Positions 1-64,000 of a DNA stretch of 64,000 bases are shown piece after piece. The notes under the pieces were generated by a model. That model was given only the letters and a program-made list of their open reading frames with translations, ran no database searches and had not been told where the DNA came from. This DNA is from an uncultured Acidobacteriota bacterium (GTDB lineage Bacteria; Acidobacteriota; Vicinamibacteria; Vicinamibacterales; CAVVIG01): the NCBI GenBank assembly GCA_963697745.1, contig CAVOPD010000009.1, forward strand, positions 20,898-84,897. Reading direction: 5' to 3'. A program made the position numbers and the translations under genes. Within the stretch, counting starts at the first letter, position 1. Each line of letters opens with the position of its first letter.

Positions 1-2229
1 GTGGCGGTCGCGGCGGCGGCGGACCGGGGTCCTGCGGGCCTCGATGGCGAGGAAGTGCATGACCGCCGAGACGACGAGGGGCACGGTGAAGATCGCCGCG
101 ACCGGCGGGATGGCCGCACCCGAGTCGTTGGTGAGGAAGCCGATGACGGCCATGATGATGACCGAGACGAGGCCTCGGTGCAGGAGCGGAGCCTCGAGCA
201 GCAGGCGTCGCAGCGGCTCGGTGCCGAGGATGCCGGGCCGGGCCACGATCGCCACGGCCACCACCATGAGCACGAGGACGAGGACGAGCAGCACCGGCAG
301 GTTGGCCGCGAGCGAGACGTTGGCCCACAGCTTGCGGCTCACGACGTCCCACGCCCCGCCGTCGAGGACGGTCTGGAGGAAGCGGCCGGGGTGCGATCGC
401 TCCGCCACGGGCCGGCGCCAGTCGAGGTAGCAGACGAGGCCCACGACGAGACCGGCCACGAGCGCGACGATCCCGAGGTTGCGCGCCGAGGTGCGCCAGC
501 CCATGACGCCCATGAGGAGGTACCCGAGCGCCGGCACGAGCGCGATCGGGCCGCCGAAGTCGGCGCCCCACGCCGGCAGGACGTCGACCGCGAGGGCGAC
601 GCCGCCGACGACGACCACGGCGACGACGGCCAGCCGGGGGGAGTCGCGACGCACCATCGCGTGGGCGAGCGCGGCGCACAGCAGCAGGACGGCGGCGGCG
701 TACACGGCGAAGGCGACGTTGCCCATGCCGTAGAAGCGACCACCCACGAGCGGTTGGAGGCCGAAGATCGACGAGATCTGCAGGTTCGAGCCCGTCAGCA
801 GGTCGATGCCGATGACCCCGGCGGTGATGGCCGACATCGCGGCGAGCGGCCCGAGGGCCGAGGTGCTCCACGGACCTCGCAGGCAGGCGAGGGTCAGCAC
901 GGCGCTGATGACGAGCACGAGTGCCAGGGCAGAGCGACGAGCACCGCCGTCGTCGTCGACGTGCGCCACCACGGCACGAGGTTCGCGAGGAAGGTCGCGG
1001 CCGGCATGGCCGACGACACGAGCCCGACGAGCCGGACCAGCCGCAGCACGCGCGCCCGCGTCATCCGCCGGTTCCACGGACTGGCGCGGCGCAGGACGAG
1101 CCAGAGGACGAACATCGCGATCACGGTGCCGCCCAGCCAGATGACGAGGAACGGCCCGACGATGCGGTGCATCGCGTCGGCCTTGGTGTCGATGTCGGTC
1201 AGGGCCGTCAGCTTGCTCGCGGCGGTCGACTCGCTGTTGTTGGCCGAGGGCACGACGCTGAGCGCGCGACCCCCGATCTCCGTCGTCGGCTCCACACCGC
1301 CGCGCTGGAGGATCGTCGCCGTGATGTCGGAGAGCTGGGCCACCCCGACGAGCCGCGTCGAGGCGGACGCGAGCAGTCCGGGGCCGTAGTGCGGCCCGCT
1401 CGCCGTCAGCAGCCGGAGCCGCTCCTGCTGGTCGCGGTCGGCGAGGCCGACGACGACGAGGTCGGCCCCGTTCGGCATCGCGTCGAGCACGAGGTCGATG
1501 CGACGTTCGATGCCGTTGATCTGCTCGAGATGACGCGTCGGGTCGGGGTCGGTCGCGTCGATGCCGCCGACGTCGACGATGCTCACCGGGCACTGCGCGA
1601 GGTCCGAGGTGAGGGTCGTGGCCTGGTAGGGCGCGTACTTCGCGACCCGGCCGTCAGACGTCGCCGCGGCCAGACCCGCCCCCGGGCCGATGGCCTGGAT
1701 GCACGTCTTGGCGGCCGTGAAGCTGTCGCCGAGCAGGCCGAGGTGGGCCCGGAACTCCGCCTCGCGCGACGCCGTGGCGCAGGGCGTCGAAGCCGACGAC
1801 GCGGTGGCCCGTCGTGTCGTCGCCCGCGACCGACGGCAGCGGCGCGCACACAGGACGGGCCTCGCTCGTGGCCGGGCCGGCCGCCTCGCCCGCCGAGACG
1901 GTCGCCCACCCGTCGGTGGGGCACGTCGTGAGCCGCAGGCTCTTGACCGACACGGACGCGGCCGCGCCGTCGCGCAGCAGACCCCACAGGATCGGAGTGT
2001 CCTCGGCCGACACGTCGTCCCACGAGAGTCCGCCGAGCCCCACGACGACGAGGGACTGACCGGGCTGGGGCTGGGTCGTCGGCGGCACGGGCACGGTGGT
2101 CCGCTTCGCGTACGCGAGGGTGAGGGCAGCCACCAGCACGAGCAGCAGGACGACGAGCGTCTTGACGGGATGGCGGCGGATCACGGGAGAAGAGTACAAA
2201 CCGCACCTGTTCGGAACCGCCGGGGTCAC
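1..2229 (-). pseudogene. Conserved membrane protein, partial at the left edge and frame-broken. It has an N-terminal signal-anchor, an extracytoplasmic domain and a C-terminal polytopic region. Function not recognised.
   Basis: ORF pieces 1654..2229(-) (anchor TLVVLLLVLVAALTLAYA, then SLVVVGLGGLSWDDV) and 894..1586(-) (ending in TM text IVGPFLVIWLGGTVIAMFVLWLVL) read as consecutive parts of one protein in different frames. My hand translation of 1..240(-) gives hydrophobic GLVSVIIMAVIGFLTNDSGAAIPPVAAIFTVPLVVSAVMHFLAIE with no stop before position 1. A possible true start is GTG at 2184. Confidence 0.5.
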
Positions 2230-2271
2230 GGGATGGAATGAGGCGGTTCGACACGGCCGCCGCGGCTACCC

Positions 2272-2838
2272 TTGCCGATCGTGGACGACTCGACGCTGAC
2301 GATCCTGGCCGTCGCGGCCGTCGTCGTGGCGCTGCTCGCACTCGCGCTCGCGGTCGGGGCCCAGCAGCGGCTCGCCCGCGTGCGGCGGGACTTCGCCGCC
2401 CTCGGTGACGACGGCGCCACCGACATCGCCCGCGTCGCCGCCACCCAGAACCACCGCATCGACCGGCTGACGGCCGAGGTGGGCCAGCTGCGCGACCACC
2501 TCGAGAGTGCCGAGGACGACGTTCGCCAGAGCCTGCGCAACGTCGCGGTGGTCCGGTACGACGCGTTCGGTGACATGGGTGGCCGGCTGTCGTTCTCCGC
2601 CGCCATCGTCGACGACCTCGGCGACGGCATCGTGCTCAGCTCGATCCACGCTCGCGGCGAGTCGCGGACGTACGCCAAGGGCATCGTCGGCGGTCGCTCG
2701 AGCATCACCCTGACCCCCGAGGAGCAGCAGGCGCTGGCCTCGGCCACCAAGGACGAGCCGGGCACGAGCCGCGCTGCCCGTTCCACCCGCGCAGCCCGCT
2801 CCACCCGCCAGCCCGACCGGACGAAGGACGCGTCGTGA
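2272..2838 (+). CDS. DUF4446 domain protein (membrane-anchored)
   Basis: Intact 188-aa ORF with an N-terminal TM helix (ILAVAAVVVALLALALAV). The core VVRYDAFGDMGGRLSFSAAIVDDLGDGIVLSSIHARGESRTYAKGI is one I recognise as DUF4446. Its stop overlaps the pheA start (GTGA at 2835-2838). Confidence 0.75.
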   Translation: MPIVDDSTLTILAVAAVVVALLALALAVGAQQRLARVRRDFAALGDDGATDIARVAATQNHRIDRLTAEVGQLRDHLESAEDDVRQSLRNVAVVRYDAFGDMGGRLSFSAAIVDDLGDGIVLSSIHARGESRTYAKGIVGGRSSITLTPEEQQALASATKDEPGTSRAARSTRAARSTRQPDRTKDAS

Positions 2839-3783
2839 CACCGCCCCGCACCCCCGACCAGCTGCACCGCTTCGGCTACCTCGGACCGCGCGGCACGTTC
2901 ACGCAGATGGCTCTCGACGCGTGGGACGCCGCCGAGGGTCGGGAGCACCTCCCGTTCGGCTCGGTCGACGCGGCGCTCGCCGCGCTGCGGGCCGGTGACA
3001 TCGACGCCGCCATGGTGCCGATCGAGAACTCGGTCGAGGGCGGCGTGTCGGCGACCCTCGACTCCCTCGCCACCGGTGAGCCGCTCGTCGTCCTCGGCGA
3101 GGTGCTGGTGCCGATCACCTTCGTGCTCTGCGCGCCGGCCCGGGGTGACGCTCGACGACGTGCGCACCGTCGGCACCCACTCGCACGCGTGGGCGCAGGT
3201 ACGCGGGTGGATGAGCGAGCACCTGCCGCAGGCGGAGTACGTGCCGACGCTCTCGACGGCCGCGAGCGCGGCCGCTCTCGGCCAGCCGGGCGAGGTCATG
3301 TTCGACGCCGGCGTGTGCGCGCCCGTCGCGGCCCGGAACGAGGGCCTCGAGGTCCTGGCCGACGGCATCGGCGACAACGCGTCGGCCGTCACCCGCTTCG
3401 TGCTCGTGTCGCGGCCCGGCACGCTGCCCGAGCCGACGGGGGCCGACAAGACGACCGTCGTGCTGTTCCAGAAGGACGACCACGCCGGTGGCCTGCTCGA
3501 GCTGCTCGAGCAGTTCGCCGTGCGCGGCGTCAACATGACGCGGCTCGAGTCGCGCCCGACCGGTGCGGCGATGGGCTCGTACTGCTTCTCCATCGACTTC
3601 GAGGGCCACGTGCTCGACGCGCGGGTCGGCGAGACGCTGATGGGACTGCGCCGAGTCTGCGCCGAGGTGCGCTTCCTCGGCTCCTACCCGCGCGCGGACG
3701 GCGCGCGCGCCGAGGCGCGGCCCGGCACGACGGACACCGACTTCGACCGCGCGAGAGTCTGGCTGGACGAGCTGCGGGCCTGA
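2835..3783 (+). pseudogene. pheA: Prephenate dehydratase with one frame change near 3130-3140
   Basis: The PDT domain text FGYLGPRGTFTQMA...AMVPIENSVEGGV lies in the 2835 frame. It continues in the 2995..3783 frame (RPGVTLDDVRTVGTHSHAWAQ), followed by the ACT domain GLLELLEQFAVRGVNMTRLESRPT...YCFSIDFEGH. One extra base in the run gcgccggcccgggg would explain the shift. Confidence 0.85.
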
Positions 3784-3846
3784 GCCCTCGGCTACCCCTG
3801 TCGCCGCGGACTCCTGCGGGCATCACGCATCCGCACCGAGCGGTCG

Positions 3847-4650
3847 TCAGCCGATCGTCGCGCCCATCTTGAGCAGGAAGAGTGTCTCGTCGCCGACGAC
3901 GCCGTCGTCACCGACGCGGTTGGCCTGCTGGAAGCGCTGGACGACCCGCTTGGTCTCGGCTCCGAAGACGCCGTCGACGGCGATCGTGCCGCCGGCGGCC
4001 CGCAGCGCCCGCTGGAGGGTCGCGACGCTGGGGCCCTTCGCGCCCGTCGCGAGCGTCTCGCTGCCGAGCGACCGGGAGATGAGCAGCACCCAGACGCCGG
4101 CGTCGACCCGGCCCGGCTTCGGTGCGGGGCCCTCGTAGGTGGCCTCGACCCGCTTCATGGCGGCGCGGGTCTGGGGACCGTAGACCCCGTCCACCGCGAC
4201 AGGGCCGTAGTCGGCGTCGTCGAGGAAGCACTGGAGCGCGCGGACCGCGGGGCCCGTCGCGCCGGGCTGGAGCACGGGGTACGCCGTCAGCGTGCGCTCG
4301 CACGCGCCTGCCACGGAGCCCGCGTCCGTCGTCGACGTCGCCGTGGGCGTGGGGGCCGTCGCGGTGGTGCTCGTGACCGACGGCGTCGATGATGCCGTCG
4401 GTGTCGGCCGGGTCGGCGTCAGCGGGTCGGCCGTGGCGGTCGGCACGGGACCGGGGGAGGTCGGATCCGGCCCGGCGACGGCGGTCGACCCGCTCGCGGT
4501 CGGCGACCCGGCGGTCGGCGCGGCGGTCGGGTTGGCCGTCGGCGATGCCGAGCTGCAGCCCGCGAGCGTCACCGCGAGTCCCAGCGCCAGCACGAACCCG
4601 TGCACGCGTCGTGTGCCCGAGCTGCCGCCCGAGCATGCCAGCCGTCCCAT
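3847..4650 (-). CDS. Secreted lipoprotein with a Pro/Thr-rich linker and two peptidoglycan-binding-like repeats
   Basis: An internal ATG at 4650 gives MGRLACSGGSSGTRRVHGFVLALGLAVTLAGCSS, a signal peptide with a lipobox Cys. A PT-rich linker follows. Two repeats then match the PG_binding_1 pattern: GATGPAVRALQCFL...VDGVYGPQTRAAMKRV and GAKGPSVATLQRALRAAG...VDGVFGAETKRVVQRFQ. Confidence 0.7.
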   Translation of the reverse strand: MGRLACSGGSSGTRRVHGFVLALGLAVTLAGCSSASPTANPTAAPTAGSPTASGSTAVAGPDPTSPGPVPTATADPLTPTRPTPTASSTPSVTSTTATAPTPTATSTTDAGSVAGACERTLTAYPVLQPGATGPAVRALQCFLDDADYGPVAVDGVYGPQTRAAMKRVEATYEGPAPKPGRVDAGVWVLLISRSLGSETLATGAKGPSVATLQRALRAAGGTIAVDGVFGAETKRVVQRFQQANRVGDDGVVGDETLFLLKMGATIG

Positions 4651-4750
4651 CGAACTCCCTGTCCTCCTGCGTGTGCGCCCCCGAGCGGACGTTGGAGCAG
4701 TATGCGCCGAGCGACCGACCGAAGCGAGCGACGCGGCCGGGGCCGGTCCG

Positions 4751-4788
4751 GGCCGGTCCGGACAGGTCCGGACAGGGGAGGGGGCGCC
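4751..4788. repeat. Degenerating 10-nt tandem repeat in the divergent intergenic region
   Basis: Read directly from the sequence: GGCCGGTCCG GGCCGGTCCG GACAGGTCCG GACAGGGG. Confidence 0.5.
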
Positions 4789-4936
4789 GGTGCTGCCAGC
4801 CCGGCGCCCCACGGATCCGGGCTGCCCCCGCCTCCCAGAATCCCCTGTCGGTCACCGAGCCGGCTGCCCCTCCGCAGCCCCCCACGAGCAGCCCGGTGAC
4901 CGTTCCCCCTGCACGCCAGAGTCGCCATCACGCGGT

Positions 4937-4982
4937 CTGATACATCCCGCCGCGAAAAAGTTCGATCGGGACGATGTATCAG
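4937..4982. promoter_or_regulatory. Perfect 10-bp inverted repeat (CTGATACATC-N26-GATGTATCAG) about 70 nt upstream of the S8 peptidase start
   Basis: Left arm at 4937-4946, right arm at 4973-4982. The arms are AT-rich in an otherwise very GC-rich region. Immediately downstream is GGAAA (4982-4986)-N17-GTC (5004-5006), which resembles an ECF-type -35/-10 pair. Any function is an inference only. Confidence 0.3.
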
Positions 4983-5051
4983 GAAAGCGAGTACGGACAC
5001 TCAGTCGGTGACAGGGTCTTTCCCAGACCACACGCTTCCAGGAGGTAGTCG

Positions 5052-6677
5052 ATGTCTGAGTCGGGTCCCGACGCCCCCCGGGGTGCGAACGGCGAGGGAG
5101 CAGCAGGCGGCTCGCGCCGCCCCGAGCGCCCGCCGGTCCGCGCCCTCGACCCGGCCACGGCGATGCGCCTGACCGACGGTCGTCCGCCGCTGCCCGCGCT
5201 CTACCTCTCCGACCGGCTGCTCGTGCGCAGCGCCTCCGGCGGCGGGAGGACCCGCGGCATCGACGACCTGCGCGCGGCGCTCGGACGGCTCGACCTCGAC
5301 TTCGACGTGACCCCACGCGCCGACGGCAGCCCGCGCGACCTCGACGAGCCCTCGTGGGGCACGAGCATCACGCTGCGCCCGACCCGGTCGCCCATCGACC
5401 CCGTCGATGCCTGGAGCGTGCTCCAGCGCCTGCGCGGGTCGGGCGACCCGGTCGCTGAGCTGCTGAGCCTCGAGCACGTCCTCCGCCCGGCGGACGGGTA
5501 CTGGGGCGGCATCGGCTACTGGGCGGGGTCGGCTACTGGGGCGGTGTCGGCGGTTACTGGGGCGGCGTGGGCGGCTACTGGGGCGGCGTCGCGAGCTCGG
5601 CGCTGCAGGAGTACGCCGTGCCCGGGCGCGGCGGCCGGATGCCGGTCGCCCTCACCCTGCCCGACCCGGCGCTGCGGGCCCGTCCGCTCGACCGCACCCC
5701 CGTCGTCGTCGTGCCCGACACGGCCGTCGCGGCCCACCCGTGGTTCACGGACGGGTCGAGACTCGTGCGCCTCGAGCTCAAGGACGGGCACCTCGTGCCG
5801 GTCCGGCCCACTCCGCCCGCCCCGCCCCCGGCCACCTCGGGGGGCGCCCCCTCGGGCACCGCGGCCCCCTCGAGCGAGTCCCTCACCTCGACGCCTCCGC
5901 CGAGCGAGCCGGTCGGCCTGCTCCAGGGGCACGCGACCTTCATCGCCGGTCTCGTGCGACAGGGATGCCCCGAGGCGACGATCGTGTCGATCCCGGTCAT
6001 GGGCGACGACGGCGTCGTCGACGAGAGCGTCATGCTCGACGTGCTCCAGGCGCTGCTCGACCGGCACGTGCACGGCCAGCAGAGCGGGCCCGAGTCGGAC
6101 GTCGTCGACGTGCTCTCGCTGTCGCTCGGCTACTACGCCGAGGACCGCACCTACACCTCCGGTCCGGTGGCCGACCTGCTCGACCGGTTCGCCGAGCACG
6201 GCGTCCTCGTCGTCGCCGGAGTCGGCAACGACGGCACGACCGCGCCGTTCGTGCCGGCTGCGCTCGCGGCCGACCCGCCCAAGCGGGTCACCGCGAAGTC
6301 GGTGCCACCGCTCGCGAGCGTCGGCGCCACCAACCCCGACGGGGTCACCGTCGCGCTCTTCTCGACAACCTGCCCGTCGTCAGCGCGGTCCGCGCCGGTG
6401 TCTCGGTGGTCGAGCACGCTCCCGCTGACCAACGGGATGGGCCAGCCGTCGTCGCAGGTGACCACGGACGGCACCGTGCGCTGCACCGTCGACCCCGACG
6501 ACTACACCGGTGGCTTCGGCGTGTGGAGCGGCACGTCGTTCTCCGCCCCGGTCTTCGCGGCAGAGCTCGCGGCCGCCCTCATCGAGCAGGGTGACCTCAC
6601 CGACGTCTCGTCGTCCCGCCATGCGCAAGCGCGCCATCCGCGCCTTGCGCACCTGCATCGGAAAGGTGAAGTCATGA
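5052..6677 (+). pseudogene. Subtilisin-like S8 serine peptidase with an N-terminal domain and a GYWGG repeat linker; at least 3 frame changes
   Basis: ATG at 5052 follows GGAGG. Catalytic-type motifs are present: VVVVPDTAV (Asp), GHATFIAGLV (His), GVGNDG (oxyanion Asn) and GTSFSAPVFAAELA (Ser). The pieces lie in ORFs 5052.., 5567.. and 5740.., with shifts near 5524, 6365 and 6412. The 3' end is uncertain; one frame ends TGA at 6675-6677, overlapping the sigma ATG. Confidence 0.8.
5496..5587 (+). repeat. In-gene tandem repeat encoding about five GYWGG units
   Basis: GG(G/C/T)TACTGGGGCGG recurs at about 5496, 5514, 5531, 5552 and 5573. The second copy has GGG where the others have GGGG, which is where the frame breaks. 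Confidence 0.8.
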
Positions 6678-7253
6678 CTCCGACCCCCACGGCCCCCGAC
6701 GGCCTCGGCACTCTCGCGGGCAAGGCGTTCGCCGCGTATCGCGCGGGCGAGCGCGAGCGTCTCTCGGAGCTCGTCGACCTCGTCACCCCCGTGCTGTGGA
6801 ACGCCGCGCGCTCGCAGGGCGGGTCGCCGGCCACGTGCGAGGACGCCATCCAGACGGCCTTGCCTCCAGCTCGACCGCGCCGAGTCGATCAACGAGCCGG
6901 CGGCGGTGCTCGGGTGGCTCGTCGTCGTCGTCAAGCGCGAGGTGTGGCGCCTGGGGCGCGGCTCGCGCCGCGAGATCGGCGTCGACGAGGTGCCCGAGGC
7001 CCCGACGCAGCAGCTCGACCCCGAGGCGCAGTCGATCCTCACGGAGCGCCAACGCGTGCTGTGGACGCACGTGTCGACCCTTTCGCCGCGGTGCCAGGAG
7101 CTGCTCCGGGTCATCGCGTTCGCCGACCGGCCCGACTACGCGGCCATCGCGCAGTCGTTGGGGATGCCGGTCGGCAGCATCGGCCCGACCCGTGGCCGGT
7201 GCCTGCAGAAGCTGAGGACGACCCTCGGCTCCGACCCCGGATGGGCGGTCTGA
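6674..7253 (+). pseudogene. ECF-type sigma-70 family factor with one frame change near 6850
   Basis: ATG at 6674 follows GAAAGG. Region-2-like text is LVDLVTPVLWNAARSQGGSPATCEDAIQTA. After the shift comes LGWLVVVVKREVWRLGRG. Region 4 is LSPRCQELLRVIAFADRPDYAAIAQSLGMPVGSIGPTRGRCLQKLR. Confidence 0.75.
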
Positions 7254-7254
7254 C

Positions 7255-7729
7255 ATGACATCGCACACCGACGCCATCGATGCCCGCGACATCGCCAACC
7301 TGCGACCAGATCCGTGACCTGTTCGCCCATGCGGACCCGGTCCCGGCGACCTGGCCGAGCGGATCAAGTTCGAGATCAGGTCCGTGCGCTGCAGGCCGAG
7401 GTCGCCGAGGGCATGGACTTCGCCCTGCCGACGACGCGCGGCGCGGACGTCGAGTCGAGCCGACGCCGACCGACTCGGTGACCTTCACGGCCGCCTCGGT
7501 CAGCCTCATGGTGTCGGCCGGACCGAGCGACTCCGACGACGCCGACGACCGCGTTCGGGTCGACGGCTGGGTCACGACGCCGGGCGCCCAGATCGAGGCC
7601 GTGACGTCCGAGGGCGAGCTCGACCATCATTTCGGATGCGATGGACGCTTCGTTCTGGAGGATGATCTACCCCACGGGCCGGTGCACTTCGTCGTGACCG
7701 ACCCGACGACAACGACGTGCGACCGGTGA
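7255..7729 (+). pseudogene. Small protein downstream of the sigma factor; candidate anti-sigma or partner protein, frame-broken
   Basis: ATG at 7255 lies 1 nt after the sigma stop. The N-terminal text MTSHTDAIDARDIANL is broken by shifts. The C-terminal 100 aa are coherent: DSVTFTAASVSLMVSAGPSD...VDGWVTTPGAQIEAVTSEGELDHHFGCDGRFVLEDDLPHGPVHFVV. No family recognised; the role is inferred from position only. Confidence 0.4.
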
Positions 7730-7789
7730 TCACCCGACGATCCAGATCTGAACCGGATCAGGACCGGCGCCTGACGAGAGGCCGGCGGG

Positions 7790-10394
7790 AACCATCGATC
7801 TGCTCGAGCGCCCGACGACCTGCGCGAGCAGGGTGCGGACCGACAACGTGGCCGGACGGCCGTCGAGGCGGCGCGCTCGCTGACGGCCGCCCTCGATGAG
7901 ATCGGCGCGTCGCGGGCGAGGCGCCATCCCGGGAAGCGGCTCGAGCGCTCTGAAGACGCTCATCACGCTGGCGCTCACCGAGTTCATGCTTCGGTTCGAG
8001 GCGGCGACCGATCGCCTCGGGGAGGCGGAGGAGCCGTCGACGCGCTCGGTGACGATGCCCTCCCGGCTCGCGTCGACTACCAGCGGGCCAACGTCCACGG
8101 CCGGGTCGGCGACCTCGCGTCGGCCTGGGACGGGCTCGACGGCGCGGTGCGGCCGGCTCGACGCGTTCACCGAGCACGAGCAGTGCTCGGTCCACCTGAG
8201 CCCGGGGCATGCTCGCGTTCGCGCGCTCGCCGCACGAGGCGCTCGAGTCGTTCGCGGAGGCGGCGCCGTCTCGCGCACGACCTCGGTGCGGGTCGAGCAG
8301 GAGTTCATGGCTCGCACGACGAGGGTATGCCGCCCTACCTCCTGCGTGAGACCCCCGCGTCGCTCGCCGGCATGTCCATCGCAGAGGAGCCGACGCCGAT
8401 GTCTTCCGGGCGCCGGGCGGCTCGACCGGTGCCCGGTCATGCTCGAGGCGGGCCTCGTCAAGGAGGCCGTCGAGGCGCCTGCACGTCGGCCTCGCCGACC
8501 TACCGGCGAGGGCACGACCAGGTGCGCGCGGAGTTCGAGCTCGAGCTCGCGCGGGCCCACCGGCTGCTCGGTCACCTCGATCTCGCGTCCGAGGCGGCGA
8601 CGTCGGCCCGGGAGATGTACGGCGTTCGGCGCGACCGCCTGGGCGGCCAGGCCATGCTCGTCGGACTGCTCATCGACCTCGACCGGCAGCGGCGCCCACG
8701 ACGTGAGCGGAGCGGGACGATCGCCGACGCGACCGGTGGCGCTCGCCGCCGCGGGCACGGCTGACGCGCTCACCGAGACGGCGACCGAGCTCGGCGACCG
8801 AGTTCGCCGACAGCGCGGGGCGGTCGCGGCCCAGGCCCTCCTGTTCGCCGGGATCGTCGCCGGCGCGAACACCCGCCTGCTCAGCCTCGAACGGGTTCGA
8901 CCACGTCGCTGTCCGACGAGCTCGATGCCGCCACCGTGACGGCCATGACGCTGTCGCCACCGGGACCCCGCGCCGGCCCGACGCATCCTCGTGCGCGCCT
9001 GCGCGTCGGCTCGGCGGCGGGCAGGAGGGCAGTGCGAGCCTCGACCTGCGTACGGCTCGTGCGCTGCACGGCGCCCGGCTCTCCGAGCTGGACCTCGAGC
9101 TCGCCGTGCCGCGCGGCAGCGGGGCGGTCCTCGAGGCGCTCGAGCGGTGGCGCAGCGCGACCGACCGGCTCCCGTCGCTCGGCCGCCCCGACGACGAGCA
9201 GCTCGCCGTGCTCACCGAGCAGCTCCGGGCCGTCCGCGGTCACGTCCGTGCGAGTCCGACCCGGCCCAGGCGCGCGAGCTGCACGACCACGCCTCGCGTC
9301 TCGAGCGGCAGATCCGTGACCGCGACTGGGCGCTGAGCCGCAGCGGCGGCGCGTCCCGCACCGTGCCTGTCCGGTCCGGGAGGCCCGGGAGCCAGCTGAC
9401 CTCGGCCGACCGCGACCTCGTGTGGTTCTTCCGTGCATCGCGGTCGCCTCGGTGCCGTCGGCATCATCGGCGGCCGCGCCGCGGTGCGTGACCTCATGCC
9501 CGTCGACCGTGCCGTCGAGCTCGCGCAGCGCATCCGGGTCGACCTCCGGGCGGCCGCCACCCACCACCTCGGCCCCCTCGGCGCCGCCGTCTGGTCGTCG
9601 CTGCGCGCGAGCGTGGCGGAGCTCGACGACGCCCTGATGCGGCCGTGGCGCTCGCAGCGGGGTCTCGTCGTCGTGACGTGCCCCGAGCTGTCCGCCCTCC
9701 CGTGGGCGCTGCTGCCCTCGATGGTCGGGCGGCCCTTCACGGTCGCGCTCTCGTTGACGTCCTTCGCGCCGACGGGGTGTCCCGGACCGCTCCGCCGGTG
9801 GTGGCTCGCCGGTCGGAGTTCGGCGGTCTTCGCCGCGGTCGAACGGCTCGGCGTTCGACCGGCGTGCACGTCGACGTCGGGCCCGCGTGCCGCGTGCCTC
9901 GGCCGAGGGCGGTCGATCGTCGGCACGTGGGGGCCGGAGCCCGCTCGCCGAGCCGTCGCGCCGCGCCGACCTCGTCGGCGCGCTGACCCGACCCCGGCAT
10001 CGTGCACGTCGCGGCGCACGGCACGCACCAGGTCGAGTCGCCGTTGTTCTCCTCGTGCACCTGCACGACGGGCCCGTCTTCGCCCACGAGCTGCAGCCGA
10101 CGGGCGTGCGCGCCGACCACGTCGTGCTCTCGGCCTGCGAGGTCGGGCTCGCCTCGGCCCGTCCCGGCCACGAGTCGCTGGGGCTCGCGCTGTCGCTGCT
10201 CTCGCTCGGCGCGCGCTCCGTCGTCGCCGCGGTCGCGCCCGTGCCCGACGACGTCGCGGCCTCGACGATGACGCGCCACCACGAGCTGCTCGCCTCCGGC
10301 CTGCCGAGCGACGAGGCCCTCGCCCGAGCCGTCGCCGAGACCGACGACCTCGGCGGCCGCCTTCCTCAACCTCGGCGGCCAGCACCGCCCCTGA
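7790..10394 (+). pseudogene. CHAT-domain (caspase-like) protein with an N-terminal helical-repeat region; many frame changes; 5' limit unresolved and it could be two genes
   Basis: The region 9433..10394 contains LVVVTCPELSALPWALLPSMVGRPFTVALS, the His motif HVAAHG, the Cys motif VVLSACEVG, ESLGLALSLLSLGARSVVAAV, and a C-terminal AAFLNLGG followed by TGA at 10392-10394. These are spread over three frames. Upstream + strand text is helical and repeat-like: AEFELELARAHRLLGHLDLASEAATSAREMYG, LSELDLELAVPRGSGAVLEALERWRSATDRL, ARELHDHASRLERQIRDRDW. Confidence 0.65.
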
Positions 10395-10547
10395 CGGCCC
10401 ACCTCGGTGCGCACTCGATCGGGCTCCGCTCAGGAGAACGGTCGAGTGCGGAGTCCGGCGCCGACCCACGGGGCCCGGATCTTGCTACGGTTCGGGCGCA
10501 GATCGAGTGCGCAGTTCGGCGCGTACCCACCGGGCACCCGAGGCTGC

Positions 10548-11800
10548 TCAAATTCGAGGCCGAGTTCCGCGCGACCCAACGGGCATCGACAGGTGCGCAT
10601 CGAGTAGCCCACTTCCGCTCGACCAGGGGCGCCATCGACCTACGAGGCGGCGCGGATCGCCCTCATCTCGTGCCCGCTTGCGCATGGCCATGGCGAGCGC
10701 GATCTTGCGGGCGTCGATGAGATCTCGCGGAGCATCCCCGAGATGGGGTTCGTGAAGCCGATGTACCAGAGCCCTTCGCGCCGCGGGCGGTCCGGCCGCC
10801 GCCCTCGACCGGCCGGCCGCGCTCGTCGAGCACGCCGAGGTCGCCGAGCAGCGGATCGAGGCCCTGGCTGTAGCCGTCGGCGAGCACGACGACGTCCGGG
10901 TCGATGCGTCAGCCGTCCGCCAGCACCACGGCGTCACCGTCGAACCGCGGAGGGCGGCCACCGGCTCGACCGCGCCCGCCCGGATCGCGTCGATGATGCC
11001 GACGTCCTGCACGGGGATCGCGTTGTCGCGCTCGACCCGTGTCAGCAGCCCGGTGTCGGCCTCGGCAGGCCCTGGCGCTGAGGTTCGGCGTCTGGAGCCG
11101 TTCGACCACGGCCGCCGCGCCGTCGACGAAGGCGGCGGGCAGCCGGCGGACGGCGATGCCGGTGTACTGGGCCGGTTCGGCCCGGTGTTGCGGCGCAGGA
11201 TGTGCGGCACCGTGCGCACCGCGAGGCGCATCCGCGTCGCACCGTGGTCGGCCAGGTCGACGGCGAGGTCGGTGCCGGTGTTGCCGCTGCCGACGACGAG
11301 GACGTCCTGGCCGGCGTGCTCCGAGCCGTTGCTGACGTGCCGGCGAGGACGATCTCTCCCGAGTAGCCCTGCAGTCCCGGCACGTCCGGTCGCGCGGCGT
11401 GTGGTTGAAGCCCGTCGCGACGACGACGTAGGGGGCCGTCAGGGTCGTCCCGTCCTCGGGCGTCAGCGTCCAGCCGACCGTCGGGCGATCGGTCGAGGCG
11501 GCGCACCCCGGTGCCGAGCCGGACGTCGAGCCGTGGTGGGCGGCATACAGCTCGAGGTAGCGCACGACGTCGTCGCCGGCGACCCAGCGAGCCATCTCCT
11601 TCGGATCGGCAGGCCGGGCAGGCCGGACAGCCGCGAGGCGTGTGGAGGTCGAGCCGCTCGTAGTGGCCACGCCAGAGCTGCCGATGCTGTCGCTGCGCTG
11701 AGGACGACGCCGTGCAGGCCCCGCTCTCAGGGCGTCGGCGGTCGCCAGGCCCTCCCGGGCCCGCTTCGATGATGTTCACGTCGACCGGGACACTTCGCTG
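10548..11800 (-). pseudogene. Flavin-dependent monooxygenase / NAD(P)-binding oxidoreductase (FMO/CzcO-like); multiple frame changes
   Basis: Recognisable fragments lie in three minus-strand frames. They are VDVNIIEAGPGG (first dinucleotide motif), WRGHYERLDLHTP, DDVVRYLELYAAHHG, YVVVATGFNHTP, GQDVLVVGSGNTGTDLAVDLADHG (second Rossmann), DGDAVVLADG and EGLWYIGFTNPISGMLREI. Both ends are approximate. Confidence 0.65.
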
Positions 11801-11980
11801 GGTCAGCCGGACAACGTATCCGTCCGCCGCCCGACTTCTCGGCAATCGCGCACCAATCCAGTCTCGCGGCCCATGCTCGACGGGTGACCCCTCCGTCGGT
11901 CCCGATGCCCAGGCGGTCGGGGGCCGCGCGAACATGTCACTCGCGAGCGGATCGGCGAGGGCCGCGCCGCGCGCGTCGCG

Positions 11981-12745
11981 ACCCTGGTGACGATGCTCGA
12001 CGCGCAGGAGCAGGAGCTGCCGGTGCCGCGGCTGCGCGCGTCGGCCCTCGACGTGGTCGCGCCCCTGCCGGGGGAGTCCGCGGTCGACGTCGGCTCGGGC
12101 ACGGGACGGAGGTGCGACGCCTCGACGCTGCGGTCGCGGCCAACGGCGGCGCCGTCGGCGTCGAGCCGAACCCGGCCCTTCGCGCTGAGGCCGTGCAACG
12201 GATCGCGCTGCTCGGGTCGAGCGCGACGTGCGTCGACGGTGACGCGGCCGACCTCCCCTTCGCGAACGGGTCGGTGCACGTGCTGCGCTGCGAGCGGGTG
12301 TTCCAGCACCTCGCCGACCCGCAGGCGGCCGCGAACGGGTTCGCTCGCGTGGTCGCGCCCGGCGGCCGGTCGCCGTGTCGACAGCGACTGGGGCACGTCA
12401 TCACCCACCCCGGCGACCCGGACCTCGTGCGCGGCTTCAGCGAGTCGAACTGGCGGCGATGCCCAACCCCTTCGCGCCGCCGCACCTGCCCCACCAGTTG
12501 CGGTCGGCGGGGCTTGCCGTCGACCACGACATCGGCTCGGCCGCGCTCATCATGCCGGCCAGGGCGCTGCTCGGCAGCGGCGTCATGCACGCGAACGCGA
12601 TGCGGCGGTCGAGGAGGGCGCGCTGACCCGGGCGAGGCCGACCGGCTGCTCGCCGAGCCGATGGCCGGCGCTCGCGCCGGGCGGGCCTTCTTCTCCGTGA
12701 CGATGTTCGGGTTCATCGGGCGCAAGCCAGCTCGACCCGTCCCTA
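11981..12745 (+). pseudogene. Class I SAM-dependent methyltransferase, frame-broken
   Basis: LDVVAPLPGESAVDVGSGTG (motif I) is followed, in another frame, by GGAVGVEPNPALRAEA...CVDGDAADLPFANGSVHVLRCERVFQHLADPQAAANGFARVVAPGGR. The C-terminal text includes FFSVTMFGFIGRK. The 3' end is not resolved. Confidence 0.65.
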
Positions 12746-12749
12746 TGGC

Positions 12750-13413
12750 CGCCCTCGGCCGTGCTGAGGTGGGCCTCGAGCCAGTCCCGAGCGGCCGCAC
12801 CGCCCGCCAGGTGTCACGCACCACGGTCAGGGTGCGCCGCGTCGAGAGCCAGGCCGGCGCGCCGAAGTCGCGCACGACCATGAGCCCTTGTGACGGACCA
12901 TCTCGATGCGCGGGTGGTTAGCGGCGTACCCCCTCGGGTTCGTCTCCACGAAGTCGCCGATGAGGTCGAAGTCCTTCGCGCGCAACGCCTCGAGGATGCC
13001 GTCGGGCACCGCTCCGGTGGCCGGTGCGTCGACCGCCGCGCGGAAGCGGGAGGTCTGCGCCGGGCTCGTCGTGCGGAAGCCGCCGCCGGCGCGCAGGCCG
13101 TCGGCGCTCACCTGCACGTGGTCGCGCGGCTCGTGCCGGCGCCGAGGAGCGCCCCCTGGTGCGTCTTGTAGGGCGACTTGTCGGCACTGAAGCGCACGTC
13201 GCGGTTCGGCCGGAAGAGCTTCGCCTCGCCGAACTCGTCCTCGAGGCCGTCGAGGAGCGCGGCATCGGCTCGCGGACGTCACGGTGGTACGCGGCCTTGT
13301 GGCCGAGCCACCAGTGCGCGAGTTGTCGTCCTCGAGCTCTGCGTAGAAGGACAGGGCGCCGGGCGGGAAGCCGGAGAAGGGGGCGGGCGGCCGATGTGAC
13401 GACTCTGACACCG
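12750..13413 (-). pseudogene. DUF2461 (TIGR02453-like) protein, frame-broken
   Basis: Fragments are FSGFPPGALSFYAELEDDNSR, ALLDGLEDEFGEAKLFRPNRDVRFSADKSPYKT (hand-translated), HVQVSADGLRAGGGF and ILEALRAKDFDLIGDFVETNPRGYAANHPRIEMVRHKG. Both ends are approximate. Confidence 0.7.
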
Positions 13414-13509
13414 GGACCGAGCTTGTTAGGCAAGGCTTACCTGTGCTTTCCTCGAATTCCGTCACTTCGTCATGGCGTAATTGCTGAGAACGATCGAGAG
13501 AAGGCACCC

Positions 13510-13865
13510 GTGCTCGCGGCAACGCGCTCATCGGTCTCCGGAGAGGGACTCGAGGCCGCCCTCGTCGTCGTCATCCTCGTCGCCCTCCTCGTCAAGACCG
13601 ACCGCCGTTCGGCGCTGCGCCACGTGCGGTCCGGCGTCGCCGTCGCCGTCACCCTCTCGGTCGCCTCGGCGCCCTGCTCACCTACGGCACGCAGCGCTGA
13701 CGTCGAGGCCCAGGAGCCGTCGGCGGCACGGCCTCGATCATCGCGGTCGTCTTCGTCACCTTCATCGTCTTCTGGATGAAGTTCGGCCTCGCGCACCATC
13801 TCGGGCGAGCTCAAGGGCAAGCTCGACCGGGCCCTCGACCTGGGCCCGTTCGCGTCGTCACCGCC
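13510..13865 (+). pseudogene. FTR1/EfeU-type iron permease; 5' fragment only, frame-broken and truncated at the composition junction
   Basis: GTG at 13510. The text GEGLEAALVVVILVALLVKTDRR matches the REGLE-type motif region. It is followed by SIIAVVFVTFIVFWMK and ISGELKGKLDRALDLGP in other frames. Only about 118 codons remain before the sequence character changes. Confidence 0.6.
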
Positions 13866-13875
13866 GTTGTACGTG
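13850..13875. other. Breakpoint between two compositionally different segments; the 3'-truncated ends of two convergent genes abut here
   Basis: The + strand FTR1 text stops at about 13865. The - strand amidohydrolase text (…QIVAFPQEGMYTYNGG) stops at about 13868. GC content and amino-acid usage change abruptly across this point. Confidence 0.7.
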
Positions 13876-14339
13876 TACATCCCCTCCTGCGGAAAGGCCA
13901 CGATCTGGACGGCGACGTTGTCCTTGAGCTGATCACGCAGTTCCAGCATCACCTTCAGGCCAGTCAGTTTGGGATCATCCACATCGATGTGCGTGCGAAT
14001 GAACTGCACCCCTTTGGACACCTCCTCCTGAATACCCCTGAGCGCACGCGCCCTCGCCTCTTCAGGCGTCTGCGTCTTCTTGACGTCATGCCAGCGTGCG
14101 ATCCCTTCGAACAGCGTGCCGGTCGCGTTCAGGGCGCCTTCGCTACGGCCGGTGTAAACGTAGTCCAGGTGTAGGTGGGCATCCACGTACGGAGGCACCA
14201 CCAGGTGGCCGCGCAAATCGATTTCCTCCTCTGCCTGCGGCAGGGACGTGCCGATCTGCTTGATGACGCCCTGGTCGACGAGAATCTCACTGGCGTGATC
14301 GTGCTGTCGATAGATCCGCGCGTTGGTGAACTTCTTCAT
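13868..14339 (-). pseudogene. Cytosine-deaminase-like amidohydrolase; N-terminal about 157 codons only
   Basis: MKKFTNARIYRQ...GHLVVPPYVDAHLHLDYV (metal-binding HxH)...GVQFIRTHIDVDDP...VAVQIVAFPQEG. The downstream part of ORF 13470..14426 is unrelated GC-rich read-through. Confidence 0.7.
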
Positions 14340-14365
14340 GGCTGGTCCTTGATGGCTCACGACAC

Positions 14366-15555
14366 TCAGGAAGAGCGCAGAGTGCGCTTCGCAAGAAACG
14401 CAAATATGGCGGCGACGGTAAAGCACACCAGAGACATATAGACAATCCCCCTGGCTCCGGTCTCTGGGGAGCCACCGAGCAGCACTCCGCCAACCCAGGT
14501 GGCAATCATGATGGAGAGGTTGAAGACGCTTGATTGCACCGACGTGGCCACATCCTTTGCCTCTTCAATCTGTTTGCTGACGGCTGTCTGATACATGGTC
14601 ACCAGCGGGCCGAAGGCAAGACCCCAGAGGAAGAACGCCATGTGCGACACGCCGCTCGTTCCAGAGAATGCGAGGAACAGTGCCATGGCGATCCCGCCGA
14701 TGGTAAGCATGACGACGATCAGGGGGCGCAGATACGCATCGATGTACTTCGCAGAGACGATAACGGAAATGACCGATCCGATTCCGAAGATCAGCAGAGC
14801 CGCTGTCGATGCCGCCGACGAGGTCGATCATGTCCACCAGGAGAGTGATGTAGGTGTAGATACCGTAATGCGCGGCGACCGAGAGGAAGGTCAGCAGGAG
14901 CACGATCAGAATGGATGGCATCTTGATGATCGCCACAGCGGAATTGGCCTTCGTGAGTGCTTCGCCTTCCACCGAAGGCAGGTAGAATATACGAAAGCAG
15001 GGCGATAAGGACCACAGTCAACCCCAGCACTACGAATTCGGTCCGCCAGCCGAAGGTGATGCCGATCGCCGTCATCATCGGCAGACCGATGCTGATGCCC
15101 ATGGTGTTGCCTGACATGATCACCGTGATGGCTCGGCCGTGCATGTGCTCGGGCACCAGGCGCGTGCCGTACGCTGCAATCATCGGCCACATCACGCCGG
15201 CGCAGATGCCGCCCAGAACGCGGCACGCAACGATAACGGCATAGGACGCCGAAACAGCGACAACGAGATTGGAGATTGCGAATCCGATCAGCAGCGTGAT
15301 CAGCAGCTTCTTGCGATTGACCGCCAGCGTGGCACTGACCAGTGGGATCGCAAAGCCCGCCGACGCCAAGGCGTAGACACCGACGAGGAAACCGACCTGG
15401 GACTCGGCAACTCCCAGGCCTTCCGTCATCTGCGGCAGGACGCCTGAGGGCAGCAGCTCGGACAGAATACCGACGAAGGTCACGCTGGCCATCAGGCCGA
15501 AAAAGACAAACCATGAAAGGTGCTGCCTTTCGCGGGACTGGGGAATAGCTGACAT
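14366..15555 (-). pseudogene. MFS transporter (DHA1 / sugar-efflux-like) with two frame changes
   Basis: Three consecutive minus-strand pieces make up one protein. The first starts MSAIPQSRERQHLSWFVFFGLMASV... from ATG at 15555. The second is 14565..14972. The third is 14366..14710. Together they give about 12 TM segments. Shifts lie near 14960 and 14750. Confidence 0.75.
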
Positions 15556-15623
15556 GATCTGTTCTTTCTTCGGTGCGTTCAGCAACCGCGAACCGGTTGA
15601 TGAACAGACCGGCGCCTCCTGCT

Positions 15624-15794
15624 CTACGGAGTCGGTGCCGCCGAACGAAGCCGAATCGCGAGTGCGGTCAACACGATTCCTGTCGCCGCCGCACACGCGC
15701 CGAACATCCATGCAATCCCCGGCCACAGCAGTGCTGCAAGCCCAACCAGAACGCCGAGAATGCCGCGAACAAGAAGTGATGACGATTCGCGCAT
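15624..15794 (-). CDS. Possible 56-aa two-TM membrane peptide (DUF308/HdeD-like text)
   Basis: Hand translation gives MRESSSLLVRGILGVLVGLAALLWPGIAWMFGACAAATGIVLTALAIRLRSAAPTP. It is below the ORF-track length cut-off and has weak support. Confidence 0.25.
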   Translation of the reverse strand: MRESSSLLVRGILGVLVGLAALLWPGIAWMFGACAAATGIVLTALAIRLRSAAPTP

Positions 15795-15988
15795 GACGCG
15801 CTAGGTCCTTCCAGCCATGAGTACGCCACCCAGCACGCCGCTGTCGGATTTGGGATAGCACACGCGGGCGTCTGAGAACCTCATGTGCGGCCGCTGGCGG
15901 CCTGTCGTCGACGGCGAAAGCGACTACGCGTGTATCGTTGTTTCGGCGGCCGAGGACCGACTCGGTTTCCTACGAAAGTGGTGACTAA

Positions 15989-16333
15989 ATGATGCTCGAT
16001 TGGGAAGGATACCGACGGGCACTGCTCGGACGCATCGGCGACCTCGGCAGACTGACTCCTCAGACGGTGCGCGGGTATCGTGAGCTCAGTGATGCTGGCA
16101 ACAAGACCGGGCATCTCGTTGCAAAGACGCGGGAGCTCATTGCGATTGCGGTCGGCGTGACTCGCCAGTGCGACGGGTGCAACACGACACATGTGCATGC
16201 CGCCAGGAGGCAAGGTGCGACAAAGGAGGAGATTGCCGAGACGTTGGGTATCGCGGTCGCGGTGAATGCGGGAGCCGCGCTGGTCTACTCCGCGCGCGCG
16301 ACGGATGCGCTGATGGGCGGGACGACGGAGTAG
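15989..16333 (+). CDS. Carboxymuconolactone decarboxylase (AhpD-like) family protein
   Basis: Intact 114-aa ORF. LVAKTRELIAIAVGVTRQCDGCNTTHVHAARRQGATKEEIAETLGIAVAVNAG carries the family CxxC. Confidence 0.8.
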   Translation: MMLDWEGYRRALLGRIGDLGRLTPQTVRGYRELSDAGNKTGHLVAKTRELIAIAVGVTRQCDGCNTTHVHAARRQGATKEEIAETLGIAVAVNAGAALVYSARATDALMGGTTE

Positions 16334-16551
16334 CAGGAGAGCGAGACGCGAGGTTCATGTCTGGAGACTTGCATCGTCGCCGAGGCAATCACTTCCAGCC
16401 CAGAAGAACAGCCGACATCCTGTGACCACAGAAGACTTCCACCGATTCGTTCGGGCCGTACCAACATCGGTCGTCGCGACCGCGGGGAAGGGTGACCTGT
16501 CGGGAACGTCTTCGCAACGGGCGAGACACCCTCGTGCCGCCTATCGCTCTG

Positions 16552-17500
16552 TCAATCGATTGGCTTCAGGTTCCTCACGATTTGCTGGCGATGCGCCTCG
16601 AGGAACGGTGGCAGCACCACCGTCTCGCCGAGCGCCGTGGGATCCTCGTTATGGCGAAACCCGGTCCGTCCGTGGCAATCTCAAAGAGCACGCCGTTGGG
16701 CTCGCGCACGTACAAGCTGCGGAACCAGAAGCGGTCAACTTTACCGCTGTTGGGAATATCGAATTGGTTCAGTCTGTCGGCCCATGCGTCGTAGTTCGCA
16801 TCGGGGTACGGAAGGCCACGTGGTGGACGCCCCCTGCGCCTTGCCGTGCCATAGGTAGATCCGGTTGCACGGCGACGTGCAATTCCGCATGCGGCCCCCC
16901 GCTTCCCATTTCGAAAACGTGTACGTGCGTCCCCGGGTTATCGGGATGCGGGCAGTCGCGCACCTGCCGCATGTTGAAGACGCTGGTCAGCAGGGTATCG
17001 GTCGGGTTCAACGTGGGAATACTGATGACAATCGGCCCAAGGCCACGAATCTGGTGCTCCCTGGGCACCGGGCTGCGATCCCACGGCATTGGAGGATCAC
17101 CGGCACCGCCGTCGTCCACGAGTGCGAGCCGCTGACCCTCGGGATCTTCGAATCGCAGGGTCAAGCGGCCGTCGCGTTCGAAGATGTCGCCGTGCGGAAC
17201 CTTGAATTCATCGAAACGCTGTGTCCACCACATCAGTGCGGCTTCACCGTTGACGCGCAAGCACGTGCGGACGATGCTGCGTGTGCCGCGACCCTCGCGT
17301 GACACCGGCCAGTCGAAGAACGTCAGATCGGTCCCCGGGCTTCCCTTGGCGTCGGCATAAAACAGGTGGTAGGCGCTCACGTCGTCCTGGTTGACGCTGC
17401 GCTTGACGAGCCGCATCCCGAGCGTCTGCGTGTAAAAGCGGTGGTTCTCCCTGATGGCGGCTGATATTGCAGTCAGGTGATGAATGCCTGTGAGTTCCAT
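16552..17500 (-). pseudogene. VOC/glyoxalase-fold ring-cleaving dioxygenase (MhqO/YfiE-like) with two frame changes near the 3' end
   Basis: [40 protein letters not shown]...GVHHVAFR. After shifts at about 16800 and 16650 it continues [50 protein letters not shown]...[20 protein letters not shown] (hand-translated). Confidence 0.75.
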
Positions 17501-17722
17501 GTCGTATTCCTCGTTCGGCCTGCCCAGTCCTCCGCTGGCCTCGATCTCCCGCGCTACTCGCTCGGCCCCCTTCAGGTTGATGTCAGCGAGCCCAACGTTC
17601 ACGCCTTTCCCGGCGGGCGCCTTTGCGTGGCTTCACCGAGCCCTGCGCAGAGCGGCTGAAGCGGCCCGCTCGATTCGACGACCGTCGGGCGCTCATCTTC
17701 TCAGACAGGAGCGCCAGCCAGC

Positions 17723-19063
17723 TCATAGCAGACGCATCACAAGATTGGCGGCCCGTTCGGTCAGCCGTGCCCACCATGACCGTTGCCGGAATGTGGTCAG
17801 CGTGATCTCATCGGCGTGTCGAAGATCGTCGTAAAACATCTGATCCATCTGCCTGCCGATACTCGCATCGAGAATCATCAGCGTCGATTCGTCGTTCAGC
17901 GCCATAGATTGATTGTCGAAATTCATCGAGCCAATCGTCGACCACTGCCCGTCAGCCACAAACGTCTTCGCGTGGAGCGTCGACGGCTGCCATTCGAATA
18001 CGCGGACGCCCGCGTCGAGCAACGTGCCGTACCACGCGCGACCAGCATCGCGCACGATGTTCACATCCGTTCGAGGCCCGGCGGTCAGAATGCGGACATC
18101 GACACCTCGCTTCGCTGCAGCCGCCAGCATGTCGATGAAACTGCGGTCAGGGGCGAAGTACCAGTTGGTGATGTACAACGTCGCACGGGCACCAGCGATG
18201 GATAGTGCGAACAATCGTTCGGCCACGGTGCTGCCGAGCGTCGGAGTGGAATACAAGAGTCCCGCGGCCACGACGCCGTTCTCGTGCGGCGACAAGGTGG
18301 CGTGTCCAGTGAACATCACGCCGGTGGCTTCGGCCCACGCGGCTACAAACGCGGCCTGCAGCTGCCGGACCGCTGGACCCTCGAAGCGCACATTGGTCTC
18401 ACGCCACGACCCATTCGTCCGGCCGTCGCCGAACCATTTGTCGTCGATGCCGAAGCCGCCGGTCCATCCGACACGTCCATCGATGACGATGCCTCGAACG
18501 TGCGAGCGATTCTGCGCAAGGTGAAGTGTGGAGAGCCTGATCGGCCGGAAGGGCTCGACCACAACACCGGCGGCGCGGAGGGCGGCGCCGTGGCTGGCAG
18601 GAATGTCGGCGGTACCGAAAGCATCATAGAGGACGAAGACTCGTACCCCTGCCGTGGCCCGCTCAATGAGGATCTGTCCGAGCGCGTCCGCCATCCGGCC
18701 CGGAGCTCCGTAATAGAGCTGAAGCGTAATGGACTGCTTCGCTGCCCGTAGGTCATCCCACAGCCTTGGATAAGTCTCGTCGCCGTTCAGCAGCACCTCG
18801 ACGAGGTTGCCAGGCTGCAGCAACGCACCGGTCGCCATCGTGGCCATCAGCGAGAACTCCGGCGCGCCCACGGCGATCGGCCTTCCGTCAGAAGACACAC
18901 CGCGGACGTGACGAACGGCAGTGCCGCGCGTGACATGGAGAAAGCCGATGTGCGCGAAGCCGAGCACGATCGTCACGGCGGTCCATCGTCCGACTCGACC
19001 AAGAGTCCCGCGTACGCGGCCGCTCAAGGATCGGGCACGTACCTCAACGGGGATTTTCCTCAT
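17723..19063 (-). CDS. cls: Phospholipase D family protein, cardiolipin-synthase-like
   Basis: Intact 446-aa ORF with two PLD half-sites: NRSHVRGIVIDGRVGWTGGFGIDD (note HxR rather than HxK) and TLHAKTFVADGQWSTIGSMNFDNQS. One N-terminal TM segment. Confidence 0.8.
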   Translation of the reverse strand: MRKIPVEVRARSLSGRVRGTLGRVGRWTAVTIVLGFAHIGFLHVTRGTAVRHVRGVSSDGRPIAVGAPEFSLMATMATGALLQPGNLVEVLLNGDETYPRLWDDLRAAKQSITLQLYYGAPGRMADALGQILIERATAGVRVFVLYDAFGTADIPASHGAALRAAGVVVEPFRPIRLSTLHLAQNRSHVRGIVIDGRVGWTGGFGIDDKWFGDGRTNGSWRETNVRFEGPAVRQLQAAFVAAWAEATGVMFTGHATLSPHENGVVAAGLLYSTPTLGSTVAERLFALSIAGARATLYITNWYFAPDRSFIDMLAAAAKRGVDVRILTAGPRTDVNIVRDAGRAWYGTLLDAGVRVFEWQPSTLHAKTFVADGQWSTIGSMNFDNQSMALNDESTLMILDASIGRQMDQMFYDDLRHADEITLTTFRQRSWWARLTERAANLVMRLL

Positions 19064-19302
19064 GCGCCTGCTCTACGACAAGCACTACGAAGACCAAAGA
19101 CGATTGGCACTCTGATGCGATGGCCGAAGGGCTGAGTCCCGTGTCCACTCTGCTGCACCAATGGACCGGTGTGTTTCAGAGGCGCGTCCACATCGAGCGT
19201 TTTGGTCATGCGTACTTCACACGGCTTTGGACGTTCAGTCACGACTGTAGCGCCACCGTGCCGGACAATCTGCGATAACCTGACGCCTGACGAAGGAGGC
19301 TG

Positions 19303-19745
19303 CATGACGCCCGCAGAACACCAGGCACACGACTTCATCCCCTATCCGCTGAACAGGGTTGTCGGAACGATAGCTGATGCGGCAAAAGCGCGCGCTGCGA
19401 TCGAAGCACTGCTTCAAGCCGGCGTGGACTCCGCGCACATCGCTGTCCTCTACGGGGACTTAGGGATGCCGTCGACTCGACCCGGATGGTGCTGAGCACG
19501 GATTCTGGAGCCGGTTCCAGCGCACGCTTATTCACACGCTCGCCGTCAATGAGGAGTCGAGTCATCTCAGACATCACGTCGAGGACCTGCGCGCCGGTCA
19601 CATCATCGTTATGGTGTCGGTCAGCGACGTCCATAGCCGCGAGGAAATCGCCGCGACGTTGCGTGCGTTCAGCGCCGAGCACATTGGATACTTTGGACAG
19701 TGGCACTGGGAGGCTCTCGACATTCCTCCCGTGGAAGACCGCTGA
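19303..19745 (+). pseudogene. Hypothetical about 145-aa protein with one frame change near 19470
   Basis: MTPAEHQAHDFIPYPLNRVVGTIADAAKARAAIEALLQAGVDSAHIAVLYG is followed, in another frame, by RLDPDGAEHGFWSRFQRTLIHTLAVNEESSHLRHHVEDLRAGHIIVMVSVSD...GQWHWEALD. No family recognised. Confidence 0.4.
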
Positions 19746-19764
19746 CGCGGGCCGGCGGCCTCCG

Positions 19765-20414
19765 TCAATCGGACAAGACGACGTCGAGAAGCGTGTTGTT
19801 GACTCTCACACCGTCCGCGTCGGTATCGATGTATCGGAGCTTCCTGAACTTGTTCATGAAGAAGTTGACCCGGGGACGGGTGGTCCGACCATCTCTGCGA
19901 GGAGCTCCTGGAATCTTTCGGCAGCACGCGAAGTGGACCGTCGTTGTTGCTGTATTGTGCGAGGAGCAGGAGTGTCCTGGCCAACCGCTTCTCTGTGGAG
20001 TTGAAGAGCTGATCGACTAGGTCTTCCTCCATCCGAATGTTCCGTCTCAGGATGTGAGAGACGAAACACTCCGCGAAGTTCTCCTCGGCGTGCAGCTTCC
20101 GCGCTATCTCCTGTCGCCGGATTCGGAGGACGCAACATTCGGACATTGCGCTGGCCGTGGCGGCATGCACGGCTTGGCCCACCAGACAGCCTTCACCGAA
20201 AAACTCGCCCGCCTTCAGTCCGCGATGACCGCCTCTTTGCCGGCGTGAACACGACTGAGAGACGGACGGAGCCCTTCTCGATGTAGATGACGATCGTGCA
20301 CGGCTCGCCTTGTCTGAAGGAATACGTGGCACCCGGAGCGTACGCGACGCGTTCCGCTCGAACACCGTTCCACTCGATCGGGTACGCCTCGGTCAGAGGA
20401 TTCTTTTTCGCCAC
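19765..20414 (-). pseudogene. Crp/Fnr family transcriptional regulator with at least 3 frame changes
   Basis: The cNMP-binding text is GEPCTIVIYIEKGSVRLSVV...KAGEFFGEGCLVGQAVHAATASAMSECCVLRI, followed by STEKRLARTLLLLAQ. The HTH is ISQELLAEMVG...RPRVNFFMNKFRKLRYID (hand-translated). Pieces lie in ORFs 20193..20414, 19598..20365 and 19854..20138. Confidence 0.7.
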
Positions 20415-21035
20415 GGCTCGTCACTGCGCGAACAGCACTGTGGGGAAGTGTAGCGCGCGTGCGATGCTCACTGAAGGTGCCAGTCGCTCTGAATTCGTCC
20501 TGTCACATCCGCTCGACTGGAGCTGATGGCTGTGCAGTTGCGGACCATCCCGCGACTGACGTGCTCACCCGTTACGAAATGGACGCGCTCTGGAACAACG
20601 GCTCAGCGACAGCTCTCGGGGACGCACTTCATTGCACAGCGAGTCAAATCTGTCGCTTGCGTTGCCTCGATGACCGTCGCATCGCCGACACGGTGCGCCT
20701 CATTATCGTCCGCAACGTCGACGCCTCATGAACCGGCTGCTGTTGTCATGGTCTCTCCACGACAGGGCTGCCGCTCGTGTTCCTGTCGGTCGTCGTTCTG
20801 CGCCGCTGCGAGCCCACCTAACGGTGTCTCGTTTGAGACAGACGCGCGAAGTGGGCGCAGATAACTTTCGCGATCGTCTTCACCGCGAGCCAGCGATGTT
20901 GAACAGATGAATTGCCGCGAACGGATCGGCGGAACGGCTGCGGGACGATGTCAATGCTCTCGGCAGGGCGAGGGTTGGAATCGATCGGCGATTGAGCGTT
21001 ATTCGCCAGGGACGGAAATGAACTGTAGCGTTCCG

Positions 21036-23365
21036 ATGCGGTCACGAGTGGCAGTCCTCGCGGTGTTGGTCGGTCTGCTTCCTCGACCCGCTTCCGCTCA
21101 ATTGCCTTGGATGAACACCCATCTCAGCCCTGAAGCGCGCGCTGAGCTGCTGCTCGACGCCATGAGCCTCGACCAGAAAATTCAGCAGATGGGAAACTCG
21201 CCTCATCCCAACGAGGAACTGGCTGGTTGCGAATTCACAGCCCCTCGGACGCCACATCGAAGGCATTCCCGAGCTGGCGATTCCGACGTATCGAGCCATC
21301 AACGGCGGCAACGGAATTCGGGGTGGTGACTGCCTTCCAGAGCCGATTTCGACCGGTCTCCCGCAGCGCCACGCTGGGTGCCGCAACGTTCAATCGCGCG
21401 ATCAACTTCGCGTGGGGTGAAGTATTGGGCCAGGAGGCTCGCGACGTCGCGCACCACGTGCTGCTCGGCCCCGGACTCAACCTGATTCGCCATCCGTACA
21501 CAGGGCGAGCCCAGGAGTACATGGGGGAGGATCCGTACCTGATCGGGGTTATCGCGACTGAACAGGTCAAAGGAATTCAGTCCCGCGGCACCCACGCGAT
21601 GATCAAGCACTTCGTGACCAACGACGACGAGGGCGGCCAATTCGAGCGCTGGACGAAAGCCACTCGGGTTCCCGCTCGGGCCATGCACGAGATTTACCTG
21701 CTGCCCTTCGAGATGGCAATTCAGGGACGGGGATGCCGCGTCTCTCATGTGTGCCTTTCCGCACCTCAACGGCGAGTGGGCTTGCGAGAATCAGGAGCTC
21801 ATGATCAAGACGCTGGTGAACCGATGGGGTTTCAAGGGGTACGTAGAAAGTGACCGGCGGGCGGTCCACAGCACGGCTGGCTCGATCCTCGCTCGGATGT
21901 CCATCGAGCTCGACTCTGAAGCCGAGGTTCTACTCGGCCGACGAACGTGAAAGCCGCGATTGCCGCGGGCGAGGTCACGGAGGCTGACATCGACGCGCTG
22001 CTCCGAGGCCGTTACGTGAAGATGTTCGAGTTCGGCCATTTCGACGAGCCGTACGACGCGTTTCTGCGCACCGACTACGTTGGCCACGCTGCGGTGGCGA
22101 AGAAGGCCGCCGAAGAGGGAGTCGTTCTGCTCAAGAACCAGGGAGACTTCCTCCCGCTGACAAAGGGAGTCCGGTCGGTCGCTCTGATCGGCGCCGAATG
22201 GTTCGCGGGCATGGCCACGCTACCGCCTCGCAACGGCAACCCCTGGAGCTTACGACCGTGATTTCCCCTCCCGAGCTCACGATCGCCCCACAGCAGGGAC
22301 TCGAGAACACGCTCGCGAGAACTGGGCTCGACTGCGATCGTCACATATAACAACGGCTCCGACATCGCCGCGGCCGTGGCCCTTGCTCAGGCTTCCGATG
22401 TCGTGATCGTGATGGTTGGGAACACCCCGCGTGAGACGCGCGACCTCGTAGACCTTCGTCTACCAAAAGTCCCGGCTGCGGATAGTTCGCCAGATCCGTG
22501 TGACGCGTGACGAAGAGGAGGCCTGCGAGGCGCCTCCACCGTCTGGCGCTGCTACGACGGATCAGGAGGCACTTGTCGCGGCGATTGCCACGGCGGCCGG
22601 GAACAAGACCGTCGTCGTGCTGAAGACGTCGGGCATGGTGCTCATGCCGTGGCTGGACAACGTGCGCGCACTTCTCGAGGCATGGTTCCCGGGCCAGGCA
22701 TGATGGCGACGTGGTGGCGGATATTCTTTTCGGCGTCATTTCGCCGTCAGGCAAGCTGCCGGTCACTTTCGGCAACACCCCACGCGAGGCTGCCTACGCC
22801 ACAGAAGCCCAGTATCCTGGCGTCCGCGAGAACAACGGCCTACCCGGCGGCCCGGGCTTCGGTACCGGAACCCCTGGTGTCGCGCAGCTCGTGGGCCACT
22901 ACTCGGAAGACCTGGAGGTGGGCTACCGGTGGTACGAGGCCCACAACGTGACAGCCGGTGTTTCCGTTCGGATTCGGTCTGTCGTACACGACGTTCACCT
23001 ACAGCGACCTATCCGTTGGCACCGGCATAGACCAAGAGACTGGCCGCGCGGTCTTGACCGTCACATACAGGATCACCAACACAGGCAATAGACGCGGTGC
23101 CGAGGCATCCCAGGTCTATGTCACGCTCCCCAGTGCGGGTGAACCGTCCAAACGGTTGGTCGGCTTCCGAAGGTCAATCTGATGCCCGGCGAGAGTTGCG
23201 TAACCGTCACCGTAGACTCGTCGGCCTCGAACCATCCCCTGTCGTACTTCGTGCCTGATCCGAACGGGAACTGGTCGGACGGATCTGGTTAACGCCTGGG
23301 AAGGTATACGTTCACGTTGGAACGTCGTCGGCGGATACTCCCCTGGTAGGGACGGTCGACCTGTC
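21036..23365 (+). pseudogene. Glycoside hydrolase family 3 (beta-glucosidase-like), secreted; about 8 frame changes
   Basis: Signal peptide MRSRVAVLAVLVGLLPRPASA. GH3 text follows: IEGIPELAIPTYRAINGGNGIRG, HVLLGPGLNLIRHPYTGRAQEYMGEDPYL, KHFVTNDDEGG, HEIYLLPFEMAI, RWGFKGYVESDRRAV, VVLLKNQGDFLPL, TVVVLKTSGMVLMPWLDNVRALLEAWFPGQ, SPSGKLPVTFG and FPFGFGLSYTTFTYSDL. The 3' end is not resolved. Confidence 0.85.
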
Positions 23366-23379
23366 CTCCCCATCCAATG

Positions 23380-25510
23380 CGACGGCAGTTCACGTAAACG
23401 CCAAACCAGCCCTCGCGTTGGGGTGTTGCGACGACGCAGCGTCTCGCATGGACCTACGCCGGCAAGGCCGCGACCTTCAAGGTCGAGCTCAGTAGAGATG
23501 GCGGAGCCACATGGAATTCGCTCGGCTACGTTGAAAGCAGCGCGCGGAACTTTTACTGGACAGTGCAGGGGCCGCCCACTTCCACCGCAAGACTCAGAGT
23601 GACCGCGGAGACCGAGGCGATGGACGTGAACGACGCCGACATCGACATCGCGTCCCCGACGATCGAAATCCTCGCGCCGGCGGGCTCGATCGCGTCCGGC
23701 TCACCGACGACAATCTTTTTCACGCACAACCTCGGCGTCGGTGCGCGGGTCGCGATCGACGTCAGCGTGGACGACGGTGAGCATTGGACGCCTCTGGCGG
23801 AAACCGAGACCCAGGGGTCCACGACGTCTTCGTATCCGTGGACGGTCGCTCTCTCTCCTGCTTCCAACGCTCGCGTGCGCGTACGGGCGCTGGACGGGAG
23901 TGCAGCCGTGGGCGCGTCTTCGCCGTTTGCGGTGACCGCCGTGCCTGCCGGTCAGAGTGCGCACCTGTTCATTGGAGAGACCGGTCGGCTGGTGTACGTT
24001 CTGTACGCAAAATGGCGATCGCATCCCCGATTTCTCATACGCGGGGTATAACGGCGGTGGAGTCGCGCTTCCAAGGGTGGAAGCGGCAGTCAGAGTGTCT
24101 CCCATCAGGGGCGACGACGGCGCCAACATCCAGGCGGCGATCGATACGGTGAGCGCACGCGAGCCGGATACGGATGGCTTCCGCGGTGCGGTGCTGCTCG
24201 CCGCGGGGGATGTACAACGTCGCAGGACGTCTCAGGATCAGGGCAAGCGGCGTCGTGTTACGCGGGGAGGGCGATAGTCCGAATGGCACGATCATCAGAG
24301 CCACGGGCACGAGCCGCCGCGTTCTCATCACCGTCTCCGGTGTGGCCAATCGGGCGGAGGTGCCGGGAACACGGCAGCCAATCACCGACGCGTACGTGCC
24401 GGTGGGGGTTTACAGCTTCAGCGTGTTAGACGCATCCAGCTTCGCCGTCGGCGACGACGTGCTAGTGACGCGCACGCCGAATCAGGCGTGGATCGATGCG
24501 ATCGGCATGGACGCCTGCACCACCCGCGGTACGGCCTACGACACCTCGGACGTGAGCGGCCGAACCTGCCTTGGCGGGAGCGGCGTCTCGCCATGGACGC
24601 CAGCCGAGCGCATCATGCAGTACGAACGCCGGATCACGTCTATAGAGAAGAATCGCATCACGATCGACGCTCCCGCCGTCGAGGCGATTCAACAGGAGTT
24701 CGGCGGCGGCTATCTCGTCAAATATCGGTTTCCGGGCCGCATTCAGAAGGTTGGCATCGAGGACCTGAGGTCCGAGTCCGACTTCGCGTCTGACACCGAC
24801 GAACAGCATGCGGTGCGATTGGTCGCCTTCGCGAACGTGCAGGACGCGTGGCTGCGGAACGTCACGTCCCGATTCTTCGAGCAGGGCACCGTCGTCGTCC
24901 GCGGGGGGGGCAAGTACGTGACCATACAGGACAGCGCGTCGCTCGATCACAAGTCGCTCGTCACCGGCGGCCGGCGTTATGCGTTCGGCATCGAGCACGT
25001 ACGTTCGTCTTAATGATGCGCTGCCGCGTCACAAGCGGACGCCACGACTTTGTCACCGGCGACGACACGCCTGGCCCCAACGTGTTCCTCGACAGCGCCG
25101 GACTGCAATCGCTCTCGGAACTCGGACCGCATCACCGCTGGGCCACGGGACACTCTTTGACCGCGTTCGCCACGAAAGCGTCGGCCGGGACGAGATCATC
25201 GGCGTCTACAACCGCGGAAACCTGGGCACTGGTCAGGGATGGGCCGGCGCCTACCAGCTGTTCTGGAACTGTGTCGGTGACACGCATCGCGTGGCGAGCC
25301 CGCCATATGCGCGCAACTGGTCGATCGGGTGTAAAGCGCTACGACGGCAGGGAAACGGTGAGTTCGCGTCGTTCGGCGAGCCGGTTCGCGCCCTCGAGTC
25401 TGTATCTGCAGCAACTGCGCGAACGTCTGGGAGAAGCCGCCGTCGACAATATCGGCGACGGGCCTGATGGCCGCACTCAGGGGACGATCGCGCAAACCCG
25501 GCGATTGTAG
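23380..25510 (+). pseudogene. Secreted-type protein with two Asp-box (BNR-like) modules and a right-handed beta-helix (pectate-lyase-superfamily-like) domain; frame-broken; may be fused to the GH3 gene
   Basis: Two paralogous modules carry SxDxGxTW-like boxes: FKVELSRDGGATWNSLG and AIDVSVDDGEHWTPLA. They are followed by PDFSYAGYNGGGVALPRV...GDDGANIQAAIDTVS...GAVLLAAG...GRLRIRASGVVLRGEG. No start codon or signal peptide of its own was found. Stop TAG at 25508-25510. Confidence 0.55.
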
Positions 25511-26223
25511 AACGTCGACGCGTCACGAGGATCCATTGCTGGGCGAGTCAACGGACCGCTGGACCTCGTGACGCCTGGCCGCTGCCCGTGACGTCCTGAA
25601 AGACTCGGGATCAACGCGTGCGAACCAGCGGTCCCATTCACCAACCCACAACACTCAAAGCCACGCCATGTGGAACCGTCTGCCCGCCGTCGTCGCGGGC
25701 GACTGCAGGCTGTGTCCGGTCAACGCCTGACCTGAATCTCGGCTGAAAAGGCCACACCCATAGCTCTCGCAGTCTCCATGCGGAATCCGCACAATCGGAC
25801 GGTCAGATGGAGCGCCACCGCCGGCGTAATTTTCAGCGAACCATGTGAGCTGTTCGACGACTTCAGATGATGCACGAGCGCCGACACTCCGCTTTCTATC
25901 GGGCTCCTGCGCGGCGCAGGCATGTGGGCGGGTTCGACATGTCTGCGGCGGGGGTCTACGAGGTTGAAGACTCGCTTCAAGGTCGACTTCACTTTCCTCG
26001 GGCGATGTGGATTCCATGTTGCATCGGCGTCGCTGGTGGGCCATGGAATTCAGCACCAGAGCGACGACACCAGCTCCTATCCTGCAAAATATCCAGGGAA
26101 GACTTCGGGCCGCGTTGAGAACCATGTCGAATGTGGTGTCGGTTCCGGTTCTCGAGTGACCTTCACCGCGATGTACAGCGACTGAGGACCAGCAGGCGAA
26201 CGGATCGAGTAGGAGAGCAAGCC

Positions 26224-27616
26224 ATGAAGTCTGAGCAGACTCGGTCGATGCCCTTTCCGTACGCGCTTCGATGCACGTGGGTGATCGCAGCAATCATCGC
26301 GCTCGCAGCTACGAGCTGGGCACAGACACGCAACCTCACAGCCGCCAGTCCGCAGGACCCCAACACATCCCGAACTACGCCGAGCCTACCGTCGCCGTCA
26401 GACGACCTGATCGCCAAACTCGAGATCATCTACAAAGACATTCACGCCAATCCTGAACTCTCGATGCAGGAACAGCGGACGGCGGGCATCGCCGCCGAAT
26501 GGTTGCGTCAGCACGGATACGAGGTGACGGAGAACATCGGCGGTACTGGAGTGGTCGGCCTCTTGCGCAATGGCCAGGGCGCAACCGTACTGCTGCGCGC
26601 CGACATGGACGCGTTGCCGATGAAGGAGAACAGCGGCCTTCCGTATGCGAGCACCAAGACGGGCAAGAGCCCGTCCGGCGAGGACACCTCTATTGCGCAC
26701 TCCTGCGGACACGATATGCACGTCACTTGGCTGATGGGGGCGACGCGCATCCTGGCCGAGAACCGCGACAAATGGCGTGGCACGGTCATGGCCGTGTTCC
26801 AGCCGGCAGAAGAGACCGGCGAAGGGGCCAGGGCCATGATTGACGACGCGATGGTGAAGCGCTTCCCAAAACCCGACAGATCGCGCTCGCCCAGCACGTG
26901 ATGGCTCTCCCGCAGGCCGAATCGCTATCGGAGCGGAGCCGTCCTGTCGATGTCGGACAGCTGGGAGGTGAAGCTGTTTGGACGTGGCGGCCATGGCTCC
27001 AGGTCCCGAGTTCACCGTTGCCAATCCAGTGGTGATGGCGGCAGCCTCCGTCTCCGTTTGCAGACCGTCGTGTCGCGCGAGGTCTCGATGATGGACCGCG
27101 CCGTCGTCACCGTCGGCGGGTGTTGCAGGCGGGCAGCAGTCCGAACATCATTCCGGACGACGCGCTGCTACGGCTGAACGTTCGCACGTTCGACGAGCAG
27201 GTGCGAGAGACTGTGCTGTCGGCGATCAAACGCATTCATCAACGCCAAAAGCGGCGGCGTCACAGGCGCCGAAGCCGCCAGCGTACACCGTCGTCGGCGA
27301 ATTTCCGTTGACCAGCAACGATGACGCAGCAACGACCAGGGTGACTGAAGCGCTGAAGGACCGCTTCGGCAGCAACGTGCAGCAGGGCAATCCCGCGACG
27401 GCCAGCGAGGATTTCAGCGTCTTCGCACGAACCTGGAATGTGCCGTCGGTCTTCTGGTTCGTCGGCGGCACCGATCCGCAGAAGTATGCCGAGGCCGAGA
27501 AGACTGGTCGTTTGAACGAGCTCCCATCAAACCATTCGCCTCAGTTTGCGCCCGTTATCAATCCGACCCTGCGAGTCGGGGTGGAGGCGATGCTTGCTGC
27601 GGCCGGCCCCGGCTGA
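26224..27616 (+). pseudogene. M20-family amidohydrolase (hippurate-hydrolase/aminoacylase-like), secreted; about 4 frame changes
   Basis: AGGAG precedes ATG at 26224, with a signal-like N-terminus. The text includes IHANPELSMQEQRTAGIAAEWLRQHGYEV, LLRADMDALPM, AHSCGHDMHVTWLMGA and VFQPAEETGEGARAMI. It then continues across frames with WEVKLFGRGGHGS, LQTVVSREV, NVRTFDEQVRETVLSAIKRI and ASEDFSVFA...PSNHSPQFAP. Confidence 0.75.
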
Positions 27617-27638
27617 CCAGCGTCGCCGCGGAGCAGCG

Positions 27639-28552
27639 ATGATCTGGATCGAGGGCGGACGGTTCGTGATGGGTTCGAACCTCTTCTACCCTGAAGAGCA
27701 GCCCGCTCATCACTCCTCTGTCGAGGGGTTCTGGATCGAGCCATACCCTGTCACCGCCGCAGCGTTCCAGCGATTTGTCGATGCCACCGGGTATGTGACT
27801 GTCGCCGAGCGTCCGCTCGATCCGACCGGCTACCCGGGCGCCGATCCGGCCCTGCCGGTACCGGGCTCATTGGTATTCCGGCGACCGCATAGACCAGTGC
27901 CGCTGCACGATGTTCGCGCCTGGTGGGCATACGTGCCCGCCGCATGCTGGCGGCACCCGGAAGGTCCTGACATACAACCATCGACGGGCGTGAACACCAT
28001 CCCGTTACGCACGTCGCGTACGAGGATGCACTCGCCTACGCGCACTGGGTGGGCAAGGATTTGCCGACCGAAGCCGAATGGGAGTTCGCTGCCCGCGGAG
28101 GACTGCAGGATGCCGTCTACGTGTGGGGCGACGACTTCGCCCCCGACTGGCGCCTGCTCGCCAATACGTGGCAGGGTCGTTTCCCGTGGGAGAACCTGCG
28201 GCTCGACGGATTCGAAGGCACATCGCCCGTCGACGCGTTTCCCCAACGCCTACGGCCTCTACGACATGGCGGGCAACGTCTGGGAGTGGACCAGCGATGT
28301 GTTCTCACCGCAGCATTCACCGGCCCCCTCCAAGCCATGCTGCACGCCGGTCAAAGCACACGCATCAGGAAGCCCGCCGCCCGAATCATCGAGTCGCACG
28401 CAGGCAGCGTTGGCTCGACACGTGATCAAGGGAGGGTCGCACCTCTGCGCACCGAACTACTGCCTGCGGTATCGACCGGCCGCCAGGCAAGGGGAAGCTG
28501 TGGATACCTCCACCTGTCACGTGGGTTTCCGCTGCGTCCTCAGGCCGTCTGA
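27639..28552 (+). pseudogene. Formylglycine-generating enzyme (SUMF1/FGE family) with 2-3 frame changes
   Basis: MIWIEGGRFVMGSNLFYPEEQPAHHSSVEGFWIEPYPVTAAAFQRFVDATGYVTVAE, then HPVTHVAYEDALAYAHWVGKDLPTEAEWEFAARGG, YGLYDMAGNVWEWTSD, and GGSHLCAPNYCLRYRPAARQGEAVDTSTCHVGFRCV. The stop appears lost into read-through. Confidence 0.8.
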
Positions 28553-28616
28553 TCTGTCGTCCCCCCTCTCGTCGAAGAAAAAACCGCCTTCAAGCGGTCG
28601 GCAGACGGGAGATCGC

Positions 28617-29472
28617 GTGCCTGACGGACTCGCGGCTACCTCCAACCTCGCCGTCCAAATCTTCGCGATCTCGAGCATGGCCTCGATCGGATTGCGTTAT
28701 CGCGTCGAAGAGATCATCAATCCCCTGCGCGACGTCTGGGCGGTCGTGCTCGCGCTCGTGGCAAACTTCGTAGCGGTCCCGATACTTGCCTTCGGGATTC
28801 TCGGAATTGATCGAGCTCGACACCGTGTACGCCATCGGCCTCGTCCTCGTGGCATCGGCGGCAGGGGCCCCAATGATCATCAAATTCACGCAACTCGCTG
28901 GCGGAGATGTCGCCTTCAGTGCGGGAGTGTTGGTGCTGCTGATTGTCGTATCGATCGGCTATATGCCATTCGTGGTGCCGCTGTTCGCACCAGGTTCCGA
29001 GATCACGGCGTCGGCGATCGCCGCGCCACTCGTCCTGACGATGCTGCTGCCGCTCGGTGCCGGTTTGATGGTGAAGCGTCTGGCGTCGGCGGCAGGTCGC
29101 ATCTTGCCCATTCTTGACGTGGTCACGAACGCCTCGCTCCTGACGCTCGTGGTGCTGACGTTTGCGCTGAATCTTTCGACCCTCCTCAACGTCGTCGGAA
29201 CCGGCGCCATCGCCGCGTCGCTACTGTTTATCGCTGGCGCTTTTGGCATCGGGTGGATGTTCGGCGGAAGCTTCGGTGAGCATCTGCGCGACGAGATGGC
29301 GCTCGCCACCGCGCAGCGCAACTTCGCAGCCGCGCTTGTCGTGGCCACCCAGGCCTTCGACGCGCCAGGCGTGGTGGTCATGGCGGTCGTCGTGTCGATC
29401 GTGACCATGGCTGTCCTGTTTCCGGCTGCGAAACTGCTCAACAGGCGTGCGCAGCCGGCAGTCCGCCGTTGC
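28617..29472 (+). pseudogene. Bile acid:Na+ symporter (BASS/SBF-like) family transporter, frame-broken
   Basis: The protein is hydrophobic throughout: LAVQIFAISSMASIGL, VWAVVLALVANFVAVPILAFGI, then (frame 28786..) YAIGLVLVASAAGAPMIIKFTQLAGGDVAFSAGVLVLL...ALATAQRNFAAALVVA. Start (GTG at 28617) and stop are tentative. Confidence 0.6.
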
Positions 29473-29525
29473 GTGATCAGCAGAACGGTCGCGTTACGCC
29501 AATGGAATGATCAGGAGATCCGCAC

Positions 29526-31877
29526 ATGCCGTCCGATATTCCGCGTCACGTGCTTCCCATTCCTGACCGGCCGTACGCCGGACCGACGATGTACGACGCA
29601 CGGGATCCGGATAGCGAATTACGAACCGATCGAGCCGGTGCGCCCACCGGCTGGCGCGCCCAACATCCTGCTCGTCCTGCTTGACGATGCCGGCTTTGGC
29701 TCGAACAGCGCATTCGGCGGCCCGTGCCGGACGCCGACGTTCGATCGCCTGGCGGCCGACGGCCTGCGCTACCTCCGGTTCCACACGACCGCGATGTGCT
29801 CGCCGACGCGCCAGGCGCTGCTCACCGGACGGAACCATCACTCGGTGGGGATGGGCGCGGTCGCTGACATGGCGTCAGCCGCACCGGGCTACACGTCGCG
29901 CCGGCCGAATACCGCGGCGACGACCGCAGAGACGTTGCGCTTGAACGGCTACTCGACGGCGCAGTTCGGGAAGTGCCACGAGGTGCCGAGCTGGGAGTGG
30001 AGCCGATGGGGCCGTTCGACCGGTGGCCGACCGGCAGCGGATTCGAGTACTTCTATGGCTTCATTGGCGGCGAAACGAGCCAGTTCTATCCGAGTCTGAC
30101 CGAGGGCACGACGCCGGTGACGCCGGATCGGACGCCGGAGGAGGGCTATCACCTCACGGAGGACCTCGCCGAGAAGGCGCGGCAGATGGCTGGGCAGCAA
30201 CGTGCGCTAATGCCGGACAAGCCGTTCTTTCTCTACTTCGCGCCTGGCGCGACCCATGCCCCCATTCACGCGCCGGCGCACGTGGCGCGATCGCTACCGC
30301 GGAGAGTTCGACAGGGCTGGGACACGCTGCGCGAGGAGATCTTCGCTCGCCAGAAACAGCTCGGCATCGTCCCGCCTGACTGCGAGCTCACCGCCCGGCC
30401 GGATGGCATCCCCGCGTGGAGCGACGTTGCGGACGACATGAAGCCGGTGCTCACGCGCCAGATGGAGCTCTACGCCGCGTTCCTGGAGCACACGGACTAC
30501 TGCATCGGTCAGGTGATCGACGCGGTCGAGGAGCTTGGGGCGCTCGACGACACGTTGACTCTACGTCATCACCGGCGACAACGGCGCGTCGGGCGAGGGT
30601 ACGCTCAACGGGACGTGGAACGAGTCATTGACCATGACCGGCATGGACCACGTCGAAACCCCGAGTTCCTGCGCGAGCGCCTGGAGTCGTTTGGCACGCC
30701 CGACTCGTACCCGCAGTACTCGCTCGGCTGGGGCCACGCGATGAACACGCCGTACCAGTGGACGAAGCGGATTGGCGTCGCACTGGGGCGGGACGCGGAA
30801 CGGCTTGATCGTTCATTGGCCTCGTGGCATCAAGGCCCGCGGCGAACTGCGCCACCAGTTCCATCACGTCATCGACGTCGCACCCACGTTCCTCGAGGTC
30901 GCCGGACTGCCGCAGCCGTACAGGTCGACGGCGTCACGCAGCAGCCGATCGAAGGCGTGAGCATGGTGTAGAGCTTCGACAGCCGGACGCGCCGGACCGG
31001 CATGAGACGCAATACTTCGAAATCCTCGGCAATCGCGGCATCTACCACAAGGGATGGACGGCGGTCGCCGCGCACAATCCGCCTGGCGCAGGATGGCCCG
31101 CCGCGGACTCCACGATGCCGTCTGGGAGCTCTACGACACCCAAGACCGACTGGTCGCAGGCGCGCGACCTCGCCAGCGAACAGCCGGAGAAGCTGCGCGA
31201 GCTCCAGCGCCTGTTCCTCATCGAAGCTGCCAGGCACAACGTGCTGCCGCTCGAGGATCGCGTCGCCGAGCTAGCCAACCCAGATACGGCCGGCGACCAG
31301 TGCTCGCGCGGACTGCGGCGCCAGCGGCTGTATCGGGGGATCGGCGGCTCAACGCCTTCTCCGTCATCAGCATCAAGAACAAGTCCCATCGAGTGACGGC
31401 GGAGGTCATGTCCCCGCGACTGGCGGTGACGGCGTCATCGTCGCGCAAGGAGGGTTCCCCGGAGGTTGGTCGATTTACGTCGAAGGAGGGCGCCCGAAGT
31501 ACTGCTACAACTTCTACGGGGTCGATCTCTTCCACGTCGAAGGCACCGAGCGGTTGCCACCGGCACGCACCGCGTTCGCATGGATTTCAAGTACGACGGC
31601 GGTGGTCCGGCGAAAGGCGGGAACCGTGACGCTCTTCATCGACGACCGGCGCGTCGGCGAGGGAAGGGTTGAACGGACGCAGCCGCTTCCGTTCGCCAGC
31701 GATGAGCCGCTCGAGATCGGCACCGACACCGGCTCGCCGGTGACGCGTGACTATTCGGTTCGCCGGTTCACCGGCTCGGTGCACTGGGTCGACATCGAGA
31801 TCCCCGAGGGCGCGCGTGACAGCGACCACGAGATTTCGGACGAACAGCGGATGGAAGCCGCAATCGTCAAGGAGTGA
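29526..31877 (+). pseudogene. Cys-type arylsulfatase (large AtsA-like, about 780 aa) with about 8 frame changes
   Basis: AGGAG precedes ATG at 29526. The text includes GAPNILLVLLDDAGFGSNSAFGGPCRTPTFDRLAADGLRYLRFHTTAMCSPTRQALLTGRNHH, which carries the CxPxR formylglycine motif. It continues with QFGKCHEVP, FEYFYGFIGGE, PFFLYFAPGATHAP, LGWGHAMNTPYQWTK, ASHWGGTRNGLIVHWP and HHVIDVAPTFLEVAGLPQP. The C-terminal domain is HRVRMDFKYDGGGPAKGGTVTLFIDDRRVGEG. Confidence 0.85.
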
Positions 31878-31969
31878 GATCGTTTGGATTCCCCGAGCCC
31901 TGGTTCGGAGCCGAGCCCTGACGCACCCGTGCCCGGAGAGGGCGCCGCCATCGACTGACCTGGGTGCGG

Positions 31970-33702
31970 ATGCCGCCGCAGCCGGGCTACGTGAACTGCG
32001 CGAGGCAGTCGCGAACGCCGGCGACGACCTGGCACCGCGTCCGTCGTTGCGGGACGACGCGCTGGCAGGCCTGAGCCTCGCTGTCGCGAACGTACCCGAC
32101 GGGATGGCCGATGGCGTGCTCGGGCCGGCGTCAATCCGCTTTACGGCCTGTACGCCACCATGGTGGGACCGTTCGTGGGCGGTCTTCTGTCGAGCACTGG
32201 CTCATGGTGATCACGACCACAGCCGCGGCCTCGCTCACGGCGGGCAGTCGCTCACGCAGACGGGCCCCGTAGGAACGCGGCAACGCGCTGTTCGCGCTGG
32301 TATTCCTCGTCGGCGCGTTCCAGATCTGTTCGGTGTGCTAGGCTCGGCTCGGCTGACGCGCTTCGTCTCCTATTCGGTCACGACAGGGTTCCTGTTCGGC
32401 ATTCGACCTGTTGATCGTGAGCCAGATACCGACGGTGGCCGGATACGCGGCTAGCGGCAGAAATAAGGTCATGCAGGCGTCGACGTGTTCGCGCACTACA
32501 GCGAGATCAATCTGGCCGCGCTGACCACGGGCGGTGCTCGCGCTGGCGCTCGCTGTGTCGCTTCCTCGAACGAGGCTGCGAAGCGTCGGCCGTCTGGTGG
32601 CGGTAGTGGCTCCCTCATTAGCTGATCGCGTTGGTCGGCGGGCCCAAGTGCAGATCGTGTCCGACGTGGGCGAGATCGCGGGAAACATTCCCACTCCGCA
32701 GCTCCCGGCAGTTCACGCTCGTCGACACGCTGAGCATCGTGACCGGTGCCCTGTCGGTCGCGATCGTGACGCTGGTGCAGGGCGTCGGCGTCAGTCAGAG
32801 GTGCCGAACCGGGATGGCTCACGCACACGGATTTCGCGAGACTTCATTGCGCAGGGTGCCGCCAACGTGGCGTGCGGCCTTTTTCGCGGCTTGCCGGTTG
32901 GCGGATCGCTGAGCGGCACGGAGATCAATGCGATCTCCGGCGCGGTCACGAGGTGGGCCTCGATCTTCGCTGGGCTCGTGGATGGCGGTAATCGTGATAG
33001 TCGTCCCCACGTTGGTCGGGTTCATCGCGATGCCCGCGCTCGGCGCCTTGCTGATCGTCGCGGGTGCGAGCAGCCTGAAGCCGTCGGAAGTGGCGGCGCT
33101 GCGCAATGCCGGCTGGCCTTCGGTCATGGCGGGTGCCACGACGTATCTCGCGACCTTGTTCCTTCCCATTCAGGTCGCAGTGGGCCTGGGCGTGGTGCTC
33201 TCAACCCTTCTTTTCCTCAGCCGGACGGCGAGCGCCGTGACCATCGTCCAACTGGTGAAGCACGATGACGGCCGGATCGAGGAGCGCACGGCGCCGCGGC
33301 AATTACCGAGCGGCGCGGTAATCGTGCTCGACGTGTACGGGGAGCTGTTCTACGCCGGCGCCAGGACCTTCGAGCGACTCCTGCCCACGTGCTCGCGGGT
33401 CCGATCGTGCGGCCGTCGTGCTGCGGTTACGCGGACGACGCACGCTGGATGCGACGCTGATCGATGTGCTCAGCCGGTATGCCAACGAGCTCGAACAGAC
33501 GAACGGCCGACTGTATCTCGCCGGTGTGAGTGATGCGGCGCATCAGCAGATCGTCCGCTCAGACAAGCTGCAACTGCACGAAGCGGCGGACGCCCATCGA
33601 GCCACTCCATTCGTATGGGAGTCTACCCGCGCGGCCGTGGAAGACGCCCGGACGTGGCTCGCCGTGCCTGGAGAACGCGACAGCAACATGCCCCCGTCCT
33701 GA
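31970..33702 (+). pseudogene. SulP-family anion permease with a C-terminal STAS domain; many frame changes; start tentative
   Basis: LRDDALAGLSLAVANVPDGMADGVL.GVNPLYGLYATMVGPFVGGLLSS (hand-joined), then LTRFVSYSVTTGF, IAQGAANVACGLFRGLPVGGSLSGT and LIVAGASSLKPSEV. The STAS text is LDVYGELFYAGARTFERLLP...LRLRGRRTLDATLIDVLSRYANELEQTNGRLYLAGV. Confidence 0.75.
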
Positions 33703-33737
33703 AGCGATTCGAAGACGTCCGAGTCTTCCGAATGACT

Positions 33738-35404
33738 TCAGCGTTCTTGTCGCTGTCCGCGGACACCGCGTTGCCACTCTTCTGCGAGGGCGCGTGCCTC
33801 CTCGATCGATTGGCCGAGGACGTTGCGGGCGGGAACGATGTGCACCACACCGCCGATGTCGAGTTTGCCGGACCTGCGAAGCTGTGCGGCGACGGGTTCG
33901 CTGACACCCGCCAGGTACAATCGCCCGCCTGCCTCTGCCAGCGAGTCCGCATAGTCGGCGAGCACATCGATCAACGTGGCGCCCACGCTGGAACGGCCAC
34001 GCAGCCTGAGCACCACCGCAGGCCTCTCAGCACCGTCAGCGCTGGGGAGCGAGTCTGCCAGCGTGCGCGCGCCCGCGAAGAACAGGCTGCCGTGGACATC
34101 GAGGACGAGAATCGCCTCGCTTTCCAGCCGCGGCGGCGGAGATTGTTCAGCGACCCTCCCATTGCCGACCGGCACCAGTGCCCGAACACGGACGTCGGAT
34201 GCCGAAGCGGAGAGATACAGGATGACCGTCAACAGGACACCGGTTCCCACAGCCATCGGAATCGAAAGGAACAACGTCGCCGCGAAGGTCACGACAATGG
34301 CCAGGCGCGCGGATCCGCCGGTGTTCCAGATGGAGCGGGCCTCGCGAAAATCCAGAGCGCTGATGCCCGACATGATCATCAGCGCTGCCAGTACCGTCAG
34401 CGGAACCTGACTTACCAGGCGGCGAGCCGTCAGGACGATGACCAGCATCCATACGCCGCCCAGGATGCCGGCCCATCGAGTCCGTGCGCCGACCGCCACG
34501 TTCAACGCCGTTTGCCCGACGGAACCGCCGGCTGGAATGCCCGACAACAGGCCGCTGGCGATATTCGCGGCTCCTTGGGCGATAAGATCCCGGGACGGAT
34601 TCACGGGACGGTCGTCGGGGTTCTCCACACTCTGGCTGACACCCGCACCTTGCACTCCGACGACCACGGCAATGGCAAACGCGGCAGTAATCAGCTGGGG
34701 TGTGAGGAGCGCGAGATTGGGCAATGCGGGTATCGGGATTCCGCTGGGAATCGGGCTCACGTCTCGCGACCCGCTGAACGTCCTTCCAATGGAACAGCTG
34801 CGACCACCACCGTGGGCACGACGACTGCGACGGCTGAGGAGAGATTTCCAACGACGGTGCGTCCCAGTCCAATCGCCAGGCCCAAAGCGACCATTCCGGT
34901 GAGAATCGTCGGCACGCTGAAATCGGACGCGCGCGTCAGCAGGTCGAAAAATTGCGCTACTTCATTGCTGCCCTGCGCGTTGACGCCGACAAACGGCGCC
35001 GACTGGTCCAGAATGAGCAACACCGCCACGCCTCCCAGAAATCCCGTCATGACGGCATGGGAGATGAATCGGACGAGACGGCCGGCTCGAAGCAGGCCAA
35101 AGAGCGCAAGCCACACACCAATCAGCGTAACCAGCAGGAACAACGCACCGTCTCGATCGCCTGCGGGATACCCGGCAATGACCTGGCCGGCCGCCAGCGC
35201 TGAGGCAGTGGTTGTGGCGATCTGCATCAGCTGCGCACTGACCAGCGCGCTGCCGGCAATTGGTGCGGCGATGCTGGTGCAGAGCCCGTACACGGGATTT
35301 ACGCCCGCCAGAGTCGCTGACGCGAGCCCGTCAGGGACGCTGACAACGGCGTTCACAAATGCCGGCGACCGTGTCCTTGCGGACACTACTGCTCGTCGCG
35401 TCAT
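33738..35404 (-). pseudogene. SulP-family anion permease with a STAS domain, paralogue of the previous gene; one frame change near 34760
   Basis: ORFs 34757..35824(-) (true start ATG at 35404, MTRRAVVS...VVSVPDGLASATLAGVNPVYGL) and 33738..34760(-) (…DLIAQGAANIASGLLSGIPAGGSVGQT…VLDVHGSLFFAGARTLADSLP…LRLRGRSSVGATLIDVLADYADSLAEAGGRLYLAGV) abut each other. Confidence 0.8.
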
Positions 35405-35638
35405 GCGATCTCGGTCTGCCGGCCGGCTGGACCCTCCGGGTGTTCGGTTCACCCACCTGGCGATTATGCGGGACGGCGTGGGGTCAAGACGCAAAGGCGG
35501 CCGAATTCTGGTTGGACCGAGGCGATGGGTTCGGCATGATATTTGGGTTTGAGCGCAGTCCAACAACGCGCCATCAAGCGAGGACGCGGAGTTTTTTTGA
35601 TGCGCTGGCTGCGGACTCCACCGCAGAGAGGTGACCAG

Positions 35639-35809
35639 ATGAAGCCAAAGGTCGGGATTATTGGAGACGGCAACGTCGGCAGTGCGTTGCGGCGCGGCCT
35701 CGAGCGGGCGAGTTACGAAGTTCGCGCCGTCGGCAAAGGCCAGGTGACAGAGACAGGCCGCTGTGCTGACGTCGTCATGCTCGCGGGACTGAAGCTGGTG
35801 CGCCGCTAA
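35639..35809 (+). pseudogene. Remnant of a Rossmann-fold NAD(P)-binding oxidoreductase (NADPH-dependent F420-reductase-like N-terminus), about 50 codons
   Basis: MKPKVGIIGDGNVGSALRRGLERASYEVRAVGK...ADVVMLA is followed by unrelated residues and a stop. The full-length family is about 210-230 aa. Confidence 0.45.
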
Positions 35810-35836
35810 CGTTGGCTGCCGCAAGGGGGTATTGCT

Positions 35837-37448
35837 GTGACCAACACTCCGCAGGACTACGATTTCGTGATCGTCGGCGGCGGCTCCGCGGGCGCGATCG
35901 TCACTGCACGACTCGCCGAGAATCCCGACAACAGGGTTCTTGTCCTCGAAGCGGGCCCAGAAAACACGAGCTACTGGTCTCGCGTGCCGCTCGGATTTGC
36001 CAAGATCCTGTTTAACCCCAAGTTCATGTGGCTCGATTGGAAGACGCAGCCCGACGAATCACTCGGCGGGACTGTGTACGGCCTGCCGCATGGCAAGCTC
36101 CTGGGCGGGTCCAGCGCGATTAACGGATTGGTGCACGTCCGCGGCAATCCCGGTGACTACGACGATTGGGAGAAGGCGGGAGCGACTGGCTGGAATTACT
36201 CGTCGCTTCTGCCATACTTCAAGAAGTCGGAGCACGACTCGCGCGGTGACACCGAGTTCCACGGCGGCAGCGGCCCGTTCAAAGTCGAACCGGCGCGGTG
36301 GAAGAACCCTCTCGCAGATGCGTTCATCGACACCGCCTGCCGCGTACTCGGAGTGCCACGGAACGACGATTTCAACCGCAACAACATCGAGGGCGCCGGG
36401 TACCTGGGATCTGGCGACCTGGAACGGGCGCCGCACCTCGACCGACGTCGCGTACCTGAAGCCGGCGCGCAAGAAGACGAACGTCGCCGTCACCACCGAG
36501 GCCACCGTCACGCGCATCGACTTCGACGGTCGGCGAGCAACGGGAGTGCGCTATCGCAGGGACGGGCAGGAGTACCGGATTTCTGCCCGCCGTGACGTGG
36601 TCCTCGCCGCCGGCGCGCTGCACACCCCGCAGTTGCTGCAGGTCAGCGGCGTGGGGCCTGGTGCTCTGCTGCAGCGTCTCGGCATCCCCGTCGTCCACGA
36701 CCTGCCCGGCGTGGGCGAGAATCTCATGGACCATGTTCAGTACGGCGCGAAGTTCAAGACGAGCAGCCCCCATACTTTCAACAGGAAAGTCGGCTCGTGG
36801 TTCACGCAGGCGATCGAGGGCGTCAAGTACTACCTGCTGCCGCGCAATGGTCCGTTAAATATCGGGGCGTCGCTGGCGGGAGCATTCTTCCGCACTGCCC
36901 CGGCGCTGTCCGAGCCAAACATCCAACTCCACTTCCTCCCGTTCATGCCGGGCGACAAAGGCTGGGACCTGGCGGACTTCTCGGGCTTCCGGCTGGGGAT
37001 GTACCAAGGGCGGCCTCATTCGCGCGGGTACGCGCGGATTACGTCGCCGAGCGTCGACGATCAGCCCGACTTGGTCTTCAACCATCTCTCTCACGAGGAG
37101 GATGTCATCGTGGCGATGGCCGGTATGCGAGCGGCGATGAAGATCGGGGCGGCGATGCCCTCCGACCTCGAAATCGAGCAAATCGCGCCGAAGCAGAACC
37201 CATCGGACGACGAGCTGCTGCAGTACATCAAGAAGACGTCGGATACGGCGTTTCACTTCGCGGGCACCGCCCGAATGGGCACTGACGACATGGCGGCCGT
37301 CGACCCGACGACCATGCGAGTTCGCGGGATAGAGGGGCTGCGCGTAGTCGACGCCTCGGTCCTGCCGGGGGAGGTCACTGGGAACATCCATCCGGCGGTC
37401 ATCGGCGTTGCCGAGCGAGCGTCCGACCTGATCAAGGCCTCTCGCTGA
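35837..37448 (+). pseudogene. GMC-family (choline-dehydrogenase-like) FAD oxidoreductase with one frame change near 36400-36420
   Basis: DYDFVIVGGGSAGAIVTARLAE...GKLLGGSSAINGLVHVRG in frame 35837 is followed by NGRRTSTDVAYLKPA...VVLAAGALHTPQLLQVSGVGP...FHFAGTARMG...GLRVVDASVLP in frame 35940..37448. Confidence 0.85.
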
Positions 37449-38002
37449 GTAAGACTCGGCATTCAGGTACCGGTCGCGAGACGCCACGGAGGCCGGGTCT
37501 GGCACGCGCTCACGATCCACGATCCCTGACCGGTGAACAGTAGGTACGCATCGCCTGCGAACTATTGAGGCAACCAGACGGCCTGCAAGGTGCCGCCGCG
37601 ATGGCTGCGGTCTCTTTTGGGCCTGTTCGAGCATTTGGGCTCACGGTCACAAGCTATCGAGAAGGCATTGCCGCGGCGTTCAGGGACTGAAGGGCGCCGC
37701 ATTCCCAAGCACCCGCTGCGAGCAATCTGTCACTCTATGACCGAAATAATCGTCCTTCGCTCCAAGGCGAATCACTCATCGGGCTGTGGTCTCCGGCGCG
37801 CTCATCGGTGGCACTGAAATTGTGCTCCGGTTCCGCGTTTAGCGCACGCCACGACGACCGCTGTTATGCTGGCGCCTGCGACAACGGGTTCCGGTCGCCA
37901 GGGCCAGACCAGGATGTGACACGCGCCGCCAGGTGAACCGATTCGGTGATTCGACGTCCTCCTGTATGAGGTTTCTGAACGCTGCAGCAGACGAAACACG
38001 AC

Positions 38003-40297
38003 ATGCGCGGCACATCTCTCGAGAGCATGGCATCTGAACGTCGCGTCGCCGGCGCGGCCGGGTCCCCGACGCGCGCGCTGGTTCTTGCGACGATCTCATT
38101 CGCAGTGTCGTTCGCCGCATGGGGCCTCGTCGGCGGACTGGCCTCCGTTTTCACTGCCCTCTACCGACTAAACGCGTCTGAGACCGCATTCCTGGTGGCA
38201 GTGCCAGTGCTGCTCGGCTCGTTGGCGCGGTTGCCGATGGGCATGCTGACCGATCGCTTTGGCGGACGCGTGGTCTTCACTTCGCTGCTTGCCTTCTCCT
38301 CGCTCGCCGCGTTCATCGTGCCGCTGACCGGCAGCTACGGCGCACTCCTCATCGCGGCATTTCTCATCGGCATGCCGGGATCGTCCTTCGCGGTCGGAGC
38401 CGCGTTCGTCTCTCGGTGGACCCCGGCGGCTCGCCAAGGGACGGCCCTCGGCGTCTATGGGCTCGGGACGATGGGCCAGTCGCTGGCCGTCTTCGTCGGC
38501 CCGCTGGTGGCCGCTCGCTTGGGATGGGAGGTCGTATTTCAGGGTACAGGCGCAATTCTCCTTGTTTGGGCTGCCGCCTACGTCCTGATCGCCCGGAATC
38601 CTCCACCGGCCGGTCGTCCGGCCACGGTGGCTGCGATGATGGCGATCCTGCGTGGAGCGCCGACCGCATGGCTGCTCGGCGCTTTTTACTTTCTGACATT
38701 CGGCGGCTTCGTCGCATTCTCGGTCTATCTGCCGACGCTGTTGCGTGCTGAGTTCGGTCTCGCCCCCGCCGACGCCGGACTCCGAGCGGCAGGATTTGTC
38801 GTACTCGCCACGCTGATGCGGCCGGTCGGGGGGTGGCTGGCGGACCGGATCGGCGGTGCCCAGGTCTTGTCGTGGGTCTTCGGCGGCGTCGCGCTGTTTT
38901 CACTGCTCCTGACGTGGCCGTCCATGGTGCCGTTCACGGTCGGGGCACTCGGGTGCGCGATGCTGATGGGATTGGGCAACGGCGCCGTCTTCAAGCTGGT
39001 GCCGGAGCACTTCCCGAGAGATACGGGCACGGTGACTGGCCTTGTCGGCGCCCTCGGCGGCCTGGGCGGGTTCTTCCCGCCACTTTTGCTGGGTGTCTTC
39101 ACCGATCGTCTGGGCGCTCTCTGGCCTGGGTTCCTCCTGCTGTCGGCGACGGCACTGGTGCTGCGCGTCGCCAACCAGCGCGTCTTCCATCCCGGCGACG
39201 TTGCGTGGAAGCAGTCCCTGCCCGCGGCCGCGCGCCAGGCGCTCGAGCGCGTCAGGGCCGGCGCATGGGCAGCACTCGTCACCGCCACGCTCGCGGCGGC
39301 AATCGTCGTTGGGTCGCGCAAGCTGCAGCACTTCGACGCGGCTCTGATCGGCTACACGTTCGCGACGCTCTTCGCCGCGTTCGGGATCAGTTATCGCTAT
39401 GCGATGTGGCTGCAACGTCCGCCGACACGCATGTACTGGAGGCGCGGGTGGCAGGCCTTCTTCTCACGGCGCGCGCTGGCCGGCAACACGGTCCGTCTGG
39501 GAGGTCGCGCGCTCCTGGAGTTTGCCGCCAACGCGTACATCTTCCGGCGCGGCCGACTCCGCGGCCTCGCGCACTGGATGATCATGTGGGGCTGCGTGCT
39601 CGCCGCGGCGATCACCTTTCCGCTGGTCTGGGGCTGGATTCACTTCGAGACCGTCCCAGGCGACCTGCACCTGTATCGCACGTTCGTGTTCGGCATGCCG
39701 ATGCAGGACTTCCCCGTGGAGTCCGCCTTGGCGTTCGTCATCTTTCACGGGCTCGTGTGGTGCTCGTTTCTCGTCATTGCCGGCGTGATGCTCGCCTTTC
39801 GCCGCCGCATGATCGATCACGGGGCCGTCGCGCTGCAGCAGTTCGGGCAGGACATTCTTCCATTGCTGCTGCTCTTCGCGATCAGTGTCACCGGCCTGAT
39901 GTTGACAGCGAGTTATACGTGGATGCGGGGCTATGCGTATGACTTCCTCGCGATTCTCCATGCGGCCACGGTGATCGTCACACTCCTCTGGCTGCCGTTC
40001 GGCAAGCTGTTTCACGTATTCCAACGGCCGGCGCAACTCGGTGTCGGTTTTTACAAGGACGCGGGCGCGCGCGGGGACCAGGCGGCGTGCCGGCGCTGCG
40101 GGCAACCTTATGCGTCCCAGCTGATGGTCGGCGACCTCACCATCGTCGAGCGCGAACTCGGGTTTCGCTACGAGTTGCCGGGCGGCAGCCACTACCAGGA
40201 CGTCTGCCCCAAGTGTCGGCGCGCACTCTTCGGTTTGGCACAGGGGGCGTTGTGGCAGCACTACCTCAACGCCCGTGACGAACGAGAGGCAGGGTAG
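38003..40297 (+). CDS. Fusion protein: NarK-type MFS nitrate/nitrite transporter, NarI/DsrM-like cytochrome b membrane domain, and a C-terminal Cys4 ribbon
   Basis: Intact 764-aa ORF; the start may instead be ATG at 38027. Residues 1 to about 430 are 12-TM MFS text ([32 protein letters not shown]). Residues about 440-690 form additional TM helices with His-bearing motifs ([27 protein letters not shown]) and [13 protein letters not shown]. The protein ends with CRRCG-x35-CPKC. Confidence 0.8.
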
Positions 40298-40302
40298 GCG
40301 GC

Positions 40303-42576
40303 GTGGCAGAAATTCCGGTTGATCCGCTTCGCATCATCGAACGCTTCGGGCCGCACCTGTCCGCGATGACGGGCGTTCGCCTCTCGACCAGTGTTGAACC
40401 CGATCGGCTCGTGAAGACCCACTGCTGCTTTTGCGGACAGCAATGCGGCATTCAGTTGAAGGTCCGCGACAACGAAGTGATCGGCTTCGAGCCGTGGGAG
40501 GACTTCCCGTTCAATCGCGGCATGTTGTGCCCGAAGGGCGTGAAGCGCTATCTGCAGGGCTCGCATCCTGACCGGTTGCTGACGGCGCTGCAGCGGGATA
40601 CATCGGCGGCTTCGGGATTCAGTCCGCTGCCATACAGAGACGCGATCAGCCGCGTGGCCTCCGAAATCACCCGTATCCAGCAGAACCACGGCGCCGGCGC
40701 CGTCGCCGTCCTCGGCGGAGCCAGCCTGACTACCGAGAAAACCTACCTGCTCGGCAAGTTCGCGCGCGTGTGTCTCAAGACGCCCTTCATTGATTACAAC
40801 GGACGGCTATGCATGGTCAGCGCTGGCGCCGCGAACAAAAAGGCGTTCGGCATCGATCGCACGACCAGTCCGTGGTCCGACATGGTCGGTACGGATGTGA
40901 TTTGGATTGCGGGTTCCAACGTTGCCGAGTGCTCGCCCATTACGACGAACTACATCTGGCAGGCGCGCGAGCAGGGCGCGAAGATTATCATCCAGGATCC
41001 GCGCATCACGCCGGCGGCCCGGACCTGCGACTTGTACCTGCCGGTGAAGCCGGGGCGCGACGCGGCGCTGTTCGCCGGCGTGCTGCAGATCATGATCGAG
41101 CGCGACTGGGTCGACCACTCGTTCATCGAGACGCATACCGTCGGCTTCGAGCAGGTGGCTGAGTACTGCCGTGAATGGACGCTGCCGCGCACCGCCGAGG
41201 TGACCGGCGTACCGCGGCGTGCATTGATGCAGGCCGCTGAATGGTGGGGAACGGCCAAAACGAGCTTCCTCTTCCATGCCCGCGGTATCGAGCATCACTC
41301 CAACGGTGTCCAGAACTCGCTTGGCACCATCAATCTCGTGCTCGCATCGGGCCGGATCGGCAAGCCGAAGAGCGGCTACGGCACCATCGTCGGCCAGGCC
41401 AACGGCCAGGGTGGCCGTGAGCACGGGCAGAAGTGTGATCAGCTTCCAGGCTGGCGCGACATCAGCAATCCCGAGCACCGGAACTACATCGCCGGCGTGT
41501 GGGGGATCGACGAGCAGGAGTTGCCCGGTCCGGGCGTTGACGCTTACGAGTTGTTCCGCAAGATCGATCGCGGTGAGATCAAAGGGCTGCTGTCGATCTG
41601 CTTCAATCCGAAGGTCTCGCTGCCGGACAACACTTTTGTCACGCGCTGCCTCGAGAAGCTCGAGTTCTACGCCGCCATCGACTTCTTCCTGAACGACACC
41701 GCCTGGCACGCCGACGTCGTCCTGCCGGGGAGCCTGCATGAGGAAGACGAAGGCACCGTGACGCAGGTAGAAGGGCGCATCATCAAGATCAACAAGGCCG
41801 TGGACTGTCCGGGCGACGCGCGCGAGGATTGGCGCATCATCCAGGACATCGCGCAGGCGCTCGGCCGCCCGCATGGGTTCACCTTCACCGAGCCGCGTGA
41901 GATCTTCGAGGAATTGCGCGTCGCCAGCAAAGGCGGGGTCGCGGACTACTCGGGAGTAACTTACGAGAAGATCACGCAGCACTTCGGGGTCTTCTGGCCG
42001 TGCTACAGCCAGGACCCCCGGACGGGTGCGGCGCTCGATGACCATCCAGGCACACCGCGGCTGTTCGAGCAGGGCAGCTACAATCCCGTCGCCAAAGGGA
42101 GTGGACCGTTCTACTTCCCTGACGGCCGCGCGCGGTTCAATGTCGCCGACTATCGCCCGCCGGTGGACGATGCGAGCGAGGAATATCCGATTTACCTGAC
42201 AACGGGCCGGGTCGTTAGTCAGTTCTTGTCCGGTACCCAGACGCGCCGCATCGGACCGCTGGTCAAGCAGTACCCGGAGCCGCGGATTGAGATGCATCCG
42301 CGGCTGGCGGCGAAGCTCGGGATTGCGGAGGGCGACTGGACGACCGCCGAAACTCGCCGCGGGACCATCACCCTGAAGGCACAGGTGGTCACCACGATCC
42401 GCCCGGACACGATCTTCATCCCGTACCACTGGGCCGGCCGGAAGAGTGCGAATCAGTTGACCGTTGCCGCACAGGATCCGATCAGCAAGATCCCGCAGTA
42501 CAAGGTGTGCGGCTGCCGCGTCCGAAAGGCGGACGCACCACCGGATTACGAGACGGTGCTCGAGCCGCAGCAATAG
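40303..42576 (+). CDS. Molybdopterin (Mo-bisPGD) oxidoreductase catalytic subunit, assimilatory-nitrate-reductase-like (NarB/NasA-type)
   Basis: Intact 757-aa ORF starting 5 nt after the transporter stop. The N-terminal 4Fe-4S motif is [10 protein letters not shown]...NRGMLCPKG. The body text is typical: [60 protein letters not shown]. There is no twin-arginine leader and no in-frame TGA. Confidence 0.85.
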
Positions 42577-42593
42577 ACGGGCAGGACGTTGAC

Positions 42594-43271
42594 ATGGCCA
42601 AGCCGGACTACCTGCACTTTTTCATCGATCCGAATCGCTGCATCGGCTGTCAGTCATGTCTGCAGGCGTGCTCGGAGTGCGACACGCATCGTGGCGAGTC
42701 GATGATTCATCTCGAATACGTGAACCGATCGGAAAGTGTGCAGACCGTGCCGGTCGTCTGCATGCACTGCGAGCAGCCCACCTGCGCGGAAGTCTGTCCG
42801 GCGGATGCGATCAAGCGCACCGGCGACGGCGTGGTGCAATCAGCCAGGAAGCCGCGTTGCATTGCCTGCGGCAACTGTGTCGTTGCCTGCCCGTTCGGTG
42901 TGCCCGAACTCTACGAAGACCGCAAGATCATGATGAAGTGCGACATGTGCTACGACCGGACGAGCGTCGGCAGGAAGCCGATGTGCGCCACGGTGTGCCC
43001 GAGCCAGGCGCTCTTCTTCGGCACGCGCGAGCAAATCGAACAGTTACGTCCGCGCTCCACGCCGGTCAACACGTTCCAGTTCGGCCACCAGACGATTACC
43101 ACGCAGGTCTACGTGATGGTGCCGCGCAACCTGGCAATCACTGCCCCGCACGTCGATGTCACTGCCGCCATGGATGAGCGGCCCCGGAACCGTGCCGTGT
43201 CGCTCAAGGTGGTGAGCACGCCCGACGGTGTGTCAGACGAGAGTGATCCTTATGCCGAGGTCGAGGTTTAG
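42594..43271 (+). CDS. Four-cluster 4Fe-4S ferredoxin-type electron-transfer subunit (DmsB/FdhB/HybA-like)
   Basis: [52 protein letters not shown] and CDMCYDR...CATVCP give four Cys groups. There is no signal peptide. Confidence 0.85.
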
Positions 43272-43273
43272 CG

Positions 43274-43921
43274 ATGGCAGATGCCCGATCCGATCCCCGC
43301 CGACCAGTCGATCCAGCGATCAACTCGCCAGGCCGTGAAGGCCTAACCGGCACGGCAACCGCCAACCTCTATGCACCTGGCTTCGAGCGCGAGCAGATCA
43401 CAATCGCACCTGACTTCACGCCGGCCGGTGTCCAGCCAGCCTGGCGGCAGGATTTTCCGATCGACTGGCCGCAGGACCTGTACGTCGAACGCCGGGACTT
43501 CATGAAGTTCCTCGTCTTGACCAGCGCCGCGTTCACACTTGGGCAGGTGTCGATTGGCATTCAGAACTGGTATCGAAAGCGCAGCGGTCGACCGGCCATG
43601 CAGCGGATCGCGTCCGTCGACGATCTCGCGATCGGCGGGGCAGTTGTCTTCACCTATCCGAACGAGCGCGAACCCTGTCTCCTCGTGCGGCTGACGACGA
43701 GCGACTTCGTCGCTTTCAGCCAGCAGTGCACGCACCTGTCGTGTGCCGTGATTCCACGGCCGGCCGAGGGCAGCTTCTATTGTCCCTGTCACGAAGGACG
43801 ATTCGATCTGCGAACGGGCGTGCCCACCGCTGGGCCGCCGCGCCGGCCGCTGACCCGAGTCGTGCTCGACATCAGGGGACAAGACATCTACGCCGTAAGC
43901 GTCGAGGAGCGGACGACATGA
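43274..43921 (+). CDS. Membrane-anchored Rieske [2Fe-2S] protein
   Basis: Intact 215-aa ORF. The Rieske motif is CTHLSCAV-x13-CPCHEGRF. A single TM helix, FLVLTSAAFTLGQVSIGI, is preceded by ERRDFMKF (Tat-like) at residues 72-79. The start lies 2 nt after the previous stop. Confidence 0.85.
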   Translation: MADARSDPRRPVDPAINSPGREGLTGTATANLYAPGFEREQITIAPDFTPAGVQPAWRQDFPIDWPQDLYVERRDFMKFLVLTSAAFTLGQVSIGIQNWYRKRSGRPAMQRIASVDDLAIGGAVVFTYPNEREPCLLVRLTTSDFVAFSQQCTHLSCAVIPRPAEGSFYCPCHEGRFDLRTGVPTAGPPRRPLTRVVLDIRGQDIYAVSVEERTT

Positions 43922-44166
43922 GTCCCTCGCCGAAGCGGCCAGTCAGCCGCGACCAGCGGACCACGCTCATTTCCGGGATGCTGGTTTTCGTCCTGATCGT
44001 TGTGATCCTCCAACTCTGGCTGCTGACCGCGACCATGAACGCGTGGCTCGGAGGTGATGACGCCGTGGTGTGGCCGGCGGCGGCCGTCAGCGCCGGCGGC
44101 CTGGGGTTGAATCTCGGATTGCTGGTTTTCCTGGGCAGGATCGAACGTACGCGGATCGGGGAGTAG
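43918..44166 (+). CDS. 82-aa two-TM membrane protein, translationally coupled to the Rieske gene
   Basis: An ATGA start/stop overlap lies at 43918-43921. The sequence is MSPSPKRPVSRDQRTTLISGMLVFVLIVVILQLWLL...VVWPAAAVSAGGLGLNLGLLVFLG. No family recognised. Confidence 0.5.
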   Translation: MSPSPKRPVSRDQRTTLISGMLVFVLIVVILQLWLLTATMNAWLGGDDAVVWPAAAVSAGGLGLNLGLLVFLGRIERTRIGE

Positions 44167-44284
44167 AACGCCATGGCGAGTACGCCGCGTGTACGGACTG
44201 CCCACGGCAGCCGTGCGCGGGAATTGCGTCAGGCGTCAAAATCTCCAATGGCGGGACCACTCGACTCCCCTAAAATGCGCCGCT

Positions 44285-46230
44285 TTACGGCAGTCGCGCG
44301 ACTTCCGCCCGTGCTTCCTTGAGAACTGGAATCCCCGGATCGGCATCCTTCCACAGCGCCAGGAGATCGTTGTAAGCGCTTTGCGCCTTCACGGTAGCGC
44401 CCGCGAGCACGAGAGCTCGCGCCAGTTGCAGACGCGCCATCGCGTCCATGGGATCGACGAGAACCATGCTGCGATGATCGAGGATGCGCTGGAACTCGCC
44501 GACAGCTTCGGCGGGTTGACGGGCGGCGAGGTACGCCAGTCCGCGAACATAGATGGGATACAGGCCGCCGAAACGTCCGATGAAGCCGACACGCCCAAGC
44601 GCGAGATCGTAGCGCGAGGCGGTCTGCAGCGCTTGAATCGCCGCGGCCGCATCAGGAGTGGGCGTGTTCAATGAGAACAGGGCCCGCAACGTCGGCAGAT
44701 ACATGAATTGCACCGACGTATCCTCAGGGAACTCCCGCGCGAGACCGTCGGCGAGGGCTCGCGATTGCGGCAGATCACCTGCGAGGGCAAGTGCGAACGC
44801 CGCGGCATAGTCCACTTCGCGACCGCCCCGTCCGAGCTCGAGCGCCCTGATGGCGCTGTGCCTCGCGGCGGCCGCATTCCCATAAAACGCTTCCCACACG
44901 GCGGTGCCCGCTTCGAACAAGCCGGCCCGTTCGCGTCGACCGGACTTCTGCGCGATCTGGACGGCGCCCTCGGCCATCCGTCTCGCGTCCTGCAACTGAC
45001 CCGAGCGAGCCAGGGCGAGCGCCTCTATATTAGAGATGCTGTCTTCCGTGGTGGGACTCTTCCGGGCCGCTGTCGCCGTCCGCCTGAGTTCGTTCTCGTT
45101 ACCCGTCAAGAAGGCAACGAAATACTGGGTCTGCAGCAACGAGGCGGATTCCAGCTTGCGCTCCGCCGCGAGTCGGACCGTCAGCAAGGAGTCATCAAGG
45201 CGATTCAGCAGGAGCTGATTGAATGCCCTGTTGCCATACGCCGGGTTCGAGTCGGGATCCAGCGCGATGGCCTTCTCGGTCTCGGCGATCGCCAACTCAT
45301 GTTGGCCGGTGCTCATCAGGGCGAGACCCGCACTCAACGTGTGTGGCGTCGCATCGCGCGGATAGCTCTCGGCCCACGTTTCCAACGTTCGTCGCTCTCG
45401 TTCCAGGTTCCCGGTGAAGTCGCGGTCGTACAGCGTGTCGATCCAGAAGCGCTCGGCGTCGCTGGCCCGATTGCGCAGCTGGTAGGCCTTCTGCAAGCTT
45501 TGTCGCGCGAGCGCCGACTCTCCCATGTCGCCGTAGCGGAACCCGACCTGCGCATGGGCCAGCGCAAAATCGGGATCGATAGCGACCGCACGTTGACCCA
45601 GCGCCAGGGCACGTACCAACGAGCCGGCAAGGGCCGCTTTGAATCCGGCGCTGTGGGCCTGCAGCGCTTCGAGCGACGAGGTCGTCGCTTCGAGCGGCGT
45701 CGAGTATCTCTCAATGGTGGCGAGCGATTCGCCAATTCGCGTTCGGAACCGAGTCGCCATCTGGCTGAGCGTGCTCAGAACATCTTCTTTCCGCGATGCC
45801 TGTGCCTGCTCGTCGGCGAGGATGTCCCCGGTCGCGCAGTTGGTTGCGTGCAGCCCGAGGACGTACTGACTGCCAAGCGCCGCAATCGATCCCTCCAGGA
45901 GCGCCGCGCTGCCCGTCCGAACGCACACAACCCGCGCAACGTCGGGGGTCAGTCGTGCATCCGCCGGCTGGTTCATCAATGGCAGCGTTCTTCGGATGCG
46001 TTCGTCGGAGATGAGACGCAGGAACGGCGACTGCTGAAGCTGCACCGCGAGTCCTTGTCGGAGCGTGTCGTCGAACACCGGGTCGCCCGTCGTGTTGGTG
46101 AACTCGCCGAGCACGATCGTGTCCTTGTCGGTGAGCGGCGCAGGATGGCGGTCATAGATCACGCCCGCGACGACGGCGGTGACGACGACGGCCGCCGCGC
46201 CGATCGACGAGCCACCGCGCGCGCACGACG
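44285..46230 (-). pseudogene. TM segment plus periplasmic/TPR sensor part of a Ser/Thr kinase, separated from the kinase domain by one frame change
   Basis: ORF 44285..46162(-). The same frame continues upstream of its GTG as [64 protein letters not shown] (TM helix hand-translated). A long TPR-like helical region follows. Confidence 0.7.
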
Positions 46231-47298
46231 CCCGGGCGTCGCGTGCGGCGCCACCGTGGCGCCTTGCCCGCGTCGCAGACGTTCGAGATCGGTGCGCAGG
46301 TCGGCGGCGTGTTGATATCGAAGTTCGCGCTCACTCTCGAGACACTTCGAGATGATGCGCTCCAGCTCCGGCGATTCCTCGACGCGCAGCCGGACGACCT
46401 GCGAGGGCCGCGTCCCCTTGACCATTTCGTAGAGCACCAGGCCGAAGCTCCAGATGTCGGCGCGGTGATCCACGGCCTCGCCGCGGGCCTGCTCCGGCGC
46501 CATGTAGGCGGCTGTTCCCATCACGACACCCTGCCGGGTGCCGGCCATCGTGGTCACGTCCGCCTGCGGTGTGCTTGACGCTCGCATCTTGGCGAGGCCG
46601 AAATCGAGTACTTTCGCGCGATCGCGCGCGGCGATGAAGATGTTGGCGGGTTTGATGTCGCGGTGGATGATCCCCGCACTATGCGCGGCGTCCAGCGCGT
46701 CGGCAATCTGGATGCCCACGTCGAGCAGCGTGTCGAGGCTCAGCGCACCCGCGGCGAGCCGGTCCTGCAGCGTCGTGCCCTCCAGATACTCCATGGCGAT
46801 GAACGCGCGTCCGTCCTGCTCGCCGACGTCGTAGATGGTGCAGATGTGTGGATGGTTGAGCGCCGACGCAGTCCGGGCTTCGCGCTGAAAGCGGCTCAGG
46901 GCCTCGGCATCACTCGCCAGATCTGCGGACACGAACTTGAGCGCAACGGGACGGTGAAGCCGCGAATCTTCGGCCTTGTACACGACGCCCATCCCGCCGC
47001 CGCCGAGCTTCTCGATGATGCGGTAGTGCGAGAACGTCTGACCGATCAGCGGATCGCCGCCGGCCTGACTGCCGTCGTCGCTGCGCTCTACGGCGAGCTC
47101 GCGTGCGGCGAGATCGATCGCCGGAGCGCCGAGGAACCTGTCGGCACGGTCGTGTGCGGCGAGCAGCGAACGGACGTCGTCTTCCAGCCGTTGGTCGCCG
47201 CCACACACGTTGCGAAGATAGGCGTCGCGCTCTACCGCGGGAATGTCGAGCGCGGATTGCAGCAGCTGATCGACGTGATTCCAGCGGTCATTGTCCAT
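46159..47298 (-). pseudogene. Ser/Thr protein kinase domain (Hanks-type), N-terminal part of the split kinase-TM-TPR gene
   Basis: [20 protein letters not shown]...[35 protein letters not shown]. The ORF ends in the Arg/Ser-rich text [17 protein letters not shown] exactly where the next frame shows a TM helix, implying an indel near 46190-46215. Its start overlaps the sigma-factor stop by 11 nt. Confidence 0.8.
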
Positions 47299-47887
47299 TG
47301 GCGGTCGGGCCGGCGAGCTCTCGATACAACCAGGCTTTCGCGCTTTTCCACTCGCGCATCACGGTGATCGGCGAGACGCGCAGCACTTCGGCGGTTTCCT
47401 CGACGCTCAGGCCGCCGAAGAAGCGCAGCTCGACGACTTTCGCTTTGCGCGGCGCCCGCGCCGCCAACGCGTTCAAGGCATCGTCCAGGGCCCCGAAATC
47501 ATCGGAGCGATCGACGCAGATAACAGCCTCGGCATCGAGCGAGACATGCTCGGCGTTCGCGCCCCGCTTCGCATTGCGCCGCCGCGCCTGGTCGACGAGG
47601 ATGCGGCGCATGGCCTGCGCCGCTGCCGCCATGAAATGCGCCCGGTTCTGCCAGTGCATGCGTTTGTAGTCGACCAGCCGCATGTAGGCCTCATTGACCA
47701 GCGCCGTCGTCTGCAGGCTGTGGCCGGCGCGCTCGCGCCTCATGTAGTGGTGCGCCAGACGACGGAGCTCGTCGTGAACGATCGGCATCAGGAGGGCGAG
47801 CGCACGCTGGTCCCCGTCGCTCCACGCTCGGAGAAGCGAGCTGACGTCGCCTGGAACCGGTTCATCCGTGCTTACGCCGCGATGCAT
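47288..47887 (-). CDS. ECF sigma factor of the TIGR02999 / kinase-associated type
   Basis: From the internal ATG at 47887: [73 protein letters not shown]...[26 protein letters not shown]...[41 protein letters not shown]. Confidence 0.85.
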
Positions 47888-48150
47888 CGTGCCGCGTCGG
47901 ATTATATATGCGGCCTTCTCCTTTTCTTCGACTGATAGCGCCGTCGCGGCTTTTGCGCCTATCTGAGTAGAGAGCCCGACTGACGTCACGGACAGCGTCG
48001 ATGCTCGGGCGGATCTGGCCGCTGCCCGTGCCGACCGGCTGACCGGCGTGCGTGACCGGAGACGGTCGGCGAAAAGAGCCGGGAGCGCGAAGTGTCCGCG
48101 CCCGATTGAAGCGCATCAAATCGGAATTGTCGGTTTACAGGAGGTCCAAC

Positions 48151-48579
48151 ATGTCAAATGTGTTTAGTCGCGCGTGTACCTTGTTCGTGGTGGTTGGGGG
48201 ATTGGGGATTGGAGCTTGCGCATCGCCGTCGACGCCGAGCGCCATACCGTTGGCAGGGGACGTTGGCTCTGGGCTGACGGCGATCTCCCCTGCAGTTACG
48301 GACACGACGCTCGTGAATACCGGTTGGACCTGTAGAGCGCCCACACCCAGCCTGACAGTCTGCGCACCTCCAGGCCTGGGCTTTCCTCCCAGGCCGCCCA
48401 TTCCCAACAATGGAGGAGCACCGAGTTACACCGTCTGGGCATTCGTCAACCACCAGTTCGACCATCGCGTAAAGTTTCTACGTCCTGACCTCTATCGGGG
48501 CCAGCCATGCCTGGGTGATGAGCCCTGGACTTTGTTTGCGCCAGTCAACTACTACGAGTGCATCGACCCGGCCCGATAG
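48151..48579 (+). CDS. Small lipoprotein, function unknown
   Basis: AGGAGG lies 5 nt upstream of ATG at 48151. MSNVFSRACTLFVVVGGLGIGAC provides a lipobox Cys. There are four further Cys. No family recognised. Confidence 0.55.
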   Translation: MSNVFSRACTLFVVVGGLGIGACASPSTPSAIPLAGDVGSGLTAISPAVTDTTLVNTGWTCRAPTPSLTVCAPPGLGFPPRPPIPNNGGAPSYTVWAFVNHQFDHRVKFLRPDLYRGQPCLGDEPWTLFAPVNYYECIDPAR

Positions 48580-48659
48580 GGGAACGCGCGTTCGCGGTGG
48601 CGTCGGTCAAACGGAGAGAACGTTTGGCCGGCGCCATTTCAATTTGGGAAATCAGTCCT

Positions 48660-49187
48660 TCATGACCGTCCCACGCTCGCGCCGACGCTGACGAGCAGCT
48701 CGTCCAGTTGTTCGAACGTCTCGCTGAACCCACCTGTACTCCCGGAGGCGATGGCATCGTCGAGCGCTTCCTTCGACGGGTAGAGGTCGTGGATCACGAC
48801 CAGGGTCTCGGCACCTCGTTCTTCAAAGGTCACCGTGGTGACGGCCCCGGCTTCGCCACCTTCGTCATTCGTCCAGACGAGGCGGGAGTGCGGCATCACT
48901 TCGTTGTACCGGCCGAAGAACGCCATGGGCTCCGCGGAGGCAGGGTGGCTGAACACCAAACGGTACGTGCCCCCGACGCGAACATCCATTTCGCAGGACA
49001 GCAGGGACAGGCCAAACGACTTCGGTACCCACCACCGCTTGAACAGCTCGGGCCTGGTCCAGGCCTCGAACACGATGCGCGCCGGGCCGTTGAAGGTTCG
49101 CATCACGATGAGCTCACGCTCGGACTTCCGTTCCACCGTCGTGCGGTTCTTCATGGGTGTGGGCTCATTTTCTTTTTTTGCGTCCAT
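48660..49187 (-). CDS. SRPBCC superfamily protein (Aha1/AHSA1-like)
   Basis: ELIVMRTFNGPARIVFEAWTRPELFKRWWVPKSFGLSLLSCEMDVRVGGTYRLVF...MPHSRLVWT...VTTVTFEERGAETLVVIHDLY. An alternative start at 49154 would remove the overlap with the ArsR gene. Confidence 0.8.
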   Translation of the reverse strand: MDAKKENEPTPMKNRTTVERKSERELIVMRTFNGPARIVFEAWTRPELFKRWWVPKSFGLSLLSCEMDVRVGGTYRLVFSHPASAEPMAFFGRYNEVMPHSRLVWTNDEGGEAGAVTTVTFEERGAETLVVIHDLYPSKEALDDAIASGSTGGFSETFEQLDELLVSVGASVGRS

Positions 49188-49530
49188 CGACCTTCTCCTT
49201 CCGTTTCAGTTCCTCGACGACCTCGTCCAGTTCGTCGAAGCGTGCGGTCCAGAGCTGGCGGTACCTCTCGATCCACGTCGCCTCTTCCAGCAGTGGACAC
49301 AGGCCGAGCCTGCAGGTCCGCACGCGCCCGACCTTCTCCGTGACGACGAGCCCCGCCTGCTCCAGGACGCCGACATGCTTCTTCATGCCGGTGAGGGTCA
49401 TGTGGAACTTCTCGGCAAGGTCCGTGATCGACGCGTCTGCGCGTCCGAGCTGCTCCAGAACGCCCCGTCGGGTGGCGTCCGAGAGCGCGGCGAACGACGC
49501 ATCCAGGCGGGTTTGTGAATACTGAACCAT
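49165..49530 (-). CDS. ArsR/SmtB family transcriptional regulator
   Basis: FAALSDATRRGVLEQLGRADASITDLAEKFHMTLTGMKKHVGVLEQAGLVVTEKVGRVRTCRL is a winged HTH. It sits directly upstream of the SRPBCC gene, a common pairing. Confidence 0.85.
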   Translation of the reverse strand: MVQYSQTRLDASFAALSDATRRGVLEQLGRADASITDLAEKFHMTLTGMKKHVGVLEQAGLVVTEKVGRVRTCRLGLCPLLEEATWIERYRQLWTARFDELDEVVEELKRKEKVDGRKKRK

Positions 49531-49672
49531 CTAGTTCAGTATTTATCACACCGATTGGCGGCATGCAAGGGACGTTCACCAGGGGTTCGTCGACTTGCTG
49601 CACGGCCGGGCACCGACCTGGTGTCACAGCATCCTCCCTGATTTCGTCTTATGAGTGGAGGCAAGAGAGATC

Positions 49673-50151
49673 ATGAACGCACGAATCAAGCTCATGAACG
49701 TGAACCCGGGCATCCTCCACGCGATGCTCGGCCTCGAAAAACAGGTCAGCAAGGGTGGACTCGACAGCACCCTGCTGAACCTCGTCCGCATGCGCGCCTC
49801 GCAAATCAACGGTTGCGCCTATTGTCTGGACATGCACAGCAAGGATGCACGTGCAGCCGGTGAGACGGAGCAACGCCTCTACGGCCTCGACGCCTGGCGC
49901 GAGACGCCGGTCATGCTCATGCCGGGAGCGCGCCGGTCTCGAATGGACTGAGGCGCTGACGCTCGTCACGGAGGGGCATGTCGCAGACGACGTGTACGAG
50001 CGTGTGCGGCAGGAGTTTTCGGAAGACGAGCTTGCGCACCTCAGCCTCGCGATCGTCGCGATCAACGGCTGGAACCGGCTCAATGTCGCCGCCCGTACGG
50101 GTACCCGGCGCCTATGTGCCCAACAGCCTTGCGACGCATGCAACGAGCTGA
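49673..50151 (+). pseudogene. AhpD-core / carboxymuconolactone decarboxylase family protein with 1-2 frame changes
   Basis: MNARIKLMNVNPGILHAMLGLEKQV...LVRMRASQINGCAYCLDMHSKDARAAGETEQRLYGLDAWRETP. After a shift at about 49930 it continues ERAGLEWTEALTLVTEGHVADDVYERVRQEFSEDELAHLSLAIVAINGWNRL. The end, at TGA 50149-50151, is tentative. Confidence 0.7.
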
Positions 50152-50325
50152 TCGCACAGGTTCCGCTGCACGACGGCTGCGGAGTTAGCGCGACCCCACA
50201 CTGCGCACTGCCCGGAGCCGACTGCCCTATGATCATCTCGTCGTGGCGCTGAGTGGTTCCACGAACGAGCAGCTGATCCCTGGCTCAAGGCAACGCGTTC
50301 ACGTTCAGACGATGGCGGGTTACAG

Positions 50326-51029
50326 ATGAGAATCGGAATCATCGGCGCCGGCATGATCGGCGGAACGCTGGCGAGAAGGCTCGCGCAGCTCGGTCACCAG
50401 ATCGCGATCGCAAACTCGCGTGGACCAGAGACGCTGCGCGACTTTGCGTCGGAGGTTGGCGCAACCGCGGTAACGGCACTCGACGCTGTGCGTCGCGGGG
50501 AGATGTGGTCATCGCTATTCCGCAGGGCGGAGTGCCCGACCTGCCCAGCGGTCTCTTTGCCGGAGTGCCGGACGATGTCGTCGTGATCGACACAGGGAAT
50601 TACTATCCGAGTCGTGACGGTCGCATTGCCGCGATCGAGCAGGGACAACCGGAAAGCGCCTGGGTCGCCGACCAGATCGGCCGGCCGGTGATCAAGGCCT
50701 TCAACAACATCTACTTCAAGAGCCTCCTTGACAATGGCCGCCCGAAAGGCGCGCCAGACCGCATTGCGCTTCCAATCGCTGGCGATCCGTTCGAGGCGCG
50801 CGCCAGGGTGTTGCACCTGGTCGACGAACTCGGCTTCGATCCGATCGATGCGGGCGGGCTTGACGAGTCGTGGCGCCAGCAGCCGGGCACGCCCTGCTAC
50901 GCGCGCGACAACAATGCTGCGCAGCTGAAGGCGGCGCTCGCTTCAGCCGTGCGGAGCCGCGTGGCTGAGTATCGTAAGGCGGCCGACGATGCGGCGAAAG
51001 CGTTCTTCCGTGCCGAGCCCGGTCGGTGA
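50326..51029 (+). pseudogene. NADP oxidoreductase, coenzyme-F420-dependent-like (NADPH-dependent F420 reductase family) with one frame change near 50505
   Basis: MRIGIIGAGMIGGTLARRLAQLGHQIAIANSRGPETL in frame 50326 is followed by VVIAIPQGGVPDL...VVIDTGNYYP...VIKAFNNIYFKSL...IALPIAGDPFEARARVLHLVDELGFDPIDAGGL in frame 50505..51029. Confidence 0.7.
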
Positions 51030-51268
51030 GCGCGGCGCTTGTTTGACGGACTGGGGGAGAGCGAGGGATGCTCCTCATAGGTCCCGACCGACGGCACGCG
51101 TAAGGTCACCCGTGCTGCAAGCCCGGAGTGGTGAGGGTCCGGATGCGGTCGGTTGAATATTCCGCACGATTGCGCGTTTTCCCGTTCGTGCAGACCAGCG
51201 GCACGGCAATCTTGCCCCGGCGAAACAGTGCGTAGTGCTGGCACGCAGCCTGCGTCATTACCACGGCG

Positions 51269-51823
51269 ATGCCGCGAGTCTCGAACCACGTCGCCCCGCG
51301 TGGCCTCGTCGCGATCGCGCGTCACTACATAGGTGACGTCGTCTACGGCGCGAATGATGGACTGGTCACGACGTTCGCGGCAGTCGCGGGGGTCGAGGGA
51401 GGTGCGCTCAGCCCGGCTGCGGTGCTGATCGTCGGCATCGCAAACCTCGCCGCTGACGGTCTCTCGATGGGCATCGGCAACTACCTGGCACTTCGCAGGC
51501 GCGAGCATGCCCGCGAGGCGGACAACCTGCCCGAAGAGGAGTCGGAACCCGCGCGTCACGGCGTCGCCACGTTTCTGGCGTTCGTGGTGGCGGGTACTGT
51601 TCCACTGCTGCCCTATGCGGCAGCCGTGCGTGCCCCGTCTCGCGGATGGAGTTCGGCCGCGTTGACGCTCGCTGCCCTGTTCGCCCTCGGCGCCGCGCGT
51701 GGCGTCGTCACGCGGCGGACATGGTGGACAACAGGGCTCGAGGTTCTGGTGCTGGGTGCGTTGGCAGGCGCCGCGGCCTACGGCGCGGGTGCGTTCGTCT
51801 CTCGCCTGCTCATGCGATCCTGA
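51269..51823 (+). CDS. VIT1/CCC1-family (vacuolar iron transporter-like) membrane protein
   Basis: RHYIGDVVYGANDGLVTTFAAVAGVEGGALSPAAVLIVGIANLAADGLSMGIGNYLALR is followed by three more TM segments. The N-terminal limit is uncertain. Confidence 0.75.
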   Translation: MPRVSNHVAPRGLVAIARHYIGDVVYGANDGLVTTFAAVAGVEGGALSPAAVLIVGIANLAADGLSMGIGNYLALRRREHAREADNLPEEESEPARHGVATFLAFVVAGTVPLLPYAAAVRAPSRGWSSAALTLAALFALGAARGVVTRRTWWTTGLEVLVLGALAGAAAYGAGAFVSRLLMRS

Positions 51824-51931
51824 TAGTGCTGGTCCGATTCTGATAGCCTGCCGTGACGCAAGGCCACACCTGCCGAAGCCGCGGTAAATGATGCGTGTCC
51901 TGTCGCTCCCGTTGCACGTTCGTAGCTCGCA

Positions 51932-52958
51932 TCATCGCTCCCGGTGATGCAACGCACGAATGTAGTTGGCGCGCTCGAAGACCCCTGGATCCGCGACGGC
52001 CCTCAGGCTGACACGGCCCTGCATCGCCCCAATGGACGGGACAGTGTTCTGCTCCATCCACGCGATCAGCTTCTCGCGCATCACGTTCAAGTACTGCGGT
52101 CCATGACGCAGAAGCGCGGACACCATCTGCACGGCATCCGCACCGGCGAGAATGGCCTTGACGCCATCGTTCCACGTTTCCACGCCACCGGTGACTGCCA
52201 GCGAGGGTCGGATGCGGCCGTGAAGAATCGCGAGCCACCGCAGGCGAAGCTGGAGTTCGGCGCTTCGCGACAGTTCGAGCGACGCGGCAGCGGTCATCGT
52301 CCGCGTGTCGATGTCGGGCTGATAGAAGCGATTGAACAGGACGAGCGCGTCTGCGCCCGCGAGATCCAGCGAGTGAGCCACGTTGCCGAAGGCCGTGAAG
52401 AATGGTGACAGCTTGACGGACACCGGGATGCGCACCAGACGCTTGAGGTTGGTGACTGCACTGAGGATCTCTCCTTCGACCGCTGCCGCCGACGTCGAAA
52501 AGTCGGTCACGACCTGGTAGAAGTTGATCTCGAGGGCGTCGGCGCCCGCCTCCTCCAGCAGGCTCGCGCTCTTGAGCCACTCCCCTGCATTCGTCCCATT
52601 CAATGACGCGATGACCGGCACCGCAACTGCGGCCTTGACACGTCGCAGGTGGTCGATGTGCTCGTCGGGCGAAAACGGGTATGCGGAGGAGCGGCGGGAA
52701 TGCCGCGAGCCGTTCAGCGAACTGCGCATCCTCGTCGGGCAACCCGTGGATCCGTCCGTCCCGCGCATCAGTGATCTGCTCCTCGAAGAGCGAGTGGAGC
52801 ACGATTGCCGAGGCGCCTCCGTCCTCGAGCCGTCTCACGCCATCGAGATCCGCGCTGAGCGGCGAGGCTCCTGCCATGAACGGGTGGCGCAGGGCCAGGC
52901 CCATGTACTGCGTACGCGTATCCACTGCAGACGCTGCTGGCAGTTTCTCGGGCGGCAT
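51932..52958 (-). pseudogene. Dihydroorotate-dehydrogenase-like TIM-barrel flavoprotein with one frame change near 52690
   Basis: The N-terminus (hand-located ATG at 52958) reads MPPEKLPAASAVDTRTQYMGLALRHPFMAGASPLSADLDGVRRLEDGGASAIVLHSLFEEQI. ORF 51932..52768 follows: PVIASLNGTN...GADALEINFY...IPVSVKLSPFF...GADALVLFNRF...LAVTGGVETWNDGVKAILAGADAVQMVSALL. Confidence 0.7.
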
Positions 52959-52996
52959 ATGCACTCTCCCTTGGCGGACCCCGCAATCTCGGCGAA

Positions 52997-53722
52997 CTAC
53001 ATTGCAGCCGCTGCGGTGACCCGCTTTGCACTGGTCATGGTCCGGCGATCCGGATACAAGGCCACCTTCAGCACGCCGTCGCGCTGCTGGCTGAAGAGAT
53101 CGAAGGCCTCCTGAATGTCGTCGAGCGCGAAGTGGTGCGTGACGAGCGGCGTCAGATCCACGCGCCGGTTGTCGATCATGGCCATGAGTCGCCGCATCCG
53201 CTCCTTGCCGCCGGGACAGAGGGTGGTGACGATCTTCTGATCGCCCAGTCCGGCGTAGAGCGCCTCGTACGGCGCGACCAGCTTTCCCGAGTACACGCCG
53301 AGGCTCGAGAGCGTTCCGCCTGCGCGGGCGTCCGGCACCAGCAGGTACTCGGCCCAGGCGCCGTTGATGGTGTTGCCGAACCGCCAGCCGCCAAGCGGCC
53401 CGCCGCACTGCGAATAGGCGCCGTTGAGGCAATAGAAGCACTGACCACACGGAGTGATGGCGCCGACAATCACGCGCTGACCCACCTGATAGAACTCGTC
53501 GAGTCCGGCGCCGAGCGCGTCGATGACGCCGACCGGTTCATGGCCGAGCACCAGCCCGGGCCTCACCGGATACTCGCCGCGGACAATGTGGACGTCAGTG
53601 CCGCAGATCGTCGTCATCGTGATCCGGATGACGGCCTCCCCGGCACGGGGCGTGGGCTTGTCGACGTCTTCGACGGCAATCCGGTCCTTACCCTTGAACA
53701 CGACCGCCTTCATCGTCGCCAT
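52997..53722 (-). pseudogene. Zn-dependent alcohol dehydrogenase (MDR family) lacking the nucleotide-binding domain through an in-frame internal deletion
   Basis: The catalytic-domain text is normal: ICGTDVHIVRGEYP...VLGHEPVGVI...GAITPCGQCFYCLNG...AWAEYLLVPDA. The ORF then jumps straight to RAGGTLSSLGVYSG...TTLCPGGKERMRRLMAMID...LVTHHFALDDIQEAFDLF. It is 241 aa against about 340-350 expected, and no GxGxxG is present. Confidence 0.75.
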
Positions 53723-53917
53723 CGCGTCCTCCAGTCACCCTCTGCGCCGACGGTCCGTCCAGACCGCGCCATGCTGTTGATTGGCCTGGGCGAAATTCCC
53801 TACGAGCTGCGAATAATTCCGCTGGCCGCGTGCTGCGGTTCGCCGAAATCCGTGCAGTCGGTGAACGGCATTGATTCGGGAAGGACGAGAGCAAGTCACG
53901 ATCCGACGCGAGTCGCC

Positions 53918-54493
53918 TCAGACCTTCAGCGACCCACGGAATCCCCGGGCGGCGTAGTAAGACTCCGCACCGTTGTGGTAGGTGAAGACGTGGTCATACC
54001 GGCGATCACAAAAAATCGCGCCGCCGAGTTTTCGAATCGCAGCCGGTGTGTCGACCCAGCTTGACGTCTTCGTATCGAACTCGCCGATGGTCTGCAACTC
54101 TCGATATTGTCCCTCCGTGAGAAGTTCGATGCCCATGGCGCTCGCCATCGCAACAGCGCTGTCTCCGGGCTTGTTCTCTTTCCTCGCCTCCAGCGCTTCG
54201 CGGTCGTAGCACACACTTCTCCGCCCTCGGGGACTCTCTGCCGAACAATCGTAGAAACAGAATTCGCCAGTTGCCTTGTCCTGTCCTACGACGTCCGGTT
54301 CACCGCCAGTCCTTTCCATTTCATGGAGTGACCACAGTTTGTCGGTATTCGCCTCCAGCTTTGCCTGGACTTTCACCCAATCGAGCCCTTGATGGCGGCT
54401 CACGTGCTTGTCGAAGCGCGCCTTCAAGACGCTGAGCAGTTCGGCCTGCTCGCTGCGTGACAGCGTCTTCTTCTGCTGAGTCATCCTGTTCAT
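53918..54493 (-). CDS. DUF4256 domain protein
   Basis: Intact 191-aa ORF. GGEPDVVGQDKATGEFCFYDCSAESPRGRRSVCYD...MGIELLTEGQYRELQ...TSSWVDTPAAIRKLGGAIFCDRRYDHVFTYHNGAESYYAARGFRGSLKV is text I recognise as DUF4256. Confidence 0.75.
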   Translation of the reverse strand: MNRMTQQKKTLSRSEQAELLSVLKARFDKHVSRHQGLDWVKVQAKLEANTDKLWSLHEMERTGGEPDVVGQDKATGEFCFYDCSAESPRGRRSVCYDREALEARKENKPGDSAVAMASAMGIELLTEGQYRELQTIGEFDTKTSSWVDTPAAIRKLGGAIFCDRRYDHVFTYHNGAESYYAARGFRGSLKV

Positions 54494-54531
54494 GCCGCGT
54501 TCACCTCAATGGAGTTGATTTGTTTGCGACG

Positions 54532-55209
54532 CTACCAGATGAACGGCAGCAGACGGAATCGCACGCGGCGCTGATACTCCGTGTACCCGGGCAATTCCTC
54601 CGCGAGCAGCCGCTCCTCGTCGAGGAGCCTCCAGACGAGGAACGGCATCATCAGCACCAGCGCCAGCAGCCCGCGGTACGAACCGAGCGCCAGCGGCGTG
54701 CCGATCAGGTACACCAGGGCACTCGCATACATCGGATGCCGGACGATGGCGTACGGGCCGGTTGTGATCACGCGCTGGTCTTCAACCACCTGGATCGTAG
54801 CCGAGGTGAACGTGTTCTCTCGATACACGCGCGCAACGAAACCGAAGCCGAGCACGAACAGCACGTCGCCGATGATCACGACGGGGAGGGGCACGTGAGA
54901 TCGCGTCAAACGAAACTCGAGCGCCGGGACGACGAGCAGGCCGACAAAGCCGAGCGAGGCGCCGGCCATGATGAATCGCTGCAGGGGACGGCGTTCCGCC
55001 ACGGGGCCGCCGGTCAGGCGTCGCTCCAGTAAAGCAGGGTCGCGACGCAGGAGATCGAGCGTAATGGCAGCGGACAATCCGAAGAACAGCACCAGGTACA
55101 CCCACGCCTGCCAATACCGCACCGTTCCCGCGCAGATGAACAGCAGCAGGCCCATGATCAGGACCAGCGCGGCAAGACTCAGCCATGCACGCAGGTTGAG
55201 AGTGGCCAT
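54532..55209 (-). CDS. Isoprenylcysteine carboxyl methyltransferase / phospholipid methyltransferase family membrane protein
   Basis: Intact 225-aa polytopic ORF with VITTGPYAIVRHPMYASALVYLIGTPLALGS...EERLLAEELPGYTEYQRRVRFRLLPFIW. Confidence 0.75.
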   Translation of the reverse strand: MATLNLRAWLSLAALVLIMGLLLFICAGTVRYWQAWVYLVLFFGLSAAITLDLLRRDPALLERRLTGGPVAERRPLQRFIMAGASLGFVGLLVVPALEFRLTRSHVPLPVVIIGDVLFVLGFGFVARVYRENTFTSATIQVVEDQRVITTGPYAIVRHPMYASALVYLIGTPLALGSYRGLLALVLMMPFLVWRLLDEERLLAEELPGYTEYQRRVRFRLLPFIW

Positions 55210-55279
55210 GCGGTGTCACCAGGTATGGCGTTCGCCGTAGCGGCACTCGCCGGCAAGGGGGTCGGAGAGCGCGTGATCG

Positions 55280-55711
55280 TCATGAGACCGCCGTCCGACG
55301 TTCTGCCGCACGCTTCAACGGTTCGATGACGTAGCGCCGCATTCTCGCGCGTACGAGCGGCTTCAAGATCGGTTCCGCAAGCGCATACGGCCACTTGATG
55401 CGCACCGCCGCGGTCAGCGTGTAGCGCATGCCGTCGCGCTCCGGAATGAAGCGGTTCACGAATGTCGCATCGTAGCGGCGCTTGAACTCACGCAGCTCGA
55501 TCTCGGTCAAAGATACGCGGCGCAGCAGATTCGTGACGTGTCCCGCCACGTGGACGACGTCGACGACCACGGCGTCCGCTTCGCGGCGGATCACCCGCGC
55601 AGAGCGGATCGTGCCGGCAAAGATTGACGGCCAGTTCTCCGGATCTTCGTAGAGCGCGCGAACGTGGCCGGCGGGCGCGTTCACGTGTTCGCTGATCGTG
55701 GCGTGAATCAT
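55280..55711 (-). CDS. SRPBCC (polyketide-cyclase/START-like) protein
   Basis: From the internal ATG at 55711: MIHATISEHVNAPAGHVRALYEDPENWPSIFAGTIRSARVIRREADAVVVDV...RYTLTAAVRIKWPYALAEPILKPLVRARMRRYVIEPLK. Confidence 0.65.
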   Translation of the reverse strand: MIHATISEHVNAPAGHVRALYEDPENWPSIFAGTIRSARVIRREADAVVVDVVHVAGHVTNLLRRVSLTEIELREFKRRYDATFVNRFIPERDGMRYTLTAAVRIKWPYALAEPILKPLVRARMRRYVIEPLKRAAERRTAVS

Positions 55712-55939
55712 CGGTCGTCCCCCGTGCAGCCTCGTAGCCGCCGCGACATCACACGGGCCCACGCACCCGGGTCGGCCACTGCCCTTGCGAGCGGTCCTGA
55801 ATATTGCGACGCTCGGTGCGTGCGTCGGGTTCCGCCTTTGCGGTGCCGCATGCGCAGACGCGGCTGATCGTGTCCAAAGCGGCGGTTGGAGTATCGGGTT
55901 CCAACGATCATTCCCAGCACGGGCGTATGGCGCTTGATG

Positions 55940-56836
55940 CTAGAGCACGGCGATATGCAGCTCGCGCAGGCGAACAGGATCTGCAATGACCTCAACCTTC
56001 GTGACCCTGCCGCTCGCGAAGGTAAAGGTCAGCACCCGGGACAGCTTGCCGCCCGGCGCGAGGATCAGTCCGACCGATCCGTCGATGATCGCCGGCTCGA
56101 CGAATCGCAGCCCGCGCGAGAGCGCGATGAACTGGTGCGCCCAGCGGGACGCGCCCCTGACCTCGCGCGCCATCCCGGCCTCCTCGGGCGGGGCGTCGAT
56201 GCGAGCCGCGGCATCGATGCGAACGACCGCGTCCGGGTCGAGGACGGCGAGTAGGCCCTCGAGGTCGCCTGCGCGCGCCGCGCTCAGAAACGCCTCCACT
56301 ATTTCGCGCTGACGAGCCCTGCCGGCTTCCGATGGTGCCCGCACGCCGCGTACGCGCCGACGCGCGCGGCTCGCCAACTGCTTCGCCGCGGCGGGCGACC
56401 GTCCGATGATGGAACCGATCTCGGCGAATGGCAGGGCGAACAGATCGTGCAAGACGAACGCAAGGCGTTCGCCGGGCGTCAGCGTCTCGAGTACGACGAG
56501 CAGCGCGACGCCGACGGAGTCCGCGAGCACCACCTCGCCTTCGGGATTGGCGCCCGGACCGCTCATCGCGCTCGGCTCGGCGACCTGTGCCGACATCGGC
56601 TCTTCGCGGCGTGACTTCCGCGACCGCAAGATGTCCAGACATACGCGCGAGACGACGGTCGTCAGCCAGCCGCCCAGGTTGTCGACCGTGACCGCGTCGA
56701 TGCGGTTCAGGCGCAGCCACGCCTCCTGCACGGCGTCCTCGGCCTCGCTCAGCGATCCGAGCATGCGATACGCGACTCCACGGAGCCGAAGGCGGTTCTC
56801 CTCGAACCGTTCGGTCAACCACGTCTGCTGGTCCAT
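55940..56836 (-). CDS. ECF sigma factor with a C-terminal SnoaL-like extension (ECF41 / SigJ-like)
   Basis: Intact 298-aa ORF. FEENRLRLRGVAYRMLGSLSEAEDAVQEAWLRL...GWLTTVVSRVCLDILRSR...LTPGERLAFVLHDLFALPFAEIGSIIGRSPAAAKQLASRARRRV is followed by a tail of about 110 aa, REIVEAFLSAARAGDLEGLLAVLDPDAVV.... Confidence 0.85.
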   Translation of the reverse strand: MDQQTWLTERFEENRLRLRGVAYRMLGSLSEAEDAVQEAWLRLNRIDAVTVDNLGGWLTTVVSRVCLDILRSRKSRREEPMSAQVAEPSAMSGPGANPEGEVVLADSVGVALLVVLETLTPGERLAFVLHDLFALPFAEIGSIIGRSPAAAKQLASRARRRVRGVRAPSEAGRARQREIVEAFLSAARAGDLEGLLAVLDPDAVVRIDAAARIDAPPEEAGMAREVRGASRWAHQFIALSRGLRFVEPAIIDGSVGLILAPGGKLSRVLTFTFASGRVTKVEVIADPVRLRELHIAVL

Positions 56837-56907
56837 GTTACGTTCCTGCCCTCTACTCCGTCATACCTCTGACGAATGACAGCCGGTAGAGGTGACAGGA
56901 GGATGCT

Positions 56908-57390
56908 ATGCAGTCGCGAAAACCCGCAACACCGATGATTCTCCCAGCAGCGACCCAGGCGCAGCTCGAGCCGCGCAAGCCGTACCATCGCGCGCGGACC
57001 GCAATATGCGTCATGGCCGGCGGGTGCCTCCTCGCGGCGACACCGGCGAGTGCCGCCAGTGGTATCGGCCTCGGCACCGGGCGAGTCGTGCCGGCCGTTG
57101 CCGCGATAGTGGGGCTGATCGGCATGGTCCTCGGTGGGCTGGCGGTGGCCCGCGCCGCCCGTCGCATCGGCCCCGGCAAGGGACGACGCGGAGCTGTCGC
57201 AGCTGCCGTCGCGGGGTTGATCAGCGTGGTCGTCGGCGGGCTGCATGCCGCGAACGCCGCCGGCGGTATCGGCACCGGCAACGGACTCGCCGGCGCCATC
57301 GTCGCAATGGTGGTTGGGTCGATCAGCATGGGCCTGGGTGGGCTGGCTCTGACGCGCTCCCGACGCACCGCTGACCGGCTGACCGCCTGA
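56908..57390 (+). CDS. Glycine-rich small membrane protein, divergent from the ECF41-like sigma
   Basis: Three Gly/Ala-rich TM segments: VPAVAAIVGLIGMVLGGLAV, AVAAAVAGLISVVVGGL, LAGAIVAMVVGSISMGLGGLAL. The true start may be internal. Family uncertain. Confidence 0.5.
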   Translation: MQSRKPATPMILPAATQAQLEPRKPYHRARTAICVMAGGCLLAATPASAASGIGLGTGRVVPAVAAIVGLIGMVLGGLAVARAARRIGPGKGRRGAVAAAVAGLISVVVGGLHAANAAGGIGTGNGLAGAIVAMVVGSISMGLGGLALTRSRRTADRLTA

Positions 57391-57672
57391 GGCAAGACAT
57401 AGTCGCGCCACACGTCTCAACGGCCCGAGACGTCGCTCGTAAACATGACGAGCCCGAGTGTCACCGAGACAGTGACGATCGTTCAGACGCCGCCTTGCCG
57501 TCCAGGGTGTATGAACCGCCTCCCCAGAGGCTGTCCACATCCACGGACGCAGACTTCGACTTCGACGGATTCACCGGCAGCTTGTAGCGAATGTGCCAGC
57601 GGCTGTCCGTCAGCTGTCCCTGGAGCCACTGCGCTGGACATCTTCATGTCCGGATCGCGATATACGAACGTG

Positions 57673-59356
57673 TCAACGCCAGGCGCCGAGAATCGAAGCT
57701 GCGTGGGTTTCGGGATTGATCTCGAACCTGGCCGCGCCATCGCTGACCACATACGTCCACTCGGGAAGAATCTCCGGGACGGTGTCGGACGGCGGGCGGC
57801 GGATGTGGGTCGCCTGCTCCCATGAATACGCGAAGCCGAGGAGATCGCTCTCGGTGAACTCGCGCCCGAGGAACTCCATGCCGACCGGAATGCCGTCCGC
57901 AGTGAAACCGGCCGGCACTGAAATCGCCGGCAGCCCCGACTGCGCGCTTACACGGCAGTTGCTGCCCGGCTGATTGGTGGACGGGAACCGGAACCGGCTT
58001 CTGTCGAATCGTCGGATACACCAGGCCATCGAGGTTGTTGGCATTCATGGCGTCCACGAGCGCCTGCTTGAAGACCTCGCGCCCGGCAAGACGGTCCTGA
58101 TACGCCGGCAGCGACGTGTTCAGGGCGAGCGCATTCGTCAGCAGGGTCTGCAGTGTCGGATGGTACAGGCCCGAGTTGACGATGTCCTGCAGCGTCTTGA
58201 ACGGCGCCGCTGGAGTCGCGGCCAGATACGCGTCGAGGTTCTCCTTGAACTCGTAGGCGATGACCGACGTGTTGCTGACCGTCGCGTAGTTGGGAATCGC
58301 CACGTCGACGACGGTCGCGCCGAGGGCCTCCAATTCGCCTCTCGCCGCCAGGATGACGTCCGCGACTTCCTGGTCCTCCGGCGTGGTCACCAGCGCATCG
58401 GTGAGCAGCCCGAAGCGCGCACGCTTCAGCCTGCCGGCCCTGAGGGCGTCTGTGTAACTGCGTGGCGTGTGGTCCAGGCTGATCCCGGTCGCCGGATCAT
58501 TCGGATCGAAGCCTGCCGTCGCGTCGAGTACAACGGCGATGTCCTCGACTGATCGTGCAAGCGGTCCGCCGACGTCCTGCGTGAGCGCCAGCGGAATGAT
58601 GCCGTCACGGCTGAACAGGCTCTGCGTCACCCGGAGGCCGACGAGGCTGTTGTGAGACGACGGGATGCGGATGGAGCCGCACGTATCGCTCCCCATGCCG
58701 AAGACGGCGAAGTTCGCAGCCACCGCTGCCCCGGTGCCACCGCTCGAGCCGCCAGGATTGCGCGTGAGGTCGTAGGGGTTCAACGTCTGACCGCCCAGCG
58801 AGCTGATGCTGGTGATGCCGTACGCGAACTCGTGCATGTTGGTCTTCCCGATGAAGACCGCACCCGCCTCGCGCAGTCGCCGCACCAGGTACGCATCGTC
58901 TGGCGGGACGGTGCCCGCCAGCGACAGCGATGCAGCTGCCGTGGGCATGTCGTCAGTGTCGTAGTTGTCCTTCAGCACGACCGGGATCCCGTGCAACGGA
59001 CCGCGAGAGCCCTGCGTCCGGCGCTCGGCGTCGAGTGCCTGCGCGTCGGCCAGCGCATTCGGGTTCAAGTAGATCATCGCGTTGAGGGCGGGGCCTGTCT
59101 TGTCATACGCCGCGATGCGCGCGAGGTACATCTGAACCAGTTCCTCGGACGTGACGGTACCGCTCTCGAGCGCTTTCTGCGTCTCCAGAATGGTCGCTTC
59201 CATGAAGCGGAATGGCACCTTGGACTTCGCGAGCACGACCGCTGTCGGTTGTTGCCAGATCAGCGTGGTGCTGCTTGCCACGACCACGAGCGACGCGGCG
59301 AGGACGTTGCGGAGTCGGGTCTGACCGGCGGCGCGAGCGAGCGATGGCCAATGCAT
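57673..59356 (-). pseudogene. Amidase-signature (AS) family amidase, secreted-type N-terminus; one frame change near 57985-58000
   Basis: From ATG at 59356: MHWPSLARAAGQTRLRNVLAASLVVVASS.... The AS text is GPLHGIPVVLKDNYDT...GKTNMHEFA...NPGGSSGGTGAAVAANFAVFGMGSDTCGSIRIPSS. The C-terminus continues in ORF 57673..58044 (GLPAISVPAGFTADGIPVGMEFLGREFTESDLLGFAYSWEQ). Confidence 0.8.
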
Positions 59357-59460
59357 CAGGACCTCCGTGACGTGGTGACGGGCCCAATGCGCGCAGGATG
59401 ATGACTGTGCGTGCTGGGTCGTCAGGATCGCGGGCAGTCTAGCGGCGTCGTGCGGCGAAC

Positions 59461-60033
59461 TCAATGCGCATGCGCCGACTCGGAGGCCGGCACTCGGCCG
59501 CGATCGAACGTCACCGGCGTACCGCCAACGACGACACGCGTACAGGCCTTGCCGTGGCCAAGAGCGTACTTGACGGTTGGATACATTCGCGCCGCGGTCA
59601 TCGCAAACGCCAGGCTCACAAGGGCGCGGGGGCCCCAGCGCTTCACGATCGCCTCGCGATACTCATCAGCTGTCGCATCATGCGCGAGCGTGGCGCGCGT
59701 GAATCTCCAGACCAGCGCCACGTCGGACGGCATCGCGTCGGGGTTCTCGTCGAGCACGGCGCGCAGAACCGCAGGGCTCACACCGGCACGCTCCGCCATC
59801 GTGACGCTGAGTTGCGTGCATGGGCCGCAGTCCTCGTGGCGCACCGCGGTGATGCCGGCGGCGCACCACGCCTCGATCGGGATGTCACGACGGAATCGTC
59901 CAAGGGCGTTGGCACGGGCAAAGAGCCACGCGGCCCGAGGACTCGCGTCGATGATGTCGCGCATGTAACTCGCGTCGTAGTTCCAGTCGCGCTCGAACTT
60001 GTCGATCGCTTTGCGCAAAGCCCATCTCAGCAT
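59461..60033 (-). CDS. AhpD-like / carboxymuconolactone-decarboxylase-superfamily protein
   Basis: From the internal ATG at 60033: MLRWALRKAIDKFERDWNYDASYMRDIIDASPRAAWLF...ITAVRHEDCGPCTQLSVTMAERAGVSPAVLRAVL, with a CxxC in the expected helical context. The family call is moderate. Confidence 0.65.
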   Translation of the reverse strand: MLRWALRKAIDKFERDWNYDASYMRDIIDASPRAAWLFARANALGRFRRDIPIEAWCAAGITAVRHEDCGPCTQLSVTMAERAGVSPAVLRAVLDENPDAMPSDVALVWRFTRATLAHDATADEYREAIVKRWGPRALVSLAFAMTAARMYPTVKYALGHGKACTRVVVGGTPVTFDRGRVPASESAHAH

Positions 60034-60040
60034 GTCCGTG

Positions 60041-60082
60041 CTCCAGTTCTCCAGTTCCCGGTTCTCCAGTTCTGTAGTTCTC
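60041..60082. repeat. Imperfect 8-nt tandem repeat (about 5 units) immediately 5' of the minus-strand AhpD-like gene
   Basis: The + strand reads CTCCAGTT CTCCAGTT CCCGGTT CTCCAGTT CTGTAGTT CTC. On the coding strand this gives repeated GGAG-containing units. Confidence 0.6.
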
Positions 60083-60244
60083 AAACAGTAAGACGGGACA
60101 GGGTCTCGGAGTGTGACATCGGCCTCGACCGACCGGCGATGCTGGACACTCCCGCAAAGTACAAGAATCTGGATGGGGGTCTGCGCCGAATGGATTCACC
60201 ATTCGCGGGCGCTGCTGCATCACCTACAATGGCTAACTCAGCTG

Positions 60245-61298
60245 ATGCGCACGCGTGAGCGGCCCCAGAATTATGCCTTCGCCGCAACGTTCGCACTGGT
60301 GGCGCTGGGAACTCGCGCGCTGCTGCAACCGTGGCTCGGGTCTATGCAGCCGTACGCATCCGGCTACGCGGCGATTGCCGCGGCCGTGTGGTTTTTCGGC
60401 TGGCGGCCCGGATTGCTGGCAGCGGTGATCTGCTATCTGGGCGGAACGTTCCTGTTCGTGGGACCGTCCGGTCTTGGAGTTCTGACCACGCCGCAGGGCC
60501 TCGCGGCTGTCACGGTCTTTTCCTTTTCCGCGGGTCTCATCATTACCATCGGCCATCGCGCTCGACTCGCCGAACGCAAGCTTGCCGAAGCCAATGAACT
60601 GCTGCGCGAGACGGATCGGAAGAAGGACCAGTTCCTGGCCACCCTGTCGCACGAACTCCGCAATCCGGTCGGGGTGATCTCCTCGGCCGTGGCCACGCTG
60701 GAAACCAGCGAACAGCCCGATGCGCGCGCGCGCGCCACCATCGCCATTCTGGCGCGTCAGGCGGCCCAGATCCGCCGCCTGGTCGACGACCTGCTCGATG
60801 TGGGGCGCATCACCCGCGGGCGTCTGGCCCTGCATCCCGAACGGGTGGATGTCCGCACCTGCGTGGAACACGCCGCCGAAGCCAGCCGCGACGCCCTTGC
60901 CCGCAAACGGCAAACGCTCGTCACATCGCTGCCAGAGCAGCCGGTGGACTTACGGGTCGATCATGCGCGCATCGTGCAGGTGGTGTCGAACCTGATCGAC
61001 AACGCCTCGAAGTACATCGCCCGAGCAGGCTGATATCCGCATCACGCTGGTCGACGGTTCAGAGGTCACCATCGATGTGACGGACAACGGGCCAGGGATC
61101 GACGAGCAGGTGCTGCCACACGTGTTCGACCTCTTCGATCAGGGAGGGGCATCGGCGTCGGGCGGCCTGGGCCTGGGGCTGGGCCTCTGCAAACGAATCG
61201 TCGAAATGCACGGCGGGACGATCGCCGCCGGGCGCAACCCGCTGGGCGAGGGAACCAGCTTTCTCGTTACGCTGCCAAAGACTCCTTTGCACTGTTAA
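60245..61298 (+). pseudogene. Sensor histidine kinase with a DUF4118-like membrane N-terminus; one frame change near 61020; no adjacent response regulator
   Basis: MRTRERPQNYAFAATFALVALGTRALLQPWLG...AAVWFFGWRPGLLAAVICYLGG. The H-box is DQFLATLSHELRNPVG. The N-box is IVQVVSNLIDNASKY. After the shift comes TDNGPGIDEQVLPHVFDLFDQG...GLGLGLGLCKRIVEMHGGTI. Confidence 0.8.
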
Positions 61299-61879
61299 TG
61301 TGCGTCGGCGATGTCGGGTGTTGCGAGCTTCGCGCGGATGGCGATCGCCTGGGCCGGCAGAAAGGCCGGGATGGTGACGATACGTCGGGTCCAGCGCGCC
61401 TGCATCAGTCCCGAATCCGTGTGGCTGTCTTCGGGAAGCAACATGTGCCCGATCTCATGGGCCAGCACCAGCGCGAGCGCCCTGTCCGGGTCGCTCTTGG
61501 TATGCCTCGCGTGCTCGACAATGCGCGCATAGAAAATCGACGCCCGTCTCGTGATACGGCTCGCCTTGCCAAACGCGAGCGGATCAGCGAGTCCCACCGC
61601 GGTCATGGCCTCCGTGAGGATCACCACATCCAGGTGGAAGTTGCCGTCAGCGCGAGCTTCCCTCGCGTTGCCATCGGTCCACAGGAGGCGAACACCGATT
61701 CGTGCGTAGACTCGAGCGGCGAGCGACTCCGCCTGGATGAGTCGTCTGGGGCTCACCTTCTGGTAGTCCCTGACGTGTAAGACCACTGTGGCTACCGTCA
61801 ACGGTTCGGCCGCCAGAGCTGTCGAGGTGCCGCCGGCAACCGCAATTGCGCACGCCACTGCCGCCCAGGTCCCCGCCAT
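61295..61879 (-). CDS. Secreted hypothetical protein with an HExxH zinc-metallopeptidase-like motif
   Basis: The signal-like N-terminus is MAGTWAAVACAIAVAGGTSTALAA. The motif is LVLAHEIGHMLLPEDSHTDSGLM. The 3' end overlaps the kinase stop by 4 nt (convergent). No family recognised. Confidence 0.5.
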   Translation of the reverse strand: MAGTWAAVACAIAVAGGTSTALAAEPLTVATVVLHVRDYQKVSPRRLIQAESLAARVYARIGVRLLWTDGNAREARADGNFHLDVVILTEAMTAVGLADPLAFGKASRITRRASIFYARIVEHARHTKSDPDRALALVLAHEIGHMLLPEDSHTDSGLMQARWTRRIVTIPAFLPAQAIAIRAKLATPDIADAH

Positions 61880-61966
61880 GGTCGGTCCCTCCCTGGCAGA
61901 AGAGGCGGGAAACGGGACTCGGAAATGGCACCGTGACCGAGGTGAAGGCGACGACGCCTTGAATTC

Positions 61967-62119
61967 TTAGAAGTTCTTCGGTGGCTCGTCTTTCCCTTCG
62001 GCGTGGTGCTGCTCGACCATCGCTCGCTGGCCAGCCTTCGAGAAGTAGAGCTCCCAGGCGATAAAACCGCCGATGAGCACTACGGCCAGAATCAAGGCAG
62101 GAATCACCAGAGCTCCCAT
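61967..62119 (-). CDS. Possible 50-aa single-TM peptide
   Basis: Hand translation gives MGALVIPALILAVVLIGGFIAWELYFSKAGQRAMVEQHHAEGKDEPPKNF. It is below the ORF-track cut-off and has weak support. Confidence 0.3.
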   Translation of the reverse strand: MGALVIPALILAVVLIGGFIAWELYFSKAGQRAMVEQHHAEGKDEPPKNF

Positions 62120-62152
62120 AGTGCGATTGAGCTAGCAATCGCCGAGCCGTTG

Positions 62153-62698
62153 TCAACGGCTCAACCACGGCACCAGTGCCGTGAACGCCATACGCATCTG
62201 CTCATAGCTGAAATTCGCGTTGCGTCCACTCGGATTCGGCAGGACGAACACCATCGATCCCTCGAACAGCTCCTGCTGAAGGCCGAGGGACACGGGCATC
62301 GCCTGTCGTTTCTGGAACACGAACCGGTACAACGTGACCCCGACAAATGCCACGACCGTGGGTTTCCAGCGGCGCACCTTCATGCGAAGTTGAGCGAGGC
62401 CGTCCTCGTACTCGTCACGCCTGAGCGTGTCGATTCCTGGGGTCGGTCGCGGGATGAGGTTGGTGACCCCCAAGCCCCACTCAGGAAGCCTGTGGTCGTC
62501 GACATAGGTGATCCGTTCGGGCACGAGGCCCGAGTCGAACAGCAACTTCCAGAACCTGTTCGAGGGACCGGCGAAATGATGGTTGGTCAGGGCAGAGCGG
62601 ACGCCGGATTGATCCCGACGAGCAGGACGCGTACGCCAGCATGCACACGGTCGGTGAGGCGCAGCGAGGAGATGTCCGGAGCGTCCATGGCGCGGGCC
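62153..62698 (-). pseudogene. mug: G:T/U mismatch-specific DNA glycosylase (Mug/TDG family) with a frame change near 62600
   Basis: The N-terminus (hand-translated from ATG at 62698) reads MDAPDISSLRLTDRVHAGVRVLLVGINPA...HHFAGPSNRFWKLLFDSGLV. ORF 62153..62545 follows: ...GVTNLIPRPT...VVAFVGVTLY...MVFVLPNPSGRNANFSYEQM. Confidence 0.75.
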
Positions 62699-62781
62699 GG
62701 CGAGAGTCGCGCGGGAGCGATGCGGTGGCGGGAAGAGCCTCGCGCACGAGAGACCCTTCCCGCTCGAACGTGCAGCCGTAC

Positions 62782-63831
62782 CTACTTGCTTTCCTTGAAG
62801 CCTGGCGGGACTGCCACTTCCTCTGCGCTGACCGTGGTGGCAACCTTCAGCGTTTCAGTCGTGGTGGTCATGACCGTGACCCGGTCCTTCGGGCCTGCCG
62901 CGGCGGCATCATCGTTCGCTTTCTTCTGCGCCATGCGCTTCCCGAAGCCGCCGATCAGTCCGCTCACGCTGGTCGGAGGCGGGCTGCTGGCCGATTTGGT
63001 CTCGCCCGCGGAGTTCTGCTCGGCCGCGATCTGCTCGGCCGACTTCACCGCGTCCATCGTCGTCACGGTAAGGACGGGGGTGCCCTGGAGCTTGCTGCCT
63101 TCGGCGGCCATCTTCTCGATCGCCGGCTTCATCATCGGATACATCGCCATGGCCGATGCCATGTCCTGAGGCGAGGCGCCGGAAATCATCGGCCCGTAGA
63201 GCGCCTTGGCGTAGCGGATGTCGAAGTCGACCACTTCCTTCATGGCCGGAATCGACGGTGTCAGCCACATGTCGCTGGTGACGACCATGCCGCCACTCTG
63301 CTGCAGCGTCTTGCCCTTTTCACGGACCGTGATGGTCATGATCGCCTGGCTGGTGCTGAAGCCGTTGATGTCCTTCTTCTCCCCGGTGTTCTTCACGTCG
63401 AAGTCGATTTCGTACTGGGTGGCGTCAGGATCCTGCTTCGCCGGTTCGGCCTTCTTCTCGGACGGCGTTTCCTTCGCCGCTTCCTCCTGCGCTCTCTTGC
63501 GCGCTTCTTCCATCTGGCGGCGCACGTCGGCGAAGGTCGTCACCGTGTAGGACTTCTTCTTGATATCGAGGTCGTAGATCTTCTCCTCGGAGAGATCGAC
63601 GATCTGACCGGTGGTGTCGGTCATCGTCATCTTGCGGTTGCCCTTCACGGCGACCGTCGAGGTGACGCCTTCACGCGCGGCCTTGCCGCCGAAAAAATTC
63701 ACCACCTTGCCGAGCGCCCCGGCGAGCTGGAATTTCGTTTTCTGGTCGGAACGAACGTCGGCCCTCAGTGTCTGGGTGTAAAGCAGCGCGCAAGACGCCA
63801 CGAGCACAAGGGCTGTGCGGGAACGAAACAT
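62782..63831 (-). CDS. Secreted hypothetical protein (Lys/Glu/Thr-rich)
   Basis: Intact 349-aa ORF with the signal peptide MFRSRTALVLVASCALLYTQTLRA. The composition is protein-like, and the antisense 388-aa ORF is clearly spurious. No family recognised. Confidence 0.55.
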   Translation of the reverse strand: MFRSRTALVLVASCALLYTQTLRADVRSDQKTKFQLAGALGKVVNFFGGKAAREGVTSTVAVKGNRKMTMTDTTGQIVDLSEEKIYDLDIKKKSYTVTTFADVRRQMEEARKRAQEEAAKETPSEKKAEPAKQDPDATQYEIDFDVKNTGEKKDINGFSTSQAIMTITVREKGKTLQQSGGMVVTSDMWLTPSIPAMKEVVDFDIRYAKALYGPMISGASPQDMASAMAMYPMMKPAIEKMAAEGSKLQGTPVLTVTTMDAVKSAEQIAAEQNSAGETKSASSPPPTSVSGLIGGFGKRMAQKKANDDAAAAGPKDRVTVMTTTTETLKVATTVSAEEVAVPPGFKESK

Positions 63832-63851
63832 GACAACCTCCGGTCGAAATT

Positions 63852-64000
63852 CTACACCTGTGCGGCGGGCGCACGACTATCTCTGATGCGGGCAATCACC
63901 AGAGTGAAGAGCAACAGCACTGGCGCCCAGGTCAGTGTCAGCGTGATGAACCCCACTCGTTCGTACGCGGCACCCCCGATCGAGGGGCCGACCAGCAGGC
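63852..64000 (-). CDS. C-terminal end of a membrane transporter (MFS-like), partial at the right edge
   Basis: Hand translation of the minus strand gives LLVGPSIGGAAYERVGFITLTLTWAPVLLLFTLVIARIRDSRAPAAQV followed by a stop (TAG, complement of 63852-63854). Confidence 0.45.
   Translation of the reverse strand, partial: LLVGPSIGGAAYERVGFITLTLTWAPVLLLFTLVIARIRDSRAPAAQV

What the first reader, a model, noticed from the sequence alone, without database searches (positions are those of the whole stretch)
5052..10394. Co-directional cluster of S8 peptidase, ECF sigma, small partner protein and CHAT (caspase-like) protein
Four + strand genes follow one another with minimal spacing. The sigma ATG at 6674 sits at the end of the S8 gene. 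The partner ATG lies 1 nt after the sigma stop.

Two different protease types retain apparently complete catalytic motifs. S8 has DTA / GHAT / GNDG / GTSFSAP. CHAT has HVAAHG / LSACE. They flank a sigma/anti-sigma-like pair.

CHAT proteases with helical-repeat N-termini are typical of bacterial conflict and programmed-death-type systems, and regulated proteolysis is the usual way ECF sigmas are released. A protease-gated transcriptional switch or conflict module is therefore plausible. I do not know a characterised example with this composition.

Caveat: all four genes carry frame changes as sequenced. The 5' half of the CHAT gene (7.8-9.4 kb) is only partly readable.
Basis: partly seen in the sequence, partly recalled or inferred. 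Interest (0 to 1): 0.6.

Follow-up and report, generated by a model that had tools for sequence, protein, structure and literature searches.

The report
ECF54-type sigma factor two-protease operon
This is a real, widely conserved four-gene actinobacterial operon (pro-subtilase, ECF sigma factor, small partner protein, TPR-CHAT protease) that genome surveys already list as sigma group ECF54 but nobody has tested; here it sits on a mis-joined, error-rich contig end, which explains its broken reading frames.

Summary
Window 5052-10394 encodes, on the + strand, an S8 peptidase, an ECF sigma factor, a ~165-aa partner and a TPR-CHAT protease. All catalytic motifs are present.

The 41 frameshifts are assembly artefacts. 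The first 34.75 kb of the contig is a chimeric Terrabacter-like segment joined to a 66%-GC genome. Indel density jumps to about 10 per kb in all genes over the last 6.5 kb before the junction.

The same four genes are intact and adjacent in 76 of 76 sigma-anchored loci. They recur in several actinobacterial orders with permuted order and in different neighbourhoods. Sigma plus the small protein is the invariant core.

The composition matches what a review reports for group ECF54 (carboxypeptidase-regulatory, subtilase and CHAT neighbours, with proposed control by proteolysis). No experimental study was found. An earlier follow-up in this scan reached the same identification on other DNA.

Added here:
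- The S8 is a cytoplasmic pro-subtilase with an I9-like prodomain and a Gly/aromatic repeat tether.
- The partner has two helices, a disordered linker with an invariant Arg, and an Ig-like domain.
- A promoter-like motif, TGTATCA-N16-18-CTC, always precedes the first gene of the operon.

The mechanism (a proteolysis-gated, self-amplifying sigma switch) is inferred, not shown.

The parts
4913..4946 (-). Left-facing copy of the promoter-like motif (reverse complement reads GATGTATCA-N16-CTCTGG). In this context it faces the PG_binding_1 lipoprotein gene.
   Evidence: A leftward GTATCA is present in 62 of 69 loci. What it faces varies between contexts, so its function is uncertain.
4973..5006 (+). 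Operon-facing promoter-like motif GATGTATCAG-N-CTCAGTC (candidate -35 TGTATCA, candidate -10 CTC(A/T)G). It lies about 45-75 nt upstream of the S8 ATG.
   Evidence: GTATCA is present upstream of the first gene in 69 of 69 loci with enough sequence. It tracks the first gene whether that is S8 or sigma. The hexamer is expected about 0.03 times per 450 nt at this GC content.
5052..6677 (+). Cytoplasmic pro-subtilase (S8). It has an I9-like N-terminal prodomain, a Gly/aromatic repeat tether and a catalytic domain. It carries 4 frameshift errors, near 5523, 6365, 6412 and 6614.
   Evidence: Pfam PF00082. It is 78% identical to the intact 524-aa Terrabacter protein. D/H/N/S are invariant in 74 sequences. 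The AF2 model has pTM 0.83 and its best PDB matches are unprocessed pro-subtilisins. There is no signal peptide or TM helix.
5496..5587 (+). GYWGG(V/I)G tandem repeats, forming the disordered tether between the prodomain and the catalytic domain. One frameshift error lies inside the repeats.
   Evidence: The corresponding residues 148-200 have pLDDT below 50. The repeat sequence differs between lineages (GQFGGIG, GKGGTYIPGI, GxPYMGGG) but the feature is conserved.
6674..7253 (+). ECF-type sigma factor (sigma2 + sigma4, 193 aa), with 1 frameshift error near 6863.
   Evidence: The ortholog scores 65.7 bits on TIGR02937 sigma70-ECF (cutoff 42.9) and has Sigma70_r2. The window copy matches 179 of 192 aligned residues of the Terrabacter protein.
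7255..7751 (+). Small sigma partner (~165 aa): two N-terminal helices, a disordered linker with an invariant Arg, and a C-terminal Ig-like (CarboxypepD_reg-like) beta-sandwich. It carries 8 frameshift errors.
   Evidence: It is adjacent to sigma in 24 of 27 phylum-sampled loci.
7844..10394 (+). TPR-CHAT protease (~850 aa) with 28 frameshift errors. The start codon is uncertain (~7835-7844).
   Evidence: The ortholog hits CHAT PF12770 at 1.4e-24. The N-terminal half matches solved TPR proteins down to 4.5e-27. The His/Cys dyad is invariant.
13854..13855 (.). Chimeric assembly junction. To the left is a Terrabacter-like 73.5%-GC segment; to the right is the 66%-GC host genome.
   Evidence: Collinearity with Terrabacter ends at 13,854. 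Identity with the end of contig C5 begins at 13,855.

Best explanation
What it is: one copy of a conserved actinobacterial four-gene module.
- A cytoplasmic pro-subtilase (S8).
- An ECF sigma factor.
- A small partner protein (two helices, a flexible linker and an Ig-like domain).
- A TPR-CHAT cysteine protease.
- The module is preceded by its own promoter-like motif.

The composition is what the literature reports as the genomic context of sigma group ECF54. In this assembly the module lies on a 34.75-kb Terrabacter-like segment wrongly joined to an unrelated 66%-GC genome. Its many frameshifts are sequencing errors.

Most likely mechanism (inferred, not shown):
1. The small protein holds the sigma factor inactive through its N-terminal helices.
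2. A cytoplasmic cue sensed by the TPR-CHAT protein triggers proteolysis. The likely targets are the partner's disordered linker (invariant Arg62-Gly63) and/or the tether of the pro-subtilase, which would then be activated.
3. The freed sigma factor transcribes the operon from the TGTATCA-N16-18-CTC promoter, giving a self-amplifying switch.

Shown here: gene content, conservation, domain folds, intact catalytic residues, cytoplasmic location and motif conservation. Inferred: all protein-protein and protease-substrate relations.

The confidence of 0.55 blends about 0.9 for the identity and the artefact reading with about 0.45 for the mechanism.
For: Conservation:
- Intact orthologous operons occur in Terrabacter, Humibacillus and Propionicimonas.
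- 76 of 76 sigma-anchored loci have all four genes wherever the contig reaches.
- The same genes occur in permuted order and other neighbourhoods in Jatrophihabitans-type genomes, Calidifontibacter and Nonomuraea.
- In a phylum-wide sample, sigma is adjacent to the small protein in 24 of 27 loci, CHAT is nearby in 20 and S8 in 18.

Proteins:
- The sigma meets TIGR02937.
- The S8 catalytic residues are invariant, and the model matches unprocessed pro-subtilisins over prodomain plus catalytic domain.
- The CHAT dyad is invariant and the N-terminal half is TPR.
- None of the four proteins has a TM helix or signal peptide.
- The partner model shows two helices, a disordered linker with invariant R62, and an Ig-like domain.

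Promoter motif: it lies upstream of the first gene in 69 of 69 loci and follows the first gene when gene order changes.

Literature:
- PMC8999054 sec. 3.3 describes ECF54 with carboxypeptidase, subtilase and CHAT neighbours and proposed regulation by proteolysis.
- A TPR-CHAT protease cleaving a sigma inhibitor is an experimental precedent (PMC10028731).

Artefact:
- GC step.
- Collinearity with Terrabacter ends at 13,854.
- Identity with contig C5 starts at 13,855.
- Indel density is about 1.3 per kb before 7.3 kb and about 10 per kb after it, in all genes.
Against: - No experiment exists for any member of this module.
- The partner has no recognisable anti-sigma domain. The NCBIfam 'antisigma' hit is E = 0.0017, far below cutoff. 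Foldseek finds only generic Ig-like folds.
- Casas-Pastor et al. (PMC7826278) describe ECF54 as lacking a clear regulator and lying near a 4Fe-4S protein. I did not see such a protein in the six annotated contexts.
- Group assignment by the ECF Hub model could not be run. The primary ECF54 paper (Huang et al. 2015) is not held.
- The proteases could be outputs of the sigma factor rather than its regulators.
- S8 and CHAT are missing near some distant sigma-partner pairs.
Confidence: 0.55

Rival explanations
1. The two proteases are the output, not the gate. The sigma-partner pair responds to an unknown cytoplasmic cue by some other means (partner switching, ligand binding to the Ig-like domain). 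The role of the sigma factor is then to raise expression of a cytoplasmic pro-subtilase and a TPR-CHAT protease, which remodel or destroy cellular proteins.
For: All four genes lie behind the same promoter-like motif. A genome-wide pattern search finds essentially no other sites: 1-4 hits per genome against 0-3 in controls. The operon may therefore be the whole regulon. Sigma plus partner occur without a nearby S8 or CHAT in several distant loci. PMC7826278 warns that neighbours may be targets rather than regulators.
Against: CHAT is retained near the sigma-partner pair in 20 of 27 sampled loci despite shuffled order and strand. Some arrays have several partner/S8/CHAT sets for a single sigma (L099, L100), which looks like multiple inputs to one sigma. 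There is experimental precedent for a TPR-CHAT protease cleaving a sigma inhibitor (PMC10028731).
Confidence: 0.25
2. It is an anti-phage or abortive-infection conflict module. TPR-CHAT senses an invader, a protease cascade (CHAT to pro-S8) is unleashed, and sigma-driven positive feedback amplifies it to arrest or kill the cell.
For: The distribution is patchy: about 6.5% of sampled Actinomycetota. Neighbourhoods and gene orders vary and paralogous arrays occur. There are weak sequence links to Csx29 and to the S8 protein IetS of a defence system. CHAT cascades and sigma release are known in CRISPR-linked defence (PMC10028731; bioRxiv 10.1101/2023.06.23.546230; PMC11506125).
Against: No PADLOC system matches. 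There is no genuine plasmid or phage carriage: the only hits are a mislabelled chromosome and an unverified contig. The neighbours are housekeeping genes, not defence islands. The position is syntenic across Terrabacter, Humibacillus and Intrasporangium, which suggests stable vertical inheritance. No CRISPR, CBASS or nucleotide-signalling genes are adjacent.
Confidence: 0.15
3. The cluster is a decaying pseudogene remnant in this organism, and the frameshifts are real mutations.
For: There are 41 frame changes in 5.3 kb. The reads could not be inspected.
Against: - The same indel density (about 10 per kb) affects the unrelated neighbours FMO, DUF2461 and FTR1 up to the junction.
- All events are single-base. 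No stops appear after correction, and amino-acid identity to Terrabacter stays at 82-93%.
- The two assembled copies of the host locus (C5 and C9) differ by 21 gaps in 3 kb.
- Genome completeness is only 74.5% with 21 contigs.
Confidence: 0.04

Closest known systems
ECF sigma group ECF54 (Huang, Pinto, Fritz & Mascher 2015; Casas-Pastor et al. 2021, PMC7826278; summarised in PMC8999054 sec. 3.3)
   Same: It is an actinobacterial ECF sigma with no canonical anti-sigma. Its reported conserved neighbours carry carboxypeptidase-regulatory-like, subtilase and CHAT domains, which are exactly the three partner genes here. Regulation by proteolysis has been proposed and the group is uncharacterised experimentally.
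   Different: Assignment by the group's own model could not be run. Casas-Pastor et al. mention a nearby 4Fe-4S protein, which I did not see in the contexts examined. The literature I could read does not describe the pro-subtilase zymogen architecture, the two-helix/linker/Ig build of the partner, or the TGTATCA-N16-18-CTC motif.
Craspase arm of type III-E CRISPR: Csx29 (TPR-CHAT), Csx30, Csx31 and CASP-sigma (PMC10028731)
   Same: A TPR-CHAT protease is encoded beside an ECF-like sigma and a non-canonical soluble sigma inhibitor. Cleavage in a flexible loop relieves inhibition, and the locus is positively autoregulated by the sigma factor.
   Different: There is no Cas7-11 or CRISPR array and no RNA guide. 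The partner is ~165 aa and unrelated in sequence to Csx30. A second protease (S8) is present. The Csx29 match is only E = 1.6e-5 over ~80 residues of the CHAT core.
DdvS/DdvA of Myxococcus xanthus (PMC11506125)
   Same: It is an ECF sigma controlled by a protein bearing a TPR-CHAT module, with proposed CHAT-mediated cleavage preceding sigma release.
   Different: In DdvA the TPR-CHAT is periplasmic and fused to a transmembrane zinc-binding anti-sigma, and RseP is needed. Here the TPR-CHAT is a separate cytoplasmic protein, the partner has no Zn motif or TM helix, and an S8 protease is added.
Pro-subtilisins with an I9 propeptide (e.g. Pro-Tk-subtilisin 2e1p/3wiv, pro-subtilisin E 3whi, PCSK9)
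   Same: The N-terminal beta-alpha-beta-beta-alpha-beta prodomain is docked on an S8 catalytic domain with a complete Asp/His/Asn/Ser set. These are the best Foldseek matches, over 470-540 columns.
   Different: There is no signal peptide, so the protein is predicted to be cytoplasmic. A ~55-residue disordered Gly/aromatic tandem-repeat tether lies between prodomain and catalytic domain. The gene is embedded in a sigma factor operon.
Type III-B SAVED-CHAT to PCaspase cascade with PCc-sigma (bioRxiv 10.1101/2023.06.23.546230), and CalpL/CalpT/CalpS as described there
   Same: The concept is a protease cascade in which one protease activates a second, with a sigma factor among the linked components.
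   Different: Those systems are triggered by cyclic oligoadenylate through SAVED domains and sit in CRISPR loci. The second protease is a caspase or Lon, not a subtilase.

Membership tests
ECF54 sigma group and its conserved context | Sigma factor with ECF architecture (sigma2 + sigma4 only) | tested here: met
   TIGR02937 sigma70-ECF scores 65.7 bits against a cutoff of 42.9. Sigma70_r2 hits at 2.7e-7. The protein is 193 aa with no extra domains.
ECF54 sigma group and its conserved context | Neighbouring genes with carboxypeptidase-regulatory-like, subtilase and CHAT domains (as stated in PMC8999054 sec. 3.3) | tested here: met
   PF13620 (2.9e-6, below the gathering score), PF00082 and PF12770 fall on the three neighbours. 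They are adjacent in 76 of 76 loci and in distant lineages.
ECF54 sigma group and its conserved context | Actinobacterial distribution | tested here: met
   Record titles name Terrabacter, Intrasporangium, Humibacillus, Terracoccus, Nostocoides, Propionicimonas, Micropruina, Jatrophihabitans, Calidifontibacter and Nonomuraea.
ECF54 sigma group and its conserved context | No canonical anti-sigma factor (ZAS or transmembrane) beside the sigma gene | tested here: met
   The partner has no zf-HC2 hit and no TM helix, and shows only a sub-threshold NF052375 hit at E = 0.0017.
ECF54 sigma group and its conserved context | Assignment by the ECF Hub group model, or clustering with the named ECF54 member (SFT86700.1, Geodermatophilus amargosae) | not testable with these tools
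   No ECF Hub models are available. Huang et al. 2015 is not held. No named Geodermatophilus hit appeared among the top 120 homologs.
ECF54 sigma group and its conserved context | A 4Fe-4S protein encoded nearby (PMC7826278) | tested here: not met
   No Fer4 or WhiB-type Pfam family is listed among the neighbours in L002, L003, L004, L082, L083 or L084. Only precomputed Pfam lists were inspected.
Craspase (type III-E Csx29/Csx30/CASP-sigma) | TPR-CHAT protease physically and genetically coupled to Cas7-11 and a CRISPR array | tested here: not met
   No cas genes appear in any of the annotated contexts. The Csx29 model scores 24 bits against a cutoff of 300.
DdvA-type TPR-CHAT anti-sigma | A single transmembrane protein with an N-terminal zinc anti-sigma domain and a periplasmic TPR-CHAT | tested here: not met
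   The TPR-CHAT and the partner are separate genes. Neither has a TM helix: the maximum 19-residue hydropathy is 1.84 or less and lies inside the catalytic fold.
Subtilase zymogen (S8 with I9-type propeptide) | Complete Asp/His/(Asn)/Ser catalytic set | tested here: met
   D224, H277, N376 and S479 are invariant in 74 sequences. The motifs are present in the window copy.
Subtilase zymogen (S8 with I9-type propeptide) | N-terminal propeptide domain with the beta-alpha-beta-beta-alpha-beta fold packed on the catalytic domain | tested here: met
   In the AF2 model, residues 28-146 have this topology at pLDDT of about 90 and the model pTM is 0.83. The top Foldseek hits are unprocessed pro-subtilisins aligned over 470-540 columns, E = 1e-11 to 1e-10. 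This is a prediction only.
Subtilase zymogen (S8 with I9-type propeptide) | Secretion signal (typical of classical subtilisins) | tested here: not met
   The N-termini are polar and have no hydrophobic segment.
Known anti-phage defence systems (PADLOC-DB 2.0) | Component proteins match a system's models | tested here: not met
   Only weak partial hits were found (IetS 1.9e-4, BovA 7.6e-3, Cas3 5.3e-3). Nothing hit the sigma or the partner.

The most novel reading that the evidence does not exclude
The module is a self-contained, CRISPR-independent counterpart of the Craspase/CASP-sigma arm. A cytoplasmic TPR-CHAT sensor protease starts a two-protease cascade: it activates a tethered pro-subtilase and cleaves the partner at its invariant Arg-Gly linker. 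This frees a dedicated sigma factor whose only target is the operon itself. The result is an all-or-none burst of proteases that decides cell fate (dormancy, developmental switch or abortive infection) in soil actinobacteria.
Probability: 0.3. Interest if true: 0.65.

Novelty: new member of a known kind. Interest (0 to 1): 0.3.

Why it matters
ECF54 is among the ECF sigma groups for which no regulator has been demonstrated. The analysis here turns a vague 'proteases nearby' note into specific, testable statements:
- Which protein probably holds the sigma factor (the two-helix/Ig-like partner).
- Where it may be cut (the invariant Arg-Gly in a disordered linker).
- That the subtilase is a cytoplasmic zymogen with a repeat tether.
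- That a TGTATCA-N16-18-CTC element is the likely autoregulated promoter.

If confirmed, it would be a new soluble anti-sigma type and a bacterial two-protease cascade controlling transcription outside CRISPR systems.

For the scan itself there is a second lesson. This contig end is chimeric and unpolished, so features in window 1-13,854 belong to a different organism from the rest of the genome. Frameshifts there carry no biological meaning.

Tried and rejected
- Plain tblastn could not place the frameshifts, because at 74% GC the wrong frames stay open. I replaced it with a frameshift-aware dynamic-programming alignment.
- The 40 'relatives' of the host genome lack the S8. This first looked like an accessory gene but is explained by the chimera.
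- PADLOC shows no system.
- Rfam on window 4600-5100 gives nothing meaningful.
- PDB sequence searches give nothing significant for the partner or the sigma factor.
- A Foldseek search with the partner model finds only generic Ig-like domains, so a canonical anti-sigma fold is not supported.
- I tried to tie the sigma factor to the named ECF54 member from Geodermatophilus. The primary paper and supplements are not held. The top 120 sigma homologs were all Jatrophihabitans-like.
- A regulon search with TGTATCA-N15-18-CTC in four genomes gave 1-4 hits against 0-3 in controls. The extra hits have no consistent placement upstream of genes, so no wider regulon can be claimed.
- A conserved gene or RNA downstream of the left-facing motif copy was not found. 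It faces a lipoprotein gene, antisense rplA or non-coding DNA depending on context, and is missing in some loci.
- Plasmid or phage carriage is rejected. The hits are an 11.85-Mb 'plasmid' that is a chromosome, and an unverified 74%-GC contig holding only these four genes.

Full report
**1. What is in the window**

The region is about 74% GC, so open frames appear on every strand. A third-position GC plot shows + strand coding from 5052 to about 10,400, with repeated frame switches. Pfam on the window's own pieces finds Peptidase_S8 (4e-11, 5459-6670) and CHAT (4e-15, 9758-10717).

I aligned the window against intact orthologs with a frameshift-aware protein-to-DNA alignment. It resolves four genes:
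- S8 at 5052-6677.
- Sigma at 6674-7253. Its ATG overlaps the S8 stop as ATGA.
- The partner at 7255-7751. Its ATG lies 1 nt after the sigma stop.
- TPR-CHAT at about 7844-10394.

The 'unreadable' 7.8-9.4 kb is the TPR half of the CHAT gene, not minus-strand genes. The window copy needs 41 single-base frame corrections (S8 4, sigma 1, partner 8, CHAT 28). It has no in-frame stops afterwards and keeps 82-93% amino-acid identity to Terrabacter.

**2. The frameshifts are an assembly artefact on a chimeric contig end**

- The host assembly (5.5 Mb, 21 contigs) is only 74.5% complete. It is 65-67% GC on every contig, yet C9:1-34,751 (window 1-13,854) is about 73.5% GC.
- Window 1-13,854 is collinear with Terrabacter loci at about 81% nucleotide identity. 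The homology stops at 13,854.
- From window 13,855 onward, C9 is 98.8% identical (21 gaps in 3 kb) to the end of contig C5. Left of that point C5 continues in 60-64% GC DNA. The host genome's true neighbour is therefore on C5, and the Terrabacter-like segment is mis-joined.
- This explains why none of 40 'relatives' has the S8.
- Frameshift density is about 1.3 per kb in window 1-7,300. It rises to about 10 per kb from 7,300 to the junction. The unrelated neighbours are affected too: FMO-like 19, DUF2461 8, FTR1 at least 6.

The errors track the junction, not the cluster.

**3. The four genes are a conserved unit**

- Intact S8 homologs of about 524 aa exist in Terrabacter (78% identity), Humibacillus, Intrasporangium and, more distantly, Propionicimonas and Jatrophihabitans.
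- Their contexts show S8 (524-530 aa), sigma (189-193), a small protein (155-167) and CHAT (828-857) in Terrabacter and Humibacillus, syntenic with the window. The same order occurs in Propionicimonas in an unrelated neighbourhood.
- Anchoring on sigma, 76 of 77 loci from the species-level genome collection are orthologous. Every one has all four genes in the same order wherever the contig reaches.
- More distant members keep the gene set but not the order or place. In Jatrophihabitans-type genomes the order is sigma, small, S8, CHAT, inserted between rplA and rplJ. Another MAG has S8, sigma, small, CHAT beside rplA. Calidifontibacter and Nonomuraea hold the module in other contexts.
- In an even sample of 400 Actinomycetota genomes, 26 (6.5%) have a homolog of the small protein.
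- In the 27 loci from those genomes, sigma is directly adjacent in 24. A TPR-CHAT gene lies within 8 kb in 20 and an S8 in 18. The S8 is a full pro-S8 in closer members and a shorter catalytic-only S8 in distant ones.
- Two genomes have arrays with one sigma but two or three partner/S8/CHAT sets.

Sigma plus partner is the invariant core.

**4. The proteins**

*Sigma.* It meets the ECF superfamily model TIGR02937 (65.7 bits, cutoff 42.9) but no named subgroup.

*S8.*
- Asp224, His277, Asn376 and Ser479 are invariant in 74 sequences.
- The AlphaFold model (pTM 0.83) has an N-terminal beta-alpha-beta-beta-alpha-beta domain at residues 28-146. A disordered Gly/aromatic repeat tether follows at 148-200, and then the catalytic domain.
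- The best PDB matches are unprocessed pro-subtilisins aligned over prodomain plus catalytic domain.
- The tether is conserved as a feature, but its repeat unit differs between lineages: GYWGGVG, GQFGGIG, GKGGTYIPGI and GxPYMGGG.

*Partner.*
- The model (pLDDT 80.7) has helices at 10-26 and 33-62, a disordered linker at 60-74, and an Ig-like beta-sandwich.
- Arg62, at the helix/linker boundary, is invariant in 54 sequences.
- Foldseek gives only generic Ig-like hits.
- Family hits are sub-threshold: CarboxypepD_reg at 2.9e-6 and 'antisigma' NF052375 at 0.0017.

*CHAT protein.*
- PF12770 hits at 1.4e-24, and the His/Cys dyad is invariant.
- The N-terminal half matches solved TPR proteins down to 4.5e-27.
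- There is a weak Csx29 hit at 1.6e-5.

*All four.* None has a TM helix or signal peptide. No PADLOC system matches.

**5. A conserved promoter-like element**

Upstream of the first gene, every context carries an inverted pair: CTGATAC(A/G)T, a spacer of 22-95 nt, then (A/G)TGTATCAG. Read outward, each half is followed after 16-18 nt by CTC(T/A)(G/A).

- The operon-facing GTATCA is present in 69 of 69 loci with enough upstream sequence, and the left-facing one in 62. The hexamer is expected only about 0.03 times per 450 nt at this GC content.
- The element precedes whichever gene comes first, S8 or sigma. In the arrays a second copy sits ahead of sigma.
- In the window the two copies lie at 4913-4946 (- strand) and 4973-5006 (+ strand).
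- In four carrier genomes the pattern occurs only 1-4 times, against 0-3 for a reversed control. The module's own site is among the hits. No wider regulon is evident.
- The left-facing copy has no consistent target.

This refines the earlier first-reader note, which proposed GGAAA-N17-GTC. GGAAA is not conserved outside the Terrabacter group, whereas TGTATCA is.

**6. Comparison with what is known**

[quoted passage not shown] 2015 and Casas-Pastor et al. 2021 (PMC8999054). This is the gene set found here.
- Casas-Pastor et al. add that ECF54 has no clear regulator and lies near a 4Fe-4S protein (PMC7826278). I did not see such a protein in the contexts examined.
- The primary paper is not held and the ECF Hub classifier is unavailable. 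Membership therefore rests on architecture, taxonomy and context.
- Functional analogues with experiments:
  - Csx29 (TPR-CHAT) cleaving Csx30 to relieve inhibition of CASP-sigma (PMC10028731).
  - The fused transmembrane TPR-CHAT anti-sigma DdvA (PMC11506125).
  - The SAVED-CHAT to PCaspase cascade (bioRxiv 10.1101/2023.06.23.546230).
- This module is a member of none of these. It has no CRISPR or cas genes, no TM or Zn anti-sigma domain, and no SAVED domain.
- An earlier follow-up in this scan (e1-3989730) reached the same ECF54 identification on other DNA. My identification was reached from the sequence, the contexts and the review before I saw that note.

**7. Mechanism and verdict**

Shown:
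- A conserved, probably co-transcribed set of four cytoplasmic proteins.
- Two intact protease active sites.
- A zymogen-like S8.
- A sigma partner with a flexible, Arg-marked linker.
- A motif that behaves like the operon's promoter.

Inferred:
- The partner sequesters sigma.
- The TPR-CHAT (sensor) and the S8 (a zymogen activated by loss of its prodomain) remove the partner.
- Freed sigma amplifies the operon.

The main rival is that the proteases are outputs rather than gates. A defence role is possible but lacks contextual support: there is no defence island, no genuine plasmid or phage carriage, and the position in Dermatophilaceae is syntenic.

The finding is real, but it is an ordinary member of a catalogued though untested module. 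In this assembly it is compromised by a chimeric, error-rich contig end.

Noticed in passing
window 13854/13855 (C9:34751/34752) and C5:162472-165540: This is a chimeric contig. Left of the junction is 73.5%-GC Terrabacter-like DNA. Right of it is host DNA that is also present, 98.8% identical with 21 gaps, at the end of contig C5. Everything in window 1-13,854 belongs to a different organism from the rest of the genome.
   Followed up: yes
G000 contig C5:1-7000: The first ~7 kb of contig C5 is also 71-77% GC, against 65% for the rest of the contig. This may be a second foreign, mis-joined end in the same assembly.
   Followed up: no
window 7300-13854: There is a step change in single-base indel density, from about 1.3 per kb to about 10 per kb. 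It affects all genes up to the junction (FMO-like 10645-11937, DUF2461 12753-13466, FTR1 13498-13854). This is consistent with a stretch supported by one unpolished read.
   Followed up: partly
L097 = MT838002.1 (phage collection), 1-7478: The record labelled 'UNVERIFIED: Bacteriophage sp.' from a faecal virome is 74% GC. It carries the same S8, sigma, partner and TPR-CHAT genes at 9-4713. It looks like actinobacterial chromosomal DNA rather than a phage.
   Followed up: partly
L096 = NZ_LT559118.1:5027253-5039633 (plasmid collection): The Nonomuraea gerenzanensis 'plasmid I' is 11.85 Mb, so it is the chromosome filed as a plasmid. It carries a complete module at locus positions 3828-9105, without the GTATCA motif upstream.
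   Followed up: partly
L099 (6246-17372) and L100 (5858-17637): Arrays with a single sigma but two or three partner genes, two S8 genes and two TPR-CHAT genes in tandem. This suggests several protease/partner input sets converging on one sigma factor.
   Followed up: no
L082 5862-11272; the JGI contig; L083 7001-12241: In Jatrophihabitans-type genomes the module is inserted between rplA and rplJ inside the secE-nusG-rplKA-rplJL block. In another MAG it directly follows rplA. The left-facing motif copy then points antisense into rplA.
   Followed up: no
window ~4870-4935 (and the equivalent in L002, L003, L004): Conserved GC-rich hairpins lie between the lipoprotein gene and the motif pair. One has a CCCTCC (anti-Shine-Dalgarno-like) loop, seen in both the Terrabacter and the Propionicimonas contexts. 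No Rfam match was found.
   Followed up: partly
L004 8112-9001: The 890-nt gap upstream of the Propionicimonas module contains several copies of a repeated element. Translated on the minus strand it reads ...SSRWTVCREFTAF... It is probably a REP-like intergenic repeat.
   Followed up: no

Follow-up and report, generated by a model that had tools for sequence, protein, structure and literature searches.

A very probable assembly misjoin attaches a slice of Terrabacter-like chromosome to an acidobacterial contig

Interspecies chimeric contigs are common in metagenome-assembled genomes (MAGs) and are invisible to marker-gene contamination estimates (bioRxiv 10.64898/2026.10.15.759294), and wrongly joined distant sequences are a known error class of long-read metagenome assemblies (PMC13087279). 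The locus described here lies in an acidobacterial genome of 5.53 Mb (21 contigs, mean GC ~66%) with an estimated completeness of 74.5% and contamination of 0.78%. It resembles the chimeric contigs of both reports, including the 'clipping events' and contaminated contigs of PMC13087279, in that foreign sequence is joined at one point within a contig, the flanks belong to different taxa, genes are broken at the join and the marker-based estimate (0.78% here) is blind to it. Unlike the benchmark of bioRxiv 10.64898/2026.10.15.759294, which used short-read assemblers, this locus shows indel-rich sequence and end blocks of 20-35 kb, which suggest a long-read assembly; a further difference from the cited contigs is that an overlap of 3.07 kb between the ends of two contigs still preserves the true path. 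Like genomic islands and integrative elements, this block shows a sudden shift in composition and carries foreign genes. However, the block lacks the integrase, tRNA target, direct repeats and mobile-element cargo of such elements, both of its boundary genes are cut at a blunt join, and it consists of another phylum's collinear core chromosome that ends with the contig.

The window, a stretch of 64,000 nucleotides, corresponds to positions 20898-84897 of contig C9 of the acidobacterial genome. We consider it very probable that the feature is an assembly misjoin, in which a 34.75-kb Terrabacter-like slice is attached to an acidobacterial contig at an arbitrary position within two unrelated genes. 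The features are as follows, in window positions unless a contig is named.

1-13854 (whole block C9:1-34751), no strand: foreign block, collinear with Terrabacter, ~74% GC
13510-13854, + strand: FTR1/EfeU-type iron permease, 5' fragment (Pfam PF03239, E 2e-18; three-frame reading)
13854/13855 (C9 34751/34752), no strand: breakpoint, blunt join CCGTTCGCG / TCGTCACCGCCG (end of homology and start of the C5 overlap)
13855-64000, no strand: host (acidobacterial) genome proper (tetranucleotide profile; matches in relatives)
13855-16924 (C9:34752-37821), equal to C5:162472-165540, no strand: segment present twice (blastn 98.8%, 21 gap columns)
13855-14339, - strand: cytosine deaminase (CodA-like amidohydrolase), 5' fragment (Pfam Amidohydro_3; intact copy on C5)
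14366-15500, - strand: MFS transporter, split into two ORFs by a frameshift (Pfam MFS_1 on both ORFs)

The abrupt composition switch claimed by the original prediction was confirmed when GC in 1-kb windows and tetranucleotide profiles were computed. GC was 0.70-0.77 over window positions 1-13000 versus 0.58-0.67 over 14001-64000, with a single-point drop from ~74% to ~62% at the two cut convergent genes. Along the whole contig, GC was 0.73-0.74 over C9:1-35000 and ~0.64-0.66 over the remainder, and the high-GC stretch coincides exactly with the initial 34.75 kb of C9. The tetranucleotide distance to the genome median was 0.27 in the three 10-kb windows of the block, compared with a genome median of 0.077, whereas the profile of the right flank was inside the normal range of the genome. 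A change-point estimated from GC alone fell at window position 13393, 460 nt to the left of the breakpoint defined by homology; this is too far left because the spacer upstream of FTR1 is AT-richer, and homology rather than GC places the true switch point.

Homology searches identify the high-GC block as part of a chromosome of Terrabacter type (Intrasporangiaceae, Actinomycetota). A PheA fragment (213-aa prephenate dehydratase) is 88-91% identical to its counterparts in Terrabacter species, with 91% for Terrabacter sp. Root85. Window positions 1-13854 are collinear, at ~80-82% nucleotide identity, with many Terrabacter and Humibacillus loci, and C9:10-20000 is collinear with four whole genomes at 79-88%, indicating that the entire 34.75 kb is a slice of an ordinary actinobacterial chromosome. 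Pfam matches identified pheA and genes for a peptidoglycan-binding protein, an S8 peptidase, a CHAT protein, a DUF2461 protein and FTR1; further ORFs, named by sequence alone, are cobQ-like, sulP-like and F420-type oxidoreductase-like. The cargo is of the housekeeping type (pheA, cobQ-like, sulP-like, FTR1). The block extends to base 1 of C9, leaving one boundary visible, and blastn of C9 found no further copies in the assembly, its own place and the C5 overlap aside.

The two flanks were assigned to different taxa. Against 20 relatives of the host, the left 13.85 kb gave only chance matches (≤130 bp, ≤58 bits), whereas the right 20 kb was matched by these same 20 genomes, with matches in relatives of the same genus and of the same order (in a same-genus genome, 85% identity over 1.3 kb and 80% over 0.96 kb); three Terrabacter/Humibacillus genomes gave only two weak matches to the right flank. 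The left flank is therefore Terrabacter-like (Actinomycetota) and the right flank belongs with the host, and the two do not share one taxonomic assignment.

Within the block, an S8 peptidase, a sigma factor and a CHAT protein are encoded in a cluster at window positions 5052-10394. This cluster lies wholly within the Terrabacter-collinear DNA and its gene order is kept in Terrabacter loci; it is therefore an actinobacterial cluster and not an acidobacterial one.

Both convergent genes that meet at the switch lack their 3' parts, as had been predicted: 116 of ~270 codons remain of FTR1 and 161 of 419 of the deaminase. The FTR1 fragment corresponds to residues 1-116 of the Terrabacter/Humibacillus protein, and a tblastn match with the Humibacillus FTR1 as the query stops at 13854. 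Terrabacter reference FTR1 genes run past the breakpoint (...LGPFA followed by IALVAFLGVGREGLE), and in five Terrabacter/Humibacillus loci FTR1 continues as ...LGPFA followed by IALVAFLGVGREGLETAIFF. The missing 3' part of the Terrabacter-like gene was not found anywhere in the assembly; the sole other FTR1 match, at 429.5 kb on C18, likewise corresponds to the family profile's 5' half. The deaminase fragment comprises 161 codons plus 2 nt. In 60 relatives it found only distant paralogues (≤50% identity), so the synteny of the relatives could not be used for this gene, but the same search brought the copy on C5 to light.

That copy shows how the acidobacterial sequence continues. The 3,070 bases of C9 that form the duplicated segment are the last 3,069 bases of C5. 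To the left of the overlap, C5 reads ...GATCATC followed by TCGTCACCGCCG, and it carries the remaining coding sequence of the deaminase (GGD-EMIEEALKMGADCVGGIPHFE... up to the stop), giving a complete, uninterrupted protein of 419 aa. Residues 51-419 of this protein, read from C5, matched the E. coli cytosine deaminase 1K6W at E 5e-110, and cytosine deaminases in the PDB matched it at E 1e-108 to 1e-114. Since the right flank is repeated at the end of C5 together with an intact deaminase, its true left neighbour is C5 and not the high-GC block. The acidobacterial chromosome therefore passes from C5 into C9, which makes the high-GC block a dead-end side branch.

Two other searches concerned sequences at the join. 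An exact-protein look-up with the intact CMD-family protein adjoining the join returned no record and no independent copy, and a pattern scan of metagenome contigs with the 28-mer immediately to the right of the join gave zero matches, that is, no independent assembly of the locus. Host DNA around the deaminase (window 13855 to ~21000 and C5:140000-165540) has a GC content of 58-63%, below the genome mean of 66%; together with the lack of a close homologue of the gene in the 60 relatives, this DNA may represent an accessory region of the acidobacterium.

Two kinds of evidence, independent of each other, agree on 13854/13855 as the breakpoint. Alignments to five Terrabacter/Humibacillus loci end at 13853 or 13854, although those loci themselves extend 0.04-2.5 kb further, and the C5 overlap starts at 13855, the base right after the end of the Terrabacter homology. 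The 13-mer gtcgtcaccgccg had been described as readable in either gene, but this did not hold: the 12 bases TCGTCACCGCCG are identical in the intact C5 deaminase, whereas Terrabacter FTR1 genes have ATCGCCCTCGTC at this place. The join is blunt because TCGTCACCGCCG belongs to the deaminase alone. No microhomology was found at the join, and the sequences placed side by side share zero bases.

Single-base frameshifts are seen on both sides of the join in the window. Compared with Terrabacter proteins, the left block changes frame at least 16 times over 11.5 kb, and ~6 single-base indels within 345 nt also disrupt the FTR1 fragment; because the consensus is of low quality on either side of the join, sequencing errors are the best reading of the FTR1 frameshifts, rather than pseudogene decay. 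Over the 3.07 kb of the duplicated segment, 14 indel events and 17 substitutions separate the C5 copy from the C9 copy, and single-base indels distinguish the two copies in the MFS transporter region. On the host side, the MFS transporter (14366-15861) appears split over frames, as do a Crp/Fnr-like regulator (19486-20365) and a GH3-like glycosidase (21227-21853), both named from ORF sequences only; these split genes fit single-base indel errors throughout the genome. Error density was also considered as a way to tell the left block from the rest, but it had no discriminating power because the right-flank copies, with 14 indel events in 3.07 kb, are also error-rich.

Other contig ends of the same assembly are unusual as well. 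On C6, a second blunt switch (C6:671018-703279) takes GC from 66% to 32% for the 32.3 kb to the contig end and cuts an HlyD-like membrane-fusion gene after ...VAVNVDAYPG. The AT-rich block encodes Asn-rich BNR/Asp-box-like proteins, an M28 peptidase and a soluble glucose-dehydrogenase-like protein; no tRNA and no Rfam match were found in it, and one tRNA-Ser falls in the adjoining host part. The start of C5 (positions 1 to ~17734) has 71% GC, and these first ~17.7 kb gave 30 matches to Terrabacter/Humibacillus genomes (70-77% nucleotide identity, up to 1.55 kb, non-collinear), compared with only two weak matches for a 20-kb control of host DNA. It is probably a further end block from a foreign actinobacterium, and since its matches are non-collinear, it points to an actinobacterium different from that of the C9 block. 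On C18, the 3'-terminal ~216 kb (~496857-712844) have 70-72% GC, a distinct tetranucleotide profile and an abrupt onset at ~496.9 kb; they are not Terrabacter-like, their matches to relatives are weak, and they may represent either a large segment of foreign origin or a region of very atypical character.

Forks were seen at two further pairs of contigs. C11:1-2933 equals C15:36577-33641 at 93%, with an end block of 33.6 kb on C15 (62% versus 65% GC), and C1:1-4883 equals C17:24796-19937 at 98.2%, with an end block of 19.9 kb on C17. At both forks a contig start overlaps an internal site, the same topology as at C5/C9. The end blocks at the C9, C5, C6, C15 and C17 sites measure ~18-35 kb, which is roughly long-read length.

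The join was also searched for marks of mobile elements. The tRNA scan found none in window positions 1-30000 and none in the whole block. No repeats bracket the join; within 6 kb of it only short imperfect matches of 16-44 nt were present, which is the level expected by chance in GC-rich DNA. No integrase, transposase or relaxase was found among the flanking ORFs scanned on both sides (ORF lists and Pfam). These scans uphold the earlier statement that transposase, integrase, tRNA and repeats are absent near the join.

The original prediction had preferred a chimeric join, as an assembly artefact, over a boundary of horizontal transfer, and this preference is supported by the different taxa of the flanks, the intact path through C5 and the lack of mobile-element hallmarks. 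The alternative would be a real, very recent inter-phylum transfer, in which at least 35 kb of Terrabacter-like chromosome entered the deaminase gene of one acidobacterial strain or sub-population by illegitimate recombination, with C5 representing the insertion-free strain. Illegitimate recombination can yield blunt, homology-free joins, and the assembly does contain two versions of the locus; the 17 substitutions by which they differ in 3.07 kb could mean two strains and not two noisy consensuses, and that would fit a genuine structural variant carried by one strain. However, the searches turned up no mobile-element machinery, tRNA or repeats, the cargo is a collinear piece of core chromosome interrupted in the middle of a gene, its composition is wholly unameliorated, and the block ends with the contig, so that a single boundary with host DNA is seen. 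Moreover, foreign blocks stand at other contig ends, one of them at 32% GC, and a single transfer does not account for these. We regard such a transfer as very unlikely; if it were true, a fresh inter-phylum transfer of core chromosomal DNA would have been caught in a soil population.

End-to-end concatenation without spacer Ns, in which scaffolding or the submitter placed a wrongly binned actinobacterial contig of 34.75 kb directly in front of an acidobacterial one, would account for two genes cut as if at contig ends, for an acidobacterial part that starts 3.07 kb inside the end of C5, as in an ordinary contig-end overlap, and for the position of every clearly foreign block at a contig end, but there are zero Ns in all 21 contigs of the assembly and the binner would need to have accepted a contig of very different composition, and we consider this very unlikely. 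It is also an artefact and differs from the misjoin favoured here only in the step that creates the false join.

For the assembly misjoin, we propose that a Terrabacter-like actinobacterium from the same sample would be the source of the block. The join would go back either to one or a few chimeric long reads or to a link drawn falsely in the assembly graph or during scaffolding, in the setting of what was presumably a low-coverage, indel-rich long-read assembly, and the terminal overlap between C5 and C9 would be the scar of the broken true path.

As an artefact and not biology, the finding matters for quality control only. In the collection searched, this genome represents its species, yet it holds DNA of another phylum inside its contigs at a marker-based contamination below 1%, and the other contig-end blocks (C6, C5, C18, C15 and C17) call for equal caution. 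The different taxa of the flanks bear out the earlier warning that gene context be kept within each side: inference on gene neighbourhood, operons or horizontal transfer must not cross 13854/13855. All features in window positions 1-13854 (C9:1-34751), including the S8/sigma/CHAT cluster, are to be credited to the Terrabacter-like actinobacterium.

Follow-up and report, generated by a model that had tools for sequence, protein, structure and literature searches.

A conserved five-gene module joins a Nas-like molybdoenzyme to a NarI-like cytochrome b and a Rieske protein and may form a quinol-linked nitrate reductase

Several described systems share parts with the operon reported here. In NarGHI of the E. 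coli type, a 1,200-aa NarG and the four-cluster iron-sulfur subunit NarH face the cytoplasm on a NarI cytochrome b anchor with a His-x17-His pair in its last helix; NarK is linked to the operon, and energy is conserved as a redox loop. Mycobacterial NarGHI supplies nitrite for assimilation. Enzymes of the NasC/NasA/NarB type have no signal peptide, carry four FS0 cysteines, a Cys-Met Mo-ligand motif, and a GRE arginine, and take electrons from an NAD(P)H reductase, ferredoxin, or flavodoxin. Some Nas systems already include a Rieske-type protein, as in the case of Paracoccus NasG. Haloarchaeal pNar (NarGH, the NarB Rieske protein, and the NarC cytochrome b) unites in one gene cluster an outer-face NarG/NarH pair with a Rieske protein and a bc-type cytochrome b. 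The periplasmic AioAB oxidises its substrate and has no ferredoxin subunit, cytochrome b, or transporter; AioA, a Mo-bisPGD subunit without signal peptide and with a [3Fe-4S] centre, is exported together with, and carried by, the Tat-targeted Rieske protein AioB. Finally, in the Tmc, DsrMKJOP, and Hme-type complexes and in TcuB, a NarI/DsrM-family cytochrome b joins an outer-face redox partner, a multihaem cytochrome c in the complexes, to a cytoplasmic iron-sulfur partner, there a CCG-domain (HdrD-like) protein.

ORF calling in the window, by which we mean the whole 64-kb stretch of DNA that was analysed, placed five ORFs at 38003-44166, all on the plus strand (Table 1). The gaps between g1 and g2, g2 and g3, and g3 and g4 are 5, 17, and 2 nt, and g4 and g5 overlap by an ATGA at 43918-43921, as read directly from the sequence; the co-directional arrangement of the original prediction, with 2- to 17-nt gaps and an ATGA overlap, was thus recovered. 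For g3, the longest ORF begins at a GTG at 42507, and homologue alignments begin at the ATG at 42594. The genes flanking the operon look frame-shifted. A search of the upstream region turned up no promoter, FNR box, or riboswitch, which we counted against the reading favoured below.

Table 1. Features of the five-gene operon and their positions in the window
Feature	Position	Strand	Description
g1	38003-40297	+	764 aa
g1 N-terminal domain, aa 1-394	38003-39184	+	NarK/NNP-type MFS nitrate/nitrite transporter, 12 TM helices
g1 C-terminal domain, aa 395-764	39185-40297	+	NarI-like cytochrome b (predicted): six TM helices, outer-face beta sheet, cytoplasmic Cys4 knuckle
g1 H524, H653, H671	39572, 39959, 40013	+	His conserved in family alignment
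g1 PFGKxFH	39995-40030	+	Motif
g1 C696, C699, C735, C738	40088-40216	+	Cys4
g2	40303-42576	+	757 aa, GTG start; Mo-bisPGD catalytic subunit without signal peptide; Pfam Molybdop_Fe4S4, Molybdopterin, Molydop_binding
g2 C41, C44, C48, C76	40420-40539	+	FS0 cysteines
g2 C170 in RLCMVSAG	40804-40827	+	Probable Mo ligand
g2 GREHG	within 41386-41427	+	Arginine
g3	42594-43271	+	225 aa; DmsB/FdnH/PsrB-type ferredoxin, four [4Fe-4S] motifs, no signal peptide, no TM helix
g4	43274-43921	+	215 aa; membrane-anchored bc-type Rieske [2Fe-2S] protein
g4 QPxWRxDFPIDWPxDxYV	43433-43486	+	Conserved segment, predicted cytoplasmic
g4 RRDFMKF	43490-43510	+	Twin-arginine motif
g4 TM anchor	43508-43570	+	
g4 CTHLSC	43727-43744	+	Box I
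g4 CPCHEG	43781-43798	+	Box II
g5	43918-44166	+	82 aa; DUF6755, small membrane protein, two hydrophobic segments (TM helices by inspection)
g5 LQLWLLTATMNAxLGGD	44008-44058	+	Conserved motif

The order cytochrome b–Mo–FeS–Rieske–DUF6755 was kept in all 65 related loci with all five parts, and in each of these the DUF6755 gene follows the Rieske gene. Since this order recurs across many phyla, the operon is more than a chance arrangement. The module was found in at least eight phyla, with hosts in Acidobacteriota, Myxococcota, Planctomycetota, Chloroflexota, Gemmatimonadota, Verrucomicrobiota, Abditibacteriales, Rubricoccaceae, and Deinococcus; a scan of species genomes gave at least 594 confirmed matches, and the five-gene order is conserved in several hundred bacterial species. 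Of 66 loci, 13 carry the fusion of NarK to cytochrome b; these are the closest relatives of the window alone, labelled Vicinamibacterales/Vicinamibacteria or Acidobacteriota, together with one oddly labelled MAG. Members of the cytochrome b family are mostly stand-alone proteins of 340-390 aa. An anion transporter lies in or near the module at 62 of the 66 loci (13 with fused NarK, 16 with NarK directly downstream, 29 with a SLAC1-family gene directly downstream, and 4 with a transporter nearby). Thus, the predicted fusion is real in the window but does not define the system, whose conserved core consists of a stand-alone cytochrome b, four genes, and an adjacent anion transporter.

The transporter half of g1 matched Pfam MFS_1 over aa 31-358 (E 7.5e-41), and the alignment of aa 1-394 with E. 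coli NarK extended as far as TM12. The NarK family model TIGR00886 matched over its full length with 206 bits, below its cut-off of 311.7 bits. In the crystal structures of E. coli NarK, the substrate site comprises R89, R305, Y263, F49, F147, F267, and N175. The first six of these residues are kept in g1, and at the position of N175, g1 of the window has Thr where free-standing NarK genes at other loci have Asn.

The C-terminal half of g1 is best described as a NarI-like cytochrome b, a prediction on which five weak-to-moderate lines of evidence agree, no single one of them strong. The window domain scored 14.3 bits on Pfam Nitrate_red_gam (PF02665), below the cut-off of 22.9, which counts against our favoured reading; among family members, 21 of 34 matched this model at E<=0.1, the best at 1.1e-5. 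NCBIfam gave weak matches to TcuB and TmcC. In hhalign, the domain matched E. coli NarI with a probability of 94.4% (E 9.4e-8), and H653 and H671 paired with H187 and H205 of NarI helix V, both pairs being 18 residues apart. An AF2 model of the domain (pLDDT 93.9) was matched to NarI by Foldseek with a probability of 0.94-0.99 and a target-normalised TM-score of 0.46-0.49, with a poor E value of 0.25-0.65 and an rmsd of about 11 Å; Foldseek also found M. smegmatis EtfD. Where NarI helix II carries a His pair (H56 and H66), H524 is the sole conserved His of the matching helix in the family alignment, and ten residues further on the family has Ala, Gly, or Phe, not His. Only three of the four NarI haem-ligand His are therefore conserved, which we counted against the favoured reading together with the poor Foldseek E values, and two-haem wiring is no more than a possibility. 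The MFS domain ends in the cytoplasm and leads into six further TM helices, so that Cys4 and H524/H671 are predicted on the cytoplasmic side. The MFS_1, hhalign, and Pfam family results agree with the original prediction of a 764-aa fusion of a NarK-type MFS, a NarI-like cytochrome b, and a Cys4 ribbon.

For the catalytic subunit g2, NasC (NF047855) was the best HMM, with 769 bits against a cut-off of 1100; the Fdh-alpha HMM gave 526 bits, NapA HMMs 230-240 bits against cut-offs above 900, arsenite_ox_L (AioA) 122 against 359, and the NarG model TIGR01580 44 against 1084. In alignments, g2 was 27-31% identical to NasA (29% for Azospirillum NasA), a Halomonas nitrate reductase, NapA, and FdhF alike; its homologues across phyla are 68-95% identical. 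With these identities and a NasC score below cut-off, g2 falls inside no well-studied clade and forms one of its own, apart from NasA, NapA, and FdhF. An alignment with these three proteins showed that g2 shares RLCMVSAG (Cys-Met) and GREHG with the NasA/NapA type. The FdhF type of formate dehydrogenase was excluded, as g2 has Cys-Met where FdhF has Sec-His and a Val at the position of E. coli R333. Periplasmic Nap was likewise rejected: no RR occurs in the first 40 residues of g2, no CxxCH motif of a c-type partner was seen when the translations of the five operon proteins were read by eye, and the NapA scores are far below cut-off. The Cys4, Cys-Met, and Arg motifs and the lack of a twin-arginine leader support the predicted 757-aa, Nas-like subunit of cytoplasmic type.

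From the g2 residues, the NasC match, the NarK binding residues, and the transporter at 62 of 66 loci, we infer that the substrate is nitrate. The original prediction held that the substrate could not be fixed from sequence; it remains a deduction, but the Nas/Nap residues, the NarK residues, and the neighbours linked to N-oxide stress narrow the choice. We consider it very improbable that the enzyme reduces chlorate, selenate, tellurite, or a sulfite-related oxyanion instead, or that it oxidises a substrate, for instance formate or nitrite, and passes the electrons outward to the Rieske centre. The separate clade of g2 would allow for this, as would the SLAC1/TDT-family channel that replaces NarK in about half of the loci, a family that includes tellurite and sulfite transporters. 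However, NarK and SLAC1-family genes alternate beside orthologous modules in which g2 shares 68-86% identity with that of the window, which argues for one shared substrate, and the nitrate-binding residues of NarK are intact. Moreover, the catalytic residues of formate dehydrogenase are absent from g2, the neighbourhood is tied to nitrogen oxides, and the low-potential Rieske type suggested by CPCHEGRF should, judging from known potentials, be unable to accept electrons from nitrite.

g3 matched Fer4_11 (E 4.2e-20) and has four complete Cys groups (aa 16-26, 56-68, 89-99, and 116-135), as expected of the four-cluster ferredoxin subunit that had been predicted. Its top NCBIfam models were DmsB, FDH3-beta, and FdnH, each below its own cut-off, and the NarH model TIGR01660 reached 32 bits against a cut-off of 524. 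Together with the TIGR01580 score and the absence of a NarJ-like gene from the operon, this led us to reject NarGHI as the identity of the whole complex. g5 matched PF20540 with 113.6 bits (E 5e-33; cut-off 27), which places the 82-aa two-TM protein of the original prediction in DUF6755.

The sole Pfam match of g4 was Rieske, at 34.9 bits and thus above the cut-off of 20.3, and with both boxes and a TM anchor the protein is the membrane-anchored Rieske protein foreseen. Its best PDB sequence matches included the Thermus Rieske protein and AioB (E about 2e-9), AioB was its best NCBIfam model (46 bits against 95.65), and its NCBIfam matches were of the AioB/PetC type, not the NirD/NasG type, pointing to a respiratory bc/Aio-type Rieske protein. 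In an alignment of 64 loci, RRD(F/L)xKF(L/M)VLTS and both disulfide cysteines were present in every row shown, and the positive charges past the TM helix were not conserved. Given the Tat motif and the disulfide cysteines, g4 is predicted to be exported by Tat, and the Rieske cluster probably lies at the outer face, across the membrane from the catalytic subunit. Hence, although both parts of the predicted entry module (cytochrome b plus Rieske) are present, they probably do not feed the enzyme as a simple linear chain. With the Rieske cluster outside and the catalytic site inside, the two would be unable to exchange electrons directly, and the operon encodes no outer-face electron acceptor or donor; we counted both points against our favoured reading.

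A rival arrangement is a periplasmic enzyme, in which g2 and g3, folded in the cytoplasm, are exported by binding to the Tat-signalled Rieske protein and are anchored at the outer face by the Rieske helix and cytochrome b. The precedent of AioAB, the invariant Tat motif and bc/Aio-type boxes of g4, and the AioB matches are in keeping with such an arrangement, which we nonetheless regard as improbable. A periplasmic enzyme would have no need of the anion transporter that accompanies the module at 62 of the 66 loci, and the cytoplasm-facing Cys4 domain and inner-haem His would be left without a partner. In addition, g2 is not Aio-like (arsenite_ox_L 122 bits, NasC 769), and the conserved 35-residue segment ahead of RR in g4 looks less like a leader than like an element for docking on the cytoplasmic side. 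Aio itself was rejected as the identity of g2 and g4 on the scores of both subunits. A bc1/b6f complex was also rejected: profile searches with the five proteins gave no match to a bc-type cytochrome b family, and the sole candidate is NarI-like.

Recurrent neighbours of the module encode RIC/YtfE (14 loci), NnrS-DUF1858 (8), Crp/Fnr (7), and Rrf2 (6) proteins, with hemerythrin and USP proteins also present. The recurrent neighbourhood is one of nitrosative stress and oxygen/NO regulation, not of nitrite reductase: NirB or CobA is encoded next door in 1-2 of 82 loci, and no nitrite reductase or siroheme genes were found in the 64-kb window. These observations fit a dissimilatory or stress-related role. 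They speak against a purely assimilatory function, in which a Nas enzyme would be supplied with electrons by the quinol pool or a different membrane donor and make nitrite for ammonium synthesis alone, a function that we judge unlikely. It would agree with the NasC match, with the cytoplasmic type of g2, and with the JGI label of g2 homologues, "assimilatory nitrate reductase catalytic subunit". In one 83%-identical relative, genes of the NirB/D-like, NasA-like, and CobA types lie 6-10 kb upstream, and many host lineages are aerobes or aerobic heterotrophs; both observations fit an assimilatory role and were counted against our favoured reading. Yet that same relative already has a separate NasA-like gene beside nirBD, and transmembrane wiring through haems and a Rieske protein would be costly where soluble donors suffice in every known Nas system.

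When the defining features of Nar, Nap, Nas, haloarchaeal pNar, and Aio were tested, the combination fitted none of them, and a full-text literature search found no published description of the operon, in line with the claim that it is not a characterised system. With NarGHI it shares a predicted cytoplasm-facing active site, a four-cluster subunit, linkage to NarK, and the spacing of the last His pair, and a redox loop is expected; it differs in its 757-aa catalytic subunit of the Nas/Nap/Fdh clade, its DmsB/FdnH-like ferredoxin, an anchor with six TM helices, a Cys4 tail, and three conserved His, and the added Rieske and DUF6755 subunits. Compared to NasC/NasA/NarB, whose motifs it carries, it has membrane redox partners and is not clustered with nitrite reductase. 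pNar also brings together a nitrate reductase, a Rieske protein, and a cytochrome b, whereas here the cytochrome is of the NarI type and the Nas-like catalytic subunit is predicted to be cytoplasmic. Like AioAB, the operon pairs a leaderless Mo-bisPGD subunit with a Tat-targeted Rieske protein, but AioA belongs to a different clade. The wiring of the Tmc, DsrMKJOP, and Hme-type complexes is similar in plan, with a Rieske protein here as the outer partner and a molybdoenzyme plus ferredoxin as the cytoplasmic one.

On balance, we lean toward the reading that the operon encodes a membrane-bound, quinol-linked nitrate reductase complex with a cytoplasm-facing active site, assembled from parts that are not known to occur together elsewhere. 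The location of the active site is deduced from the lack of signal peptides on g2 and g3, the transporter in the unit, and the predicted cytoplasmic position of Cys4 and H524/H671. In this complex, nitrate would enter, and nitrite probably leave, through the NarK domain, fused here and replaced elsewhere by a separate NarK or a SLAC1-family channel. (Mena)quinol would be oxidised at the outer (P) face, at a site formed by the NarI-like cytochrome b and the exported Rieske [2Fe-2S] domain, which may stand in series with the haems or form a side branch; DUF6755 would be a small structural subunit. One or more b haems would carry electrons inward across the membrane, an inner haem held by H524 and H671 and an outer haem by H653. 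The Cys4 knuckle probably docks the soluble subunits, and electrons would pass beside it into the four [4Fe-4S] clusters of g3 and then through FS0 to the Mo-bisPGD of g2, where nitrate would be reduced to nitrite. With proton release outside and proton consumption inside, the enzyme would act as an energy-conserving redox loop, as NarGHI does.

The physiological role of the complex is most likely dissimilatory, in hypoxic respiration or redox balancing with nitrite as product, and by analogy with mycobacterial NarGHI the operon could also supply nitrite for assimilation. The module may represent a way of reducing nitrate that has gone unrecognised and that annotation pipelines at present record as assimilation.

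The original prediction described five co-directional, tightly packed genes, and this layout was borne out when the open reading frames (ORFs), the gaps, and the ATGA overlap of g4 and g5 (43918-43921) were reread at their positions directly in the DNA. The genes, g1 to g5, encode a NarK-cytochrome b fusion, a molybdenum subunit, a ferredoxin subunit, a Rieske protein, and a DUF6755 protein, respectively, and the gaps from g1 through g4 are 5, 17, and 2 nt. Purine-rich runs resembling ribosome-binding sites lie 5' of g2, g3, g4, and g5, and alignments with homologues at other loci, which begin at the residue encoded by the ATG at 42594, support that ATG as the start of g3. Downstream of the operon, the TPR and kinase-like ORFs overlap by 4 nt and the kinase-like and sigma factor-like ORFs by 11 nt; in L001, the locus of a relative with 83% identity, a sigma-70 family gene occupies the same relative position as the sigma factor-like ORF.

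Operon genes and the ORFs that follow them in the window
Feature	Position	Strand	Length or remark
g1	38003-40297	+	764 aa
g2	40303-42576	+	757 aa, GTG start
g3	42594-43271	+	225 aa
g4	43274-43921	+	215 aa
g5	43918-44166	+	82 aa
TPR protein	44285-46162	-	directly downstream of operon; TPR domain matches
Ser/Thr protein kinase-like ORF	46159-47298	-	translation by inspection
ECF-type sigma factor-like ORF	47288-47989	-	translation by inspection

Upstream of g1, a sigma-70 promoter scan returned 0 sites, and an Rfam search that included the Moco riboswitch gave no match at an E value of ≤1. Terminator-like sites numbered 9 there versus 4.3 expected, none convincingly placed, and a regular-expression search for FNR/CRP boxes in 77 upstream regions yielded essentially none. 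The DNA 5' of g1 (window 37800-37960) was poorly conserved in the alignment, except for short blocks common to the window and two related loci, L002 and L003, for example, GTTTAG...CTGTTATGCTGGCGC and AATGTGACACGCGCCGC..AGGTGAACC. These blocks are candidate promoter or operator elements.

Pfam identified the three domains of Mo-bisPGD enzymes in g2, and HMM searches ranked NasC first (769 bits; cutoff, 1100), followed by Fdh-alpha (526), haloarchaeal NasA (341), and NapA (240). Besides these scores, the placement of g2 used one representative each of four enzymes, with which it shares 29% (Azospirillum NasA, whose reference gene adjoins nirBD-cobA), 31% (Halomonas nitrate reductase), 27% (S. 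meliloti NapA), and 29% (E. coli FdhF) identity. The Mo-ligand columns read RLCMVSAG in g2, RLCMASS in NasA, RHCMASA in NapA, and RVUHGPS in FdhF; moreover, the GRE arginine is common to g2, Nas, and Nap, and the position of the essential R333 of FdhF is a Val in g2. Thus, these active-site columns predict that g2 is a nitrate-reductase-type enzyme and not a formate dehydrogenase. The Nas/NarB-type assignment made originally agrees with these Nas/Nap-type columns and with NasC as the top HMM, yet g2 appears to form a separate clade. g3, proposed as a four-cluster ferredoxin subunit, indeed contains four complete [4Fe-4S] motifs, and by HMM it resembles DmsB, FdnH, and HybA more than NarH.

The C-terminal half of g1 (aa 395 to 764) had no above-threshold Pfam match, and a PDB sequence search with it gave no meaningful match, so profile and fold methods were needed to establish its homology. 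By sequence similarity, this region defines a putative family of its own, with 1,267 representatives at an E value of ≤1e-3 and 851 at ≤1e-10 in a library clustered at 50% identity, most of them stand-alone proteins of 340 to 390 aa. In a 34-sequence alignment, H524, H653, H671, the motif PFGKxFH, and C696, C699, C735, and C738 (g1 numbering) are invariant or nearly so. A confident AF2 model of the domain (pLDDT, 93.9) contains six TM helices, the third and fourth separated by a beta sheet, and ends in a C-terminal knuckle. A relationship with NarI is supported by weak TcuB and TmcC HMM matches for this half of g1; by matches to Pfam Nitrate_red_gam in 21 of the 34 family members; by hhalign against E. 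coli NarI (probability, 94.4%; E value, 9.4e-8), which sets H653 and H671 on NarI H187 and H205; by Foldseek, which returned NarI chains and M. smegmatis EtfD at probabilities of 0.94 to 0.99 with poor E values; and by the His-to-His spacing of 18 residues, as in the NarI pair. The membrane subunit belongs to the NarI/DsrM/TmcC/TcuB/EtfD superfamily, and the NarI-like cytochrome b domain seen in the original prediction holds. One expected feature is absent: in the 34-sequence alignment, the family helix equivalent to helix II of NarI carries a single conserved His instead of a pair.

The N-terminal half of g1 is an MFS_1 domain (Pfam E value, 7.5e-41), which the NarK family model TIGR00886 matches end to end at 206 bits, below its cutoff of 312. 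When aligned with E. coli NarK, g1 keeps R89, R305, Y263, F49, F147, and F267 and has Thr in place of N175; these seven positions are nitrate-site residues in the NarK crystal structures. Further MFS-cytochrome b fusions, at 40 to 52% identity, are the library proteins P0124, P0172, and P0199. Three other library proteins, the apparent cytochrome b-Mo fusions P0206 and P0255 and P0225 with its different N terminus, were rejected as topology evidence on full reading: P0206 and P0225 are frameshifted translations, and P0255 seems to read through into the following gene, whose own Met is retained.

g4 is a respiratory-type Rieske protein with box I CTHLSC, box II CPCHEG, and both disulfide cysteines, and it is most closely related to AioB and the bc Rieske protein of Thermus; a Pfam Rieske match and a single TM helix likewise fit the membrane-anchored Rieske protein claimed earlier. 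In all rows shown of a 64-locus alignment, RRD(F/L)xKF(L/M)VLTS directly precedes this sole TM helix, and a conserved segment, QPxWRxDFPIDWPxDxYV, precedes the RR motif; C-terminal to the helix, the 64 loci differ in their number of positive charges, from five down to about none. The RR motif and the helix are, by their sequence pattern, a twin-arginine signal anchor; the cluster domain is most likely exposed at the outer face, with the conserved N-terminal segment left in the cytoplasm. Ser and Tyr residues raise the potential of ubiquinol-type Rieske proteins; both are absent from box II of g4 (CPCHEGRF), which suggests a menaquinol-type center. The 82-aa g5 product matches DUF6755 (113.6 bits) and has two hydrophobic segments, as expected of the predicted two-TM protein, and its conserved motif LQLWLLTATMNAxLGGD (44008-44058) sits at the outer end of the first helix. 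As a speculation, a small subunit might contribute to cofactor binding, for example by supplying a ligand: this motif contains Met and lies on the outer side, and the cytochrome b family lacks the fourth heme ligand, the second His of helix II (window 39566-39600 in g1).

Several hundred species, whose phyla are common in soil and sediment, carry the core module, cytochrome b-Mo-FeS-Rieske-DUF6755, with at least 594 confirmed matches in a scan of one genome per species. From these, 80 loci were kept for comparison, and a Deinococcus plasmid locus was additional. The acidobacterial part of the 80 comprises Vicinamibacterales, Blastocatellia, Thermoanaerobaculia, and Chloracidobacterium; the other lineages are Myxococcota, Planctomycetota, Chloroflexota (including Herpetosiphon sp. 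NSE202), Gemmatimonadota, Verrucomicrobiota, Abditibacteriales, and Rubricoccaceae. The same operon is borne on a plasmid of Deinococcus sp. D7000, where g2 is 56% identical; across the metagenome and genome loci, g2 identity was 68 to 95%. Neither Herpetosiphon sp. NSE202 nor Deinococcus sp. D7000 carries a MAG label in its genome record, so both genomes presumably come from cultures. When the six window parts were searched by tblastn, the gene order was the same in 65/65 loci having all five parts. Of the remaining 17 loci, 15 are interrupted by a contig end; in L019, g3 to g5 were not detected by tblastn, and in the Deinococcus locus (L082), the small gene after the Rieske gene was too diverged for tblastn detection.

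The transporter varied more than the core. In the 66 loci that have four or more core parts, NarK is fused to cytochrome b in 13 (L001 to L009 and L012 to L015, the only loci with the fusion), a separate NarK directly follows DUF6755 in 16, and a SLAC1/TDT-family anion channel (PF03595) does so in 29; a transporter is nearby in 4, none was found in 3, and the 5' end is missing in 1. The fusion originally reported is present in g1 but confined to a minority of loci, with a separate NarK or SLAC1 in most others. SLAC1/TDT replaces NarK among L016 to L079, for example, at 12768-13847 of L048. This replacement suggests nitrate or nitrite transport as a possible role of SLAC1/TDT proteins in bacteria. 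On Deinococcus plasmid p_2, the stand-alone cytochrome b HLB42_19780 (7889-9001), without an MFS domain, is annotated "MFS transporter," a label probably carried over from MFS-fused proteins, and two NarK/NasA genes flank the operon.

Clusters of flanking ORFs included RIC/YtfE-type di-iron proteins at 14 loci, NnrS-DUF1858 at 8, Crp/Fnr regulators at 7, and Rrf2 regulators at 6, together with hemerythrins and USP proteins. In comparative genomics of NsrR, NnrR, and DNR, these neighbor families sit in NO/nitrite-responsive regulons. In Herpetosiphon sp. NSE202 (L052), an ORF at 7117-7893, immediately upstream of the cytochrome b gene, combines DUF1858 with two DUF2249 domains; at other loci, DUF1858 is fused to NnrS. 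NirB, NirD, and CobA were not found in the 64-kb window and were seen nearby in L001 only, with a weak NirB match in L074. In L001, on a 2.7-Mb contig, positions 1-4800 hold NirB/D-like, fragmented second NasA-like, and CobA (TP_methylase) genes 6 to 10 kb upstream of the operon, with no counterpart in the window.

Several genes adjoining the operon look frame disrupted (window 28786-30099, 33738-35824 on the minus strand, and 35837-37448): the sequence of a GMC-type oxidoreductase is spread over two overlapping ORFs (35837-36595 and 35940-37448), a gene for a transporter, SulP-like judging by translation, breaks at 34757-34760, and SBF and Sulfatase domains are joined in one ORF. Because the related long-read MAG loci L002, L008, L016, and L041 show similar splits within operon genes, these disruptions are probably assembly errors rather than pseudogenes. 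Farther away, G+C content steps sharply near 14 kb, from about 73% in window 1-14000 to about 63% in the remaining 50 kb, and few ORFs of the first part have Pfam matches, among them a subtilase (5567-7258). Acquisition as an island or a chimeric join could explain this first part.

In NarK structures the C terminus is cytoplasmic, and the E. coli NarK alignment is consistent with such an end for the g1 MFS domain. Since this domain ends in the cytoplasm and six more TM helices follow, the Cys4 tail of g1 would be cytoplasmic as well. In the model, the arginine-rich loops, H524, and H671 most likely lie on this Cys4 side, and H653 and the beta sheet on the outer side. No export signal was found in g2 or g3; given also that a transporter lies in or beside nearly every operon, the predicted catalytic site is most likely cytoplasmic. 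Quinol would be oxidized at the outer face, and heme(s) b would pass electrons to the cytoplasmic side, then through the four g3 clusters and FS0 to Mo, where nitrate would be reduced to nitrite; NarK or the SLAC1-like channel would export the nitrite. The NarK fusion points to direct hand-over of substrate from transporter to enzyme. Overall, this would be a Nar-like redox loop with a Nas-like enzyme. The Rieske protein could sit in a Qo-like quinol site and take up electrons first, either in line with the heme path or on a branch of it; it could admit electrons from periplasmic donors, in analogy to TmcA of the Tmc complex; or it could relay electrons to the outer heme. This functional reading rests on sequence, synteny, and a monomer model.

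Comparison of defining features places the complex outside NarGHI, Nap, Nas, Fdh, Aio, pNar, and the bc complexes. It is predicted to work most like NarGHI with NarK, while its catalytic subunit is of a type from the Nas/Nap/Fdh clade and its Rieske subunit of the bc/Aio type. The Caldithrix abyssi cluster of Nap with Rieske/cytochrome b (PMC5317091) and the B. subtilis formate dehydrogenase ForCE (PMC8808070) are different systems. A full-text search of openly accessible literature found no published description of the complex; a prior description may exist elsewhere. With no match to the defining features of Nar, Nap, Nas, Aio, or pNar and no description found, the combination apparently does not correspond to a characterized system, as the original prediction proposed, and the original interpretation is supported overall, with corrections. 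Public annotation handles the parts separately and misleadingly: JGI labels g2 homologues "assimilatory nitrate reductase catalytic subunit" (a single cluster at 90% identity numbers 1,470 members), and GenBank labels the stand-alone cytochrome b partner "MFS transporter."

Altogether, the module is widespread, coherent, and apparently unstudied. We tentatively raise a broader reading, to which we give rather less than even weight: a fourth architecture for bacterial nitrate reductases, alongside Nar, Nap, and Nas, in which a bc-type Rieske entry at the outer face (a Qo-like quinol site or periplasmic carriers) and NarI-type hemes leading inward would feed a Nas-like enzyme docked beside a nitrate transporter. 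The enzyme would be electrogenic and, in abundant soil groups, the principal route of dissimilatory nitrate reduction to nitrite. These groups would be Vicinamibacterales and other Acidobacteriota, Gemmatimonadota, Planctomycetota, Chloroflexota, and Myxococcota, whose genes are now scored in gene surveys as "assimilatory nasA"; were quinol oxidation also branched, electrons could split between nitrate and a periplasmic acceptor. In bioenergetic terms, known modules would here be combined in a new way, with a NarI-type heme conduit joined to a bc-type Rieske protein and a Nas-type molybdoenzyme. Nitrogen-cycle surveys assign narG and napA to dissimilation and nasA/narB to assimilation. If the complex is quinol linked and energy conserving, the nitrate-to-nitrite potential of soils would be undercounted and placed under the wrong process.
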